Of a stretch of DNA of 64,000 nucleotides, positions 1 to 64,000 are shown in pieces; positions within the stretch are counted from its first letter, which is position 1; each line of letters opens with the position of its first letter. The notes beneath the pieces were generated by a model, which saw nothing but the letters and a program-made list of their open reading frames with translations, was not told the DNA's origin and made no database searches. Source of the DNA: Prorocentrum cordatum. Its lineage: Eukaryota. Location of the stretch: NCBI GenBank assembly GCA_963575745.1, contig CAUYUJ010000023.1, forward strand, positions 1-64,000, written 5' to 3'. The translations under genes were made by a program, and so were the position numbers.

Positions 1-479
1 CCGACCCGACGAAAAGAGACAATGTGATAACTTTGAGTCGGCTTTCTGAACTTTTTGCAGAGTTTTGAAATTCATTTTAAGAAAAAAGATTTTTGAGCGG
101 TGAATAACAATATAAATTGAATTCTGAGAGCAGAAGGAGTCTGTAGCCCATGTATTACTATCGAAAAATTTCCAGGAACAAACCATGTACCACCACTTTT
201 GCAGATGACGGTGGTTTCGTCAACTTAACTTGAGCTGTAGGCAGGCTATGGATGTCTCTCGCACACGAGGCGATCCTGAATGATCTGACGCATTCCAGTG
301 GAAGTGCGAGGGTCTTCAAAAATAGTTGCCTCAGGAGATATGGGCGGAACACCGTCTCTACGTGTGTCGAAAAATCTCAAGTTTTCGATTCTGTGTCGAT
401 TCTCTGCACTCTTACCAGTGAGAGGAGCTCTACGAGGTTCCCGGCGGTGACTAGGTTGACGGTTCACCGCCGGCGCCAG

Positions 480-877
480 TACCTCGTAGAGCTCTTCGTT
501 ATCGATGAGCTAGAGGAATTCCGGCGCGGGTGGAGCTAGTTGACCGACCCGGCCAGAAAGGACAAAGTGGTAACTTTTGGGTGGTTTTGCAATTTTTTGA
601 AAGATATTTGACCATTCATTTTGAGAAAGCAGATTTTTACTCCGAGCATTGGCATATAAACTTTGTTCCCTGAGCAGCTCAGCTCTCTAGAGCAATTTTC
701 AGTTCCAGTTCACTTGGAGCAACCGACCACATGTTGAATCCGAAAAAATCTCAAGTTGAAGATTTATAGAAACACCCAAAGAAGCTCTTCGCTTTCATCC
801 TGAGCTGCCTCGCGGATGCAATGAGCTCTACGAGGTTCCCGGCGGTGACCAGGTTGACGGTTCACCGCCGGCGCCAG
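480..877 (+). mobile_element. Intact family A element (~400 bp)
   Basis: Starts TACCTCGTAGAGCTC and ends GAGCTCTACGAGGTTCCCGGCGGTGACCAGGTTGACGGTTCACCGCCGGCGCCAG. Head-to-tail with neighbouring A copies at 479/480 and 877/878. Confidence 0.85.
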
Positions 878-1219
878 TACCTCGTGGAGCTCTTCGGCAT
901 CGATGAGCTAGAGGAATTCCGGCGCGGGGTGAGCTAGTACCTCGTAGAGCTCTTCGTTATCGATGAGCTAGAGGAATTCCGGCGCGGGGTGGAGCTAGTA
1001 ACTCGTAACTCGCAGAGCTTCCCTTAGCTAGTTATAGCTGGAAGCTAAGAGTAACTCGTAGAGCTTCCCTAAGCTAGTTATAGCTGGAAGCTAAGAGTAA
1101 TTCCGGCGCGCCGGAGAGCTAGTTGGCTCGAAAAAAAAGAACTGAACTTTTCACAACTTTTGGTCGGTTGAAAATTATGTTCTCGAAATTTGACCATTCG
1201 TACCTCGTTAGAGCTCTAG

Positions 1220-1618
1220 TACCTCGTAGAGCTCTTTGTTATCGATGAGCTAGAGGAATTCCGGCGCGGGGTGGAGCTAGTTGGTCCACCCGGCAGAGGC
1301 GGACAATGTGATAACTTTTGGGTGGTTTTGTAATTTTTTGAAAGATATTTGACAATTCATTTTGAGAAAGCAGATTTTTACTCCGAGCATTGAGATATAA
1401 ACTTCGTTCCCTGAGCAGCTCAGCTCTCTAGAGTGATTTTCAGTACCAGTTCACTTGGAGCAACCGACTTCATGTTGACTCCGAAAATTATCAACTTGAT
1501 TTTTTCTGTAGAAAAGCTCCCAGAAGCTTCCGCTTCGATGCTGAGCTTGCTCATGGATTCAAGGAGCTCTACGAGGTTCCCGGCGGTGACCAGGTTGACG
1601 GTTCACCGCCGGCGCCAG
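1220..1618 (+). mobile_element. Intact family A element inserted in a family B element
   Basis: Removing it restores GAGCTCTAG|TATTTTTTCCCGTG, seen uninterrupted in many B copies (e.g. ~3285, ~5645). Confidence 0.85.
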
Positions 1619-1724
1619 TATTTTTTCCCGTGATATTCGATCTTATTCCCGCTCGCCATCTTGATCTCAGCTCGATCGGGTAACTTTGAAGGCCAAAAAG
1701 CACACTGGCGGGATCGGCCGTTTC

Positions 1725-2800
1725 GAGTCATCTTGATACACGCTGTCGGTATTTTGTACTTAACTCGAGCTTGAGGACAGCTACAGAGCTGGTAAGCACA
1801 GCTATCGCACTCAGAATCATCAGGCGCGTTCGCCTGTTGAATCCAGAGGTCTGAACTCGGTCTGCCAGCCGAGCTAGGTCCGCAAACCTATTGGTATTAT
1901 TCGAGTCAACTTGATACGCGTTGTCGGTATTTTCTACTTTACTTGAGCTGTAGGGTAGCTACAGTGCTCGTAAGCACACCTATCGCACTCAGAATGATCA
2001 GGCGCGTTTGTCCCTCGAATCCATAGGTCTGAACTCGGTCTACTAGCCGAGCTAGGTTTGCAAACCTATTCGTATTATTCGAGTCAACTTGATACGCTTT
2101 GTCGGTATTTTCTATTTAACTCGAGCTTTAGGGAGCTACAGTGCTGGTAAGCACACTTATCGCACTCAAAATCATTAGGCGCGTTCGCCTGTCCAATCGA
2201 TAGGTCTGACCTCGGTCTGCTAGCCGAGCTAGGTCCGCAAACCTATTCGTACTATTCGAGTCAACTTGATACGCGTGGTGGGTATTTTATACTTAATTCG
2301 AGCTCCAGGGCAGCTACAGTGCTGGTAAGCACACTATCGCACTCAGAATCATCAGGTGCGTTCGCCTCTTGACTCCAGAGGTCCGAACTCTGTCTGCTAG
2401 CCGAGCTAGGTCTGCAAATCTATTCGTATTATTCGAGTCATCTTGACAAACGATCTCGGTATTTTCTGTACTTAACTCGAGCTGTAGGCAGCTACAGAGC
2501 CTACAGTCACAGAAATCGATTGAGAATCATCGGGCGCGTTTGTCTGTTGTATCGAGAGCTCTGAACTCGGCCTGCTGCCCGAGCTAGGCCGCGAAACTAT
2601 TCGCATTGTCCGAATCATCGTGAAAAGTGCTCTCCATTTTCTGCACTGAACTCGTGCTGGGTGAGGGCTGCAGTGCTGCGGGTCATAGAAATCGATTTGC
2701 ACATATCAGGCGCGTTCGTTGGTCGATTCGAGAGCTCAAAACTTGGTCTGCTGCTCGAAACAGGTTTGCGAAACTATTATATCATTCGATATGAGTTGGA
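1725..2800 (+). repeat. 178-bp tandem array inside a family B element (~6 units)
   Basis: Repeating unit CTTGATACGCGTTGTCGGTATTTT...AAACCTATTCGTATTATTCGAGTCAA. Confidence 0.85.
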
Positions 2801-5492
2801 ATGTTGGTAGCTGCTCTCGGTTTTCTCAACTTAGAGCTTGGAAGCTCTACGAGTTCCCCGGCGGTAACCAAGGTTGACGGTTTACCGCCGGCGCCCAGTT
2901 CCGGAGCGCTGGAGAGCTAGTTGGCAAGAAAAATCTCGACGGACCTTTTGCTGACTTTTGGTCGGTTGAAAATTTTGTTCTCAAAATTTGACAATTCGTT
3001 AGAGCTCTAGTATTTTTCCCATGATATTCGATCTTATTCCCGCTCGCCATCTTGATCTCAGCTCGATCGGGTAACTTTGAAGGCCAAAAAGCAGGGGGGC
3101 GGGAACGGCCGTTTCGAGTCATAAAAAACTCGTAGAGCTTCACTCTAGCTTAGTTATAGCTGGAAAGAAGCTAAGAGTAATTCCGGCGCGCCCCACAGCT
3201 AGTTGGCTCGAAAAAAAAGAACTGAACTTTTCACAACTTTTGCTCGGTTGAAAATTATTTTCTCGAAAATTGACCATTCGTTAGAGCTCTAGTATTTTTT
3301 CCCGTGATATTAGATCTTATTCCCGCTCGCCATCTTGATCTCAGCTCGATCGGGTAACTTTGAAGGCCAAAAAGCACACTGGCGGGAACGGCCGTTTCAA
3401 GTCATCTTGATACGCGCTGTAGCTATTTTGTTCTTAACTCGAGCTTGAGGACAGCTACAGAGCTGGTAAGCACAGCTATCGCACTCAGAATCATCAGGCG
3501 CGTTCGCCTGTTGAATCCAGAGGTCTGAACTCGGTCTGCCAGCCGAGCTAGGCCCGCAAACCTATTTGTATTCTTTGAGTCAACTTGATACGCGTTGTCG
3601 GTATTTTCTACTGAACTCGGCTGTAGGGCAGCTACAGTGCTGGTAAGCACGCCTATCGCACTCAGAATTATCAGGCGCGTTTGCCTGTCGACTCCATAGG
3701 TCTGAACTCGGTCTGCTAGTCGAGCTAGGTCCGCAAACCTATTCGTATTATTCGAGTCAACCTGATACGTGTTGTCGGTGTTTTCTGCTTAACTCGAGCT
3801 GTAGGGCAGCTACAGTGCTGGTTAGCACAGCTATCGCACTCAGAATCATCAGGCGCGTTTGCCTGACGAATACATAGGTTTGAACTCGGTCTGCTAGCCG
3901 AGCTACGTGCGCAAACCTATTCGTATTATCCGATTCAACTTGATACGCGTGGTGGGTATTTTGTACTTATTCCGAGCTGCAGGGCAGCTACAGTGCTGGT
4001 TAGCACGCCTATCGCACTCAGAATCATCAGGGGTGTTCGTCCGCCTGTTGGATCCAGAGCTCGGAACTCGGTCTGCTGTCCAAATTAGATCGGCACAACT
4101 TCTATATTGTTCGAGTCATTCTCAAAAGTGCTGTCGGTTTCTGCACCTAACTCGGGCCTGTAGGGGGGCGGCAGGGCTGGTGACAGAAGTCGATTCGAAG
4201 ACATCAGACGCGTCCACCTGTCGCATTCAGAGGTCAACAAATATTTACTATAAGTCGGAATGTTGGATGCGCGGTTTTCTCAACTAACATCAAGGTAGGA
4301 AGCTCTACGAGTCCCCGGCGGTAACAAAGGTTGACGGTTTACCGCCGGCGCCCAGTAATTCCGGGGAGCTGGAGAGCTAGTTGGCAAGAAAAATCTCGAC
4401 GGACCTTTTGGTGACTTTTGGTCGGTTGAAAATTTTGTTCTCGAAATTTGACAATTCGTTAGAGCTCTAGTATTTTTTCCCATGATATTCGATCTTATTC
4501 CCGCTCGCCATCTTGATCTCAGCTCGATCGGGTAACTTTGAAGGCCAAAAAGCACACGGGCGGGAACGGCCGTTTCAAGTCATCTTGATAGGCGCTGTCG
4601 GTTTTCTCAAGATAACTCGAGCTTCAGGACACCTACAGAGCTGGTCAGCACAGCTAATGCGTTCAGAATGATCAGGCGCGTTCGCCTGTTGAATCAAGAG
4701 GTCTGAACTCGGTCTGCTAGCCGAGCTAGGATCGCAAACCTATTCGTATTATTCGAGTCATTCTAGCAGACGCTCTCGGTTTTTCGTACTTAACTCGATC
4801 TATAGAGCAGCCACAGAGCTCATACTAACAGAAATCGATTGAGAATTTTCAGGCGCGTTCGTCTGTTGCATCAAGAGCTCTGAAATCGGCCTTCTCCCCG
4901 AGCTAGGTTCGCGAACCCATTCGTATTGTTCGAGTCATCTTGAGAAGTGCTCTCGGTTTTCTGTACATAATCGTGCTGGGGAGGGTTATAGCTCTGCTGG
5001 TCACAGGAATCGATTTCGAGACATCAGGCGCGTCCGTTCGTCGAACCGATCGCTCGAAACTCGGTCTGGTGCTCGAACGAAATCTGCGAAACTGTTGTAT
5101 TCGAGTCATCCTGAGAGGTACTCTCGGTTTTCTGCACTTGACTCATACTGTATGGGCTGCAGAGCTGGTAATCACAGAAATCGATCCGCAGACATGAGAC
5201 ACGTCCGCCTGTCGCATTCAGAGGTCTGAACTCGGTTTCATACTCGAGCTCGTTGGAAAACTGTTTGTTTGTTTTGTTAGAGTCATCTTTGGAGGTCATA
5301 ATCGGGCTGAAAAACTGGTTGTTCTCTGAAATTCGTTCCACATTATATATTGTCAGGAAGCTCTACGAGTCCCCCGGCGGTAAGAAAGGTTGACGGTTTA
5401 CCGTCGGCGCCCAGTAGAGCTTCCCTTAGCTAGTTATAGCTGGAAGCTTAAGAGTAATTCCGGGGAGCTGGAGAGCTAGTTGGCAAGAAAAA

Positions 5493-6732
5493 TAACTCGT
5501 AGAGCTTCCCTTAGCTAGTTATAGCTGGAAGCTAAGAGTAATTCCGGCGCGCTGGAGAGCTAGTTGGCAAGAAAAATCTCGACGGAACTTTTGGTGACTT
5601 TTGCTCGGTTGAAAATTTTGTTCTCGAAATTTGACCATTCGTTAGAGCTCTAGTATTTTTTCCCGTGATATTCGATCTTATTCCCGCTCGCCATCTTGAT
5701 CTCAGCTCGATCGGGTAACTTTGAAGGCCAAAAAGCACGGTGGCGGGAACGGCCGTTTCGAGTCATCTTGATATGCGCTGACGGTTTTCTGAACATAACT
5801 CGAGCTCTAGGGCAGCTACAGAGCTGGTAAGCACAGCTAATGCATGCAGAATGATCAGGCGCGTTCGCCTGTTGAACCCAGAGGTCTGAACTCGGTCTGT
5901 CAGCCGAGCTAGGTCCGCAAACCTGTTTGTATTATTCGAGTCAAGTTGGTACACGTTGTCGGTATTTTCTACTTAACTCGAGCTGTAGGGCAGCTACAGT
6001 GCTGGTAAGCACTCGTATCGCACTCAGAATGATCAGACGCGTTCGTCTGTTGAATCCGTAGGTCTAAACTCGGTCTGCTAGCCGAGCTAGGTCCGCAAAC
6101 CTATTCGTATTATTCGAGTCAACTTGATACGCGTTGTCGGTATTTTCTACTTAACTCGAGCTGTAGGGCAGCTACAGTGCTGGTAAGCACGCGTATCGCA
6201 TTCAGAATCATCAGGCGCGTTCGCCTGTTGAATCCAGAGCTCTGAACTCGGTCTGCTAGCCGAGCTAGGTCCGCAAACCTATTCGTATTATTCGAGTCAA
6301 CTTGATACGCGTTGTCGGTATTTTCTATTTAACTCGAGCTTTAGGGCAGCTACAGTGCTGGTAAGCACACCTACCGCACTCAGAATCATCAGGCGCTTTC
6401 GGCTGTTGAATCGAGAGCTCTGAACTCGGTCTGCTGCGCGATCCAGAATCACGAAACTGTTCGTATTCTTCCAGTCATCTTGAGAGCTACTGTCGGCGTT
6501 CTGCACTTAATTCGGGCTGTAGGGAGGCTACAGGGCGGGTAATCAATGGGATCGATTCGGCGACATCAGACGCGCCCGTCTGTCGCATTCAGAGGTCTGA
6601 ACTCAGTCTGATACTCGAGTTCGGCTCAAAAACTATTCGTTCTCTGCAATTTTTTCGACAGTATATGTTGTCAGGAAGCTCTACGAGTCCCCCGGCGGTA
6701 ACAAAGGTTGACGGTTTACCGCCGGCGCCCAG
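5493..6732 (+). mobile_element. Intact family B element (~1.24 kb) with internal 178-bp array
   Basis: TAACTCGTAGAGCTTCC ... GGAAGCTCTACGAGT + hairpin + CGCCCAG. Empty site GGCAAGAAAAA|TCTCGACGG. Equivalent unit positions at 5941, 6119 and 6297 give a 178-bp period. Confidence 0.85.
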
Positions 6733-6914
6733 TCTCGACGGACCTTTTGGTGACTTTTGGTCGGTTGAAAATTTTGTTCTCGAAATTTGACCATTCGTTA
6801 GAGCTCTAGTATTTTTTCTCATGATATTCGATCTTATTCCCGCTCGCCATCTTGATCTCAGCTCGATCGGGTAACTTTGAAGGCCAAAAAGCAGGCAGGC
6901 GGGAACGGCCATTT

Positions 6915-8340
6915 CGAGTCATCTTGATACGTGCTGTCGGTATTTTGTACTTAAGTCGAGCTGTAGGGCAGCTACAGTGCTGGTAAGCACAGCTATCGCA
7001 CTCAGAATCATTAGGCGCGTTCGCCTGTTCAATCCAGAGGTCTGAACTCGGTCTGCTACCCGAGCTAGGTCCGCAAACCTATTCGTATTATTCGAGTCAA
7101 CTTGATATGCGCTGTCGGTATTTTGTACTTAACCCGAGCTGTAGGGCAGCCACAGTGTCTGTAAGCACACCTATCGCACTCAGAATCATCAGGCGCGTCC
7201 GCCTATTCAATCCAGAGGTCCGAACTCGGTCTGCTACCCGAGCTAGGGTCGCAAACCTATTCGTGTTATTCCAGTCAACTTGATAGCGTTGTCGGTATTT
7301 TCTGCTAACTCGAGGTCTAGGGCAGCTACAGTGCTGGTAAGCACAGCTATCGCACTCAGAATCATCAGGCGCGTTCGCCTGTTCAATCCAGAGGTCTGAA
7401 CTCGGTCTGCTACTCGAGCTAGGTCCGCAAACCTATTCGTATTATTCGAGTCAACTTGATACGCGTTGTCGGTATTTCCTACTTAACTCGAGGTGTAGGG
7501 CAGCTACAGTGCTGGTAAGCACGCCTATCGCACCCAGAATCATCAGGCGCGTTCGCCTGTCGAATCCAGAGGTCTGAACTCGGTCTGCTAGCCGAGCTAG
7601 GTCCGCAAACCTATTCGTATTATTCGAGTCAACTTGATACGTGTTGTCGGTATTTTCTGCTTAACTCGAGGTCTAGGGCAGCTACAGTGCTGGTAAGCAC
7701 AGCTATCGCACTCAGAATCATCAGGCGCGTTCGCCTGTTCAATCCAGAGGTCTGAACTCGGTCTGCTATCCGAGCTAGGTCCGCAAACCTATTCGTATTA
7801 TTCGAGTCATCTTGACAGACGCTCTCGGTTTTCTGTACTTAACTCGAGCTGTAGGGCAGCTAGAGGGCTCATTGTCACAGACATCGATGGGGAATCATCA
7901 GTCGCGTTCGTCTACTGAACCGAGAGCTCTGAACTCGGCCTGCTGCCCGAGCTAGATTTGCGAAACTATTCGTATTGTTGAATGATCTTGAGAAGTGCTC
8001 TCTGTCTTCTGCACTTAACTCGTGTTTGGGCCGGCTACAGTGCTGCGGGTCACATATATCGATTTGCACACATCAGGCGTGTTTGTCGATCGATTCCAGA
8101 GCTCGGAACTCGGTCTGCTGCTCGAACTAGATCGGGAAAACTATTCTATTATTCGAGTCGATACTGTCGGTTTTCTGCACTTAACTCGGGCTGTAGGGGG
8201 GCTGCACGGCTGGGAATCACATGAGTGGATTGGCAGACATCAGACGCGGCCGCCTGTCGCATTCAGAGGTCTGAACTCGGTTTGATACCCGAACTCGGTT
8301 GCGAAACTGTTTGTTTTTTGTTAACTCTATCTTGATAGGT
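6915..8340 (+). repeat. 178-bp tandem array inside a family B element (~8 units)
   Basis: Homogeneous 5' units and divergent 3' units. Confidence 0.85.
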
Positions 8341-9769
8341 CTCAAATCGCTTGGGCTGAAAAACTAGTCGTTCTTTGGAGTTTTTTCCCACACTTTATAT
8401 TTTCAGGAAGCTCTACGAGTCCCCCGGCGGTAAGAAAGGTTGACGGTTTACCGCCGGCGCCCAGTTGGCCCAGCCGGCCGAGGCGGACAATGTGGCAACT
8501 TTTGGGTGGTTTTGTAATTTTTTGAAAGATATTTGACAATTCATTTTGAGAAAGCAGATTTTTACTCCGAGCATTGAGATATAAACTTCGTTCCCTGAGC
8601 AGCTCAGCTCTCTAGAGTGATTTTCAGTACCAGTTCACTTGGAGCAACCGACTTCATGTTGACTCCGAAAAATCTCAACTTGATTTTTTCTGTAGAAAAG
8701 CTCCCAGAAGCTTCCGCTTCGATGCTGAGCTTTCTCACGGATGCAAGGAGCTCTACGAGGTCCCCGGCGGTGACAGGTTGACGGTTCACCGCCGGCGCCA
8801 GTTGGCCGACCCGGCCAGAACGGACAAAGTGGTAACTTTTGGGTGGTTTTGCGAATATTTGAAAGATATTTGACCATTTATTTTGAGAAAGCAGATTTTT
8901 CGCACCTGTAGACGACTATGAGGGCCTCTGCGTCTTAATATGAGCTCTGTAGATGCGCTTTTACTATCAAAACACTTGGCGAAACCAACTTCATGTCGAC
9001 ATGGAAAAAATCACGTTTTCTTATTTTCGAGAAATGCTTCCAGAAGCCCTCTCTTTTGATGCTGAGCACTCTCACGCGTGCCAGGAGCTCTACGAGGTTC
9101 CCGGCGGTGTCCAGGTTGACGGTTTACCGCCGGCGCCAGTTGGCCGACCCGACCAAAAGAGACAATGTGTTAACCTGGGGTCGGTTTTTGGAACATTGTG
9201 CAAGATTTGACAATTCGTTTTCATAAGTTGGATTTTTCCTACCTACAATAAGCTATGGCGCATCTGCTGGTAAAATTTTCAGGGCTCTAGAAGCAATATT
9301 ACTATCAAAAGACTTGCGGAACCGACTTTGCCCGCAGTACAGTTTGGCAGGTGACGGTGGTTGGCTTTACTTAACTCGAGCTGTCAGCAATCTACAGACC
9401 TCTCACGCACACCAGTCGATGCAGAATGATCTGACGCGTCACACTGGAAGCTCGAGAGTTCCTAGAAATGGCTGAGTCAGGAGTTATGATCGAAATACCG
9501 TCTCTATGTATGCGTGTTGCGAACGGTGTTTCGATGATAATTCGAGCTGAGTGCATGCTATGCATGCCAGGTGCATTCCAATCGAAGCAGCGACATGCGA
9601 GACATCGAATGAGCCTCGAGAGTGCCCAAATTGATTAGAATTTTCAAAATTAATGAAAAATATCGATTTGTACAATTTTATATTTTTTGTGTCGGATGAT
9701 TTTTTTCTAATTTATATCGATCTATGGGTGACCTAGAGAGTTCTGGTGCATTTTTGTCGACGCAGAATG

Positions 9770-9798
9770 GTCTCGCGCTCTCACTGAGAGCGCGAGAC
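9770..9798. repeat. Perfect 13-bp-stem hairpin about 30 bp from an element junction
   Basis: GTCTCGCGCTCTC-ACT-GAGAGCGCGAGAC. A family A host resumes at ~9832 (TTGGTCCAGCCGG). Confidence 0.7.
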
Positions 9799-11444
9799 TT
9801 CATATGAATAGCTTCGCTGGGAGTGAGAACTTTGGTCCAGCCGGCCGAGGCGGACAATGTGACAACTTTTGGGTGGTTTTGCAATTTTTTGAAAGATATT
9901 TGACAATTCATTTTGAAAAAGCAGATTTTTACTCCGAGCATTGAGATATAAACTTCGTTCCCTGATCAGCTCGGCCATCTAGAGTCATTTTCAGTACCAG
10001 TTCACTTGAAGGAACCGACTTCATGTTGACTCCGAAAAAATCTCAACTTGAAGTTTTTGTAGAAAAGCTCCCAGAAGCTCCCGCTTTGATGCTGAGCTTT
10101 CTCACGGATTCAAGGAGCTCTACGAGGTTCCCGGCGGTGACCAGGTTGACGGTTCACCGCCGGCGCCAGTTCCGGAGCGCTGGAGAGCTAGTTGGCAAGA
10201 AAAATCTCGACGGACCTTTTGGTGACTTTTGGTCGGTTGAAAATTTTGTTCTCGAAATTTGACCATTCGTTAGAGCTCTAGTATTTTTTCCCGTGATATT
10301 CGATCTTATTCCCGCTCGCCATCTTGATCTCAGCTCGATCGGGTACCTTTTACTGCCAAAAAGCGTCCCGGCGGGAACGGCCGTTTCGAGTCATCTTGAT
10401 ACGCGTTGTCGGTATTTTGTACTTAACTCGAGCTGTAGGGCAGCTACAGAGCTGGTAAGCACACCTATCGCATTCAGAATTATCAGGCGCGTTCGCCTGT
10501 TGAATCCAGAGGTCTGAACTCGGTCTGCTAGCCGAGCTAGGTTCGCAAACCTATTCGCATTATTGGAGTCATCTTGACAGACGCTCTCGGTTTTCTTTAT
10601 TTAACTCGAGCTGTAGGGCAGCTACAGGGCTCATTGTCACAGACATCGATGGGAAATCACCATTCGCGTTCGTCTATTGAACCGAGAGCTCTGAACTCGG
10701 CCTGCTGCCTGAGCTAGGTTCGCGAAACTATTCGTATTGTCCGAATCATCTTGAAGAGTGCTCTCGATTTTCTGCACTCAACTCGTGCTGGGTAGGGCTA
10801 CAGTGCTGCGGGTCACAGATATCGATTTGCACACATCAGGCGCGTCTGTCTGTCGATTCCAGAGCTTGAAACTCGGTCTGCTGCTCAAACTAGGTCCGCA
10901 AAACTATTTTATTATTCGAGTCGATACTGCTGGTTTTCTGCACTTAACTCGGGCTGTAGGGGGGCTGCAGGGCTGGGAATCACATGAGTGGATTCGCAGA
11001 CATCAGACGGGCCCGCCTGTCGCATTCAGAGGTCTGAACTCGGTTTGATACTCGAACTGGATTGCGAAACTGTTTGTTCTTTGTTAGAGTCATCTTGAGA
11101 GGTGTGAAATCGCTTGGGCTGAAAAACTGGTCGTCCTTTGGAGTTTTTTTACACACTATTTACTGTCAGGAAGCTCTACGAGTCCCCCGGCGGTAAGAAA
11201 GGTTGACGGTTTACCGCCGGCGCCCAGTTCCGGCGCGCCCCAGAGCTTGGCGAAAATCTCGACGGAACTTTTCACAACTTTTGCTCGGTTGAAAATTTTG
11301 TTCTCGAAATTTGAACATTCGTTAGAGCTCTAGTATTTTTTCCCGTGATATTCGATCTTATTCCCGCTCGCCATCTTGATCTCAGCTCGATCGGGTAACT
11401 TTGAAGGCCAAAAAGCACGGTGGCGGGAACGGCCGTTTCGAGTC

Positions 11445-12470
11445 ACTTTTGACATGCGCTGTCGGTATTTTGTACTTAACTCGAGCTGTAGGGCAGCTAC
11501 AGAGCTGGCCAGCACAGCTATCGCACTCAGAATCAGCAGACGCGTTCGCCTGTTGAATCCAGAGGTCTGAACTCGGTCTGCCAGCCGAGCTAGGTCCGGA
11601 AACCTATTCGTATTATTCGAGTCAACTTGATACGCGTTGTCGGTATTTTCTACTTAACTCGAGCTGTAGGGCAGCTACAGTGCTGGTAAGCACGCCTATC
11701 GCTCGCAGAATGATCAGGCGCGGTCGCCTGTTGAATTCATAGGTCTAACTCGGTCTGCTAGGCGAGCTAGGTCCGCAAACCTATTCGTATTATTCGAGTG
11801 AACTTGATACGCGTTGTCGGTATTTTCTACTTAACTCGAGCTGTAGAGCAGCTACAGTGCTGGTAAGCACACCTATCGCACTCAGAATAATCAGGCGCGC
11901 TCGCCTGTTGAATCCATAGGTCTGAACTCGGTCTGCTAGGCGAGCTAGGTCCGCAAACCTATTCGTATTATTCGAGTCCACTTCATACGCGTTGTCGGTA
12001 TTTTCTACTTAACTCGCGCTGTAGGGCAGCTACAGTGCTGGTAAGCACACCTATCGCACTCAGAATAATCAGGCGCGTTCGCCTGTTGAATTCATAGATC
12101 TGAAATCGGTCTGTTAGCCGAGCTAGGTCCGCAAACCTATTCGTATTATTCGAGTCAACTTGATACGGTTCGTCGGTATTCTCTACTTAAATCGAGCTGT
12201 AGGGCAGCTACAGTGCTGGTAAGCACGCCTATCGCACTCAGAATAATCAGGCGCGTTCGCCTGTTGAATCCAGAGCTCTGAACTCGGTCTGCTGCGCGAT
12301 CGAGAATCACGAAACTGTTCGTATTCTTCCAGTCACCTTGAGAGCTACTGTCGGCGTTCTGCACTTAGCTCGGGCTGTAGGGGGGCTGCAGGGCAGGTAA
12401 TCAGAGGAATCGATTCGGAGACATCAGACGCCTCTGTCTGCTGCATTCAGAGGTCCGAACTCGGTCTGAT
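11445..12470 (+). repeat. 178-bp tandem array inside a family B element
   Basis: Same unit, ~6 copies. Confidence 0.8.
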
Positions 12471-13619
12471 GCTCGAGTTGGGCTGAAAAACTATTCCTTC
12501 TCACAATTTTCTTCGATATTATATGTTGTCAGGAAGCTCTACGAGTCCCCCGGCGGTAACAAAGGTTGACGGTTTACCGCCGGCGCCCAGTAATTCCGGC
12601 GCGCCCCAGAGCTAGTTGGCTCGAAAAATCTCGACGGAACTTTTGGTGACTTTTGCTCGGTTGAAAATTTCGTTCTCGAAATTTGACCATTCGTTAGAGC
12701 TCTAGTATTTTTTCCCGTGATATTCGATCTTATTCCCGCTCGCCATCTTGATCTCAGCTCGATCGGGTGGATATTACTATCGAAAAGCTCGGTGGCGGGA
12801 TCGGCCGTTTTGAGTTATCTTCATACGCGCCGACAGTTTTCGGAACATAACTCGAGCTCTAGGGCAGCTACAGAGCTGATAAGCACAGCTAATGCATGCA
12901 GAATGATCAGGCGCGTTCGCCTGTTGAACCCAGAGGTCTGAACTCGGTCTGTCAGCCGAGCTAGGTCCGCAAACCTGTTTGTATTATTCGAGTCAACTTC
13001 ATACGCGTTGTCGGTATTTTCTACTTAACTCGAGATTTACGGCAGCTACAGTGCTGGTAAGCACTCCTATCGCACTCAGAATGATCAGATGCGTTAGCCT
13101 ATTGAATCCATAGGTCTGAACTCGGTTTGCTAGTCGAGCTAGGTCCGCAAACCTATTCGTATTATTCGAGTCAACTTGATACGCGTTGTCGTTATTCTCT
13201 ACTTAACTCGAGCTGTAGGGCAGCTACAGTGCTGGTAAGCACACCTACCGCACTCAGAATTATCAGGCGCGTTCGCCTGTTCAATCCAGAGCTCTGAACT
13301 CGGTCTCTTGCGCGATCCAGAATCACGAAACTGTTCGTATTCTTCTAGTCATCTTGAGAGCTACTGTCGGCGTTCTGCACTTAACTCGGGCTGGAGGGAG
13401 GCTGCAGGGCGGATAATCACAGGAATCGATTCGGAGCATCAGACGCGTCCGTCTGTCGCATTCAGAGGTCTGAACTCGGTCTGATACTCGTGTTGGGCTG
13501 AAAAACTATTCGTTCTCTACAATTTCTTTCGACAGTATATGTTCTCAGGAAGCTCTACGAGTCCCCCGGCGGTAAGAAAGGTTGACGGTTTACCGCCGGC
13601 GCCCAGTATCAGCTCTGTA

Positions 13620-16527
13620 GCTGTCCTAAATCTCGAGTTACGTATAGAAACCGTCAATGCGTGCCAATATGACTCGAAACGACCGACGATTCCCTCAAGT
13701 CTTGTGACAATAATATTACAGCTTCAGACCTGGGAATTTAACTAGCAGACGCGGCATAACCCGCTACGGGTGAGAAGAAAACGTGTTTGTAAAACAAATT
13801 TTCAAATTTTGCACAGAGATAGAATAACCGACCCCAAGTCGTCACATTGTCTCTTTAGGTCGGGTCGGCCAACTGGGCGCCGGCGGTAAACCGTCAACCT
13901 TTCTTACCGCCGGGGGACTCGTAGAGCTTCCTGACAAAATATAATCTGGACAAGAATTTCAGAGAACGAATAGTTTCTCAGCCCAAGCGATTATAGACCT
14001 CTCAAAATGACTCTACCAAAACAAACGAACAGTTTTCCAATCGAGCTCGAGTATGAAACCGAGTTCAGACCTCTGAATGCGACAGGCGGGCGCGTCTGAT
14101 GTCTGCGGATCGATTCCTATGATTACCAGCTCTGCAGCCCCCCCATACAGCCTGAGTTAAGTGCAGAAAACCGAGGGTACCTCTCAGGATGATCCGAATA
14201 ATACAACAGTTTCGCGGATCTCGTTCGAGCAGCAGACCGAGTTCCGAGCTCTCGGTTCGACGAACGGACGCGCCTGATGTCTCGAAATCGATTCCTGTGA
14301 CCAGCAGCACTGTAGCCCTCCCCCAGCACGATTTAAGTGCAGAAAACCGAGAGCACTGCTCAAGATAACTCCAACAATACCAATAGGTTCGCGAACCTAG
14401 CTCAGGAAGCAGGCCGAGTTCAGAGCTCTTGATTCAACAGACGAACGCGCCTGATAATTCTTAACCGATTTCTGTGATCATCAGCTCTGTGGCTGCCCTA
14501 CAGATCGAGTTAAGTACGAAAAACCGAGAGCGTCTGCTACAATGACTCGAATAATACGAATAGGTTTGCAGCCCGAGCTCGGCTAGCAGACCCAGTTTAG
14601 ACCTCTAGATTCAACAGGCGAACGCGCCTGATCATTCTGAATGCATTAGCTGTGCTGACCAGCTCTTCAGTTGTTCAGAAGCTCGAGTTATCTTGAGAAA
14701 ACCATCAGCGCGTATCAAGATGACTCGAAACGGTCGTTCCCGCCTGCCTGCTGTTTGGCCTTCAAAGTTACCCGATCGAGCTGAGATCAAGATGGCGAGC
14801 GGGAATAAGATCGAATATCATGGGAAAAAATACTAGAGCTCTAACGAATGGTCAAACTGGGCGCCGGCGGTAAACCGTCAACCTTTCTTACCGCCGGGGG
14901 ACTCGTAGAGCTCCCTGACAATATATAGTGTGGGAAAAAATCCAGAGAACGATTAGTTTTCAACCCAGGCGATTTCAGACCTCTCAAGATGACTCTAACA
15001 AAAAAACAAATAGTTTCGCAACCCAGTTCGAGTATCAGACCGAGTTTAGACCTCTGAATGCGACAGCCGGACGCGTCTGATGACTACGAATCGACTCATA
15101 TGATTACCAGCCCTGCAGCCCCCCTACAGCCCGAGTTAAGTGCAGAAAACCGACAGGATCTCTCAGGATGACTCGAATATAATAGTTTCGTGGACCTGTT
15201 TCGAGCAGCAGACCAAGTTCTGAGCTCTCGAATCGACCAACGAACGCGCCCGATGTGTGCAAATCGATTTTTATGACCCGGAGCACTGTAGCCCTCCCCG
15301 AGCACGAGTTGGGTGCAGGAAAATGAGAGCACTTTTAACGATGATTCAGACAATACGAATAGCTTCGCGAACCAAGCTCGGGCAGCAGGCCGAGTTCAGA
15401 CCTCTTGATACAAGAGACAAACGCGCCCGATAATTCCCAATCGATTTCTGTGACTATAGACTCTGTAGCTGCCCTGCAGCTCGAGTTAAGTACAGAAAAC
15501 CGAGAACGTTTATCAAGATGCCTCGAAGAATACGAATAGATTTGCGGACCTAGCTCGACTCGCACAGCGAGTTCAGACCTCTGAAGTCAAGAGGCGAACG
15601 CGCCCGATGATTCTGAGTGCGATGGATGTGCTTACCAGCTCTGTAGCTGCCCTGCAGCTCGAATTGAGTACACAATACCCACCACGCGTATGAAGTTGAC
15701 TCGAATAATACGAATAGGTCTGCGGGCCTAGCTCGGCTAGCAGATCGAGTTCAGACCTATCGATTCCACAAGCGAACGCGCCTGATAATTCTGAGTGCGA
15801 TAGGTGTGCTTATCAGCACTGTAGCCGCCCTACAGCTCGAGTTAAGTAGAAATATCGATAACGCGTATCAAGTTGACTCGAATAATACGAATAGGTTTGC
15901 GGATCAAGCTCGGCTAGCAGAGCGAGTTCAGACCTCTGGATTCAACAGGCGAACGCGCCTGATAATTCTGAGTGCGATAGGTGTGCTTACTTACCAGCAC
16001 TGTAGCTGCCCTACAGCTCGAGTTAAGTACAAAATACAGACAACGCGTATCAAGATGACTCGAAACGGCCGTTCCCGCCGGGACGCTTTTTGGCAGTAAA
16101 AGGTACCCGATCGAGCTGAGATCAAGATGGCGAGCGGGAATAAGATCGAATATCACGGGAAAAAATACTAGAGCTCTAACGAATTGTTGAATTTCGAGAA
16201 CAAAATTTTCAATCGACCAAAAGTCACCAAAAGGTCCGTCGAGATTTTTCTTGCCAACTAGCTCTCCAGCGCTCCGGAATTACTCTCAAGCTTCCAGCAA
16301 GAACTTGCTAAGGGAAGCTCTACGAGTTATTTTGAGAACAAAATTTTCAACCGACCAAAAGTCATCAAAAGGTCCGTCGAGATTTTTCTTGCCAACTAGC
16401 TCTCCAGCTCCCCGGAATTACTCTTAAGCTTCCAGCAATAACTTGCTAAGGGAAGCTCTACGAGTTACTAGCTCCACCTGCGACCGAATTCCTCTAAGCC
16501 CATCTTGCCGAAAAGCTCTACGAGGTA
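13620..16527 (-). mobile_element. Minus-strand nest: B (14857-16329) inside B (13873-16467) inside A
   Basis: Reverse-complement termini CTGGGCGCCGGCGGTAAACC at 13873 and 14857, CTACGAGTTA at 16329 and 16467, CTACGAGGTA at 16527. Hosts rejoin across each insertion. Confidence 0.8.
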
Positions 16528-16732
16528 AGAAAACGCACACGAGAAAACCTTCCTGGCAAACCCACGGAGGCACGCGTGAAGCTCTTCTGGGGCTCTAGGG
16601 GGCGCCCCAGCAGCGCTTCCGAAGCGCTGCCGAAAACGCTTCCACGCGTGCCTGCATGCGTGCGGGCGCGCGTGGAAGCTTGCCGGAAGCTTCCCCGGAC
16701 ACGATACCGGATCGAACGAGCTGCTGCGGGAA

Positions 16733-19700
16733 TGACTCGTAGAGCTTCCCTGAGGGCGCAGCGACGAATCTTTAGAGTAACTCGTAGAGCTTCGCTTAGC
16801 AAGTAACTCGTAGAGCCTTCCTTAGCATGTTATTGCTGGAAGCTTTAGAGTAATTCCGGAGCGCTGGAGAGCTAGTTGGCAAGAAAATTCTCGACGGAAC
16901 TTTTGATGACTTCTTCCCGGGTCCTTGGAGAGCTGCGGGTTTCAGAGAAGAAGCCGGCGATGGGTGGTGAGGAGCACACGCCCACTTCCGCCGGTCCACG
17001 ATCCCCGCAGCGACTCGCCGGAGGTTCCAGCGGGTCCGGGAGCGTGGCTTCCTAGCGTTTCCCAATACGCGTGGCTCCAGGGTGCGCGAAGCGCTTTTGC
17101 AGAGCTTCGGAAGAGCTTCGGCAGTTCTTCCAGGCTCCTAGGCAGATCTTCCTTGGGCGCTTTGCAGGGCTCGACGCATCGTAAACGGCGCCCCTACAAG
17201 CGTCTCCTGCGAGGTTTCCAGCGTTTCACGCATCGTTTCAGGCAGCCTGGCAGAGATCCCCGTGCGGCGTTCCGCGCTTGGCTGCGCTATCCGGGTTTGC
17301 GATGCTTACAAGTGCTCGATTGAAAATTCCCGGATAGCTTCTTGGAGAGCTGAGGGTTTCAGAGAAGAAGCCGGAGGTGGGTGGTGAGGGAGACACGCCC
17401 ATCCCCGCCGGTCCACGATTCTCGCAGCAACTTGCCGGAGCTTGGAGCGGGTCCGGGAGCGTGGCTTCCTAGCGTTTCCCAATACGCGTGGCTCAAGAGT
17501 GCGCGAAGCGCTTCGGCAGAGCTTCGGCAGAGCTTCGCCAGTACTCGCAGGCACCTAGGCAGAGTCGTCGTGGTAGGTAACTCGTAGAGCTTGCCTTAGC
17601 AAGTTATTGCTGGAAGCTTAAGAGTAATTCCACGAGCTGGAGAGCTAGTTGGCAACAAAAATCTCGACGGACCTTTTGGTGACTTTTGTTCGGTCGAACA
17701 TTTTGTTCTCGAAATTTTAACATTCGTTAGAGCTCTAGTATTCTTTCCCATGATATTCGATCTTATTCCCGATCGCCATCTTGATCTCAGCTCGATCGGG
17801 TAACTTTGAAGGCCAAAAAGCAGGCAGGCGGGAACGGCCGTTTCGAGTCATCTTGATACGCGCTGTCGGTATTTTGTACTTAACTCGATCTGTAGGGCAG
17901 CTACAGAGCTGGTAAGCACACCTATCGCATTCAGAATGATCAGGCGCGTTAGCCTGTTGAATCCAGAGGTCTGAAATCGGTAAACTTGGTCTGCTAGCCG
18001 AGCTAGGTCCGCAAACCTATTCGTATTATTCGAGTCATTTCGACAGACGCTCTCCGTTTTCTGTACTTAACTCGAGCTGTAAGGCAGCTACATGGCTCAT
18101 TGTCACAGAGATCGATGGGGAATCATCAGTCGCGTTCGTTATGAAACCGAGAGCTCTGAATTCGGCCTGCTGCCCGAGCTAGGTTCGCAAAACTGTTTGT
18201 ATTGTCTGAACCATCTTGAGAAGTGCTCTCAATTTTCTGCACTCCTATCGACGGCTACAGTGCTGCGGGTCACATATATCGATTTGCGCACATCAGGCGC
18301 GACTGTTGATCGATATCAGAGCTCGGAACTCGGACTGCTGCTCGAACTAGGTCTGCGAAGCTATTCTATTATTCGAGTCGATACTGTCGGTTTTCTGCAC
18401 TTAACTCGGGCTGTAGGGGAGCTGCAAGGCTGGGAATCACATGAGTGGGTTCGCAGACATCAGACGCGCCCGCCTGTCGCATTCAGAGGTCTGAACTCGG
18501 TTCGATTCTCGAACTGGGTTGCGACAATGTTTGTTTTTTGGTTGGAGTCATCTTGAGGGGTCTCAAATCGCCTGGGCTGAAAAACTAGTCGTTCTTAGGA
18601 GTTTTTTCACACTATATACTGTCAGGAAGCTCTACGAGTCCCCGGCGGTAAGAAAGGTTGACGGTTTGCCGGCGCCCAGTTTCACAGAGCCCCGCGCGTC
18701 GTGAAAGGCGCCCTCGCAGGCGTCTCCTGCGAGGTTTCCAGCGCCCCACGCATCGTTCCAGGCGGCCGGGCAGAGGTCGCCGTGCGGCGCTTTGGAGCTC
18801 TCTGCGCTTCGTGCCTTGCCTCGCTATCCGGGTTTTGGACGCTTACAAGTTTTGTTCTCGAAATACCTCGTAGTGCTCTTCGCCAACGATGAGCTAGAGG
18901 AATTCCGGCGCGGGGCGGAGCTAGTTGGCCGACCCGGCCAGAAAGGACTAAGTGATAACTTTTGGCTGGTTTTGCATGTTTTTCAAGATATTCGACAATT
19001 TTATTTTGAACAAACAGATTTTTACTCGAGCATTGACATATAAACTTCGTTCCCTGAGGAGCTGAGCCCTCTAGAGCCATTTTCAGTACCAGCTGACTTA
19101 GAGCAACCGACTTCACTCCGAAAAATCTCAACTCGAAGTTATTGTAGGAGAGCTCCCAGAAGCTTTCCCTTTCACGGATGCAAGGAGCTCTACGAGGTTC
19201 CCGGCGGTGACCAGATTGACGGTTTACCGCCGGCGCCAGTTTGACCATTCGTTAGAGCTCTAGTATTTTTTCCTGTGATATTCGATCTTATTCCCGCGCG
19301 CTATCTTGATCTCAGCTCGATCGGGTAACTTTGAAGGGCAAAACACACTCTGGCGGGAACGCCCGTTTCGAGTCATCTTGATACCCGCTGTCGGTTTTCT
19401 GAACATGACTCGAGCTCTAGGGCAGCTACAGGGCCCTAGAGCAGCTATTGCACGCAGAATAATCAGACGCGTTCGTCTGTTGAACCCAGAGGTCTGAAGT
19501 TGGTCTGTGAGCCGAGCTAGGTCCGGAAAACTGTTCGTATGATTCGAGTCATCTTGACAGAAACTCTCGGTTTTCTGGTCTTAAGTCGAGCTGTAAGACA
19601 GCTACAGAGCTGTCAAGCACACCTATCGCAGTCAGAATAATTAGGCGCGTTCGTGTTAAATCTAGAGGTCTGAACTCGGTCTGTTAGCCGAGCTAGGTCC

Positions 19701-22700
19701 GCAAACCTATTCGTATTATTTAGGTTATCTTGATAGGCGCCCTCGGTTTTCTGTACTTAACTCGAGCCGTAGGGCAGCTAAAGAGCTCGTAGTCACAGAA
19801 ATCTATGGGAAATCACCAGGCGCCTTTGTTCGTTGACTCGAGAGCACTGAACTTGGCCTGCTGCCCGAGCTAGGTTCGCAAAACTATTCGTATTGTTCGA
19901 GTCATCCTGAGAAGTGCTGTCGGTATTTCGTGCTGGGGGGAGGCTACAGTGCTGCTGGGGACAGCAATCGATTTAGAGACATCAGGCGCATCCGCCTGTG
20001 GAGACCAGAGCTCGGAACTCGTCTGCTGCCCGAATTAGGTCTGCGAAACTACTGTATTGTTGGAGTCATCCTGAGAGGTGCTGTCAGTTTTCTGCACTCA
20101 ACTCGGGCTGTAGGGGGGCTGCAGGGCTGGTAATGATAGAAGTCGACTCGCAGACATCAGACGCGTCCGCCTGTCGCATTGAGAGGACAGAAAATATTTA
20201 CTATGAGTCGGAATGTTGGTAGGTCCTCGGTGTTCTCAACTTCAGTCGAGCTGGAAGCTCTACGAGTCTCCCGGCGGTAACCAAGGTTGACGGTTTACCG
20301 CCGGCGTCCAGTTAATGCTGGAAGCTAAGAGTAATTCCGGCGCGCGGGAGAGCTAGTGACTCGTAGAGCTTCCCTGAGAGCGTAGCGGCGAAGCTTAAGA
20401 GTAATTCGAAAACGCTGGCAGGCTAGTTGGCTCGAAAAAAAAGAACTGAACTTTTCACAACTTTTGCTCGGTTGAAAATTATGTTCTTGAAATTCAACAA
20501 TTCGTTTGAGCTCTAGTATTTTTTCCCGTGATATTCGATCTTATTCCCGCTCACCATCTTGATCTCAGCTCGATCGGGTGCATATTACTATCGAAAAGCA
20601 CTGTGGCGGGATCGGCCGTTTCGAGTCATCTTGATATGCGGTGTCGGTTTTTTTTACTTAACTCGAGCTGTAGAAGAGCTACAGAGCTGGTAAGCACACC
20701 TATCGCATTCAGAATCATCAGGCGCGTTCGCCTGTTGAATCTAGAGGTCTGAATTCGGTCTGCTAGCCGAGCTTGGTCCGCAAACCTATTCGTATTATTC
20801 GAGTCATCTTGACAGACGCTCTCGTTTTTCTGTACTTAACTCGAGCTGTAGGGCAGCTACAGAGCTGGTAAGCACAGCTATCGCATTCAGAATCATCAGG
20901 CGCGTTCGCCTGTTAAATCTAGAGGACTGAATCCGGTCTGCTAGCCGAGCTAGATCGCAAACCTATTCGTATTATTCGAGTCATCTTGACAGACGCTCTC
21001 GGTTTTCTGTACTTAACTCGAGCTGTAGGGCAGCTACAGAGCTGTAAGCACAGCTATCGCATTCAGAATCATTAGGCACGTTCGCCTGTTGAATCTAGAG
21101 GTCTGAATTCGATCTGCTAGCAGAGCTAGGTCCGCAAACCTATTCGTATTATTCGAGTCATCTTGACAGACGCTCTCTGTTTTCTGTACTTAACGCGAGC
21201 TGTAGGGCAGCTACAGAGCTCATAGTCAGAAATCGATCGGGAATTACCAGGCGCGTTCGTCTGTTGATTCGAGAGCTCTAAAATCGGCCTGCTGCTCGAG
21301 CTAGGTTCGGAAAACTATTCGTATTGTCCGAATCATCTTGAGAAATGCTTTAATTTTCTGCACTCAACTGGGGGGGGTACAGTGCTGCGGGTCACACACA
21401 TCGATTTGCACAGATGAGGCTCGTTCGTCGGTCGATTCTAGAGCTCGGAACTCGGTCTGCTGCTCGATTTAGATCCGCGAAACTATTGTATTATTCGAGT
21501 CATCCTGAGAGATGTTGTCAGTTTTCTGCACTTAACTCGGTCTTCAGCGGGGCTCCATGGCTGTTAATCACATGGGTCGATTTGCAGACATCAGACGCGT
21601 CCGCCTAGTGCATTCAGAGGTCTGAAGTTGGTTTGATACTCGAACTGGATTGCGAAACTATTTGTTTTTCCTTAGAGTGATCTTGAGAGTCTGAAATCGC
21701 TTGGGCTGAAAAACTAGTCGTTCTCTGGAGTGTTTTTTCCACACTATATGCTGTCAGGAAGCTCTACGAGTCCCCCGGCGGTAACAAAGGTTGACGGTTT
21801 ACCGCCGGCGCCCAGTTGGCTCGAATAAAAAGAACTGAACTTTTCACAACTTTTTCTCGGGTGAAAATTTTGTTCTCGAATTTCGACAATTCGTTTGAGC
21901 TCTAGTATTTTTTCCCGTGATATTCGATCTTATTCCCGCTCGACATCTTGATCTGAGCTCGATCGGATGAATATTACTATCGAAAAGCACTGTGGCGGGA
22001 TCGGCCGTTTCGAGTCATCTTGATGCACGCTGACGGTTTTTCTCAACACAACTCGAGCTGTAGGACAGCTACAGAGCTGGTAGGCACAGCTAATCGATGA
22101 AGAATGGAAAGGCGCGTCCGCCTGTCGAATCCAGAGGCCTGAACTCGGTCTGTTAGCCGAGCTAAGTGCGCAAACCTATTCGTATTATTCGAGTCATCTT
22201 GACAGGCGCTCTCGGTTTTCCGTACTTAACTCGAGCTGTAGGACAGCTACAGAGCTGATATTTACAGGAACTGATTCAGAATCATCAGTTGCGTTTGTCT
22301 GTCGAACCCAGAGCTCTGAACTCGGTTTGCTGCCCGATCTAGAATCACAAAATTATTCGTATTGGTCGAGTTATCTTGAGAAGTGCTATCGGTTTCCTTC
22401 ACTCAACTCGCGCTGAGGGGGGCTACAGTGCTTTTTCTCACAGAAATCGATTTGAAGAAATCAGGCGTGTCCGCCTGTCGAATCCAGAGCTCGGAACTCG
22501 GTCTGCTGTCCGAACTAGGTCCGCATAATGATTGTATTGTTCGAGTCATCCTGAGAGGTGCTGTCGGTTTTCCGCACTTAAATCGGGCTATAGGGGTGGT
22601 AATGAGAAGTCGATTCGCAGACATAAGACGCGTCCCCCTGTCGCATTCAGAGGTGAAAAAATATTCACTATGAGTCGGAATGTTGGTAGGTGCTGTCGGT

Positions 22701-23542
22701 TGTCTCAACTGAAGTCGAGCTAGAAAGCTCTACGAGTTTCCCGGCGGTAACCAAGGTTGACGGTTTACCGCCGGCGCCCAGTAATTCGAAAACGCTGGCA
22801 GGCTAGTTGGCTCGAAAAATCTCGACTGAACTTTTCACAACTTTTGCTCGGTTCAAAATTTTGTTCTCGAAATTTGACAATTCGTTTGAGCTCTAGTATT
22901 TTTTCCCGTGATATTTGATCTTATTCCCGCTCGCCATCTTGCTCTGCGCTCGATCGGATGAATATTACTATCGAAAAGCACTGTGGCGGGATCGGCTGTT
23001 TTGAGTTATCTTGATACGTGCTGACGGTTTTCTGAACATAACTCGAGCTTTAGGACAGCTACAGAGCTGGTAAGCACAGCTAATCGATGTAGAATGATTA
23101 GGCGCGTTTGGCTGTTCAATCGAGAGGTCTGAACTCGGTCTGTCAGCCGAGCTAGGTCCGCAAACCTGTTCGTATTATTCGAGTCATCTTGAACTCTCGG
23201 TTTTCTACAATTAACTCGAGCTGTAGGACAGCTACAGAGCTGATATTTACAGAAACCGATTCAGAATCCCCAGTTGCGTTTTTCTGTTGAATCCGGAGCT
23301 CTGAACTCGGTCTGCTGCCCGATCTAGAATTTGTATTGCTCGAGTCATCTTGATAAGTGGTCTCGGTTTTCTTTTCCCAACTCGCGCTGAGGGGGCTACG
23401 CTGGTGGTCACAGGAATCGATTTGAAGACATCAGGCGCGTCCGCCTGTTGAATCCAGAGCTCGGAACTCGGTCTGCTGCCCAAATTAGATCTGCAAAACT
23501 TCTATATTGTTCGAGTCATTCTCAGAAGTGCTGTCGGTTTTC
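16733..23542 (+). mobile_element. Five-level nest of B, D and A elements
   Basis: B1 (starts 16733) contains B2 (16778-22781), which contains B3 (16804-20311), which contains D (17327-18849), which contains B (17578-18679). B3 also holds D (16914-17312) and A (18864-19239). B2 also holds B (20357-21815). Confidence 0.85.
17327..18849 (+). mobile_element. Family D GC-rich element interrupted by a B element
   Basis: 5' TTCCCGGATAGC ... 3' GCTATCCGGG-TTTTGGACGCTTACAAG. Empty site TGAAAA|TTTTGTTCTCG. Confidence 0.75.
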
Positions 23543-23543
23543 C

Positions 23544-23602
23544 TGGCTCAAGGCTCAAGGCTCAAGGGTCTCAAGGGTCTCAAGGGTCTCAAGGGTCTCG
23601 AG
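23544..23602 (+). repeat. Spliced-leader-like tandem repeats at the LINE 5' end
   Basis: TGGCTCAAG-GCTCAAG-GCTCAAG-(GGTCTCAAG)3-GGTCTCGAG. The dinoflagellate spliced leader ends TTTTGGCTCAAG. Confidence 0.6.
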
Positions 23603-23775
23603 ACGTCAGGGTTCGACGTCGAACAGGGCCCACGTCAGGGCGCACACACAGGCTTGCCTCAAGCCCCCCTCTCGTGCGGTGCGTGTTTGACGTATCGCGG
23701 GGGCTGTGTTCACATTGAATCCTCGCTCTCGTCCTTGATATCAAGATATCGTGGGGATCGCAGGAAGATCAGGAT

Positions 23776-25272
23776 TTGTCTGGATTTTACAAAAGACCAC
23801 TGTGGGCGGTTGGATTGAAAACGGACTCGCAGGGAGCATATATTATACCGTCAGAAGACGATCAGAGTGAATATTTCACGTCAGCTGACTTTGGTGTGGA
23901 TAGTGACCCACATCCGTGTGATTGGTTGAAAGACACATCAGCTACTGTGCCGCGATTAACGACGCAGGAGAAGAGGGAAGATCAGATAGCACTTGAGTTG
24001 GAAATTTCCCCACCAGAGGCATTTGTTCAGCAGGAGGCGTACGATTTCAAGAAGATTGGGCAATCAGATAGATATCAGGCTGCACTTCACACATTGCGTA
24101 CAGTCAAAGAGAGGAATAAACGACGTCCGTCAGCAATCATGGCGGATGACAAAGCAGAAGATAGCAAAATGGGAGGGAATGCGAGTAGTGAATGGTTGAG
24201 AGAGGTGAGGGCGAAAGGGGAGGGCAAAGGCTCCAGTGCTTCGAGTGGTCTGGCCGCGGCTTCCAGTGCTGCTGTCCAGGCGCCTCATTTAGCTACAGCC
24301 CAAGTCCCCAATGCTACGAGTGGTCTGGCCGTGGCCCAAAGTGCTGCTGTCCAGGCGCCTCAACCAGCTACAATGACGCCCGAGGAAATGTTCAGACAGA
24401 TTTTGAAAGGCCAGAGTGAAGTAACTGCGACGGTTAGTGAGTTCAAAACATCGGTTGCAGCTGATTTACATGTCATGGAGGAGAAGATTGATAGAACAAC
24501 GTCAGATGTCAAAACGTTATCGGAGCAAATGAAACAGGCCCAAGCTGACATTCAGAATCTGAAAAATGGAGACGCTCAATCTTGCGCAAGCGGTTCGACT
24601 AGATACGGATCAGGTGACGCGGGCAGTGGTGCAGGGCATAATTCGAACTGGGTACCATCATATATTGAGTTCAAAGGATGGATATCACGTGAGGGTTGGA
24701 AGAATAGAGAGATAAAACAAAGGGAGGCCATGAAACAACAGGTGCTGACCGACAACATAACGAAATTATTGGGATTGGCATCGCTGGACGCAACACATAA
24801 TGCTGCTTTTGATCATGCGAGAACTGCGGGGGAGAATACTGGCAGGTACTGGCCATACACACGGGGGCGGATCTATTTCAAAAAGGGGGCGGCAGTGGAT
24901 ATCATATGGCAGGTTCGGAATTGTTTCGACAGCGAATACAAGAGAGGAAACACTGACCTCCCACCGAATGTAAAGTTTCATGTTGAATGCGCGCCATGGA
25001 GAACACCCCATGTCCAACAGGTTGGTAAGTTCCAGAGTTGCTTTGCGGAAGTGAAGAAAACGACGGGGACCATGTGCAAGGGGGAGCCAGGGCCGCCAAA
25101 ATCATACATATGGTTTACACAAAACCCACAGGCAGATCCAGACACAAGAGTACTGATTGCTGAGTGGGGTGTACACAGCGGGTGGGCGCTACACACTAAT
25201 AATCTGAGGAGGGTGGAGCCTGAGGTGGATCAAGAGGGGTTACTCACGAAGCTCAGACAGACGAACAATTGA
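23776..25272 (+). CDS. LINE ORF1 protein (coiled coil plus probable RRM-like region); first in-frame ATG at 24139
   Basis: Long ORF upstream of APE-RT. Heptad segment VSEFKTSVAADLHVMEEKIDRTTSDVKTLSEQMKQAQADIQNLK followed by WVPSYIEFKGW. Contains a 75-bp internal duplication. Confidence 0.7.
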   Translation: MSGFYKRPLWAVGLKTDSQGAYIIPSEDDQSEYFTSADFGVDSDPHPCDWLKDTSATVPRLTTQEKREDQIALELEISPPEAFVQQEAYDFKKIGQSDRYQAALHTLRTVKERNKRRPSAIMADDKAEDSKMGGNASSEWLREVRAKGEGKGSSASSGLAAASSAAVQAPHLATAQVPNATSGLAVAQSAAVQAPQPATMTPEEMFRQILKGQSEVTATVSEFKTSVAADLHVMEEKIDRTTSDVKTLSEQMKQAQADIQNLKNGDAQSCASGSTRYGSGDAGSGAGHNSNWVPSYIEFKGWISREGWKNREIKQREAMKQQVLTDNITKLLGLASLDATHNAAFDHARTAGENTGRYWPYTRGRIYFKKGAAVDIIWQVRNCFDSEYKRGNTDLPPNVKFHVECAPWRTPHVQQVGKFQSCFAEVKKTTGTMCKGEPGPPKSYIWFTQNPQADPDTRVLIAEWGVHSGWALHTNNLRRVEPEVDQEGLLTKLRQTNN

Positions 25273-26991
25273 CGGTGCCAGTCTGCCACTCAGCTCGCGG
25301 TGGCAACTTGGAATGTCAACATGAGGAATAGCGAGCTTTTGCCAGCAATGCTGGAGTTTTGTCATTATGATGTGCTATGCTTGCAGGAGTGTCAGTACAT
25401 GTCATCGGCAGCATTTGAAGCATGTGGGTGGCAGGTGCGTTTTAGTGTGTGCCGACGAGCTGCTGTGGCCTTCAGGGGCCCATGGGCGGCGACTATTTCG
25501 GACAGTAAGTGCGGTGAGAGGTTTGCTGTTGTACAATTTGCATCTGTGGTCGTGTCCTCAGTGTACCTACCCACAGTGCAGCGGGGAGATGATAGGCTCG
25601 ATGAATATTGTGACGTTCTAGCTAAGCTGTGTGCATGCATGCAACTATGTAGCGAGCAATACCAGGGGTCCAAAGTATTGCAGTTTGTGGGGACAGATGC
25701 GCAGACGGAGCTGGAACCAAATCTCTTGGGGTTCACGGGAGAAGGATTGGAGGAGGTGTGGATGAGGTCGGAGGCGAAACATCATGAGGAGAGGAGGGAC
25801 ATGCTCGTGCGCTTTCTGAATCACTGGGGTCTTTGTGCAGCCAACACCTACGGCGTGCGACAAGTGACGCACAGGCCGTGGAGTACCAGCAGCTACTCCA
25901 GGGTGTTGGACTATGTATTTGTGCCGACACAATTTGCAGGTACCGAGGTGGCTCGGACCAACTGCTCATTTGAATGCACGGTGGAATTTGTGGATCCTAC
26001 ACAGGATCGAGCGTCACGCTACAGTGACCATGCGAAGGTAGGTGTGAGGATAAAACATGTGTCGGTGCGCAAGCCTTTCGTGCGACCCAGGCCCCCGAGC
26101 CTCATCAATTGGGCCCCGGAGGATTATGAGTCAGCGAATGTGTTCAGTACACTGGCCGATGTGCAGGTACAACAACATATGAACCAACAGGGTGACATAA
26201 ATATACAAACAGTTGGACAGATGCTTGTGAGTGCTGCGACGATGTGTAGGCATACAAAGGGCAGGGCGGATACTAAACCAATCAAAAAACCTGACCAACT
26301 CGTGGACGTTGAAGCGGAGTTAAGGAGGGGTGTCTTCGGTGAGCGTAGGAAACAATTACTGAGACGTCAAAAAACACTCCGAAGAAAGTTCAGGCGGGAA
26401 CAGCTCCTCAAGGACTCCACTGGCCTCAAACATGGACCCCGTAGGTGTATCAAGGAAATGCTGTGTGACGGGATACTGACAGAAAATAAACAAAGATGGG
26501 TGGAGGAGCTCAACAAACACGTACAACGGTCATATACATGTGATGGGGAGGGAGGAGCTGCAAAGAGAGAGTTGCATCGACTACGGACACAGTGGGAGGC
26601 AGAGGGCAGAACTACGAACAGGGTCATATCTATGGGTGTGTTGCTGGGGGCTCGAGCCCGATTGAAGGGCGGCACCGCAGCGGGCTCTGATGGCCTGGTG
26701 GCGGAGATTCTCAAAGCAATACCTTGGAATGCATTGAGATTGATACGACACTCATTTCAAGAAATACATGATCATAAAAAGTCCTCACCTGATTCGTGGA
26801 GGAAGTTGTGCGTGCAGCTGATTCCAAAAATGAGCATGATCCAAACATTTGGGGAGACTCGTGCAATATCGCTGTTGAGTGTTATGAGCAAGTGGTACAT
26901 GGCGTGCCTTCTTATTCTTGTGGAGGAACATGGACATATCAAAAATTGGCGACATATGGATTCCAGGAGAGTCACAAAGTTCATCACATGA
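25273..26991 (+). CDS. LINE ORF2 N-terminal part: apurinic-like endonuclease (APE) and RT N-terminus
   Basis: APE motifs VATWNV, DVLCLQE, SVYLP, GTDAQ, LDYVF, SDH. RT N-terminal motifs AAGSDGL, SWR..LIPK, RAISLLSV. Confidence 0.9.
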   Translation, partial: RCQSATQLAVATWNVNMRNSELLPAMLEFCHYDVLCLQECQYMSSAAFEACGWQVRFSVCRRAAVAFRGPWAATISDSKCGERFAVVQFASVVVSSVYLPTVQRGDDRLDEYCDVLAKLCACMQLCSEQYQGSKVLQFVGTDAQTELEPNLLGFTGEGLEEVWMRSEAKHHEERRDMLVRFLNHWGLCAANTYGVRQVTHRPWSTSSYSRVLDYVFVPTQFAGTEVARTNCSFECTVEFVDPTQDRASRYSDHAKVGVRIKHVSVRKPFVRPRPPSLINWAPEDYESANVFSTLADVQVQQHMNQQGDINIQTVGQMLVSAATMCRHTKGRADTKPIKKPDQLVDVEAELRRGVFGERRKQLLRRQKTLRRKFRREQLLKDSTGLKHGPRRCIKEMLCDGILTENKQRWVEELNKHVQRSYTCDGEGGAAKRELHRLRTQWEAEGRTTNRVISMGVLLGARARLKGGTAAGSDGLVAEILKAIPWNALRLIRHSFQEIHDHKKSSPDSWRKLCVQLIPKMSMIQTFGETRAISLLSVMSKWYMACLLILVEEHGHIKNWRHMDSRRVTKFIT

Positions 26992-29006
26992 CGGCCCCTT
27001 TGCTGCACATGACACGTCATGCCACTCTCTGGGGAAAAGGCGAGTCGGTACATATGGGAATAATGGATATAAAGAAAGCGTTTGATCATGTCACTGTCTC
27101 GATGGTGATCCGCGCGATGGAACACCTGAGATACCCAACAGATCTGATTATTGCAATTGTGGAGCCTATGATTGGAAACACAGCAGTTTTTGATTTCCAG
27201 GATGTGTGCAGCGAAGAGATCCTGTATAACAAGTCGGTGCGAACTGGAGGGAAAGAAGGCCCAGTACTCTTCAATATTGTGTTGGAGGCAATTTGGGCCT
27301 CTATTGCTGAATCATGGGAAGCATGTCATTATGGAGTACGATTGGAAGGCGAGGGGACACAACAGGCGCTGGTCAATCATTACATATGGGCTGACAATGT
27401 GGTGCTGCTGGCATCTTCGGCGAATCAGCTGAGGAATATGGTGAGTATGTTGACCGTGGCCCTCAGACGGGCTGGTATGGACTGGAAGATTGAGAGCCTG
27501 GAGTACCTTGTTTTTGGGCTGAGACAAAACCAGGGGCCACAATCATTAGTTTGCGAACTGGGAGATGATATTTGTGCACGGGCTGGAGACCCCAGCCTAC
27601 CCTATCAATTACGTGAGGCGGTGGTTTTGCCGAGGAAAAGCGAGTGCGACATACTGGGAGTTAAATTTGTGACGAACCCGAGGGATTTCCATGCAGTGCG
27701 GCACCGTATCGATGCAGGCAGGCGGTGTTTTTATGCTGATATTAAATTCTATCGATCACGCGCGGTGAGCATGAGGGAAAAATTCAGACGGTATCAGAGC
27801 AGAGTTCAACAGATCATATGCCATGGATGTGTGGGGTGGAGCTGTAATGAACATGTGCTGAACATATTGAGGAGCTTTGAAGGAAGATGTTTGAACACAA
27901 TGCGGGGATTACATAGAAAAGAGACGGAAACGTGGGAGGAGTTCAGGGATCGCAGTACCAACAGATCCAGGGAGATGTTCAAGGAGGGGGGGTTCAAAAC
28001 GTTGGTGGAGAAAGTTGTGAGGTACAACTTTGAATTCGCCGTGGAGGTATCCCAATATAAGTGCCACATGCCGTCCACTGTGTATAGCAAATCGTGGCAG
28101 CAGACGCTGCGCTCCATGTTGCACGTATCGGGGGAGTGGACGGTGCAGAGGGATGAAATGCTGGCGGCAGTAAGTCGGACGATGTCGAGAGAGGGAACGA
28201 GACGGCTCAGAGGCAGACCACGAATCGTGGCGAGCAGCTGGCATGCACCCTTTGAAAAATGGAGGTCGCTCCTGTGGCACGACACGTGCGTTGTACCGAC
28301 GGATTGGGAGGAGTTTGTGGAACACATATCACAGATACCCAAAGTGCAGGACATGTTTGTGAGGAGGAGTAAGGAGAGGAGGGTGGGAGGGTTTGCGAAG
28401 ACACCGACAGATGACGAGTTGGCCCGACGCCTTGCAGTTATTAATGAACAGACTACGATATGGGACCCTGGGATGGAAGGTATCGCTGTTGAAATGTGCG
28501 GAGACAGTAAAACGGTCGTACAATGGTTGAGGGGAGTCTGGGCCTGTGACAACAGTGGGTATGCCAAACGGATCGCCAGGATACAAAATATCATGTATGA
28601 CGTGAGTGAACAACACAACATACGATGCCCGACGTACGGTAGGGATTTCTGGAAACATATCTATAGGGAAGCCAATGCCTATGCTGATGAGCTGACACAC
28701 CATGCGAGAGAAGGAAACTGTTACAGAATTTACAAGCACGACTATATCAAACAGAACAGGACAAACATCAAATACATCAGAGGATGCTGGGATGGTGGAG
28801 TGAGCAGTGAGGGTGCTGCAGGAGGTCACTGGATCGAAGTTGCTCCAGAGAATGGCCCGTGGACACTCGTGAGCTCAGAAGCCTACATGTTTGATGTAGG
28901 AGCCACCGTGACGGAGGCAGAATTATCTGCTGCCGAGCGCCTGTGCACAGGTGTGGAGCACATTGTTAAAGAAATTTCCTCTGCAAAGCGGAGGAGGCGG
29001 ATTTAA
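26950..29006 (+). CDS. LINE ORF2 C-terminal part: reverse transcriptase plus circularly permuted RNase H, in the -1 frame relative to the APE part
   Basis: RT motifs YGF, DIKKAFDHV, VRTGGKEGPVLFN, WADN, ILGV. RNase H motifs GDSKTVV and HIYREANAYAD, followed by WDGG..G.AGG and TEAELSA. Confidence 0.9.
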
Positions 29007-29087
29007 CTGGCTCTAGCCCTTAGGCTTGGGCGCACGCGCCCTGTGTAGCCTGACCAAACACCAAACTCGGGGCTGCAGGGCTGGTAA

Positions 29088-32000
29088 CTGGGCGCCGGCG
29101 GTAAACCGTCAACCTTTCTTACCGCCGGGGGACTCGTAGAGCTTCCTGACAACATATAATGTCGAACAAAAATTACAGAAAGAATAGTTTTGCAGCCCAA
29201 GCAATTTCAGACCTCTCGATGCAACAGCCGAACCATCCCGATGTTTCTGGATTGTCTTCTGTGCGAGCTCGGTGGCTCTGCTACACCCCGAGTTACGTGC
29301 GTAAATCGATAGCACCTCTCAAGATGACTCGAAGAATACGAATAGAACCTAGCTCCAGTATCAGACCGAGTTCACACCTCTGTATACGACAGGCGGACGC
29401 GTCTGATGTCTATCGATGCCTGTCATTACGAGCTCCGCAGCTCCCCCTACAGCCCGAGTTAAGTGCAGGAAATCGACAGCACCTCTCAGGATGACTCGAA
29501 CAATACGAATAATTTCACGGACCTAGTTCGGGCAGCAGACAGAGTTCGGAGCTCTGGATTCGAAAGGCGGACGCGCCGAATGTCTCCGAATCGATTGCTG
29601 AAATTGCCAACACTGCAGTCCGCTTTCAGCCCGAGTTGCGTGCAGAGAACCGACAGCATCTCTCAAGATGACTCGAACAATACGAATAGTTTCGCGATTC
29701 TAGATCGGGCAGCGGACCGAGTTCAGAGCTCTGGATTCAACAGACAACGGCCACTGATGATTCTGAATCAGATTCTCTACGTATCAGCTCTGTAGCTGTC
29801 CTGTAGCTCGAGTTGAGTACAGCAAACCGAGAGCGTCTGTCAAGGTGATTTGAATAATACGAATAGGTTTGCGGACCTAACTCGGCTAGCAGACCGAGTT
29901 CAGACCTATCGGTTCAACAGGCGAACGCGCCTAATCATTCTACATCGATTAGCTGTGCTTACCAGCTCTGTAGCTGTCCTAAAGCTCGAGTTATGTTCAG
30001 AAAACCCTCATCGCGTGTCAAGATGACTCGAAACGGCCGATCCCGCCTGCCTGCTTTTTGGCAGTAAAAGGTACCCGATCGAGCTCAGATCAAGATGGCG
30101 AGCGGGAATAAGAGCGAATATCATGGAAAGAACATACTAGAGCTCAAACGAATTATTGAATTTCGAGAACAAAATTTTCAACCGACCAAAAGTCACAAAA
30201 AGGTCAGTCGAGATTTTTCTTGCCAACTAGCTCTCCAGCGCCCCGGAATTACTGGGCGCCGGCGGTAAACCGTCAACCTTGGTTACCGCCGGGAAACTCG
30301 TAGAGCTTCCCAGCTCGAAATAAGTTGAGAAAACCGACAGCAGCTACCACCATTTCGACTCATAGTGAATATTGTTTGACCTCTGAATGCGACAGGCGGA
30401 CGCGTCTTATGTCTGCGAATCGAATTCTTCTGTCATTGCCAGCCCTGCAGCCCACCTACAGCCCGAGTTAAGTGCAGAAAACCGAAAGCACCTCTCAGGA
30501 TGACTCGAAGAATACATTAGTTTCGCAGACCTGATTCGGGCAGCAGACCGAGTTCCGAGCTCTGGATTCGATAGGCGGACGCGCCTGATGTCTTCAAATC
30601 GATTCCTGTGACAACAAGCACTGTAGCCCCCCTCAGCGCGAGTTCAGAAAAGAAAACCGAGACCACTTATCAAGATGACTCGACCAATACGAATAGTTTC
30701 GCGATTCTAGATCGAGCAGCAGACCGAGTTCAGAGCTCTGGATTTGACAAAGAACGACCACTAATGATTCTGAATCGGCTTCTCTGGATATCAGCCCTGT
30801 AGCTGTCCTACAGCTCGAGTTAAGTACAGAAAACCGAGAGATCCTGTCAAGATGACTCGAAAAATACGAATAAGTTTCGACCTAGCTCGGCTAGTAGACC
30901 GAGTTCAGACCTCTCGATACAACAGGCGAACGCGCCTAATCATTCTACATCGATTAGCTGTGATTACCAGTTCTGTAGCTGTCCTAAAGCTCGAGTTATC
31001 TTCAGAAAACCCGGCCGAGGCGGACAATGTGACAACTTTTGGTCGGTTTTGCTAAGATTTGAAAGATATTTGACAATTTATTTTGAGAAAGCAGATTTTC
31101 ACTTCGAGCATTGACATATGAACTTTGTTCCCTGAGGAGCTCAGCCTTCTAGAGACATTTTCAGTACCAGTTCACTTGGAGGAACCGACTTCATGTTTAC
31201 TCCGAAAAATCTGAACTTGAAGTTTTTGTAGAAAAGCTCCCAGTTGCTCGAACTAGGTCCGCGAAACTATTCGTATCATTCGAGTAATCCTGAGAGGTGC
31301 TATCGCTTTACTGCACTTGAACACAGTTCGAAGATCAATCCGAGTTCAGACCTCCGAATGCGACAGGCAGACGCGTCTGATGTCTCGCAATCGACGCATG
31401 TGATTACCAGCCCTGCAGCCCCCCTACAGCCCGAGTTTAATGCGGAAAACCGACAGCATCTCTCAGGATGACTCGAATAATAGAATAGTTTCGCGGACCT
31501 AGTTCGAGCAGCAGGCCGAGTTCCGAGTATTGGGTTCGACGGACGGACGCGCCTGATGTGTCCGAATCGATTTCTGTGACCAGTAGTACTGCAGCCCCCT
31601 CCCAGCACGAGTTGAGTGCAGAAAATTCAGAGCACTTCTCAAGATGATTCGACCAATACGAATAGTTTCGCGAACCTAGCTTTGGCACCAGGCCGAGTTC
31701 AGATCTCTCGATTCGATAGACAAACGCGCCTGATGACCCCCAATCGATTTCTGTCACTATGAGCTCTGTAGCTGCCCTACAGCTCGAGTTAAGCACCGAA
31801 AACCGAGAGCGTCAGTCAAGATGACTCGAATAATAGAAATAGGTTTGCGGACCTAGCTCGGCTAGCAGACCGAGTTCAGACCTCTGGATTCAACAGGCGA
31901 ACGCGTCTGATGATTCTGAATGCGATAGGTGTGCTTACCAGCTCTTTAGCTGCCTTACAACTCGAGTTAAGAACAAAATACTGACAACGCGTATCAAGAT

Positions 32001-33240
32001 GACTCGAAACGGCCGATCCCGCCTGGACGCTTTTTCCCAGTAAAAGGTACCCGATCGAGCTGAGATCAAGATGGCGAGCGGGAATGATATCGAATATCAT
32101 GGGGAAAAATACTAGAGCTCTAACGAATTGTTGAATTTCGAGAACAAAATTTTCAACCGACCAAAAGTCACCAAAAGGTCCGTCGAGATTTTTCTTGCCA
32201 AAGCTCTCCACCGCGCCGGAATTACTGGGCGCCGGCGGTAAACCGTCAACCTTGGTTACCGCCGGGAGACTCGTAGAGCATCCTAGCTCGACTTAAGTTG
32301 AGAAAATCGACAGCACCTACCAATATTCCGACTCATAGTGAATATTTTTTACCTCCGAATGCGAGAGGCGGACGCGTCTGCAATCTGCGAATCGACTCCT
32401 GTCATTACCAGCCCGTGCAGAAAACCGACAGCATCTCTCAGGATCACTCGAAGAATACGAATAGTTTCGCGGCCCTAGTTTGAGCAGCAGACAGAGTTCA
32501 GAGCTCTGGATTCCACAGGCGCACGCGCCTGATGTCTTCAAATCGATTTCTGTGACCACAAGCACTGTAGTCCCTCTCAGCGCGAGTTTTGTGCAGGAAA
32601 CCGAGAGCACTTCTCAAGATGACTCGATCAATACGAATATTTTTGCGATTCTAGATCGGGCAGCAGACCGAGTTCAGAGCTCTGGATTCGACAGACAAAC
32701 GCAACTAATGATTCTGAATCAGTTTCTCTGAATATCAGCTCTGCAGCTGTCCTAGAGCTCGAGTTAAGTGCAGAATACCGAGCGACTCTACTATTATTCG
32801 AGTCATCACGTAGATTCGGGCAGCAGACAGAGTTCAGAGCTGTCGATTCGAAAGGCGCACGCGCCTGATGTCTCCGAATCGAGTCCACTGATTACCAGCC
32901 ATGCGCCCCCCCCCCCTCCCCCCGAGAGCCCGAGTTAAGTGCAGAGAACGCACCTCTCAAGATGACTCGAACAATACGAATAGTTTCGCGATTCTAGATC
33001 GGGCAGCAGACCGAGTTCAGAGCTCTAGATTCAACAGACAACGAGCACTGATGATTATGAATCAGATTCTTTACGTATCAGCTCTGTAGCCGTCCTGTAG
33101 CTCGAGTTAAGTACAGAAAATCGAGAGCGTCTATCAAGACGACTCGAATAATACAAATAGGTTTGCGGACATAGCTCGGCCATCAGACCGAGTTCAGACC
33201 TCTGGATTCAACGGGCAAACGCGGCCAACCATTCTGAATC
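29088..33240 (-). mobile_element. Mostly minus-strand nest of family B elements with 178-bp arrays
   Basis: Reverse-complement 3' termini at ~29088, ~30252 and ~32225, each flanked by the host's resumed sequence. Confidence 0.75.
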
Positions 33241-33829
33241 GATGCGGGGTGGAGCTAGTTGGCCCAGCCGGTCGAGGCGGACAATGTGACAACTTTTGGG
33301 TGGTTTTGCGAAACTCTGAAAGATATGTGACCATTTATTCTGAGAAAGCAGATTTTTGCGCGTCGCATCGGCATATCAACTCTCTCTGAGAGCAGCTCAG
33401 CTCGTTCGATGCATTTTTGCATGAGTTGACTCCCAGGAACTGAGCGAATATGAACATCGAAATAATCGAATTTGAAGATTTCGAAAAATCTCTGTTTTTC
33501 CACTCTGTGTCGATTCTCTCCACTGTTACCAGTAAGAAGAGCTCTACGAGGATCCTGGCGGTGACCAGGTTGACGGTTCACCGCCGGCGCCAGTATAAGC
33601 TCTGTAGCTCGTTTACAGCTCGAAGTCATTCCGAGAATAGACAGTATCCCCACTGAAAACGTGTCCGGGAGAGCTTCCAGCAAGCGTGAACGCGTGCTCG
33701 CGCGCGTGCAGGCAGCGCGTGGAAGCTTTTCTGGTAACGCTGCAAGGAGCTTCCCAGGGCCCTCCAGGAAAGATTTCCTGCCCCGAAAGAGTTCTTCGAA
33801 CGCGCTGGAGAGCTAGTTGGCAAGAGAAA

Positions 33830-34155
33830 TTCCCGGAGAGCTCGCTGAGAGCTAAAGGGTTTAAGATTGGAAGCCAGACGGTGGTGGTGCCCGCCAGCAC
33901 CCCATCTCCGCCGGTCCAGAATTCTCGCAGCAGCTCGTTCGACCCGGCAACGTGTCCGGGAGAGCTTCCAGCAAGCTTCCACGCGTGCCCGCACGCATGC
34001 AGGCACGCGTGGAAGCGTTTTCGGCAGCGCTTCGGAAGCGCAGCCGGGGAGCCCCCCAGAGCCCCAGAAGAGCTTCACGCGTGCTTCCGTGGGCCTGCCA
34101 GGAAGGTTTTCCGGTGTGTGTTCTCTTTGCTCTCCGGGTTTTTGACGCTATCAAG
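33830..34155 (+). mobile_element. Intact family C element (326 bp)
   Basis: 5' TTCCCGGAGAGC ... 3' GCTCTCCGGG-TTTTTGACGCTATCAAG. Empty site CAAGAGAAA|TCTCGACG, the same site used by the B element at 5493. Confidence 0.8.
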
Positions 34156-37100
34156 TCTCGACGAAACTTTTGGTGACTTTTGGTCGGTTCAAAGCTATCG
34201 GTTTTCCGTACTTAACTCGAGCTGTAGGGCAGCTACAGAGCTCATAGTCACATAAATCGATTAGGAGTCATCAGACGCGTTCGTCTGTTGAATCCAGAGA
34301 TCTGAACTCGGCCTGCTGCCCGAGCCAGGTTCGCGAAACTATTCGTATTATCCGAATCATCTTGAGAGGTGCTCTGAATTTTCTGCACTCAACTCGTGCT
34401 GGGAGAGGGCTACAGTGCTGCTGGTCACAGAAATCGATTCGGACAGATCAGGCGCGTCCGTCCGTCGAACCGAACACTCGGAACTCGGCCTGCTGCTCGA
34501 ACTAGGTCCGCGAAATTATTGTATTAGTCGAGTCATCCTGAGAGATGCTGTCGGTTTTCTGCATTTAATTCGGGCTCTAGGGGCTGCAGGGCTGGTAATC
34601 ACATGGGTCGATTCGGAGACATCAACCGCGTCCGCCTGTCGCATTGAGAGGTCTGAACTCGGTTTGATATTCGAACTGTGTTGCGAAACTGATTTTTTTT
34701 GTTAGAGTCATCTTGAGAGGTCCGAAATCGCTTGGGCTGAAAAACTAGTCTATCTCTGGAGTTTTTCATCGCATTATATACTGTCAGGAAGCTCTACGAG
34801 TCCCCCGGCGGTAAGAAAGGTTGACGGTTTACCGCCGGCGCCCAGTCTCGTCGAAACTTTTGGTGACTTTTGGTCGGTTCAAAATAACTCGTAGAGCTTT
34901 CCTTAGCAAGCTATTGCTGCAAGCTTAAGAGTAATTCCGGGGCGCTGGAGAGCTAGTTGGCAAGACAAATCTCGACGGACCTTTTGGTGACTTTCGCTCG
35001 CTTGAAAAGTTTGTTATCGAAATTCCTCAATTCGTTTCAGCTCGATATTCGATCTTATGCCCGCTCGCGATCTTGATGTCAGCTCGATCGGGTACCTTTT
35101 ACTACAAAAAGCTCCAGGTGGGATCGACCGTTTCGAGTCATCTTGTCACGCGCTGTCGGTGTTCTCGAGATAACTCGATATTCACGACAGCTACAGAGCT
35201 GGTAAGCACAGCTAATCGATTCAGAGTGATCAGGCGCGTTCGCCTGTTGAACCCAGAGGTCTGGATGTTTGTATTATTCGAGTCATCTTGACAGACGCTC
35301 TCCGTTTCTGTACTTAACTCGAGCTACAGGACAGCTACAGAGCTTATACGTACAGAATATCACTCATAATCATTAGTGGCCGTTGTCTGTTGAATCCAGA
35401 GCTCTGAACTCGGTCTGCTGCCCAATCCGTAATCGGGAAACTGTTCGTATTATTCGAGTCATCTTGAGAGATGCTGTCGGTTCTCTGCACTGAACTCAGG
35501 TTGTAGGGGGCTGCATGGCTGGTAATCACTGGAATCGATTCGAAGAGATCAGGCCCGTCCGCCTGTCGAATGCAGAGCTCTGACTGTCTGCTGCCCGAAC
35601 TAGCCCGGAAAACTATTTGCATTGTTCGAGAGAGGTGCTGTGGATTTCCTGCACTTAGCTCGGGCTGGAAGGGGGGCTGCAGGGCTGGTTATCACAGGAA
35701 TCGATTCAGAGACATCAGACGCGTATGCAGAGGTCTGAACTCGGTCTGATACTCGAGCTATTTGCCCAACTATTTGTACTGTTCGAATCACCTCGAGAGG
35801 TGCTGTCAATTTACGCACGTAACCCGGGAGACTACAGAGCTCGTGCAGAAGACAATCCAGAAGCATCGGGGGCGTTTGGTTGTTGCATCCGAGAGGCCTG
35901 AAATTGCTTGGGCTGAAAAACTATTTCTTATGTGTATTTTTTTCGACATTACATGTTTCAGGAAGCTCTACGAGTCTCCTGCGGTTACAAAGGTTGACAG
36001 TTTACCGCCGGCGCCCAGTTTTGTTCTCGAAAGTCAACAATTCGTTAGAGCTCTGGTATTTTTCCTTATGATATTCGATCTTATTCCCGCTTGCCATCTT
36101 GATCTCAGCTCGATCGGGTGAATATTACTCTCGAAAGCACTGTGGCGGGATCAGCCGCTTTGAGTCATCTTGGTACGCGCTCGCGGTTTTCTGAACATAA
36201 CTCGAGCTTTAGGACAGCTACAGAGCTGGTAAGCACAGCTCTTCGATGTAGAATGATTAGGCGCGTTCACCTGTTGAATTCACAGGTCTGAACTCGGTCT
36301 GTTAGCCGAGCTAGGTCCAAACCTATTCGTATTATCCGAGTCATATTGACAGGAACTCTCGGTTTTCTGTACTTAACTCGAGCTGTAGGACCTACAGAGC
36401 TGATGTTTACAGAAACCGATTCAGAATCATCAGTTGCGTTTCCAGAGCTCTAGAATCGCGAAACTATTCGTATTGGTCGAGTCATCTTGAGAAGTGCATC
36501 TCGGTTTTCTTCACTCAACTCGCACTGAGGGGGGCTACAGTGCTGGTGGTCACAGGAATCGATTTGAAGACATCAGGCGCGTCCGCCTGTCGAATCCAGA
36601 GCTTGGAACTCGGTCTGCTGCCCGAATTAGGTCTGCGAAACTAATGTATTGTTCGAGTCATCCTGAGAGGTGCTGTCGGTGTTCTGCACTTAACTCGGGC
36701 TGTGCATGGCTGGTAATGACAGGAGTCGATTCGCAGACATCAGACGCGTCCGCCTGTCGCATTCAGAGGTCAAAAAATATTCACTATGAGTCGGAATGTT
36801 GGTAGGTGCTGTCGGTTTTCTCAACTTAAGTCGAGCTAGGAAGCTCTACGAGTCTCCCGGCGGTAACCAAGGTTGACCGTTTACCGCCGGCGCCCAGTGT
36901 GTGTTCCCTTTGCTCTCCGGGTACCTCGTAGAGCTCTTCGGCATCAATCAGCTAGAGGAATACTTCGTAGAGCTCTTCGACATCGATGAGCTAGAGCAAT
37001 TCTGGCGCGGGATGGAGCTAGTACCTCGTAGAGCTCTTCGGCATCGATGAGCTAGAGGAATTCCAGCGCGGCGTGGAGCTAGTTGGCCGAACCGGCCAGA

Positions 37101-37288
37101 AAGGACAAAGTGGTAACTTTTGTGTGGTTTTGCAAAGATTTGAAGGATATTTGACAATTTATTTTTAGAAAGCAGATTTTTCGCACCTGTAGTGGGTTAT
37201 GGCGCGTTTGCCAGTGAAATGTTGAGGCCAATAGGTGCAGTATGATCAAAACACTTGGAGGAACCGTCCTTGGATAAAAACAAAATTA
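34156..37288 (+). mobile_element. Further nested B and A elements
   Basis: B 3' termini at ~34845, ~36018 and ~36897. Stacked A 5' ends at ~36922, ~36961 and ~37022. Confidence 0.75.
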
Positions 37289-37693
37289 CTTCGACGGGAG
37301 AACCCCGCATAAGAATCCTCTGGGCGAATCTGGAAAAAGCCATCAACGTCGTCCTCGTGGTTGGTGAGGCGTCCTGGCTGTCTCTTCTGCGTATATTTCC
37401 TCTCGCCTTGGCGCGGGCCCCCCTTCCACTCCTTACGTTGTCCCCATCCTCGCCCCCCTGTTTGTTCCGCGCCCCGCCACCTCCTCCCCTTCCTGTTGCA
37501 TGAGCGCGCATGTCGATGTTCCTCGGCGCCGTCGCCGCCACGGCCAGCACAGGCGCGTTCTCTACTGGTCACGTCGCGCAGCCGTTGGGACAACCCCGCG
37601 GGCCAGGCTGTCGGGGCAACCCCGCGAGCCGTTGGCGCGCAAGACCAAGCCGTTGGGACAACCCCGCGGGCTTCGAGCGAGGCGCAGCCGCGC

Positions 37694-38180
37694 TCAGGCG
37701 GAAGGCAGCACGAAGCCCAGCTCTGCCGCGAGCTGCTTCGCCTCCGCCCTGGACAAAACCGCTCTCTTGTCGAACTCCAGGAGCGCCTTCCGCAGGGACG
37801 CCGGCGGCCCGCACTCCAGGAACTCTCGCGGCGGCGGCCGCAGGATCAGCATGTTCCGCATGCACGTGGCGCGGGAGAACATGACGTAGAGGTGCAGCCA
37901 CCACTGCTCGTCCGACATGCCCGTGCGGCCAGCGTCCTCGTCTCTCGCGCAGTCGATGGTGACGCCCTTGCGCAGCGTCTGGCCCTGCGACAGCGTGGAG
38001 GTCAGGTAGGACGCGTGCGTCAGGGTGAACCCCGAGCGGCGCACGCTGTGCGCCCCCGAGCTCTGCCATGTGAACTCCCTTTCGCTGGGCCTGAACATCA
38101 GCAAGCTCCGCGCCCGCGCCTCGGCCTGGCCGTCGTCGTCGGCGCCTTCGGCGCCCTGTCGCAGCACCTCGGCGACCTGA
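37694..38180 (-). pseudogene. C-terminal fragment of a Pif1/SF1B-type (Helitron RepHel-like) helicase
   Basis: RRSGFTLTHASYLTSTLSQGQTL resembles motif V (RxQFPLxxAxAxTxHKSQGQTL). HLYVMFSRAT resembles motif VI (LYVALSR). 5'-truncated next to a tandem array. Confidence 0.8.
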
Positions 38181-38240
38181 GGAGCCCAAAAACTTCCTTG
38201 TTGCTCCAAAATGTGGCCTGGGAACTGCGTTCTGGCAGCG

Positions 38241-38996
38241 CGAGAACCCAAAATTGACGACAGTTACAGGTTTTGGATGACCCGCTCGGATTACCAACAT
38301 GATCTGCGGGCCCCATAGGGAGGGGGCTCCCGCCTGAGACTTCCTCGCAGTTCACTCACAGACGAGGCTCCCGCCTGAGACTTCCTCCATATTCAGGCTT
38401 GAGGAGCCCAAAAGTGACGACAGTTACAGGGTTCCGATGACCCGCTCGGATTACCAACATGATCTGCGGGCCCCATAGGGAGGGGGCTCCCGCCTGAGAC
38501 TTCCTCACAATTCACTCAGAGACGAGGCTCCCGCCTGAGACTTCCTCCAAATTCAGGCTTGACGAGCCCAAAAGTGACGACAGTTACAGGGTTCCGATGA
38601 CCCGCTCGGATTACCAACATGATCTGCGGGCCCCATAGGGAGGGGGCTCCCGCCTGAGCCTTCCTCAGAATTCACTCACAGACGAGGCTCCCGCCTGAGA
38701 CTTCCTCCAAATTCAGGCTTGAGGAGCCCAAAAGTGACGACAGTTACAGGGTTCCGATGACCCGCTCGGATTACCAACATGATCTGCGGGCCCCATAGGG
38801 AGGGAGCTCCCGCCTGAGACTTCCTCCCAATTCACTCACAGACGAGGCTCCCGCCTGAGACTTCCTCCATTTTCAGGCCTGGGGAGCCCAAAAGTGACGA
38901 CAGTTACAGGGTTCCGATGACCCGCTCGGATTACCAACATGATCTGCGGGCCCCATAGGGAGGGGGCTCCCGCCTGAGACTTCCTCACAATTTACT
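38241..38996. repeat. 160-bp tandem repeat, ~4.7 near-identical copies
   Basis: CCCGCTCGGATTACCAACAT recurs at 38281, 38441, 38601, 38761 and 38921. Each unit holds two copies of GGCTCCCGCCTGAGACTTCCTC. Confidence 0.95.
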
Positions 38997-38999
38997 CAA

Positions 39000-39114
39000 C
39001 GATGATGAGGATGAGGATGATGAGTGGTGGTGAAGATGAGTGGTGAAGAGGATGATGATTGATTGTGAGTGGTGGTGGCGATGATGATGTTTGAATGAGG
39101 ATGATGCCGATGCC

Positions 39115-39150
<36 letters not shown>

Positions 39151-39300
39151 CGTGAGCGTGTGAGAGAGTGCGAGTGATGATGATGATGAGTATGTGAGTG
39201 ACTAAGCATGTGAGAGAGCATCATCGATGATGCTGATGAGGTTGATGATGAGAGAGTGTGAGTGAGTGTGAGTGGGTGTGAATGTGTGTGTGTGTGTGTT
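39000..39300. repeat. Compound microsatellite (GAT)n/(GAGT)n/(GT)n
   Basis: Read directly from the sequence. Confidence 0.95.
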
Positions 39301-41024
39301 CCTGTTCCTGCGCGGGGTGTCCAGAGAAAACAAGAACCCCACTTTGGATGTGGGGAAAAACATGATCTTTCGAGTTTTTGGGTTTTGCTCCAGACTCCTC
39401 CGCGAGGAAAGAGCTCCACGAGGGCCCCGGCGGTAACCTGGTTGACGGTTTACCGCCGGTTCCCATTGATCGACCCGGCCAGGAAAGGACAAAGTTGTAA
39501 CTTTTGGGTGATTTTGCGAATAACTCGAAGAGCTCCCCTCAGCAAGGTATTGCTGGAAGCTTAAGAGTAATTCCGAGGCGCTGGAGAGCTAGTTGCCAAG
39601 AAAAATATCGACGAACCTTCTGCTGACTTTTGATCGGTTGAAAATTTTATTCTCAAAATTTGAACATTCATTAGAGCTCTAGTATTTCCCGTGATATTCG
39701 ATCTCATTTTCGCTCGCCATCTTAATCTCAGCTCGATCGGGTACTTTTTACTTCCAAAAAGCGTCCAGGCGGGATCGGCCGTTACGAGTCATCTTGATAC
39801 GCGTTGTCGGTATTTTGTACTTAACTCGAGCTCTAGGGCAGCTACAGAGCTGGTAAGCAACCTTATCCATTCAGAATCATCAGGCGCGTTTGTCTGTTGA
39901 ATCCAGAGGTCTGAACTCGGTCTGCTAGCCGAGCTAGGTCTGCAAACCTATTCGTATTACTCGAGTCATCCTGACAGGCGCTCTCGGTTTTCTGGAGCTA
40001 TCGGACATCTACAGAGCTGATAGTCACAGAAATCGATTCAGGATAATCCGTTGCGTTTGTCTGTTGAATCCAGTGCTCTGAACTTGGTCTGCTGCCCGAT
40101 CTAGAATCGCGAAGCTGTTCGTATTGTTCGAGTCATCTCGAGAGGTGCTGCCGATTTTCTGCACTTTACTCGGGCTGTAGGGGGGCTACAGTGCTGGTGG
40201 TGGCAGCAATCGATTTGGAGACATCAGGCGCGTCCGCCTGTGAAATCCAGAGCTCGGAACTCGGTCTGCTGCCCGAACTCGGCCGCGAAACTGTTCGTAT
40301 TGTTTCAGTCATCCTGAAAGATGCTGTCGGCTTTTTGCATTTAACTCGAGCTGTAAGGGGATTGCAGGGCTGGTAATCACAGGAATCGATTAAGAGACAT
40401 CAGACGCGTCCGCCTGTCGCATCTGAACTCGGTCTGATACTCGAGCTCGGTTTGCGAAACTATTCGTTTTGTCCGAGTCATCTTGAGAGATGCTGTCGAT
40501 TAACGCACGTAACTCGGGCTGTAGCAGAGCTACAGAGCTCGTGCAGAAGAGAATCCAGTAGTATCGGGGGGCGTTCGGCTGCTGCATCGAGAGGTCTGAA
40601 ATCGCTTGGGCTGAAAAACTATTCGTTCTCTGCAGTTTTTTTCCGACATTATATATTGTCAGGAAGCTCTACGAGTCTCCCGGCGGTAAGAAAGGTTGAC
40701 GGTTTACCGCCGGCGCCCAGTATGTGAAATATATTTGACAATTGATTTTGAGGAAGCAGATTTTTCGCACCTGTGAACGACTATGAGGGCCTCTTCGTCT
40801 TAATATGAGCTCTGTAGGCGCACATTTACTATCAAAACACTTGGAGGAACCAACTTCATCTCGGCATCAAAAAAATCACTGTTCAATTTTTTCAGAAATG
40901 CCTCCAGAAGCTCTCTCTTTCGACTCTGAGTTCTCTCACGCGTGGAAGGAGCTCTACGAGGTTCCCGGCGGTGACCAGGTTGACGGTTCACTGCCGGCGC
41001 CATCCCGGCGCGGGGTGGAGCTAG

Positions 41025-42231
41025 TAACTCGTAGAGCTTCCCTTAGCAAGTTATTGCTGGAAGCTTAAGAGTAATTCCGGGGTGCTGGAGAGCTAGTTGG
41101 CAAGAAAAATCTCGACGGAACTTTTGGTGACTTTTGGTCGGTTGAAAGTTTTGTTCTCGAAATTCAACCATTCGTTAGAGCTCTAGTATTTTTTCCATGA
41201 TATTCGATCATACTCCTGCTCGCCATCTTGATCTCAGCTCGATCGGGTAGCTTTTACTGCCAAAAAGCAGGCAGGCGGGATCGGCCGTTTTGGGTCATCT
41301 TGACACGCGATGGCGGTTTTCTGAACATTTCTCGAGCTTTAGGACAGCTACGGAGCTGGTAAGCACAGCTAATCGATTCAGAATGATCAGGCGCGTCCGC
41401 CTGTTGAATCTAGAGGTCTGAACTCGGTCTGCTAGCCGAGCTAGGTCCGTAAACCTATTCGTATTATTCGGGTCATCTTGACATGCACTTTCGGTTTTCT
41501 GTATTTAACTCGAGCTATAGGACAGCTACAGAGATGATACTCACAGAAACCGATTCAGAATCATCAGTCGCATTTGTCTGTTCAATCCAGAGCTCTGAAC
41601 TCGGTCTGCTGCTCGATCTAGAATCGCGAAACTTGTCGTATTGTGCGAGTCATCCTGAGAAGTGCTCTCAGTTTTCTGGACTGAACTCGGGCTGCAGTGG
41701 AGCTACAGTGCTGGTGCTCACATGAATTTGTTCAACGACATCAGGCGCGTCCGCCTGTCGAATCCAGAGCTCGAAACTCGGTCTGCTTCCCGAACTAGTC
41801 CGCGAAACTATTGTATTGTTCGAGTCATCCTGAGAGGTGCTGTCGGTTTCCTGCACTTAACTTGGGCTGTAGGGGAGGGGCTGCAGGGCTGGTAATCACA
41901 GGAGTCGATTCGCGCACATCAGACGCGTCCGCCTGTCGCATTCAGAGGTTTGAACTCGGTTTGGTACTCGAGCTGGGTTGGCAAACTATCCGTTTTGTTA
42001 GAGTCATCTTGAGAGGTGCTGTTTACGCACGTAACTCGGGCTGTAGGAGAGCTACAGAGCTCGTAAAGAAGACAATTTAGAAGCATCGGGGGCGTTCGGC
42101 TGCTGCATCCTGAAATCGCTTGGGCTGGAAACTATTCGTTCTCTGCATTTTTTTCCACATTATATATTGTCTGGAAGCTCTACGAGTCCCCCGGCGGTAA
42201 GAAAGGTTGACGGTTTACCGCCGGCGCCCAG
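41025..42231 (+). mobile_element. Intact family B element inside an A element
   Basis: Both termini present. Empty site GGAGCTAG|TTGGTCGACCC. Confidence 0.8.
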
Positions 42232-42646
42232 TTGGTCGACCCGACGAGCAAGGACAAAGTGACAACTTTGGGCTGGTTTTGCGAATATTTGAAAGATGTT
42301 TGACGATTTATTTTGAGAAAACAGATTTTTTGCACCTGTGAAAGGTTCTCAGAGTCTCTGCGTCAAAATATGAGCTATATAGACGCACTTTTACTACCAA
42401 AACACTTGGAGCAACTAACTTTATTTTGACATAAAAAAATGAACGTTCACTTTTTCGAGAATGCCTCCAGAAGCTCTCTTTTCGACTCTGACGCATGAAC
42501 GGAGCTCTACGAGGTTCCCGGCGGTGACCAGGTTGACGGTTCACCGCCGGCGCCAGTTTTGAACGCTACCAAGTAGGAGCCGCTGCGGGGGTTCTGGACC
42601 GGCGAAGATGGGCTGCTGGCGGGCACGACCACCGTCGGGCTTCTAA

Positions 42647-43046
42647 TACCTCGTAGAGCTCTTCGTTATCGATGAGCTAGAGGAATTCCGGCGCGGGGTG
42701 GAGCTAGTTGGCCCACCCGGCCAGACATGACAAAGTGATAACTTTTGGTTGGTGTTGCCATTATTTGAAAGATATTTGATTATTCATTTTAAGAAAGCAG
42801 TTTTTTCGCACCTGTAGACGAATTTGAGGGCCTCGGCGTCTTAATATCAGCTCTGTAGGCGCACATTCACTATCAAAACACTTGGGGGGACGAACTTCAT
42901 GTCGACGTGAAAAAAAATATATGTTTCAATTTTTTTGAAAAATGTCCCAAGAAGTTCTCTCCTTCGACTCTGAGCACTCTTACGCGTGGAAGGAACTCTG
43001 CGAGGTTCCCGGCGGTGACCAGGTTGACGGTTCACCGCCGGTGCCA
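42647..43046 (+). mobile_element. Family A element inserted in a minus-strand C element
   Basis: Empty site GGCTTCTAA|TCTAAAACCC, seen uninterrupted at ~44005. Confidence 0.75.
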
Positions 43047-43368
43047 TCTAAAACCCTCTATCTCTCAGGGAGCTCTCCAGGAAAAACCTGGAGAGCGGAG
43101 AGACCCTGTGGGACGGGAAACTGGGCGCCGGCGGTAAACCGTCAACCTTTCTCACCGCCGGGGACTCGTAGAGTTTCCTGACATATATAATGTCGAAAAA
43201 TAATTGCAGAGAACGAATAGTTTTTCAACCCGAGCGATTTCATACCTCTCAGTCAGACGCCGCCTTCTGGATCGTTGTCTGTGCTTCCGAGCTCTGTGGC
43301 TCTCCTGCAGCCCGAGTTACGTGCGAAAACCGACAGCGCCTCTCACGATGACTCGAACAATGCGAATA

Positions 43369-44138
43369 GTTTTTTTTTTTTTTTTTTGTTGTTGTTGTTG
43401 TTGTTGTTTGTTTTTTCGGCCGCAGCGAACGCAAAACGCGCACGGAGGCTCCGCAGGCGTCGTCGGGAGGTCACCGTAGGGGTTGTGCACTGCTCGGGCT
43501 ACCGCTTTTTGTGCAGCTATACCTAAGATGCCCCACCAGGGGTGCAAGAGCCCTAGGGCCATCCCACGCCGCGCCCGAGGGTGGACACCTTTCGTGCGAT
43601 CTTGCGCCAATTTTGGCACAAGCTCTACGGCTTGTTTTCCCCACCGGCCATAAGTTTCAACGGCTAGACACTGCAGCGACCCCAACCGCTACTCAGGACG
43701 TCGTGGTATGTTGTGTTACTTGGTAGCGTCCAAAACCCGGAGAGCAGAGAGCAAAGATAATACACGCCGGAAAGCTTTCCTGGCGGGCCCTCGGACGCTC
43801 TCGTGAAGCGCTTCTGGAGCTCTGGAGGCTCCCCTGCAGCGCTTCTGAAGCGCTGCCGGGAACGCTTCCACGCGAGCATGCACGCGTGCAGGCACGCGTG
43901 GGCGCGTGCCCGAAGCGCTCCCGGACCCGCTGCGACGTTTTACAGGTCGCTGCGGGGATTCTGGAGCGGCGAAGATGGGCTGCTGGCAGACACCGCCACC
44001 GTCCGGCTTCTAATCTAAAACCCTTTAGCTCTCAGAGAGCTCTCCGGGAATTTTCTACTTCCGCCCTGTCTAGAAGTCTGCCCGCCGCATTGCTCGTGCT
44101 TCCTCTGGGTTGCCCATTTCTGGAGATAGGTGAGGTAC
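43369..44138 (-). pseudogene. 5'-truncated CRE-like (restriction-like endonuclease) non-LTR retrotransposon 3' end, split by a C element
   Basis: Reconstructed SPISRNGQPRG...LLDRAEVENNTTYHDVLSSG/LGSLQCLAVETYGRWGKQAVELV...WWGILGIAAQKAVA, followed by a (CAA)n-poly(A) tail at 43369-43416. Confidence 0.75.
43719..44050 (-). mobile_element. Intact family C element (332 bp)
   Basis: Plus strand reads CTTGGTAGCGTCCAAAACCCGGAGAGC ... GCTCTCCGGGAA. Confidence 0.8.
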
Positions 44139-47100
44139 TCGCAAACCTAGCTCGAGTATCAGACCGAGTTCAGACCTCTCAAAGCGACAGGCGGACGCGC
44201 CTGATGTCTTCAAAGCGATAACTGTGATTACCAGCCCTGTAAACCCCCCACAGCCCGAGTTAAGTGCAGAAAACCGACAGCAGCTCTCAAGATGACTCGA
44301 ACAGTACGAATAGTTTCGCGGACCTAGCTCGAGCAGCAAACCGAGTTCAGACCTCTAGATGCAACAGACGAACGCGTCTGATGATTCCGAATCGATTTAT
44401 TTGAGTATCAGCTCTTTAGCTGTCCTACAGCTCGAGTTAAGTCCACAATACCGAGAACGCGTATCAAGATGACTCGAAACGGCCAATCCCGCCCGTGTGC
44501 TTTTTGGCAGTAAAGGGTACCCGATCGAGCTGAGATCAAGACGGCGAGCGGGAATAAGATCGAATATCACGGGAAAAAATACTAGAGCTCCAACGAATGG
44601 TTGAATTTCGAGAACAAAATTGCTCAACCGACGAAAAGTCACCAAAAGGTCCGTCGAGATTTTTCTTGCCAACTAGCTCTCCAGCGCGCCGGAATTACTC
44701 GGAGCCTCGGTAAACCGTCAACCAGGTTACCACCGGGAGCCTCGTAGAGCTCTTTTCTCGTGCAGGGCTGCCCGGTACACATTAAGGGAGTTTTCTCCAA
44801 GATTTCTGTGCGGAAGATCTCTCAAGCTTATCTGCAGCTCGAGTTAAGTGGCAAAAATCACCATCAGTTCGAAAAAAAAAATCGGTCGCATACGAATAGT
44901 TTTGCGGACCTAGCTTGGGTAGCAGACTGTGTTCAGAGCTCTAGATGCTCAGCCGAACGCCCCTCATCATTCTGGATCGGTTTCTGTGCGTGCCAGCTCT
45001 GCAAATCTGCTATAGCTTCAGTTGAGAACAGAAGACCCACAGCGCCTGCAAACAGAACTTGAAGAATACGAATAGTTTTGTGGACTCTAGCTAGCAGACC
45101 GAGTTCAGACCGCTGAATTCAACAGACAGGCGCGCCTAATGATACAGAGCCCTCTCATGTGTACCAGCTATGTAGCTATTTTGAATCGTGAGTTAAGTAC
45201 AGAAAACCGACAGCACTCGTCAAACTGACTCGAAGAATACGAATGGGTTTGCGAACCAGGCTCGAGCAGCAGACCAAGTTCAGAGCTCTAGATGGGACAG
45301 GCGAGCGCGCCTGATGATTTTGAATCGGTTCCTGTAAGCATCAGTTCTGTAGCTGTCCTAAATCTCGAGATACGTACAGAAAACCGTCAACGTGTGTCAA
45401 GATGACTCGAAACGGCCGACGGTTCTAGCAAGTGTTTTGATTGTAATATTGCAGCTGCGGACCTGAGAATTTAATTGGCAGACGCGGCATAACCCACTAC
45501 AGGTGGGAAAGATATTGGTTCTCAAAACGAATTTTCAAATTTTCCACAAATATAGAAACTGGAACCGGCGGTAAACCGTCAACCAGGTTACCGCCGGGTC
45601 CTCGTAGAGCTCTCTTCTCGCACGGCGCTCCTCGGTAGATATGCAGGAAGACTCTGGATCAAGATCCCGAAACTCGAAAAAACACGTTTTATGTTTTGAT
45701 CGAAAGACGGTTCCGCCAAGTGTTTTGATGGCAATACTGCCCCTACGGGCATGAGAATTTGATTGGCGAGCGCGAAATAACCCACTACAGGTGCGAAAAA
45801 TACCGATTCTCAAAATAAATGTTCAAATCTCTCACAAAGTTTGTCCAACCACCCCAAAGTTTGCACATTGTCCGTCGGGGCCGGGTCGGCGAACTAGCTG
45901 CACCCCGCGCCCGAATTCCTCTAGCTCATCGATGCCGAAGAGCTCTACGAGGTAAACCGACACAAAGTCGTCACATTGTCTCTTAAGGTCGGGTCGGCAA
46001 ACTGGGCCCCGGCGGTAAACCGTCAACCAGGTTACCACCGGGGGCCTCGTAGAGCTCGCTTCTCGTGCGGGGCTGCCCGGTGCATTGAGGGAGTTTTCTT
46101 CAAGATTTCTGTGCGAAAGACCTTTCAAGCTCATCTGGAGCTCGAGTTAAGTTGGAAAAAGCACCTTGAGTTCCAAAAAAGAATCGGTCGCATACGAATA
46201 GTGCTGCGGACCTAGCTCGGGTAGCAGACTGTGTTCAGAGCTCTAGATGCTCCAGCCGAACGCCCCTGATGATTCTAGATTGGTATCCGTGCGTTCTAGC
46301 TCTGCAACTCTGCTACAGCTTCAGTTCAGTACAGAAGACCGACAGCGCCTGCAAAGATAACTTCAATAATACGAACAGTTTTGCGGACCTAGCTCTAGCA
46401 GACCGAGTTCAGACCACTCAATGAAACAGACGGACGCGCCTAATGATACAGAATCCTATCATGTGCGTACCAGCTCTGTAGCTATTCTGGATCGTGAGTT
46501 AAGTGCAGAACGCCAACAGCACTTGTCAAAATGACTCGCAGATTACGAATAGATTCGCGGACCTAGCTCGAGCAGCAGATCGAGTGCAGAGCTCTCGATG
46601 GGAGAGACGAACGCGCCTCAGCTACAGAGCTGATACGTACAGAAACCGATTCAGAATCATCAGTGGCAGTTGTCTGTTGAATCCAGAGCTCTGAACTCGG
46701 TCTGCTGCCCGATCTAGAATCGCGAAACCATTCGTATTGTTCGAGTCATCTTGAGCAGTGCTCTCGGTCTTCTGCACTCAACTCGGGCTGAGGGGGGCTA
46801 TAGTGCTGGTGGTCACAAGAATCGATTTGAAGACATCAGGCGCGTCCGCCTGTCGAATCCAGAGCTCGGAACTCGGTCTGCTGTCCGAACTAGGTCAGCG
46901 AAACTATTGTATTGATCGAGTCATCCTGAGAGGTGCTGTCGGTTTTCTGCACTTAACTCGGGCTGTAGGGGGCTGCAGGGCTGGTAATCACAGGAGTCGA
47001 TTCGCGACATCAGATGCGTCCGTTTTCGAGCTGGGTTGCCAAACTATTTGTTTTCTTAGAGTCATCTTGAGAGGTGCTGTCGATTTACGCACGTAACTCG

Positions 47101-50100
47101 GGCTGTAGGAGAGCTACAGAGCTCGTAAAGAAGACAATCCAGAAGCATCGGGGGCGTTCGGCTGTTGCATCGAGAGGTCTGAAATCGCTTGGGCTGAAAA
47201 ACTATTCGTTCTCTGCAATTTCTTTCCACATTATATATTGTCAGGAAGCTCTACGAGTCCCCCGGCGGTAAGAAAGGTTGACGGTTTACCGCCGGCGCCC
47301 AGTTGGCCCACCCGGCCGGGACAGACAAATTGGTGACTTTTGGTCAGTTTTGTAAAAATTTGAAAGATATTTCATCATTTATTTTGAGAAAGCAGATTTT
47401 TGCGCGTCGCATTGGCATATGAACTCCTCTCTCACAGCAGCTCAGCTCTCCCAATTCATCTTCTCATGAGTTCACTTCCGGGAACTGAGCGAATATGAAT
47501 ATCGAAAAAACCAAAAATAAAGATTTTCGAAAAATATTTTTTTGTATGTCTACTCCGATTGTTCGCTCTCTGATCAGTTTTCTGAGCTCTACGAGGTTCC
47601 CGGCGGTGGCTAGGTTGACGTTTCACCGCCGGCGCCAGTCCGGGTTTTGGACAACAAGAAGTACCTCGTAGAGCTCTTCGGCATCGATGAGCAGGAGAAA
47701 TTCCGGCGCAGGGTGGAGCTAGTTGGGCGACCCGACCAGAAGAGACAATGTGAGATCTGTGGGTCGGTTTTGCTAAGATTTGAAAGATATTTGACAATTC
47801 ATTTTGAGAAAGCAGATTCTTCGCACCTGTGAACGATTATGAGGGCCTCTCCGTCTCAATATGAGTTCTGCAGGCGCACTTTTACTATCAAAAGACTTGA
47901 AGCAACCATCTTTATGTCGACATGAAAAAATCAATTTTGCCTTTTTCGCAAAATGCTTCCAGAAGCTCTCTCTGTCGATTCTAAGCACTCTCACGCGTGG
48001 AAGGAGCTCTACGAGGTTCCCGGCGGTGACCAGGTTGACGGTTTACCGCCGGCAGCAGTGTCTTCTTTGCTCTCCGGGTGTTGGACGCTACCAATAACTC
48101 GTAGAGCTTCCCTTAGCAAGATATTGCTGGAAGCTTAAGAGTAATTCTGGGGCGCTGGAGAGCTAGTCGGCAAGAAAAATCTCGACGGACCTTTTGGTGA
48201 CTTTTCGGTTGAAAATTTTGTTCTCGAGATTCCCCCATTCGTTAGAGCTCCAGATTTTTTTTGTGATTTTCGACCTTATTCCCGCTCGCCATCTTGATCT
48301 CAGCTCGATTCGGTGCCTTTTACTGCCAAAAAGCACACGGGCATACTTGAGCTCGGTTTGCCAAACTATTCGTATTGTTCGAGTCATCCTCAGAGGTGCT
48401 GTCGATTGGACGCTACCAAACCCTTTCGCTCTCCGGATTTTGGACGCCACGAATCTCTTTGCTCTCCAGGTTTTGGACGCTACCAAGTAAATCGTAGAGC
48501 TCTTCGGCATCGATGAGCTTGAGGAATTCCGGCGCGGGTGGGGCTAGTTGGCAGACCCGACGTTAAGAGACAATGTGATTACCTGGGGTGGGTTTTCCTA
48601 AGATTTGAAAGATATTTGAGGCCTGATCGATTGAACAATTGAAGATTTCGCACCTTTAGTGGGTTATGCCGCGCCTGCCAGTCAAATTCTCAGGTCCGTA
48701 GGTGCAGTATTATTATCAAAACACTTGGAGGAATCGACGTTGGATAAAAACAGAAAACACGATTCTTAGATTTTCTTGTTTCTCGCTCCAGAAGCTTTCT
48801 TCATGTGTTCCGACGATCGCCGTGCAAGAAGAGAGCTCTATGAGGTTCCCGGCGGGAACCAGGTTGACGGTTTACCGCCGGTTTTGAGTGGACGCTACCA
48901 AGTGGACGCTACCAAGTACCTTGTAGAGCTCGTCGGCAAGATGAGCTAAGAGGAATTCGGACGCAGGGTGGAGCTAGTTGGCGACCCAACCGAGCTCTTC
49001 GGCATCGATGCGCTAGAGGAATAACTCGTAGAGCTTTCCAAAGCTTGTTGCTGGAAGCTTAAGAGTAATTCCGGGGCGCTGGAGAGCTAGTTGGCAAGAA
49101 AAATCTCGACGGACCCTTTGATGACTTTTAGTCAGTTGAAGATTTTGTTGTCGACATTTAACCATTCGTTTGAGCTCTAATATTTTTCCCATATTCGATC
49201 TTATTCCCGCTCGCCGTCTTGATCTCAGCTCGATCGGGTACCTTTTACTGCCAAAAAGCCTTGCGGCGCGATCGGCCGTTTCGAATCAGCTTTATACGCG
49301 TTGACGGTTTTCCGTTCTTAACTCGAGCTTTAGAGCAACCGCAAAGTTGATACTTACAGAAACCGGTTTAGGATAATCAGGCGCGTTCGTCGGTTGTATC
49401 TAGAGGTCTTAACTCGGTCTGCTACTCGAGCTAGGCCCGCTATATTATTTGATTACTTGAGTCGTCTTGACAGGTGCTGCGGTTTTCTGTACTTAACTCG
49501 GGCTGTAAGAGAAAAAGAGAGCTGGTATTCACAGAAACCGATTCATAATCATCAGGCGCGTCTGTCTCTAGCATCTAGGGGTCTGAATTCGGTCTACTAC
49601 TCGAGCTAGGTCGCGGAACTGTTCGTACTCTACGATTTTGTTGGAGGGTACTGTCGATTATCGGTGATTAATTCGAGCTGTAGTGAGCTACAGAGCTGAT
49701 ACACATACGTAACCGATTCGGAATCATCAGGCGCGCTCGTCAGTTACATCTAGAGCTTTCAACTCGGTCTGCTACTCGAGCTAGGTTCGCGAAACTGGGA
49801 GTCGGCGGTAAACCGTCAACCAGGTCACCGCCGGGCAGCTCGTAGAGCTCTTCCCTTGCACAGCACTCCCCCGAACACATGAAGGAAGCTTCTGAAGCGA
49901 GAGCCAAAAAATTAGAAAAATCACGATTTTTCGGTTTTCATCCAAAGTCGGTTGCTCCAAGTGTTTTGATAGTAATACTGCACCTACCGACCTGAGAATT
50001 TAACTGGCAGACGCGGCATAACTCACTACAGGTGCGAAAAATCTGCTTTCTCAAAATGAATGGTCAAATATCTCTCAAATCTTAGCAAAACCAACCAAAA

Positions 50101-50538
50101 GTTACACATTGTCCGCCCGGACCGGCTCGGCCAACTAGCTCCACCCCGCGCCGGAATTCCTTTAGCTCATCGATAACGAAGAGCTCTACGAGGTACTTGG
50201 TGCTGGCGGTAACCCGTTAACCAGGTTACCGCCAGGGCCCTCGTAGAGCTCTGGGATCATGGAATTCTGTTTAGATCCCGGCGAGTATGTTCAAGCAGAC
50301 GTGAGTTCAGAGAATCGAACATATTCTAATCATTCGGAAAAGACATTCCTACAGCCCATTGTTCCTCCAGTTTTTTCCTAGGTATAGTCCAGCTACGAAC
50401 TTGAGAATTCGACAGGCGAGCGCGGCACTTGGTAGGGTCCAAAACCCGGAGAGCGGAGAGACCCCCCGGAACGGGAAATCTTTTCTGGAAAGCTCTTGGG
50501 GCCTCTTGAAGCGCTTCGAAAGCGCTGCCAGGCACGCC

Positions 50539-50863
50539 TCCACGCGTGCCTGCACGCGTGCAGGCACGCGTGGACGCGTGCCCGAAGCGCTCCCGGACCT
50601 GCTGCGAGGTTTTTCAAGTCGCTGCGAGGATCCTGGTCCGGCGGTGATGGGCTGCTGGCGGGCGCCACCGCTGTCGAGCTTCTAATCAAAATTTCTCTAG
50701 CTCTCAGAGAGCTCTCCGGGAACAACCCACTCTACGTTGCGAAAATAATGGTTTGTAGAACGAATTTCAAAATCTCGCAGCAGCCTGTAAAATCTCGCAG
50801 CGGGTCCGGGGGCGCTTCGGGCACGCGTCCACGCGTGCCTGCACGCGTGCAGGCACGCGTGGA
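50539..50863. repeat. Two perfect 36-bp palindromes in inverted C-family modules
   Basis: TCCACGCGTGCCTGCACGCGTGCAGGCACGCGTGGA at 50539-50574 and 50828-50863. Confidence 0.9.
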
Positions 50864-53800
50864 AGCGTTCCTGGCAGCGCTTCAGAAGCGCTGCAGGGGG
50901 GCCCCAGAGCCCAGAAGGGCTTCACGAGAGTGTCCGAGGGCTCGCCAGGAAAAAGTTTTTCGATGTGCACCTCGTAGAGCTCTTCGTTATCGATGAGCTA
51001 AGAGGAATTCCGGCGCGGGATGGAGCCAGTACCTCGTAGAGCTCTTCGTTATCGATGAGCTTGAGGAATTCCGGCGCGGGGTGGAGCTAGTTGGTCGACC
51101 CGGCCAGAAAAGAAGATGTGATAATTTTGTGTCGGTTTTGCTAAGATTTGAAAGATATTCGACAGTTCATTTTAAGAAAGCAGATTTTTACTCCGAGCAT
51201 TAGTATCTTAACTTTATTCTGCGAGCAGCTCAGCTCTTTCGAGACAGTTTTACTATCCAAACATTTGGAGGAACCGACGTCACGTTGACACCGAGAAATG
51301 CAAATATGATGTTTTTTTCTAGAAATGCTCTGAGAAGCGGTCTGCTTTGAATCTGAGCATTCTTACGCGTGCACGGAGCTCTACGAGGTTCCCGGCGGTG
51401 ACCAGGTTGACGGTTTACCGCCGGCGCCAGTTGGTCGACCTGACCAGAAGAGACAAAGTGGTAACTTGTGGTTTTGCGAATATTTGAAAGATATTTGATC
51501 ATTTATTTTAAGAAAGCAGTTTTTTACGCGTAGCATTTGGATCCAAACTTCATTATCAAAGCAGTTCAGCTCTTTGGAGAGAGTGTTATTATTCGAAAAT
51601 GAGCGGGTACCGACATCGGAGTGACATCAAAAAATGGAAAGTTGATGTTTTTCGAGAAAGGCCGCGAGAAGCTGTCTGCTCCGATTCTGAGCACTTTCGT
51701 GCCTGCAAGGAGCTCTACGAGGTTCCCGGCGGTTCACTGCCGGCGTCAGTTTTGCTTTCGCTCTCCGGTCTCTCCGGGTTTTGGTCGCCACCAAGTGGTA
51801 ACTCGTAGAGCTGCCCTTAGCTAGTTGCTGGAAGCTTCATACCTCGTAGAGCTCTTCGGCAACGATGAGCTGGAGGAATTCGGGCGCGGGGTGCAGCTAG
51901 TTGACCCAGCCGGTCCGGGCGGAGAATGTGTGACACTTGGGTCGGTATTTCGGAGATTGTGAGAGATTTTGAAATTCGTTTTGGAAATCCAGACTTTTAT
52001 TCTCTGCAGAGAATCATGGCGCGTTCGATGGTGAAATTCCCAGGGCTCTAGCTCCGTTGTTCGGATCAAAAGACTAGAAGGAACCGACGTTCTGTAAAAC
52101 CCGGAAAACATGTCTTCAGTTTTTAAACGTATATCATCAAACTGACTTCTCCTATTGTCTGGGAACTGATCTGGTCTCTCCAGAGCTCTTGAAGGGTCCC
52201 GGCGGTAACCTGGTTGACGGTTTACCGCCGGCTCCCAGTAGTAATTCTGGCGTGCTGGAGAGCTAGTTGACAAGAAAATCTCGACGGACCTTTCGGTGTC
52301 TTTTGGTCGGTTGAAAATTTTGTTCTTACAATTGAACAATTCATTAGAGCTCTAGTATTTTTTCCAATGCTATTCGATCTTATTCCCGCTCGCCGTCTTG
52401 ATCTCAGCTCGATCAGGTATCTTGTACTGCCAAAAAGCAGGCAGGCAGGATCGGCCGCTTGGAGTCAATCTCGACAGCCGTAGTTGGTTTGTTGTACTGA
52501 ATTCGAGCTGTAGGACAGTTACAGAGCTAATATTTGCAGAAAGCGATTGGAAATCATCAGGCGCGTTCGTGAGTTGAATCGAGAGCTCTGAACCCGGTCT
52601 GCTGACCGAGCTAGGTTCGCGAAGCTATTCGTATTGAAGTCATCTTGAGAGGTGTTGCCAGTTTTCTGTTAACTTGTGCTGTATGGTGTACAGAGCTGGT
52701 AATGAGAGGCGATTTGTAGATATCAGGCACGTCCGCCTGTCGAATCCAGAGCTCGAAACTGGGTATTTTGCCGAGCTAGGTCCACAAAACCATTCGTATC
52801 GTTCGAGTCATCTTGAGAGGTGCTGTTGGTTTTCTGCACTTAACTCGGGCTGTAGGGGGCTGGAGGGCTGGTAATGACAGGGATCGATTCAGAACATCAG
52901 GCGCGTCCGCCTGTCGCATTCAAAGGTCTGAATTCGGTTTGATACTCGAGCTAGATTCGCGAAATTATTTGGATTGTTGGAGTCATCTTCAGAGATGCTC
53001 TCGATTTTGCACGCAACTCGGGCTGTAGGAGAGCTGCAGAGCTCGTACGCAGAGAAAACAATCAGAAGCATCAGGGGCGTTCGGCTCTTGCATCGAGAGG
53101 TCTGAAATCGCGCTGAACAACTATTTATTCTCTGCGTTTTCTTCCGACATTATATATGGTGAGGAAGCTCTACGAGTCCTCCGCGGTAAGAAAGGTTGAC
53201 GGTTTACCGCCGGCGCCCAGTTTCTAAAACGAATTTCAAAATCTCTCGAAATATTCGAAAAACCGCCCCCAGGTCATCACATTGTCCGCCCGGGCCGGGT
53301 TCGCCAACTAGCTCTACCCCGCGCCAGAATTCCTCTGCTCATCGATGCCGAAGAGCTCTACGGGTACTATTTGTATTTTTCGAGTGATCTTGACAGATGC
53401 TGTCGGTTTTCAGTACTTAACTCGAACTGTAGAAACGCTTCAGAGCTGGTACTCACAGAAACTGATTCAGAATCATCAGACGCGCTTGTCTGTAGCAGAT
53501 TTTTCGCACCTGTAGACGACTATGAGAGCCTCTGCGTCTTATTATGAGCTCTCTAGGCACACTTTTACTATCAAAACACTTGGCGAAACCAACTTCACGT
53601 CGACATCAAACAATATGAATATTGTTTTTTTTCGAGAAATGTTTCCAGAAGCTCTCTCTTTCGATTCTGATGAATCTCACGCGAGCGAGGAGCTCTACGA
53701 GGTTCCCGGCGGTGACCAGGTTGACGGTTCACCGCCGGCGCCAGTCAGACGCGCTTGTCTGTTGCATCGAGAGGTCTGAACTAGGTCTGCTACTCGAGCC

Positions 53801-55826
53801 AGGTCTGCGAAACCATTGTATTCTTCGAGTTCTCTTAACAGGCGCTGTCGGTGTTCTTTTTAGCATAGTTACAGAGCTTGTACGCACACATATTCGATTC
53901 AGAATCACAGGCGCGCTCGTAACGCGTCTGAAGCATCCAGAGCTCTGAACTCAATCTGGGATTCGAGCTAGGTCGCAAAACTACGCGTAACTCGTAGACC
54001 TTCCCTTAGCTAGTTGCCGGAAGTAAGAGTAATTCTGGGGCGCTGGAGCTAGTTGGCAAGACAAATCTTCGACGGACCTTTTGGTGACCTTTGGTTGGTT
54101 GAAAATTTTGTTCTCGAAATTGCTCAATTCGTTTTCGCGCTAGTATTGTTTCCCGTGATATTCGATCTTATTCCCGCTCGCCGCCTTGATCTCAGCAAGC
54201 ACACGGGCGTCATCGGCCGTTTGGGATCATCTTGACACGCAGTGGCGGTTTTTCGTACATAACTCGAGCTATAGGAGAGCTACTAAGCTGATACTAACAG
54301 AAACCAATTCAGAATCATCAGGCGCGTTTGTCCGTTCAATCCAGAGGTCTGAACTCGGTCTGCTGCTCGAGCTAGGTCCGCAAAACTATTCGTATTGTTC
54401 GAGTGATCTTGAGGTGCTGTCGGTTTTCTGTGCTTAACTTGGATTGTAGGGCGGCTACAGGGCTGGTAATTACAGACGCCGATTTGGAGACATCAGGCGC
54501 GTCCGCCTGTCGCATGTAGAGGCAGGAACTCGGTCTGCTACTCAAGCTAGCTCCGCAAAACTATTCGTATCGTTTGAGTCATCCCGACAGGGACTGTCCG
54601 TTTTCTGTACTTAACTCGAGCTCTAGGGAAGGTACAGAGCTGATTCGCACAGAAACCAATCTAGAATGATATGGCGCCTTCGTCTGTTGCATCTAGAGGT
54701 CTGAACTCGGTCTACTACTCGAGCTACGCGAAACTATTCGTATCGTTCGAGTCATCTTGAGAGGTGCTGTCGGTTTTCGCGCGTAACTCGGGCTGCAGGG
54801 GAGCTACAGACCTGAACACACAGAAGCTGATTTGGAATCATAATGCGCGTTTCTCTGTTGCATCCAGAGGTCTGAACTGGGTTTCATACTCGGGCTAGGT
54901 CCGGAACTATTCGTAGTCTTCGAGTCATCTTGACAGATGTTGTCCATTTTCTGTATTGAACTCGGGCTGTAGGAGAGTATAGAGCTGGTGCGCACAAACA
55001 CCGATCCAGAAGCATCAGGAGCGTTCGTCTGTTGCAATGAGAGGTCTGAACTCGGTCTGCTACGCGAGCTAGGGGTACAAAATTATTCGTATTCGACCGA
55101 TATTTTTTTCGACATGATGGTGAATTTCTTCTCTGAACTCGAGCGGCCGAAAAATCAGAAGGAAATCACGAGGCGTGAAGCATCTAGACGCTTGGTTTGG
55201 GTTTGTTGTGAACGCAGACGCCAAACACGGATTCGTACTCTGCTACTTTCTCCCTAATGGTATTTGCTACACGCTGCAGATGAGCTACAGAACTGTTCAG
55301 CACAGCAATGAGATATCAATAGACAGATCAATCTGCTATCAGCTTGGGCTGAAAACTATTTTTTCTGTGCTAATTCTCTGGACATAATATATGGTCAGGA
55401 AGGAAGCTCTACGAGTCCCCCGGCGGTGAGAAAGGTTGACGGTTCACCGCCGGCGCCCAGTTACGGCGCGGGGTGGAGCTAGTTGACCGACCCGACCAAA
55501 AGAGACAAAGTGGTAACTTTGGGTCGGTTTTGCTAATGTTTGAAAGATATTTGACAATTCATTGTGAGAAAGCAGATTTTTACGCCGAGCATTGGCATAT
55601 AAAGTTTGTTCCCAGAGCAGCTCAGCTCTCTAGAGCCAGTTTTACTATCCGAGAAGTAGGAGCAATGCTCGACGTTTTACTATCCGAGCCAGTTATTACT
55701 ATCTCGACGTTTTTCTAGAAATGCTCCAATAAGTTGTCTGCTTTAGATCTAAGCACTCTTACGCGTGCAAAGAGCTCTACGAGGTTCCCAGCGGTGACCA
55801 GGTTGACGGTTCACCGCCGGCGCCAG

Positions 55827-55893
55827 TTTTTTTTTTTTTTTTTTTTGTTTGTTTGTTTGTTTGTTTGTTTGTTTGTTTGTTTGTTTTTTTGTT
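55827..55893. repeat. Poly(T)/(TGTT)n tract
   Basis: Directly after an A 3' end. Possibly an orphan retroposon tail. Confidence 0.85.
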
Positions 55894-57105
55894 AAAAATA
55901 ATATGCGTCTGCCAGTAAAATTCTCGGATCCGTAGATGGGGGCATCTAGAGGTCTGAACTCGGTCTTATATTCGAGCTACGTCCGCAAAACTATTTGCAT
56001 CCTTCGAATCATTTGACAAGTCCTCTCGGTTTCCTGTACTTAACTGAAGATTTAGGAGAGCTACAGAGCTGATGCGCATATAATCCGATCCAGTATTACC
56101 CGACGCTTCCTTTTCTCGCTTCGAGAGTCTGAACTCGGTCTCATATGATACTCGAGCTAGGTCCACGAAGCGAAGATGCAAAATAAAAGAAACACGTATT
56201 TTTCGTGCTTTTTGTCTTCGCGCTTCAGAGCGATTTTTTCGTGCGCTCCGAGCAGCACCGCGCGAGAACAGAGCTCTACGAGGCTCCCGGCGTTTACCTG
56301 GTTGATGGTTTACCGCCGGATCCCAGTGATAACTTGGGGTCGGTTTTTCAATCTTTGTGCAGCATTTGAAAGTTCGTTTTAAGAACTGGTAGTGGGTTAT
56401 GCCGCGTCTGCCAGTTAAATTCTCAGGTCCGTAGCTGCAATATTACTATCAAAAGACTTGAGGGAACGGACTGTGTTTCGAGTCATGTTCGCACGCGTCG
56501 TCAGTTTTCTGTACTTAACTCGTGAGGAGAGCTACAGAGCTCATACTTAGAAACCTATTCGAAATCACCAGGCGCGTTCGTGTGTTGCATCCAGAGGTCT
56601 GAACTCGGTCATACTCGAGCCATTTCCGCAAAACTATTTGTATCCTTCGAGTCATTTTGACAAGTCCTCTCGGTTTCCTGTACTTAACTGAAGATTTAGG
56701 AGAGCTGCAGCTGGTACGCATATAAACCAATCCAGAATCATCCGGCGCGTCCTTTCCTTGCATTGAGAGTCTGAACTTGGTGTAGTACTCGAGCTAGGTG
56801 CACGAAACAAAGATGCAAAATGAAAAAACGTGTTTTTCGAGCGCCTTCATGCTTGCGAAAGCTTTTTTCGTGCGCCCCGAGCAGCGCCACGCGAGAACAC
56901 AGCTCTACGGGGCTCCCTGCGGTTACCTGGTTGACGGTTTACCGCCGGATCCCAGTATTCCCGGAGAGCTCTCTGAGAGCTAGAGGGTTTTAGAGTGGAA
57001 GCCGGACGCTGGGTGGTCCTGCCAGCAGCTCCTCCACGGCGGTTCAGGGTCCTCGCACTCGCCCGGGGTCGCGGCCCGTCTGGGGGCGCTTCCGGCACGC
57101 GTCCA

Positions 57106-60100
57106 ACCTGGAGTTGTGGATCCCAGCTGCTCCCACACATAACGGGGACGACAGTGTAAAAGGTCTGGGCGATGCCATCAGGAAGGCCAAGGCCAAATTG
57201 GAGAGCTCTTTCACTGACCGCATCGCGGCACCACTGGATGAGCAGTTTTCGTGGGCGAAGCTTGGGGCCGCCCTCTCGGACAGCATCCAGGCGCTGGTCG
57301 ACGACCCACTCATGGGCATCCTGCTGTACACCATCTCCGGACTATACCCTCACCAATGGCAAATGGGGGCCGCGCCCAGGCAACCAGGCAGTCTAGACAG
57401 GAAAACATGGAGCCACCTGGGTCACTGCCTTGACGTGGAAGTTGGGATCGACGCGAGCAACCTCGTGTACAAACTCACGTGGGCGGCCATTGTCTGGTTC
57501 CTCGGGCTCGGCACGCCATGGAACGACAAGCAGTTTGGCGTCGCGTATGAATCTCTCCCACCACTACCCCACATGGTGGGCTCCAACCGGGCCCCCAAGA
57601 GGAAAAGTCACTGCGCCCCCCGAGACACGCTCCAGCAGTTTCCAGCGGCATGGAGCACTACTACCTGCAGGTGTCGTCGGCACAGGGTGCATCCAGGGAT
57701 GGAGAATCTGAACGCCTTGCTCAATCCCGAGGGGATGAACGCAGAGCTCACAGGCACGCTTATCGGTGCTAGCGGACAGCCGCTTTCCCCCACGCACTCA
57801 GGGTACTACTTGTGGTCATGATGCTGCAGTTGCGTGAGCCCCGTGCCACGCTATGGCCCATCCCAAACCCCGAGGTCACTGGGGACATTTTCGAAGCAAT
57901 AATGGGCCTCTGCCCCCCGTGGCAGGAAGCACACAAAGAGTTCCGGACGCAGTTCGCCACGACGTGGGGCTGCCAGCTGGTGGACCTCGAGAATTTCCAC
58001 ACCAAGCTTGCCAAGGTCATACGTCATACGAGTATCCTGGCCACTTACGCCCACCACCACGAGATTGCTGGCAGGCACGGCTGTTCGAAGACGTGGGCGG
58101 GGATGGAGACGCACGAATTCACTTCGAAGCCCCCCTGCGCGTACTAAAAGACATTGTGCAGCCAGCTGACGTGAACCGGTTGCAAGACGGAGAGTGCTCC
58201 ATCTGCCTGCTTCACACTGCGCTGGCAGGGTCAGAGATCGGGCTGGGATGCCCGCGAACCATGGAGGACTTGCAGTACATAGGCGGAGGAAAGGCCATCT
58301 CCAACCACCGCCTCGACGAAGACATCCCCGCCTCACCCGCCCCAGGTACTGCGATGTCTCCCCCCGTCGTGCACGATGGGCGCTTCAGCAGGCTACAGAA
58401 GGAGGCCACTTACAACTGCGACGGATGCCACAGCGTGGGGCTCCACGGTTCTGCAGCCACCTGGGAAGACGATTGCACCCAGGAGCTACTCCCCCAGAAC
58501 CGCCTGCAGGCGCACACGAAGGGGAAAAATGGCAGATGGCTCTGCGAACGCGGTTGGGTCGCCTCATTGGAGAAGAAAGGCATTCCCCTCCCCGAGCCTG
58601 ACCCCTCGGAGCGCATCAGCAAGAAGTCCATGCAATGGCTACTGCAGGAGCATAAGCGCAGGCTACTGGACAACCGGGAGCAGAAGAGGGCGAGGGCCCT
58701 CCCATCCCTGGACAGGCTCCCACTTGGGTTGCAGGAACCAAAGGACACTGCAGCCACGGTCTCCCTCAAGGGGCTCCTACTTCGTACGCCGCGCCACTAC
58801 CGCCCCACCGGCGTAGGCACCACGCTTCCACCGCAAAGGCTATCAGACGGCAGGTTCGGTGCAGAGGCGCACCGTAGCAAATGCTACTCGGCCAAGTGCG
58901 AGTTTTGTCCCCCGCACTCCCCATGTCTCGAATGGCCTGCAGGCGCACCCGCCCTGGGGTGCTTCATCTGGCGCCCTGGAGAAGGCGCCGAGTGCAGTGA
59001 CCGCACAGGCCTCCCAGAGTGGGAAGCAATGCCATCGTTGTGGATCAAAAGACAGTGGGACGCCAGCTGGGCCTGCAGGAGATGCTTGGTGCACATCTGG
59101 GACATCGCACCCAGCACACTCAACAAGGTGCTGGACTCATGCTCGAAAGAGATGTATCCCCCCAGCCCCGTCATGGCGGCGACTAGTGAAGGCACTGAGG
59201 ACTGGGACATCTACGACATGACAGCACACCTCTCTCCTGTCAGCCCAGCTACAAACCAGGGCTCCACCGCGGGCGCCCCCCCCGGGCTCGGATCGCGGTC
59301 AGTGAGGATCCCCAATGCCAGTGCTACATTCTGGTGCGCCCTGCCTGCACTCCCACCACCCAGCGCGCCCCAGCTCCCCACGTACACGACCCTCCGCTTG
59401 GAGGGGGAGCAGTCGGGCAGCCCAGTCCGCAAACTTGTTAAGTTTCTGCTGGAATGGAACCGCGAGGTCTACATCCGATGGTCGACTTTCGGGGGGGAAA
59501 GGAACAGAGACAAAGTGGGTGAAGACAGCGATGAATCGGAATGGTCACACTACCAGCTGTTGCGCTTCCTGGACTCCATCTACGGGGACCAGATCCCCAA
59601 GAATGGACATCCCCCACTCATCCCGTGGGGCGGACAGAGAGCTGCCGCAGCCAATGCCATCACGCAGCTGGTTGGGAGGAATGAGAAGTTCCAGGAGGCC
59701 TGGCGCTCCTTCTCCGACGCGCTCAGTAGCCAAAGAGGACAATGCCCACGGCGGCAGCCGTTGGACACGCTGCACCGTTTCTTATCCCTGAGGAAGGACG
59801 ATCTCGCAGGGGGAACGCTGGAGTTCCTCGCCGGCGAACGCAACGCCGGGGGCAGCACCGGCACGGGAGACCACTCCCCCGCCGCCGTTTGGCGCAGGCG
59901 CCCACCAGCCTCGGACGGCCGCACCCCTGGCGATGGCCTCCGCCAGCAGCCCCCGGGAGCCACAAAGGCGGGCCAGGAGATACAGGAGGAACCATCCCCG
60001 GACAGGGACGCCCACGGTCATGGCGACAACCCATTCGGGGTAGACTGGGATGAGGACAATCCACCAGACAGGACCGTCTCCATGGTCGGCAGTCCCGCGC

Positions 60101-61287
60101 AGCAGGCCGAGGAAATCGAAGCCCACGGCCCCAGCGACAGAGATGGTTCCCACAGGCGGACAGCGCTGTGGACATACCCCCCTGCGAAGGAGGAAGCGGC
60201 CACCTGGGCGCCGTGCGCAACGGCCCGCCCCTGGGCGGACATGGAAAAAGTCCGTGACAACAGGGGCCTGGGAGGGACAGGGAGCAAGCCAGACTGCCGT
60301 CGGGAGTCTATCCCTGAGCTCGCCGCGTCTGTGCGCGAGACCCGCCCGGCGCCCAGCCCCGGGCAGGACAGCAGCCCTGATAGGCGGCCTCGCCCACAGG
60401 CAGACCCACTCCCACCTCCGCGTCAAGACGACCCCCTGGGAGGGCTTCCCATGTACATGAGGTCCATCGACGAGGCCGACATCCAGAGAGACGAGCCAGC
60501 CCAAGAGAAGGTCACCGGACTGCAGAAGACGCTCGGAGGCGCACTCAACGGGGTGTGGACAGCATGGGTCCGCAGGGCAGGCAGCCTGCAAGGTCTACCT
60601 TGGGTCCGCATCCATTCGGACCCCAAGAGGAACACAACGCAGCTTTGCGAAGAATTCCTGCGGGCGTCGGAAGCAGCGGGATACGACGCCTACAAGATGG
60701 TAAGGGACCACCGGCTCCGAGTGGAATGGCAAAAGGTCACTGAGAAGTACCGTGGCCTACTACAGCGCAGCGCAAGGACCAGCACACCCAAGGGGCAAGA
60801 TAGCGAGGGCCGCCCATGCCCTTGGGCCGCCAGCAGCAGGACTGTGCCCACCCCTCCGGCCCCGCCCGACAGGACAAGCTACTGCGAGCAGGCCCCGTCC
60901 TCCAGCACACGCATCGGGGCTGAGCAGCAACGCCCGTGCAGCAAGCCCAGAGCTGACACTTGCCTCGCCAGCGTGCACCGACTACAGGGATACCGCCTGG
61001 TCGAGGGCATCCAGCTCTGGAGCCCCATGGCGCTCAAGGCCGCGCTGGGAAGGATGGGGCCGCCAGGAGAGTTCATGGAGAGGCGCTGAGTGGGGGGGCA
61101 GGGAAAAGAGGACCGCTCCGAAAAGTGACGAGCAGTACGCCGACAAGCGACAGCGAGGAAGGGCACTCGCACGCTGGTAGCCCGGCAACGGACCTGACAG
61201 GGGCCCCCTGCCCAGGGCAGGGCCGACGCAGCCCAGAGCCCCCAAGGCGCACGGCCTAGGGCTCCCTTGGACAGCGTGTGACCCCCT
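57106..61287 (+). mobile_element. Unclassified GC-rich insert with a long frameshifted reading frame
   Basis: Begins ACCTGGAGTTGTGG inside the palindrome of a C element (GCGTCCA|). Unique, apparently intronless sequence. The host does not resume on the right. Confidence 0.5.
57114..61089 (+). pseudogene. Probable single ~1300-codon ORF broken by frameshifts near 57815 and 58132; unknown product with a possible RNase III-like motif, Cys clusters and repeated helical modules
   Basis: Overlapping ORFs 57114-57821, 57812-58147 and 57853-61089 in successive -1 frames. The last is 1078 codons. Confidence 0.5.
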
Positions 61288-61791
61288 TCTGTCAGAGATG
61301 ACATTGGGTTTCTGTAGCTCGAACTGCTGGTTAACTACCGAGCTGTTGGGCACAGCAAACGAAAGAAACGATCAGGAGCGCTACTCTGAAGTATCTAGAT
61401 GCTCGAACTCGGTGCGCTACCAGAGCTGGGTCAGAAAAACTATTCGTACTCTGCTAATATTTCAGAGATGATGATGAGTTTATGGATGCAGCTCGAGCTG
61501 CAGATGAGCTACAGGGATGTTTGCCACAGCGCTGGAAGGGAATGATTGGAAGCGCTGGTCTCCAGTATCTATGCCCGGTTTCGGCTTGCTTCCAGGGTTG
61601 GAGCCAGCAAACTTTTCGTACTCTAGTATTTTTTCAGAGCTGATGCCTTTCTTCATGTAGCTCGAGGCGCAGATGAGATTAGAGCTGTTCGGCACAGCAA
61701 TACGACAAATCATCGGGGGCGCTCGTGGCAAGTATCTGAATGTCAGAAATCGGTCTGCTACCAGAGTTGGAACCAAACAACTATCCGTACT

Positions 61792-62070
61792 CCTGCTCCT
61801 CGTCCTCTTCCTTCTCCTCCTTCTCCTCCTCCTCGTCCTTTTTCGTCTGCTTCATTTCCTCCTTCTGCTCCTTCTCTTCCCCCTTATCCTCATCTTCCTT
61901 CTCTTCATCATCATGATCGTCCCTCTTCTCCCCTCTCCACCCCTCCCTCTCCTGCTCGTCGTTCTCCTCTTCCTTCCCCCCCTCCTTCTCCTCCGCCTGC
62001 TCCTTTTTCTCCTCCGTCTCCTCTCGTCAGCTTCCTCCATCTCCTTCTGCTCCTCACTCCTTCTTCTCTT
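61792..62070. repeat. CT-rich low-complexity tract
   Basis: Almost pure pyrimidine on the + strand. Confidence 0.9.
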
Positions 62071-62162
62071 CCACGTCCCCCTCCATGAGACCGCGCCCTC
62101 GCGCGCGCGGAATGCGAGATTGCCGCGCCCACGTCCCACGAGGAAGCTCTACGAGTTCTCCG

Positions 62163-62290
62163 TTGCCTATGCCTCAGTGGCTCGGCAGTGTGATGATAAG
62201 AGATGCCCTCTCTAGCTACCCTGTGCTCCGTTTGGGAGTCTTAGGGCTCAGCTGTCACAGCTGTCCGCGCCCTGACTCAAACTCAAAAAC
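62163..62290 (+). mobile_element. Severely 5'-truncated LINE 3' end inserted in a B-type terminal hairpin
   Basis: Separates GGAAGCTCTACGAGTTCTCCG from AGGTTGACGGTTTACCGCCGG. Ends CCCTGACTCAAACTCAAAAAC, resembling the CCTGACCAAACACCAAAC tail at ~29050. Confidence 0.5.
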
Positions 62291-62984
62291 AGAGGTTGAC
62301 GGTTTACCGCCGGCTCCAAGTCTGAACCCAGCCTGCAATCATAGCCGCACTAAAAACTTTCCGGACTGTAAATGTCCCACGGGATGTTTCCTCAATTGAA
62401 TCGAGCCACAGGCCAAATGCCGAGCTGAGATGCAGACGGATCGAGAAGAATTGCTCAAAAGCACGAGTCTAAAGTATCTAGACGCCTGATATTGGTCTAC
62501 GACCATAGCTGCGACTCAATAATCATTTGCGTTCCTTCGTTTCATGACAGACGGTTGATCCCCGTTGAATTCGAAGCATAGGCAAACTAGAGAACTGGGG
62601 CTCAACAAGAAATCATCAGACACAGTCGCCGACAGTTCGAGACGTCCGAGGTTGGTTTGCTTTCTGAGCTACAACTGAAGAGCTACTTGCACTCTGCAGT
62701 TTTTTTTTGTGAGTATGCCGTGCCCCATCGGAGCTGTTGGCAAGATGCCGATCATATGTACACCAATCGTCTGAACTGCTGGGCAGTGCAAGTTGAAATC
62801 ATTTAGATGGTGAGGCCAGTCTGCGATCATAACTGCGACTGAGATAGCAATGTTCTATTTATCGTGTGCGAGCTGCACGCGATCTATAGAGCTCGGACGC
62901 AGACAGTTCGAATGGACATGATCACGAGCACTAGTCCAGTATCGGGGCGAGCTCGAGCTGCGGACAAGCAGGAGCTGTGAAGTA

Positions 62985-63262
62985 ACTTCTCCTCCTCCTT
63001 CTTCGCCGCCTCTCCCCCCTCCTCCTCCTCCTCTTCCTCCTTCCTCTCCTTCTTCTCCCTCTCATCTCTTCCTCCATCTCCTTCTCCTGACCCTCCCCCC
63101 CCCGCTCCCCCTTCTCTTCTTCCTTTTCCTCCTCCTGTCCCCTGCCTCCTCCTTCTCCTCCTCTCCTGCGTCTCCTCCTCCTCTTCCTCTTCCTTCTCCT
63201 CCTCCTCCTCCCCCTTCTCTTTCTCTTCCACCTTCTCCTCCTCTTTCTCTTGCTTCTCTTCC
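62985..63262. repeat. (CCT/CTT)n low-complexity tract
   Basis: Read directly from the sequence. Confidence 0.9.
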
Positions 63263-63384
63263 ATTTTTACCTAACAGCTTGTGCTGATAGGTTTCTAGTA
63301 GGGTCAAGAGAGAGCATCATGACACTCCAGGGGGGTCCGGGCGGAAGCCGGCAGAAACCGGGAGAATCCGGCGGAGCTCATTTT

Positions 63385-63691
63385 GTGCGTGCAGGTACGC
63401 ACGGGGGCCACCTCGGCGCCATCGGAGGTGCGTTCCGTGCGTGCAGGCACGCACGGGAGCCACCTCGGCGCCATCGGAGGTGCGTTCCGTGCGTGCAGGT
63501 ACGCACGGGAGCCACCTCGGCGCCATCGGAGGTGCGTTCCGTGCGTGCAGGTACGCACGGGAACCACCTCGGCGCCATCGGAGAAGCGTTCCGTGCGCGC
63601 AGGTACGCACGGGAGCCACCTCGGCGCCATCGGAGGTGAGTTCCGTGGGTGCAGGTACGCACGGGAGCCACCTCGGCGCCATCGGAGGTGC
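63385..63691. repeat. 52-bp minisatellite, ~6 copies
   Basis: CCTCGGCGCCATCGGAGG recurs at 63411, 63463 and 63515, and onward. Confidence 0.95.
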
Positions 63692-63955
63692 GGCTGAGGC
63701 TGAGGCAGGCTGAGGCTGAGGCTGAGGCTGAGGCTGATGCAGGCTGAGGCTGATGCAGGCTGAGGCCGCAGGAGTATTCGGGAGCGCAGCAGGCTGAGGC
63801 TGAGGCAGGCTGAGGCTGAGGCTGACGCTGATGCAGGCTGAGGCTGAGGCAGGCTGAGGCCGAAGGGGTATGCGGGAGCGCAGCAGGCTGAGACTGACGC
63901 AGGCTGAGGCTGAGACTGAGGCTGATGCAGGCTGGGGCTGAGGCAGGCTGAGCTG
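63692..63955. repeat. (GGCTGA)n-type degenerate microsatellite
   Basis: Read directly from the sequence. Confidence 0.9.
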
Positions 63956-64000
63956 GCTTGTCCTGTGGAGCTCCAGTGTCACAGAAAATGCATCTGTAGC

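Follow-up and report, generated by a model that had tools for sequence, protein, structure and literature searches.

A last-in-first-out nest of non-autonomous HLE2 elements in Prorocentrum cordatum, with co-oriented insertions concentrated in the 5' leaders of resident copies

The closest described relatives of the elements reported here are the non-autonomous Helentrons of the HINE/DINE-1-like type. In the cited passages on these elements, a subTIR is located 2 nt from the 5' end and recurs in inverse form ~40 nt short of the 3' end, an inverted repeat (IR) complementary to the 5' subTIR allows a 5' hairpin, a palindrome stands near the 3' terminus, the central tandem array has a fixed orientation, and the elements enter a T-containing target without duplicating it (Thomas et al., 2014, PMC4067079; oyster Cg_HINE, PMC7492417). 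Helitron2 elements insert between T and T/C, and HLE2 elements of the HINE type between T and T. Nesting with fixed hot spots is not among the traits described in these passages. A precedent for stacking comes from the FoHeli Helitron2 elements of Fusarium oxysporum, some copies of which are described with two to five stacked 5' termini and a duplicated piece of <200 bp (Chellapan et al., 2016, PMC5148889; PMC13342296); in the relevant section, the authors attribute these termini to same-orientation self-insertion near the 5' end (PMC5148889). More generally, the target choice of Helitron-like elements, and the origin of satellite-like blocks from them, are poorly understood. Among bacterial elements, the IS200/IS605-family HUH transposons such as IS608 also integrate as a single strand without duplication; their transposase binds subterminal hairpins, and their target is strand-specific and lies beside a short word akin to the element's own end. 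These transposons differ from the elements studied here in being bacterial and in having a Y1 enzyme without helicase and a fixed 4-5-nt target word, and to our knowledge self-nesting is not known for them.

We analyzed a window of 64 kb, i.e., the whole stretch of Prorocentrum cordatum DNA under study, 72% of which is composed of elements of four families (A, B, S, X). By their anatomy these small non-coding elements are non-autonomous rolling-circle transposons of the HLE2 group (Helitron2/Helentron type, HINE/DINE-1-like); A, B, and S are related and X is simpler. They have the subTIRs, hairpins, and central array described above. The 15-nt subTIR, ACTCGTAGAGCTTCC, starts at nt 3, i.e., 2 nt from the 5' end, and its inverse, GGAAGCTCTACGAGT, is found ~41-45 nt before the 3' end; the 5' motif gave 82 matches vs 1.06 expected, and the 3' end pattern 35 matches vs 0 expected. 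The 5' hairpin, made of the subTIR and its complementary IR, spans nt 3-48 and forms in 4/4 folded B copies as well as in A and S copies, with mixed z-scores for the 100-nt leader folds (-3.3, -2.8, -1.5, +0.1). The 3' hairpin, CCGGCGGTAA..TTACCGCCGG, has a stem of 10-12 bp and stops 7 nt short of the terminus (z-scores of the fold: -1.7, -3.9, and -2.4 in three copies). Its stem varies between families in a compensatory manner (TGAC/GTCA-type in S, TAAC/GTTA-type in A/B) and is degenerate in the copy named E4 below; family X has no such hairpin. Internal tandem arrays of 177/178 bp (period range 175-178) are present in A/B copies, such central repeats being a HINE trait but not a universal one. 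Joint reconstruction of 22 pairs of ends revealed no target-site duplication. Unlike the HINE/DINE-1-like elements of the cited passages, the present ones have no microsatellite in the left flank, and the strict TT target is replaced by a cut at R|T or, in the other phase, at T|N, with T|T in 10/17 site types (PMC4067079; PMC7492417). Within the 64-kb window, only a LINE is clearly coding; neither a Rep or helicase ORF nor an autonomous partner was found there.

A sequence-only reading had described positions 16733-22781 as a five-deep nest of same-orientation elements whose 3' ends close in the reverse order of the 5' ends. All its coordinates are real element ends, and the five-deep, last-in-first-out order (E1 > E2 > E3 > X2 > E4) stands, as the flanks rejoin without gaps; the point to amend is that position 18849 closes X2, whose 5' end at ~17327 lies outside the piled 5' ends. 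The stack also contains two further inserts, S and E5, and a second X copy, X1. All its joints restore an uninterrupted host (gap 0, duplication 0), and the joined flanks were aligned gaplessly with uninterrupted copies for E1, E2, X2 across E4, and the E3 leader (263 nt). The 5' ends at 16733, 16778, 16804, and 17578 have the form T[AG]ACTCGTAGAGC..., the 3' ends at 18679, 20311, and 22781 consist of GCTCTACGAG, a hairpin and ...CCCAG followed by T, and 18849 is a 3' end of family X (...GCTTACAAG|T).

The outermost layer is X', a fragment of family X on the minus strand (16528-16732), which adjoins a minus-strand nest at 16527 and E1 at 16733. The flank at 16527(-) maps to X 257-296 in the same orientation, and the flank at 16733(+) to X 130-92 in the opposite one; an uninterrupted paralogue of the E1 target, ...GCTGCGGGGG-TTCTGGACCGGCGA, is located at 42574-42605. 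All subsequent layers are on the plus strand. The 5' stub of E1 (A-type, 16733-16777) is cut at site b (AGAG|TAATTC), the joint being continuous between positions 45 and 46 of its uninterrupted counterpart A_E5. The 5' stub of E2 (16778-16803) is cut at site a (GCAAG|TTA), continuous between positions 26 and 27, and this site lies in the apical loop of the 5' hairpin. The first part of the E3 leader (16804-16912, B-type positions 1-108) is followed by X1, a 399-bp copy (16913-17311) with the ends TTCCCGGrnAGC in 5' and GCTATCCGGG plus a 17-nt tail ending in CAAG in 3', then by 15 nt of leader (17312-17326). X2, the fourth layer, has its left part at 17327-17577 and its right part at 18680-18849; between the two lies E4 (17578-18679), an uninterrupted B-type copy of 1102 bp and the fifth, innermost layer, across which X is continuous between positions 248 and 249. 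The E3 leader resumes for 14 nt (18850-18863) up to an S-type element of 376 bp (18864-19239), inserted at site f (CGAAA|TTTGACC) between positions 137 and 138, and the remainder of E3 (19240-20311) runs through what is left of the leader and the 177-bp array to the 3' end. E2 resumes at 20312-20356 (positions 27-71) and is cut a second time, at site d (GAGCTAG|TTGG), by E5 (20357-21815), an uninterrupted A-type copy of 1459 bp, with continuity between positions 70 and 71; its remainder and 3' end follow at 21816-22781 (3' hairpin fold z = -3.9). Finally, E1 resumes at 22782-23543, with the leader from position 46 and the array, until a LINE breaks it.

The same families build a second, deeper nest at 878-13606 (plus strand), in which the stacked 5' stubs at 878, 938, 999, and 1006 close at 9139, 8801, 8464, and 5414, respectively. 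Four further closings, at 10169, 11227, 12590, and 13606, belong to this nest, and their stubs would be upstream of the window. End matching and joint reconstruction also gave a three-layer minus-strand nest at 13873-16527, in which an S element holds a B element (13873-16467) that itself holds another (14857-16329), and a plus-strand nest at 36922-42556, where an S-type element in an X tail holds S (36961-41003), S (37022-39466), B (39521-40720), and B (41025-42231). The FoHeli copies and the present elements are of the same superfamily type, with asymmetric terminal inverted repeats (PMC5148889; PMC13342296). Yet in FoHeli, as described in the cited section, several 5' termini share one 3' terminus in a chimeric and autonomous element (PMC5148889), whereas the elements found here are non-autonomous and form full nests in which each stub has its own 3' closing, as many as ten layers deep, provided that the stubs expected outside the window are real; in addition, several families target one another, and sites and strand bias can be quantified. 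We found no published site or strand statistics for such nests in the articles on nested Helitron-like elements that we searched. The stack thus adds a clear example to the self-insertion stacking already reported in fungi, without representing a new type of element.

The events were tabulated by hand in a single window, and the leader tally was made manually. Pairs of ends were matched as brackets and then verified by joint reconstruction, as bracket matching alone mis-paired several of them (1052/2898, 3126/4355). Window-wide, the host was rebuilt exactly in 20/22 bracket-matched pairs, and the other two were off by 1 nt. At the junction 1052/2898, 3 nt are absent. Six tested pairs spanned no host (878/9139, 3126/4355, 53988/55460, 49795/50195, 480/877, 48488/48880), and two low-score "continuous" pairs were left out (47662/48058, score 42; 51799/53220, score 27). 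Position 53220 adjoins an S copy of opposite orientation. The segment 1052-4355 and much of 42.6-57 kb have no clean parse. Junction boundaries are precise to within 1 nt, as a single T can be assigned to element or target alike.

In A/B/S hosts, 34 of the 43 insertions fall in the 5' leader (first ~160 nt), and all 34 are co-oriented with their host; in the arrays and bodies of these hosts, 3 insertions are co-oriented and 6 are reversed (Fisher P = 1.4e-5 against the 34/0 of the leader). Fourteen of the 34 leader events rest on a single junction. For pairs with both junctions, the location is in the leader in 11/11 cases for A/B hosts and in 9/9 for S hosts. When A/B hosts are considered alone, 18/26 events are within the first 161 nt, whereas six null models (base pairs, T, R|T, AG|T, T|T, AT-rich T) predict a share of 14-28%, so that the availability of T sites does not explain this clustering (P from 1e-5 to 1e-10). 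The sequence-only reading was therefore right on strand-biased targeting within A/B/S leaders, and also on the rarity of hits in the 178-bp arrays (8/26 events in A/B hosts). Its statement that insertions concentrate at the 5' end of the host is valid for A/B/S but fails for X hosts, where 6/7 same-orientation events are in the last 40 nt. As X hosts are struck mostly near their 3' end, the targeting rule is not simply "5' end". The same reading proposed that Rep may be recruited to the resident 5' hairpin and that the blocks might act as safe havens.

We lean towards an explanation in which these nests were built by HLE2 elements through leader-directed, co-oriented insertion, with recognition of the leader by a Rep-helicase as the putative cause. 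Integration, which leaves no target duplication and occurs 5' of a T nearly always preceded by a purine, would involve single strands, and the mobilizing transposase would cut resident copies, on the top strand of their 5' leader, more readily than other DNA. This leader comprises the subTIR-IR hairpin and two short motifs that A, B, and S have in common. With such a preference, each new copy would be lodged in an older one and share its orientation; repeated, the process would yield last-in-first-out nests and head-to-tail pairs. Recognition could proceed through the binding of Rep to its own origin-proximal signals, or through unwinding of the top strand from the resident 5' end; with no Rep or helicase gene in the window, we purely infer the recruitment of Rep. 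A more specific version, which we regard as possible but rather improbable, couples integration to initiation: the Rep-helicase would load at the resident 5' end and peel off the top strand, thus exposing the first ~160 nt, above all its own conserved binding motifs, as a single-stranded target. If this coupling were true, co-oriented, satellite-like nests would follow from the very chemistry of HLE2 elements, as a by-product inherent in it.

The reuse of cut sites raises an alternative that we hold unlikely, though it is the first to be weighed, namely a plain sequence preference without recruitment, the asymmetric words (R|T, T-rich context) happening to sit on the top strand of the leader. 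Every cut site precedes a T, with a purine before the cut in 16/17 site types; read as T|N, with one T ambiguous per junction, the 17 types divide into T|T (10), T|A (5), T|C (1), and T|G (1). The reused sites that the sequence-only reading had listed are all present at their positions: site d at 938, 999, 20357, and 41025, to which we add 16467(-), 37022, and 51030; site b at 1052 and 16778; and AAA|TCTCGACG at 5493 (cut by B) and 33830 (cut by X). Sites b and c are inside the block GAG.AATTC and site d inside GCTAGTT (conserved motifs GAGTAATTC and GCTAGTTGG); across 12 copies from three families, no other block beyond the subTIR on its downstream side is invariant. These two blocks jointly receive 22/34 leader events, and b, c, and d are the three busiest sites. 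Such concentration in fixed motifs speaks for a sequence preference, as do the resemblance of GAG|TAATTC to the elements' own junction CAG|TAACTC, which makes site b similar to the head-to-tail junctions 479/480 and 877/878, and the taste for T-T or T-rich targets reported for HLE2 elements in the cited passages (PMC11417382; PMC4067079; PMC7492417). However, the remaining twelve leader events occupy eleven other, unrelated positions, all on the top strand, and the T-rich leader positions 162-262 received no insertion. Moreover, the bottom strand of the leader offers R|T, T|T, and AT-rich T sites at almost the frequency of the top strand (127 R|T sites on the bottom vs 149 on the top; top share 0.54-0.63 across these classes), and under the T|T and AT-rich nulls 19/19 events on the top strand have a chance of ~1e-4 to 1e-5. 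As for the leading explanation, the predicted unpaired probability at cut sites was not above that of random leader T sites (P = 0.75, 0.52), and the folding predictions thus do not support the hairpin loop as target in its simple form. The busiest sites match cross-family sequence motifs rather than hairpin loops as such.

It is also conceivable, with low probability, that the host exposes the top strand, the non-template strand of the first ~160 nt being left single-stranded by R-loops where transcription starts close to the 5' end, or by some other process of the host, and that any HUH transposase could use it. HUH enzymes require single-stranded DNA, in agreement with this idea, and the strand bias is limited to the leader and missing from the arrays, which argues against replication-fork direction and for a local cause. 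Nevertheless, exposure by the host leaves unexplained the concentration of cuts in motifs conserved across families.

We consider it very improbable that a few composites were copied, the shared junctions deriving from one or two ancestral nests amplified by transposition or segmental duplication. Since its outer ends persist, a nested element could be mobilized whole, according to the model in the cited part of the Fusarium study (PMC5148889), and at the pair 30252(-)/32225(-) host divergence is close to insert divergence (90.5 and 88.0% alike, respectively). At site d, by contrast, the B-type inserts are 93-96% alike and their S hosts only 73-80%, which indicates that the reused junctions arose independently. 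The inserts at b, c, e, and f come from different families (59-75% alike), and A-, B-, and AB-type leaders are among their hosts. One segmental duplication, by which the sequence-only reading considered that its proposal could fail, is thus largely refuted as the source of shared junctions. As a composite can move as a unit, the order of layers need not match the order of arrival. When best identity to any other copy was taken as an age proxy in five A/B pairs, the insert exceeded the host in 2, equaled it in 1, and was below it in 2.

Equally doubtful are replication products, i.e., rolling-circle concatemers or template switches at hairpins giving rise to stubs and head-to-tail copies. Direct head-to-tail junctions do exist (479/480, 877/878, 50195/50197(-)), some S copies are truncated at the 5' end (~33246-33593, 53677-53744), and this alternative is raised for tandem copies in the cited part of the Fusarium paper (PMC5148889). 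But it needs a switch out and back to the exact next base in 20/22 pairs, and insert and host are frequently of different families. Misassembly of a high-copy repeat is the least credible alternative in spite of the extreme abundance of the families (word depth of 1e4-1e5 in four runs), since the copies differ by 3-25% and the stubs resume in their own family variant, base-exact, after 0.4-8 kb, which is not expected of chance joins.

This locus keeps dozens of independent insertions with base-exact junctions. A strictly strand-specific hot zone in the leader, centered on cross-family motifs, provides a concrete and testable hypothesis for the cognate Rep, and leader-directed insertion would explain how such elements can accumulate in their own graveyards, sparing genes. 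It also calls for caution in annotation, as apparent "satellites" in the Prorocentrum cordatum genome can be ordered transposon stacks. Contigs of 80-250 nt from sequencing runs (Logan) indicate a very high copy number, and none of them spans the stack. Contigs from two runs join 17576 to 18679 and represent X copies without E4, and a contig in one run represents a B copy without the 14857-16329 insert; these are paralogues and do not constitute a test of the assembly. Finally, a metagenome scan for B-type 5' ends returned 26 loci, of which only one (L019) is a relative, and there two ends lie 19 nt apart within a reversed array fragment.

Sequence matching over the whole window assigned 46.2 kb of its 64 kb to four related non-coding element families, and the window is eukaryotic repeat DNA. 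Three families, A, B and S, start with T[AG/AC]CTCGTAGAGC (82 occurrences in the window against 1.06 expected) and end with GCTCTACGAG, a hairpin (CCGGCGGTAA..TTACCGCCGG) and CGCC(C)AG, the next base being T in every case (35 occurrences against 0 expected). A 15-nt subterminal inverted repeat (subTIR) lies 2 nt from the 5' end, with its inverse copy about 41-45 nt from the 3' end. In the predicted single-stranded DNA fold, the subTIR and a complementary inverted repeat form a 5' hairpin within the first 48 nt. Three copies gave fold z-scores of -1.7, -3.9 and -2.4 for the 3' hairpin, which in S differs from that of A/B by a compensatory pair. Copies of A and B also carry 177/178-bp tandem arrays. 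The X family is simpler (325-400 bp), with a 5' terminus TTCCCGGAGAGC and a 3' terminus formed by GCTCTCCGGG plus 17 nt ending in CAAG. Its subTIR measures 10 nt; 2 nt separate it from the 5' end, and 17 nt separate its inverse from the 3' end. The X copies examined in the window lacked a 3' hairpin. Copies of X were found at 16913-17311, 17327-18849 and 33830-34155, and tails at 36898-36921, 42557-42573, 47639-47661 and 48059-48094. As far as the available parts of the reports describe them, published HLE2 elements and their non-autonomous HINE/DINE-1 forms have the same anatomy (PMC11417382, PMC13085455, PMC4067079, PMC7492417).

The window was parsed from a list of 87 termini plus 52238 and 53220, the 40 nt outside each terminus being mapped to reference copies. 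Pairs of 5' and 3' ends assigned to one insert were checked by joint reconstruction of the host, every junction having a 1-nt phase ambiguity. Exact continuity was obtained for 20 of 22 pairs and the other 2 were off by 1 nt; eight further tested pairs gave no credible host span. The regions 1052-4355 and much of 42.6-57 kb had no clean parse.

The sequence-only reading described a five-deep nest at 16733-22781, and all of its coordinates hold. The five layers are E1 (A type; 16733-16777 and again from 22782), E2 (16778-16803, 20312-20356 and 21816-22781), E3 (16804-16912, 17312-17326, 18850-18863 and 19240-20311), the X copy X2 (17327-17577 and 18680-18849) and E4 (17578-18679). The leader of E3, that is, its first ~160 nt, also holds another X copy (16913-17311) and, at 18864-19239, one of S; E5 (20357-21815) lies in E2. 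Joining the flanks across each insert gave gapless alignment to uninterrupted copies, and the E3 leader without its three inserts aligned gap-free over 263 nt; misassembly is a rival to be weighed against these joints. The host sequence of E1 is a reversed X-family fragment (16528-16732), which also borders a three-layer minus-strand nest (13873-16527); at 42574-42605 a paralogue of the E1 target is present without interruption. In a further nest (878-13606), four stub layers were verified, and four more closings, whose stubs would be upstream of the window, bring it to up to ten layers.

In our hand-curated tally of this one window, the leaders of A/B/S hosts (to position 161 in A/B, 114 in S) received 34 events, 20 of them seen as pairs and 14 at one junction only, all in the orientation of the host (34/34). 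Events in the arrays were mixed (3 same, 5 opposite), and the single event in an S body (53220) was opposite (leader versus array/body, Fisher P = 1.4e-5). The first 161 nt of A/B hosts took 18 of 26 events (19 of 27 with the anomalous 2898 junction). Of base pairs, and of AT-rich T, T|T, AG|T, R|T and plain T sites (the bar marks the cut), only 14-28% fall in the first 200 nt, and the clustering has P between 1e-5 and 1e-10 against site availability. For A/B/S hosts, the concentration at 5' ends and the strand bias proposed from sequence were both confirmed.

The same cut positions were reused, as had also been proposed. Site d (GAGCTAG|TTGG) accounts for ten events, site b (AGAG|TAATTC) for six, and site c (TAA|TTCC, with its counterpart in S) for five or six; together they make up 22 of the 34 leader events. 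Copying of ready-made composites is a rival explanation here. In three S hosts cut at site d, however, the B-type inserts are 93-96% alike and the hosts 73-80%, so these hosts had diverged before insertion. Sites b, c, e and f received inserts from different families, in host leaders of A, B and mixed type. To judge from these comparisons the reuse represents independent events; an old duplication is conceivable only for the pair 30252 (-)/32225 (-). In an alignment of 12 leaders from three families, the only invariant blocks downstream of the subTIR were GAG.AATTC, which contains sites b and c, and GCTAGTT, which contains site d. Site a falls in the apical loop of the predicted 5' hairpin, whose base coincides with site b; over all cut sites, the predicted unpaired probability was no higher than at random T sites.

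HUH-type single-strand integration is accepted for Helitron-like elements in the available parts of the reports (PMC5148889, PMC4067079), and the junctions fit such integration beside T, without duplication. A pure word preference of the transposase would explain recurrent sites, but simple target words are nearly symmetric between strands and the bias is stricter than such a supply. As the bias is also confined to the leader, recognition of the resident leader is favoured, presumably by the element's own Rep-helicase. This protein would act either by binding the conserved leader motifs or by unwinding the resident copy's top strand, starting at its 5' end. Transcription-driven exposure of one strand and an origin as replication products are the other rivals. 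The restriction of the bias to the leader speaks against a locus-wide cause such as replication direction. The earlier interpretation of self-directed targeting is therefore partly supported: the biased positions and strand stand, and the Rep step is the favoured reading.

X hosts showed another pattern. Six of seven same-orientation insertions lie within the last 40 nt, five more adjoin the 3' end, and two opposite-orientation insertions lie in the 5' part. The elements striking X are A/B/S, mainly in these last 40 nt or at the exact 3' end, and X targets B leaders in the same orientation.

Stacked 5' ends through self-insertion have a published precedent in the Fusarium Helitron2-type element FoHeli, whose copies, in the available parts of the reports, are described as stacking two to five 5' termini, the duplicated 5' piece being under 200 bp (PMC5148889, PMC13342296); tandem Helitron insertions are reported from several organisms (PMC5148889). 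Searches of article texts turned up no statistics on insertion sites or strand in nests of this kind. What makes the window nests valuable is the unusual clarity of their hot spots, which are restricted to the leader and its top strand and can be counted.

Several other structures were noted. After element 1052-2898 the sequence enters a leader at position 51, with 3 nt (TAA) missing; the first array unit then holds an element whose 5' end is degenerate (AAACTCG, 3126). A later rearrangement or a microhomology junction is the probable source of this non-nest structure of 1052-4355. At 423-938 and 50195-50197 (-), S copies are joined directly head to tail (..GCGCCAG|TACCTCG..); each insertion recreates an AG|T junction, whose reuse could give such copies, or they could come from rolling-circle concatemers. 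Two S copies inside 177-bp arrays are 5'-truncated, ~33246-33593 (+), opposite to its host, and 53677-53744 (+), starting near S positions 47 and 309. The S-type element 37022-39466 (2445 bp) has an unrelated interior of ~2.2 kb, with an open frame without Pfam match (37313-38257) and a 160-bp tandem repeat (38247-38998, 4.7 copies, 95% matches). In the only real relative from the metagenome scan, at 381-400, 19 nt of reversed array sequence (..GTTAAG|T) lie between a 3' end and a new 5' end.

A LINE (23552-29087, +; ORFs 23719-29006 with Exo_endo_phos, RVT_1 and RVT_3 domains, i.e., endonuclease and reverse transcriptase) lies in the array of E1, preceded at ~23543 by a (GGCTCAAG/GGTCTCAAG)n run, and contains no Helitron-like insertion. 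In the GC-rich right end (58-63% GC), an open frame of 1083 codons (57838-61089, +) had no Pfam match at E up to 0.01 and may be a genuine gene or a GC-driven frame. Beyond it, the stretch 63385-63952 comprises a 52-bp tandem repeat (5.9 copies, 94% matches) and, after this, a GGCTGA-rich 16/94-bp repeat.

Follow-up and report, generated by a model that had tools for sequence, protein, structure and literature searches.

In-frame stop codons between ORFs are found in the ATLN LINEs of Arabidopsis and in trypanosome ingi. In the group 3 LINEs of Paramecium, ORF1 and ORF2 lie in the same frame and read-through has been proposed (available part of PMC5405496). Readthrough expression of LINEs is not new in principle; the idea is already published for these ciliate elements (PMC5405496). 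Human L1 and SART1 also make low levels of ORF2 protein off the bicistronic RNA that carries ORF1; L1 has a 63-nt spacer and an ORF2 with its own AUG, and SART1 has an overlapping UAAUG (PMC5972666, as excerpted).

In viruses, type II readthrough signals have the hexamer UGACGG or UGACUA. Examples are the nsP3/nsP4 junction of VEEV (CAA UGA CGG) and segment 9 of Colorado tick fever virus (UGU UGA CGG UGU UGG), where the associated structures begin at +12. The stop-codon context is defined as -3 to +9, and Trp is among the residues inserted during UGA readthrough (all from the accessible text of PMC13517186). MoMLV has a gag-UAG-GGA-pol arrangement with a pseudoknot, a type III signal which differs from the UGACGG type II signal (PMC13517186, same text), and Tca2 has gag-UGA-pol (PMC3956500, available in part). 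The literature searched yielded no LINE with a described UGACGG context between ORF1 and ORF2. The search also turned up an unclear remark on Zorro3, in a source available in part.

The window analysed here is a 64-kb stretch (positions 1 to 64,000) of the Prorocentrum cordatum contig CAUYUJ010000023.1. It contains a LINE copy set in satellite DNA (Table 1). The satellite similarity of the flanks stops at ~23545 and restarts at ~29086; no second copy of the LINE interior was found within the window by self-BLAST. Satellite orientation is opposite on the two sides, and no target-site duplication is readable from such flanks. No A tail was seen ahead of the satellite restart at ~29086. TGACGG occurs 63 times in the window against 28 expected; this excess is due to the satellite and is uninformative on the junction. 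Elsewhere the LINE exists as dispersed, diverged copies: in four runs from four studies, 15 to 478 contig pieces per run matched positions 24600-27200, with similarities from at least 99% down to below 90%. Among the sequencing runs listed, none that contains the LINE was of RNA. To judge by their letters, the repeats at the 5' end resemble remnants of the dinoflagellate spliced leader. A related metagenome locus (L002, see below) begins with ATTTTGGCTCAAG, a string which occurs in 29 papers; the eight of these that were listed concern dinoflagellates, and several treat the spliced leader or retrogenes, as far as they are available. The RNA of the LINE seems to carry the spliced leader.

Table 1. 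Features of the LINE copy and of its ORF1-ORF2 junction; positions are those of the window
Feature	Position	Strand	Description or basis
LINE (non-LTR retrotransposon) copy, ~5.5 kb	23546..29085	+	inside 177-bp satellite; self-BLAST, Pfam
5' end of LINE	23545..23599	+	three tandem GGCTCAAG units, then CTCAAGGGT x 4.3
ORF1, 377 codons + UGA	24139..25272	+	disordered N-terminus, long coiled coil (aa 81-144), alpha/beta domains
Invariant block AATTGACGGTGCCA, -3 to +11 around the stop	25267..25280	+	window/L001/L002 alignment
In-frame UGA of ORF1, followed by CGG	25270..25272	+	UGACGG, type II readthrough hexamer
Predicted 49-nt hairpin with UGA in its base	25270..25318	+	folding of window and L002
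Helices of the predicted hairpin	25270-25274/25314-25318, 25278-25281/25308-25311, 25284-25290/25299-25305	+	
ORF2	25273..29006	+	APE, RT with WADN (27387-27398), RNase H-like; broken in window copy
16 sense codons without AUG, stop to first AUG	25273..25320	+	hold first APE strand and Asn of WN motif
In-frame GUG in GCGGUGG context, kept in L002	25300..25302	+	possible non-AUG start if ribosomes reinitiate (inference)
First in-frame AUG of ORF2	25321..25323	+	unconserved (ACG in L002)

The ORF1 frame has a single in-frame ATG, at 24139, and the related protein P0020 aligns from its own residue 1 to ORF1 residues 1-70. No Pfam family scored above its threshold on ORF1. Its AlphaFold model (mean pLDDT 59.7) has a helix at residues 81-144 followed by beta-alpha units. 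Foldseek placed this model in weak rows with human L1 ORF1p structures (2yko, 2ykq, 2ykp and 2ldy; E 6e-3 to 3e-2), none of them at E <=1e-3, and the VIA wide fold search returned coiled coils only. Whereas the ORF1 of Paramecium group 3 ends in a zinc finger (PMC5405496, in part), none was seen in the dinoflagellate ORF1.

ORF2 encodes an AP-endonuclease (PF03372, E 1.4e-5) and then a reverse transcriptase (PF00078, E 4.2e-14); Pfam also identified an RNase H-like domain in the LINE copy. The WADN motif is found throughout the clade consensus, and the clade profile matches R2 proteins, L1 ORF2p (8c8j), exonuclease III and L1 endonuclease chains. A PDB sequence search with the APE part alone gave no match, and a word-index protein search with a 950-aa read-through query gave only one. 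In the window copy a frameshift near 26940 interrupts ORF2, where there is a run of five A (26941-26945). Most other copies have one extra A (20.7 of 20.7 depth in X1, 230.3 of 258.8 in X5 and 76.3 of 146.2 in X7). An intron was rejected as the cause of the break, since the other copies have the extra A and no joint was seen there.

The initial annotation had placed ORF1 and ORF2 in frame with one UGA-CGG between them, and the letters and frames at 25264-25323 are as it quoted them. The codons are AAT (25267-25269), TGA (25270-25272) and CGG (25273-25275); the stop-to-stop frames 23719..25272 and 25273..26991 are one shared frame. When contigs were aligned to this copy, no variant at 25270-25275 was present among 40 of the 236 variants recorded. 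The APE motif begins eight codons past the stop. It had also been pointed out that LAVATWNV (25294-25317) lies upstream of the first AUG. This is correct and is strengthened by L002, which has ACG in place of the window's AUG at +51 and reaches an in-frame AUG only at +78. Past the stop, the frame is thus free of AUG up to +51 in the window and up to +78 in L002; the junction also lacks a stop-start overlap of the UAAUG or AUGA type. Position 1 of the Pfam Exo_endo_phos profile aligns to ORF2 residue 11, six residues ahead of the Met at 25321. Profile positions 12-14 read SWN in the clade consensus, and human L1 endonuclease chains align from their own residues 5-151 to positions 5-148 of the clade profile.

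Three DNA copies of the junction were compared: that of the window and the two loci, L001 and L002, from a single metagenome scan. Since L001 and L002 are near relatives of each other, the three copies amount to a single deep comparison. No further DNA relatives were found in genome contigs or viral contigs. The ORF1 proteins of L001 and L002 are 61-63% identical to that of the window; the window differs from them at 76-83% of synonymous sites (saturated) and at 20-26% of non-synonymous sites. Synonymous differences far above the non-synonymous ones indicate that the ORF1 lineages diverged under selection. Over the 1828 columns of the alignment, the longest run identical in all three copies is the 14-nt block around the stop (Table 1), ahead of runs of 12, 11 and 8. 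Its extent is close to the -3 to +9 stop-codon context. Both loci have TGACGG, and neither has a sense codon in its place, as an alignment of family copies suggested in the initial annotation could have revealed. L002 repeats the whole layout, with ORF1 (508..1500) and ORF2 (1501..1818) in one frame and a single UGA between them. The spacing is also kept: near the junction, L002 differs from the window by a single indel, of 3 nt, within the ORF1 tail. L001 is out of frame only through a 53-nt deletion, which takes out the first endonuclease motif; it is a dead copy. ORF2 is damaged in all three copies, by a deletion of 1 nt in the window, 53 nt in L001 and 2 nt in L002. Two ORFs share a frame with odds of 1/3, and by a rough estimate about 1% of in-frame stops are UGA followed by CGG or CUA. 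Taken with the longest invariant run despite synonymous saturation, these figures put the junction arrangement beyond chance.

ORF1 relatives were also collected from a search of 1.84 billion proteins. Among the best 150 of 309 matches, all 20 ORF1-type proteins which reach query residues 361-376 end 1-14 residues further on, which agrees with the remaining ORF1 tail of the window. P0156, a member of a deep lineage (26% identity), ends in NRRQ. P0111, which is 74% identical to P0156, has Trp-Arg at the place of that stop, and its frame continues into the endonuclease. The in-frame layout and the Arg after the stop thus recur in this lineage. P0111 also has a Met four residues ahead of its GSW motif, just before the APE motif, so its lineage could reinitiate. 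In the more distant relatives P0002, P0116 and P0139, ORF2 is separate and has its AUG directly ahead of the APE motif; separate ORF2 proteins are thus the usual state in the wider clade. The favoured view is that the in-frame UGA has long been part of this LINE family and has been kept by selection.

Programmed readthrough of the UGA, giving an ORF1-ORF2 fusion, is the favoured reading of the junction and seems moderately probable. Most ribosomes would stop at the UGA and release the ORF1 protein; in a few, a near-cognate tRNA (Arg, Cys or Trp) would decode it and translation would continue. The resulting fusion, presumably active as a replicase, would be made at a low ratio to ORF1, as gag-pol fusions are. 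The stop context AAU-UGA-CGG-UGC-CA with its type II hexamer would serve as the signal, and a short stem at about +15, counted with the UGA in the A site, may assist. ORF2, whose first catalytic endonuclease motif is preceded by no AUG, would be made by run-on. The earlier description of UGA-CGG as a leaky context agrees with its place among the type II hexamers and with the VEEV example (PMC13517186, in part).

The likeness to the viral type II signals extends to the hexamer, the use of UGA as the stop and an in-frame polymerase-bearing part downstream, and UGACGGUG is carried by both Colorado tick fever virus and the LINE junction. Viral type II structures begin 12-16 nt from the U of the stop and the predicted stem of the LINE at +15, but the LINE hairpin spans 49 nt and the viral examples have extended stem-loops of 68-177 nt (PMC13517186, for the examples in the accessible text). 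The carrier here is a cellular LINE and not an RNA virus. MoMLV and Tca2 have the same order of structural protein, in-frame stop and replicase, with a ratio set by bypass of the stop (PMC13517186 and PMC3956500, both in part). However, gag-stop-pol elements are another class, and the LINE has no protease to split a fusion. Paramecium group 3 and the dinoflagellate element are both alveolate APE-RT LINEs with one frame split by the ORF1 stop; this likeness is one of layout, and an analysis of stop context or structure is not given in the available part of PMC5405496. Unlike L1 and SART1, the dinoflagellate LINE has zero spacer, a shared frame and no AUG, and UAAUG is absent from its junction (PMC5972666, for L1 and SART1 as excerpted).

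A stimulatory stem in the ~150 nt downstream of the stop had also been suggested. This is unsupported: the fold of the 151 nt past the stop is no better than shuffles (z +0.84), and a search of Rfam over 25100-25600 at E values up to 1 gave no match. Only the 49-nt hairpin is predicted. Its MFE is -19.1 kcal/mol in the window (z -2.0; 9 of 200 shuffles as good) and -23.1 in L002 (z -4.0; 0 of 200), and its inner stem, of 7-8 bp, begins at +15. All 32 of the 32 pairing cells in the window and L002 are paired; five pairs are changed on one side and none on both, in a hairpin derived from the same two sequences that were used to score the changes. The 3' arm is constrained anyway by the conserved protein motif. 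The proposed fusion by readthrough is thus supported in part, by frame, context, missing AUG and conservation and not by a long stimulatory structure.

The main alternative is termination at the UGA followed by AUG-independent reinitiation, or by a non-AUG start in one of the ten codons that follow, such as the GUG. A separate ORF2 protein would then be made by a fraction of the ribosomes, and the conserved block and hairpin would hold the post-termination ribosome. Translation of human L1 ORF2 is independent of its AUG. An unconventional termination-reinitiation has been proposed for mammalian L1 ORF2, and coupling in SART1 requires a structure downstream of the stop-restart site, where one is also predicted here (PMC5972666, in the excerpted text). 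The missing AUG and the hairpin of the dinoflagellate LINE thus fit reinitiation as well. The in-frame GUG is common to the window and L002, and the AUG-started ORF2 proteins of the distant relatives, with the Met before GSW in P0111, point the same way. However, the junction has neither an AUG nor a UAAUG or AUGA overlap. Reinitiation also needs no shared frame, no UGA specifically and no CGG, yet all three are kept. A start at the GUG would cut the first APE strand by two residues relative to aligned relatives, and this codon sits within the 3' arm of the inner stem. Reinitiation is a possible but less likely account than readthrough.

Two further proposals give the hairpin or the host a larger part. 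In the first, the hairpin over the UGA, whose other arm encodes the WN motif, would be a switch that sets the amount of replicase, either through near-cognate decoding or through conversion of UGA to UGG (Trp) in the RNA. This model is improbable; if true, it would be a kind of control undescribed for any LINE. In the second, which is very improbable, the UGA would be edited to UGG within the hairpin, or read as Sec or Trp in the host. Base editing of a stop to a Trp codon occurs at the amber/W site of hepatitis delta virus, and nuclear RNA editing occurs in dinoflagellates. In the predicted hairpin the UGA forms base pairs, and P0111 has Trp where P0156 stops. However, P0111 and P0156 are separate copies, so that a difference in the DNA (TGG against a stop) is the simpler account of this pair, and the 20 ORF1-type proteins noted above among the best 150 of 309 matches, called under standard codes, stop there.

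It is highly improbable that the UGA is a private nonsense mutation, without meaning, in a decayed single-ORF element: the window copy is dead anyway through its frameshift and P0111 has a continuous ORF1-APE frame, but the TGA and 11 flanking letters are identical in L001 and L002 despite saturated synonymous divergence, and the same 20 relatives all end at this place. Removal of the UGA by an intron or a spliced-leader acceptor was rejected, as the sole nearby AG (25280-25281) is absent in L002 and no joint spans the stop. The one joint seen skips 25191-25268 (78 nt; one X5 contig, depth 2.96) and retains the TGA and the frame.

How the second ORF of a bicistronic LINE RNA comes to be translated has long been a puzzle, and the mechanism in human L1 is still termed unconventional. 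A LINE family with a virus-type UGACGG, a shared frame and no ORF2 AUG offers a clear-cut example, open to direct test, of dosage control in gag-pol style in a non-LTR element. The stop, the six letters that follow it and the small hairpin are easily mutated in a reporter. The host group is the dinoflagellates, in which translation control is poorly known. Taken together with the Paramecium report, the junction is a hint that alveolate LINEs may widely express their replicases by readthrough.

The single LINE copy in the window matches the initial annotation in every detail: ORF1 and ORF2 share a frame, UGA-CGG lies between them, and the first endonuclease motif (LAVATWNV) is upstream of the first ATG of ORF2. 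ORF1 is predicted to begin with a disordered head, followed by an extended coiled coil (residues 81-144) and alpha/beta domains; its likeness to human L1 ORF1p is weak (best E 6e-3). In the protein search, the predicted protein P0020 aligns to ORF1 residues 1-70 beginning at its own residue 1. The Ala/Gln/Ser-rich head contains a 75-nt tandem duplication (24233-24372; 1.9 copies, 84% alike). Reverse transcriptases usually have the active-site motif Y/F-x-D-D; the element has WADN (27387-27398), as does the consensus of ten clade members.

Coordinates and domain matches of the LINE copy
Feature	Position	Strand	Remarks
Non-LTR retrotransposon copy (n=1 in the window)	~23546-29085	+	embedded in 177-bp satellite arrays
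ORF1	24139 (sole in-frame ATG) to TGA 25270-25272	+	377 codons
First codon of the ORF2 frame	CGG at 25273	+	same frame as ORF1
AP-endonuclease domain in ORF2 frame			PF03372, E 1.4e-5
Reverse transcriptase in ORF2 frame			PF00078, E 4.2e-14
RNase H-like domain in ORF2 frame			PF13456, E 8.7e-6
First in-frame ATG of ORF2	25321	+	downstream of LAVATWNV (25294-25317)

The 177-bp satellite makes up most of the window (1-23545 and 29086-56000), with several orientation flips. The satellite flanks of the LINE are in opposite orientation; the element thus sits at an inversion point, and its target-site duplication is unreadable. Just beyond its 3' end (29095-29128) there is a perfect 10-nt inverted repeat (CCGGCGGTAA / TTACCGCCGG) with a 14-nt loop. 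Towards the right edge of the window (56000-64000), the GC fraction climbs to 0.55-0.63.

The window copy is dead, from a cause unrelated to the junction stop: its ORF2 has a frameshift somewhere from 26793 to 26991, a stretch with a run of five A (26941-26945). Contigs of four public sequencing runs were aligned on 24600-27200. Weighted by depth, most have an extra A behind 26940 (X1, 20.7/20.7; X5, 230.3/258.8; X7, 76.3/146.2); X6 has no coverage at the run. Hence either the break is unique to this copy or the assembly slipped here, and the family ORF2 is a single frame. An intron is not needed to account for the break, as other copies simply have one more A.

One metagenome scan with the ORF1 alignment yielded two contigs, L001 and L002, with 61% and 63% ORF1 protein identity to the window. 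Both have AATTGACGGTGCCA at the end of ORF1, identical to window 25267-25280. By the initial annotation, a sense codon here in other copies, or a spacer varying by non-multiples of three, would speak against readthrough; TGA-CGG is present in both relatives, and the single indel near the junction is of 3 nt and lies within the ORF1 tail. In L002, too, ORF2 follows in the frame of ORF1. In the three-sequence alignment, 823 of 1828 columns are invariant, and the longest invariant run is the 14-nt junction block (runners-up 12, 11 and 8). Between the window and either relative, 76-83% of ORF1 synonymous sites differ, which is saturation, against 20-26% of non-synonymous sites; for the first 77 ORF2 codons, pS is 0.62 and pN 0.18. 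These lineages have thus been long separated and under purifying selection, and the stop with eleven surrounding letters has been kept despite saturated synonymous divergence. The protein flanks of the junction are among the most variable (LRQTNN vs LNAPN; QSATQ vs QNAAE). Like the window copy, both relatives are dead: L001 carries a 53-nt deletion that takes in the WN motif, and L002 lacks 2 nt further downstream.

The Pfam endonuclease profile begins at ORF2 residue 11. In a profile of ten clade members, SWN occupies positions 12-14, and positions 5-148 align to human L1 endonuclease chain residues 5-151; the Asn of WN is thereby the counterpart of the L1 Asn near position 14, which we take to be catalytic. 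In L002, ACG stands in place of the window ATG, and no in-frame ATG occurs before +78, well within the endonuclease. Three distant ORF2 proteins (P0002, P0116 and P0139) start with Met just ahead of the endonuclease motif, which indicates that in the wider clade ORF2 commonly stands apart and has an AUG of its own; the window family has no such AUG.

Given a conserved in-frame UGA-CGG followed by an AUG-less ORF2, we lean slightly towards programmed readthrough, which would yield an ORF1-ORF2 fusion at low frequency; the case from sequence comparison is good. Its chief competitor is reinitiation without an AUG, or initiation of ORF2 at a non-AUG codon, a realistic but less probable reading for which a conserved GUG (25300-25302) is a candidate start. 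Translation of L1 ORF2 is independent of its AUG. Excerpts of one source describe an unconventional termination-reinitiation mechanism proposed for mammalian L1 ORF2, and coupling via a downstream structure in SART1 (PMC5972666). However, reinitiation requires neither a shared frame, nor UGA specifically, nor CGG next to it. Conversion of UGA at the RNA level, or a recoded UGA, is conceivable but has no support and is very unlikely.

A search of 1.84 billion representative proteins, with the 950-residue translation through the stop (written as X) as query, gave 309 matches with E no higher than 0.001; the analysis covers the best 150. Among these 150, all 20 ORF1-type proteins whose match reaches query residues 361-376 end 1-14 residues past it, in agreement with the length of tail left in the window (for example P0003 ...LNAPN, P0005 ...LRGPN and P0078 ...RLDNS), and none contains a complete ORF1 together with a complete ORF2. 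A nonsense mutation private to the window copy, the least probable explanation, is contradicted. Three short proteins among the best 150, all from one eukprot record, cross the junction. P0080 joins the ORF1 tail directly to the VSTWN motif, with ~22 codons gone, stop included; P0006 is an ORF1-ORF2 fusion with a larger in-frame internal deletion; in P0111 (273 aa, 26% identity, pairwise E 1e-15) the ORF1 tail is continuous in frame with the endonuclease. One X5 contig has a 78-nt in-frame deletion (25191-25268) and retains the TGA. Frame-keeping deletion derivatives near or across the junction (this contig, P0080 and P0006) seem common in the records seen; ORF calling favours them.

P0111 stands for another, deeply diverged lineage. 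Used as a query, it retrieved P0156 (JGI metagenome, 74% identical). The last residues of P0156 are ...LQEVNRRQ; at this place P0111 has ...LQEVNRWQWRSRR... and continues onward. With the P0156 stop set on the second Trp of P0111, there are 14 residues to the endonuclease-motif Trp, vs 13 in the window, and the post-stop residue is Arg in both. The alignment indicates that this lineage also has ORF1, stop and ORF2 in one frame. In P0111, known from protein only, Trp appears to stand in place of the stop, which a single-letter change would produce if the stop is UGA. P0111 has a Met four residues ahead of the endonuclease motif, so this lineage could also restart at AUG.

UGACGG is one of two hexamers defining type II viral readthrough in the excerpted text of PMC13517186. 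The same excerpts give CAA UGA CGG UUU for VEEV and UGU UGA CGG UGU UGG for Colorado tick fever virus, each with a stem-loop from +12, and a stem-loop from +16 for Sindbis virus; the coltivirus and the window have UGACGGUG in common. They set the stop-codon context at -3 to +9, close to the invariant block of the window family (-3 to +11), and name Arg, Cys or Trp as the residues most often inserted at UGA (PMC13517186).

A stimulatory structure in the ~150 nt downstream, as the initial annotation envisaged, did not emerge: the predicted fold of the 151 nt beginning at the stop is no more stable than those of shuffled sequences (z +0.84), and the junction has no Rfam match. The first 49-51 nt from the stop form one predicted hairpin in both the window and L002, with helices 1-5/45-49, 9-12/39-42 and 15-21/30-36, numbered with the U of UGA as 1. 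Its energy is -19.1 kcal/mol in the window (z -2.0; 9/200 shuffles as good) and -23.1 kcal/mol in L002 (z -4.0; 0/200). All 32 cells of its 16 pairs are paired, against 12-47% in slid controls, but this evidence is weak because it comes from two sequences from which the structure was itself derived, and because the 3' arm encodes AVATWNV, which is conserved anyway. Five pairs have one-sided changes that keep pairing and none has two-sided changes; the 3' arm is missing from L001. A ribosome with UGA in its A site would have opened the two outer helices, leaving the inner stem at +15, within the range of viral stimulators.

The 5' end of the element consists of three tandem GGCTCAAG units (23545-23566), then CTCAAGGGT x 4.3, the whole stretch covering 23545-23599. 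L002 begins (positions 3-15) with ATTTTGGCTCAAG, the 3' portion of the spliced leader of dinoflagellates; the string occurs in 29 papers, and the 8 of them that were listed concern dinoflagellates, several the spliced leader or retrogenes. Proteins 79-96% identical to the element (P0006-P0011, P0155 and others) come from a eukprot record labelled as a green alga, Pyramimonas sp., whereas a dinoflagellate is indicated by the spliced-leader relics; the mismatch reflects either mislabelling or contamination of the record, or a shared element. The relics suggest trans-splicing of the LINE RNA, with new copies made from processed RNA bearing both ORFs; the repeated GGCTCAAG units suggest repeated rounds of such copying. 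LINEs with ORF1 and ORF2 in one frame, for which read-through has been proposed, are described in Paramecium (PMC5405496), and a gag-UGA-pol junction is known in the LTR element Tca2 (PMC3956500). The literature searches made turned up no paper reporting the type II hexamer UGACGG between the two ORFs of a LINE.

Follow-up and report, generated by a model that had tools for sequence, protein, structure and literature searches.

A probable circularly permuted archaeal-type RNase H at the C-terminus of a LINE ORF2, with its order kept in relatives

The window (the whole 64-kb stretch of DNA that was analysed) contains arrays of a 177-178-bp satellite, detected by TRF, around a LINE on the + strand. 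In blastn, similarity to the window's satellite complex ends at ~23542-23545 and restarts at ~29086, with approximate edges, and the length of the LINE is thus taken to be ~5.5 kb. A second copy of the LINE was not found within the 64-kb window with tblastn. Only ~80 bp of unique DNA lies between the ORF2 stop and the returning satellite, and a search for poly(A) 3' of the stop found none at 29007-29085. The features of the element are as follows.

23546..29085, + strand: LINE insertion, unique sequence of ~5.5 kb within the satellite arrays (edges from blastn)
23719..25272, + strand: ORF1, 517 aa from stop to stop, its middle coiled-coil-like (ORF list)
25273..26936, + strand: ORF2 part A, with the apurinic-like endonuclease and the first part of the reverse transcriptase (RT), frame 1 (Exo_endo_phos and alignment of relatives)
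26928..26937, + strand: single frameshift from frame 1 to frame 3, adjoining a run of five A (tblastn and reading of the sequence)
26937..28400, + strand: ORF2 part B, RT core and thumb/linker region (RVT_1 at ~26955-27488; relatives align in frame 3)
28410..28448, + strand: upstream helix DDELARRLAVINE (AlphaFold2 helix 4-16; conserved in the closer subfamily only)
28476..28718, + strand: head, the canonical C-half of RNase H (RVT_3 profile positions 63-123, family profile, head HMM i-E 1.5e-36)
28482-28502, + strand: strand 4 of the head (AlphaFold2 secondary structure)
28503-28505, + strand: catalytic D35 of the GDS motif in the head
within 28476..28718, + strand: helices B and D of the head, then strand 5 (HIY) (AlphaFold2)
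28665-28667, + strand: R89 of the head
28686-28688, + strand: catalytic D96 in helix E of the head
28710..28772, + strand: linker between helix E (old C-terminus) and strand 1 (old N-terminus), predicted to hold a short strand and a short helix
28767..28982, + strand: tail, the canonical N-half of RNase H (family profile, tail-only profile, tail HMM i-E 4.5e-24)
28773-28889, + strand: strands 1-3 of the tail (AlphaFold2)
28791-28793, + strand: catalytic D131 of the tail
28920-28922, + strand: catalytic E174 in helix A of the tail
28986..29006, + strand: basic C-terminal KRRRRI and stop, the natural end of ORF2

ORF1 terminates in a TGA at 25270-25272, is in the same frame as ORF2, and has just weak coiled-coil-type matches in Pfam. 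Exo_endo_phos scores 25.4 bits (cut-off 24.5) in the frame 25273-26991, where the full-length relatives P0009, P0170, P0008, P0048 and P0176 align in frame 1 at 25273-26946. With tblastn, the full-length relatives change frame on the window DNA between 26928 and 26937. The second part of ORF2 is the open frame 26793-29006 (+ strand, 2.2 kb), in which residues 55-232 match RVT_1 in Pfam with 53.2 bits (cut-off 29.6). With both domains above their cut-offs, the endonuclease-then-RT layout of APE-type LINE ORF2 is present. As ORF2 carries one frameshift, the window copy is probably inactive, unless the break in the frame stems from misassembly. In this copy the RNase H region is intact despite the frameshift.

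Read directly, one + strand frame holds the C-half motifs of RNase H first and the N-half motifs second, followed by the stop. In the C-half, VEMCGDSKTVVQWLRGVW carries G34-D35-S36 at 28500-28508 (D at 28503), and WKHIYREANAYADELT, with the H..RE.N..AD motif, lies at 28650-28697 (D at 28686). After a linker of about 20-25 aa come IRGCWDGGVSSEGAAGG, with the N-half motif CWDGG (D at 28791-28793), and TVTEAELSAA, with the TEAE motif (E at 28920-28922); the stop codon is at 29004-29006. The sequence-only reading of this DNA had described the swapped halves at these positions, and its coordinates are all correct to within a codon. It had also counted four catalytic carboxylates in C-half/N-half order in one open frame, and these were located as D35, D96, D131 and E174. 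In a canonical chain, strands 1-2-3 and helix A come before strand 4, helices B-D, strand 5 and helix E; this domain does not have that order. A six-frame scan of the 64-kb window with HMMs of the family head and tail (see below) gave one head at 28476-28718 and one tail at 28767-28982, in the same frame, and nothing else of note in any frame.

With Pfam, RVT_3 scores 26.1 bits for the whole ORF and 31.9 bits for the 234-aa C-terminus (curated cut-off 21.6). This signal lies in the first half only: 28461-28709 alone matches profile positions 63-123 (27.1 bits, E 4.2e-6), and the 37 upstream residues stretch the nominal match to profile position 20, adding less than 4 bits. The last 98 residues of the window's single sequence matched no RNase H model in Pfam when searched alone. 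A Pfam scan of 16 relatives and fragments gave no tail match, and single tails reached RVT_3 in 1/28 cases (E 0.049) and RNase_H in 1/28 (E 0.053). Standard tools detect only a half-domain because domain databases take the order of strands and helices as the hallmark of a family.

Both halves are seen when the profile of a 78-sequence family alignment (A4; median pairwise identity over the domain 26%, range 16-85%) is searched against PDB sequences. The profile finds Halobacterium RNase H1 first (4e19, E 2.6e-10), along two stretches in swapped order. A4 positions 60-135 match 4e19 residues 134-198 (27.5 bits), with GDS on GDS and NerADalan on NERADALAN, and positions 149-217 match residues 66-128 (13.9 bits), with FDGG on FDGA and AEL on AEY; jointly they span the catalytic domain of 4e19 in rotated order. 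The other five of the six PDB sequences matched (3u3g, 4h8k, 3aly, 2ehg and 3hst) are all archaeal-type RNase HI. The D-E-D-D carboxylates, and the R at the H/R position, align with those of 4e19 and 3u3g. In a phmmer search of PDB sequences with the single sequence, 3u3g was recovered weakly, in two swapped pieces. When the profile covers the tail alone (A5, built from 28 sequences), the first of 177,635 sequences is 4e19, at residues 69-126 (E 0.013); by sequence comparison, the tail half appears marginally recognisable as RNase H by itself. In ESM features the domain is nearest to the RVT_3 and RNase_H clusters (score 0.92).

Relatives were sought with several searches. P0001 and P0002 are 51% and 32% identical across the whole region in word-indexed searches, and P0003 is an 83%-identical fragment from a EukProt entry labelled Pyramimonas sp. 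CCMP1952. The swapped order is present in these three and in the other fragments found early. Among 1.84 billion representatives searched with a profile, 445 proteins matched at E <= 0.001 (154 at <= 1e-10, 35 at <= 1e-30), of which the best 150 of 445 are considered here; the search profile included some non-RNase H positions from P0002, and not all 445 need have the domain. The retrieval profile is collinear with the permuted order, so that the relatives are matches to such a profile and cousins in canonical order would rank low.

Separate head and tail HMMs were made from the family alignment and run on 178 related proteins, the profile relatives among them being the best 150 of 445. One or the other HMM matched 171/178, and both matched 135/178; the 171 include fragments, 27 of them head-only and 9 tail-only. 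The head precedes the tail in 135/135 proteins with both halves, a count taken among matches to a profile collinear with that order. No second head or tail was found at E <= 0.01 in the 178 proteins, the two cases with multiple matches being one head split in two. The tail starts a median of 17 aa after the end of the head (range -3 to 45), and a median of 11 residues follow the tail. The C-terminus of P0001 is also ...KRRRRI, and that of P0003 is ...RRRRRT. With motif patterns, the permuted order is seen in 52/54 of those proteins, among the matches listed, that have H..RE.N..AD, DGG and T..AE, and GDS, where found, stands before H..RE.N..AD. In both exceptions the match lies outside helix A: P0022 ends before this helix, and in P0101 the pattern matches in the linker.

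In full-length relatives, endonuclease, RT and RNase H share one ORF2, which has 1260-1455 aa, matches RVT_1 and ends soon after helix A. Their endonuclease matches in Pfam are weak or absent, with sub-threshold APE-endonuclease in P0008 and P0176. Searched against PDB sequences, the full-length relatives gave no match at E <= 0.01, their RT being too divergent for any solved RT. A search for canonical-order sister elements via the RT region returned just 2 proteins. The relatives come mostly from environmental assemblies (ENA, JGI, Logan), plus the one Pyramimonas transcriptome. The permuted arrangement is probably ancestral to a large and diverse clade of endonuclease-RT-RNase H LINEs.

Two further features of the family lie outside the head and tail. 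In the alignment, distant members have a basic KKxR motif in place of the upstream helix ELAKRLA. Some distant members also have a short strand-like motif, G.I.F..DG.V, following helix A. A candidate relic of duplication, in which the upstream helix plus strand 4 was compared with helix A plus the tail that follows it, is not supported (hhalign probability 0.3%, E 0.19), and the ELAKRLA helix is replaced by KKxR in distant members.

The same order of motifs could in principle be left by a tandem pair of RNase H domains, with the N-half gone from the first and the C-half from the second, in which case the permutation would be a truncation accident and non-functional. By the textbook route, circular permutation arises through duplication and then truncation, the window copy is damaged elsewhere by the ORF2 frameshift, and the G.I.F..DG.V motif after helix A in some distant members could be read in the same way. 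However, each relative with both halves has a single head followed by a single tail (135/135), with nothing more at E <= 0.01, and ORF2 ends a median of 11 residues past the tail, with the basic end shared at the same position by P0001 and P0003. The sequence-only reading had named a DG/AE half upstream, or a GDS half downstream, as possible grounds for refutation; neither was found, in the relatives or in any frame of the window, and its expectation that other copies keep the order holds for all two-half proteins among the matches listed. The catalytic residues are moreover invariant across sequences of 26% identity. The present state is a fixed and selected one. A truncated tandem is thus very unlikely, and the permuted single domain is preferred.

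In A4, D131, E174 and G132 are conserved in 78/78 sequences and D35 in 73/73, the remaining 5 rows being N-truncated with gaps at this position; D96 and R89 are conserved in 76/78 and N92 in 77/78. Since the carboxylates are invariant or nearly so at a median identity of 26%, the domain appears to be under selection, and selection on its catalytic residues is evident from the alignment. Purifying selection on the permuted domain, which had been proposed as a check, is in agreement with these counts. They also bear on the idea that the domain is permuted and folded but dead as a nuclease, and acts as a module for structure or nucleic-acid binding, in the manner of the retroviral connection domain. 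Retroviruses do keep degenerate RNase H folds as connection or tether domains, and the window lineage has the basic KRRRRI past its long C-terminal helix. However, connection-type domains lose the carboxylates that are kept here, the archaeal-type R89 and N92 are kept as well (76-77/78), and all four carboxylates are predicted to lie at the interface between the halves. A dead module therefore seems improbable beside a permuted domain with a putative active site.

An AlphaFold2 model made with 7 sequences had a pLDDT of 70.8, with the strand 5 region unresolved, and was superseded by a model made with A4. The latter is one compact domain with a mean pLDDT of 96.4 and a pTM of 0.91, and all five models are at 95.7 or above. 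Helix 4-16 is predicted upstream of the head; the head itself as strand 28-34, then helices 37-44 and 52-72, followed by strand 84-86 and helix 89-103; the linker as strand 108-111 and helix 113-119 (pLDDT ~97-98); and the tail as three long strands at 125-163 and then a 30-residue C-terminal helix. In the model, these elements are the RNase H set in rotated order.

A second predictor (a complex predictor, with a different model and without alignments) was given the head (22-106) and the tail (120-201) as separate chains. The two dock with a score of 0.78, whereas the best of 3 controls scores 0.01; runs share at least 92% of contacts, and the pLDDT of the partners is at least 84. The 0.78 mark is reached by 51/78 solved complexes and by 2/108 mismatched pairs. 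In the docked halves, strand 4 (28-34) is predicted to pair parallel with strand 1 (124-130), and helix A (175-182) to contact residues 58-64 and 39-43. These are the contacts of the RNase H fold, in which a sheet of five strands is ordered 3-2-1-4-5, strands 1 and 4 are parallel, helix A packs on helix D, and the carboxylates make up one cluster. The predicted interface lists contain residues 35, 96, 131 and 174. That the docking passes is probably due to likeness with solved RNase H structures; as this likeness is what is being tested, the pass speaks for resemblance and not for activity. The two predictors together place the halves in one domain, with the four carboxylates at the half-half interface; the sequence-only reading had named halves that do not fold into one active site as a ground for refutation.

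Fold searches that depend on sequence order recover RNase H weakly or not at all, as is expected for a permuted domain, and this is not counted as positive evidence. Foldseek against the PDB, with the shallow and the deep models, gave no RNase H, but PelC, ribosome hibernation factors and others at TM <= 0.34. VIA-align against 48,161 chains gave a best Z of 5.2 with unrelated chains, and RNase H chains at Z 3.6-4.0 over the head half only.

That the halves dock confidently as separate chains makes it conceivable that they pair in trans, a head from one ORF2 molecule with a tail from a second, so that active sites would form on dimerisation only, and LINE ORF2 proteins have been proposed to work as dimers. 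The single-chain model is nevertheless compact (pTM 0.91) with a confidently predicted linker (pLDDT ~97-98), and the linkers of relatives, at a median of 17 aa, are long enough for closure within one chain. A domain-swapped dimer is extremely unlikely on these grounds, and closure of the permuted domain within a single chain is favoured.

The C-terminal domain of ORF2 is very probably a natural circular permutant of an archaeal-type (RVT_3, D-E-D-R-D) type 1 RNase H, a reading that draws on sequence comparison and structure prediction. The earlier proposal of a naturally permuted RNase H is thereby upheld in its main points: the order is kept in relatives, both halves are homologous to RNase H, and a single fold is predicted. 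The chain would enter at canonical strand 4 and run through helices B and D to strand 5 and helix E; the linker of ~20 aa would then tie the old C-terminus to the old N-terminus, and the chain would end with strands 1-3 and helix A, which becomes the new C-terminal helix. The halves would fold back on each other into a single RNase H-like domain, in which D131 of strand 1, E174 of helix A, D35 at the end of strand 4 and D96 of helix E may form a single two-metal site. By analogy with what has been proposed for the RNase H of other LINEs, such a domain would degrade the RNA template of the RNA:DNA hybrid made in target-primed reverse transcription, after first-strand synthesis.

In RNase H, both pairs of termini, the canonical ones and those newly made where strand 4 begins and helix A ends, are located away from the catalytic face. 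The rewiring would be tolerable for this reason. As the chain enters at strand 4 and exits at helix A, the tether of the nuclease to the RT would be altered, and the end of the C-terminal helix, which is sometimes basic, would be left free. The permutation may have arisen by duplication, of which the hhalign comparison above gave no relic. We lean towards the broader view that the LINEs of an entire widespread clade, whose hosts are apparently marine or aquatic protists, have long been retrotransposing with a permuted, catalytically complete RNase H; among retroelement RNases H, this would be the first natural circular permutant.

RNase H is among the most studied of enzyme folds, being a model of protein folding, a retroviral drug target and a recurrent module of retroelements. 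What appears to be new is the permuted topology of the LINE RNase H, LINE RNase H itself being known. A conserved and apparently active permuted RNase H, as sequence and models suggest, would mean that retroelements can rewire the connectivity of the domain while keeping its active site. The permutation accounts for a class of 'partial RVT_3' annotations among environmental LINE proteins, and the domain offers a natural counterpart for work on chain topology and connectivity in relation to RNase H folding. The altered tether between polymerase and nuclease may bear on the spacing of the two active sites along the hybrid.

In the full-text literature searched, subscription-only papers being outside its scope, no account of a retroelement with a permuted RNase H was found. 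The suggestion that this arrangement is undescribed for retroelements agrees with that result, and is not of a kind that such searches can prove. To our knowledge, non-LTR retrotransposons with a known RNase H domain all have it in canonical order, as judged from an absence of literature matches. The clades that carry the domain, in the sections of the source drawn on here, are the I group (Ingi, I, Nimb, Loa, R1, Tad1, Loner, as well as Outcast), and other carriers are plant L1, with an archaeal-like RNase H, Proto1, Dualen/RandI and the oomycete Utopia (PMC4640811). These domains are likewise appended to a LINE ORF2 with endonuclease and RT, and are presumed to remove the RNA template. In Utopia the difference lies in the position of the domain, which is upstream of the RT, and not in the order inside it.

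A natural circular permutation inside the RNase H-like fold is also represented by a pair from CIRPIN, where one permutation between two unspecified 'ribonuclease H-like domains' of the AlphaFold DB is given in Fig. 5D (PMC13552848). According to the sections of that paper drawn on here, its own literature search gave no earlier ribonuclease case except RNase T2/BECR, and its main text does not name the proteins, tie them to a retroelement, or give family-wide conservation or catalytic residues. It is possible that the pair overlaps with the LINE family.

The closest known system is the archaeal-type type 1 RNase H (RVT_3, PF13456), with solved structures 4e19, 3u3g (LC11-RNase H1), 2ehg and 3aly (Sulfolobus tokodaii RNase HI) and 3hst (the N-domain of M. 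tuberculosis Rv2228c). The catalytic D, E, D and D of these enzymes are matched in the LINE domain, and the motifs FDGG, AEL, GDS..V and RE.N..AD.LA are common to both. An R in place of H in D-E-D-H/R-D is described as a mark of archaeal-like RNase H in the part of the literature source used here (PMC4640811), and the LINE domain has R89 at this position. The LINE domain differs in that its order is rotated, with the canonical termini joined by the ~20-aa linker, the connection between helix A and strand 4 open, and helix A long and C-terminal.

The ORF2 of the LINE lies in the same frame as ORF1 and runs on past the ORF1 stop codon (window positions 25260-25330).

Features of the LINE and its surroundings
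1722-56800, both strands: many arrays of the 177-178-bp satellite
23546-23600: short microsatellite, (GGCTCAAG/GGTCTCAAG)n, placed exactly where the unique insertion has its 5' edge
25270-25272, + strand: ORF1 stop TGA, next base C
38247-38998: separate tandem repeat of 160 bp in 4.7 copies (95% matches)
56994-57821, + strand: 275-aa open frame, just upstream of the 1083-aa frame
57838-61089, + strand: 1083-aa open frame

No ATG is found in the ORF2 frame ahead of VATWNVN, its first endonuclease motif, and the earliest one, at about 25321, is downstream of that motif. The in-frame TGA and the lack of an ATG before VATWNVN suggest that ORF2 is expressed by readthrough of the stop codon or by an unconventional form of (re)initiation, unless only this copy carries the TGA, as a private mutation. 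The microsatellite at the 5' edge of the insertion could either belong to the 5' end of the LINE or be a product of the junction.

The bulk of the window consists of the 177-178-bp satellite arrays (73-91% matches), frequently with a 355-bp higher-order period, and interspersed among them is a second repeat, roughly 130-330 bp long. As the LINE sits within these arrays, the region looks heterochromatic or centromere-like. The well-conserved 160-bp tandem repeat differs from the main satellite. The 1083-aa open frame, preceded by the 275-aa one, matches no Pfam family at a cut-off as loose as E 10, and nothing among the PDB sequences at E 0.01. It may represent a further mobile element or a gene from an unknown family.

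Directly after helix A, the C-terminal helix of the permuted RNase H, a short strand-like motif, G-h-h-x-F-x-x-D/N-G-x-V, is conserved in many of the distant members of the family (C-termini of the related proteins P0048, P0059, P0068, P0083, P0086, P0090, P0094, P0099, P0107, P0131 and P0139). The lineage of the window LINE lacks this motif, and has the basic end KRRRRI instead.
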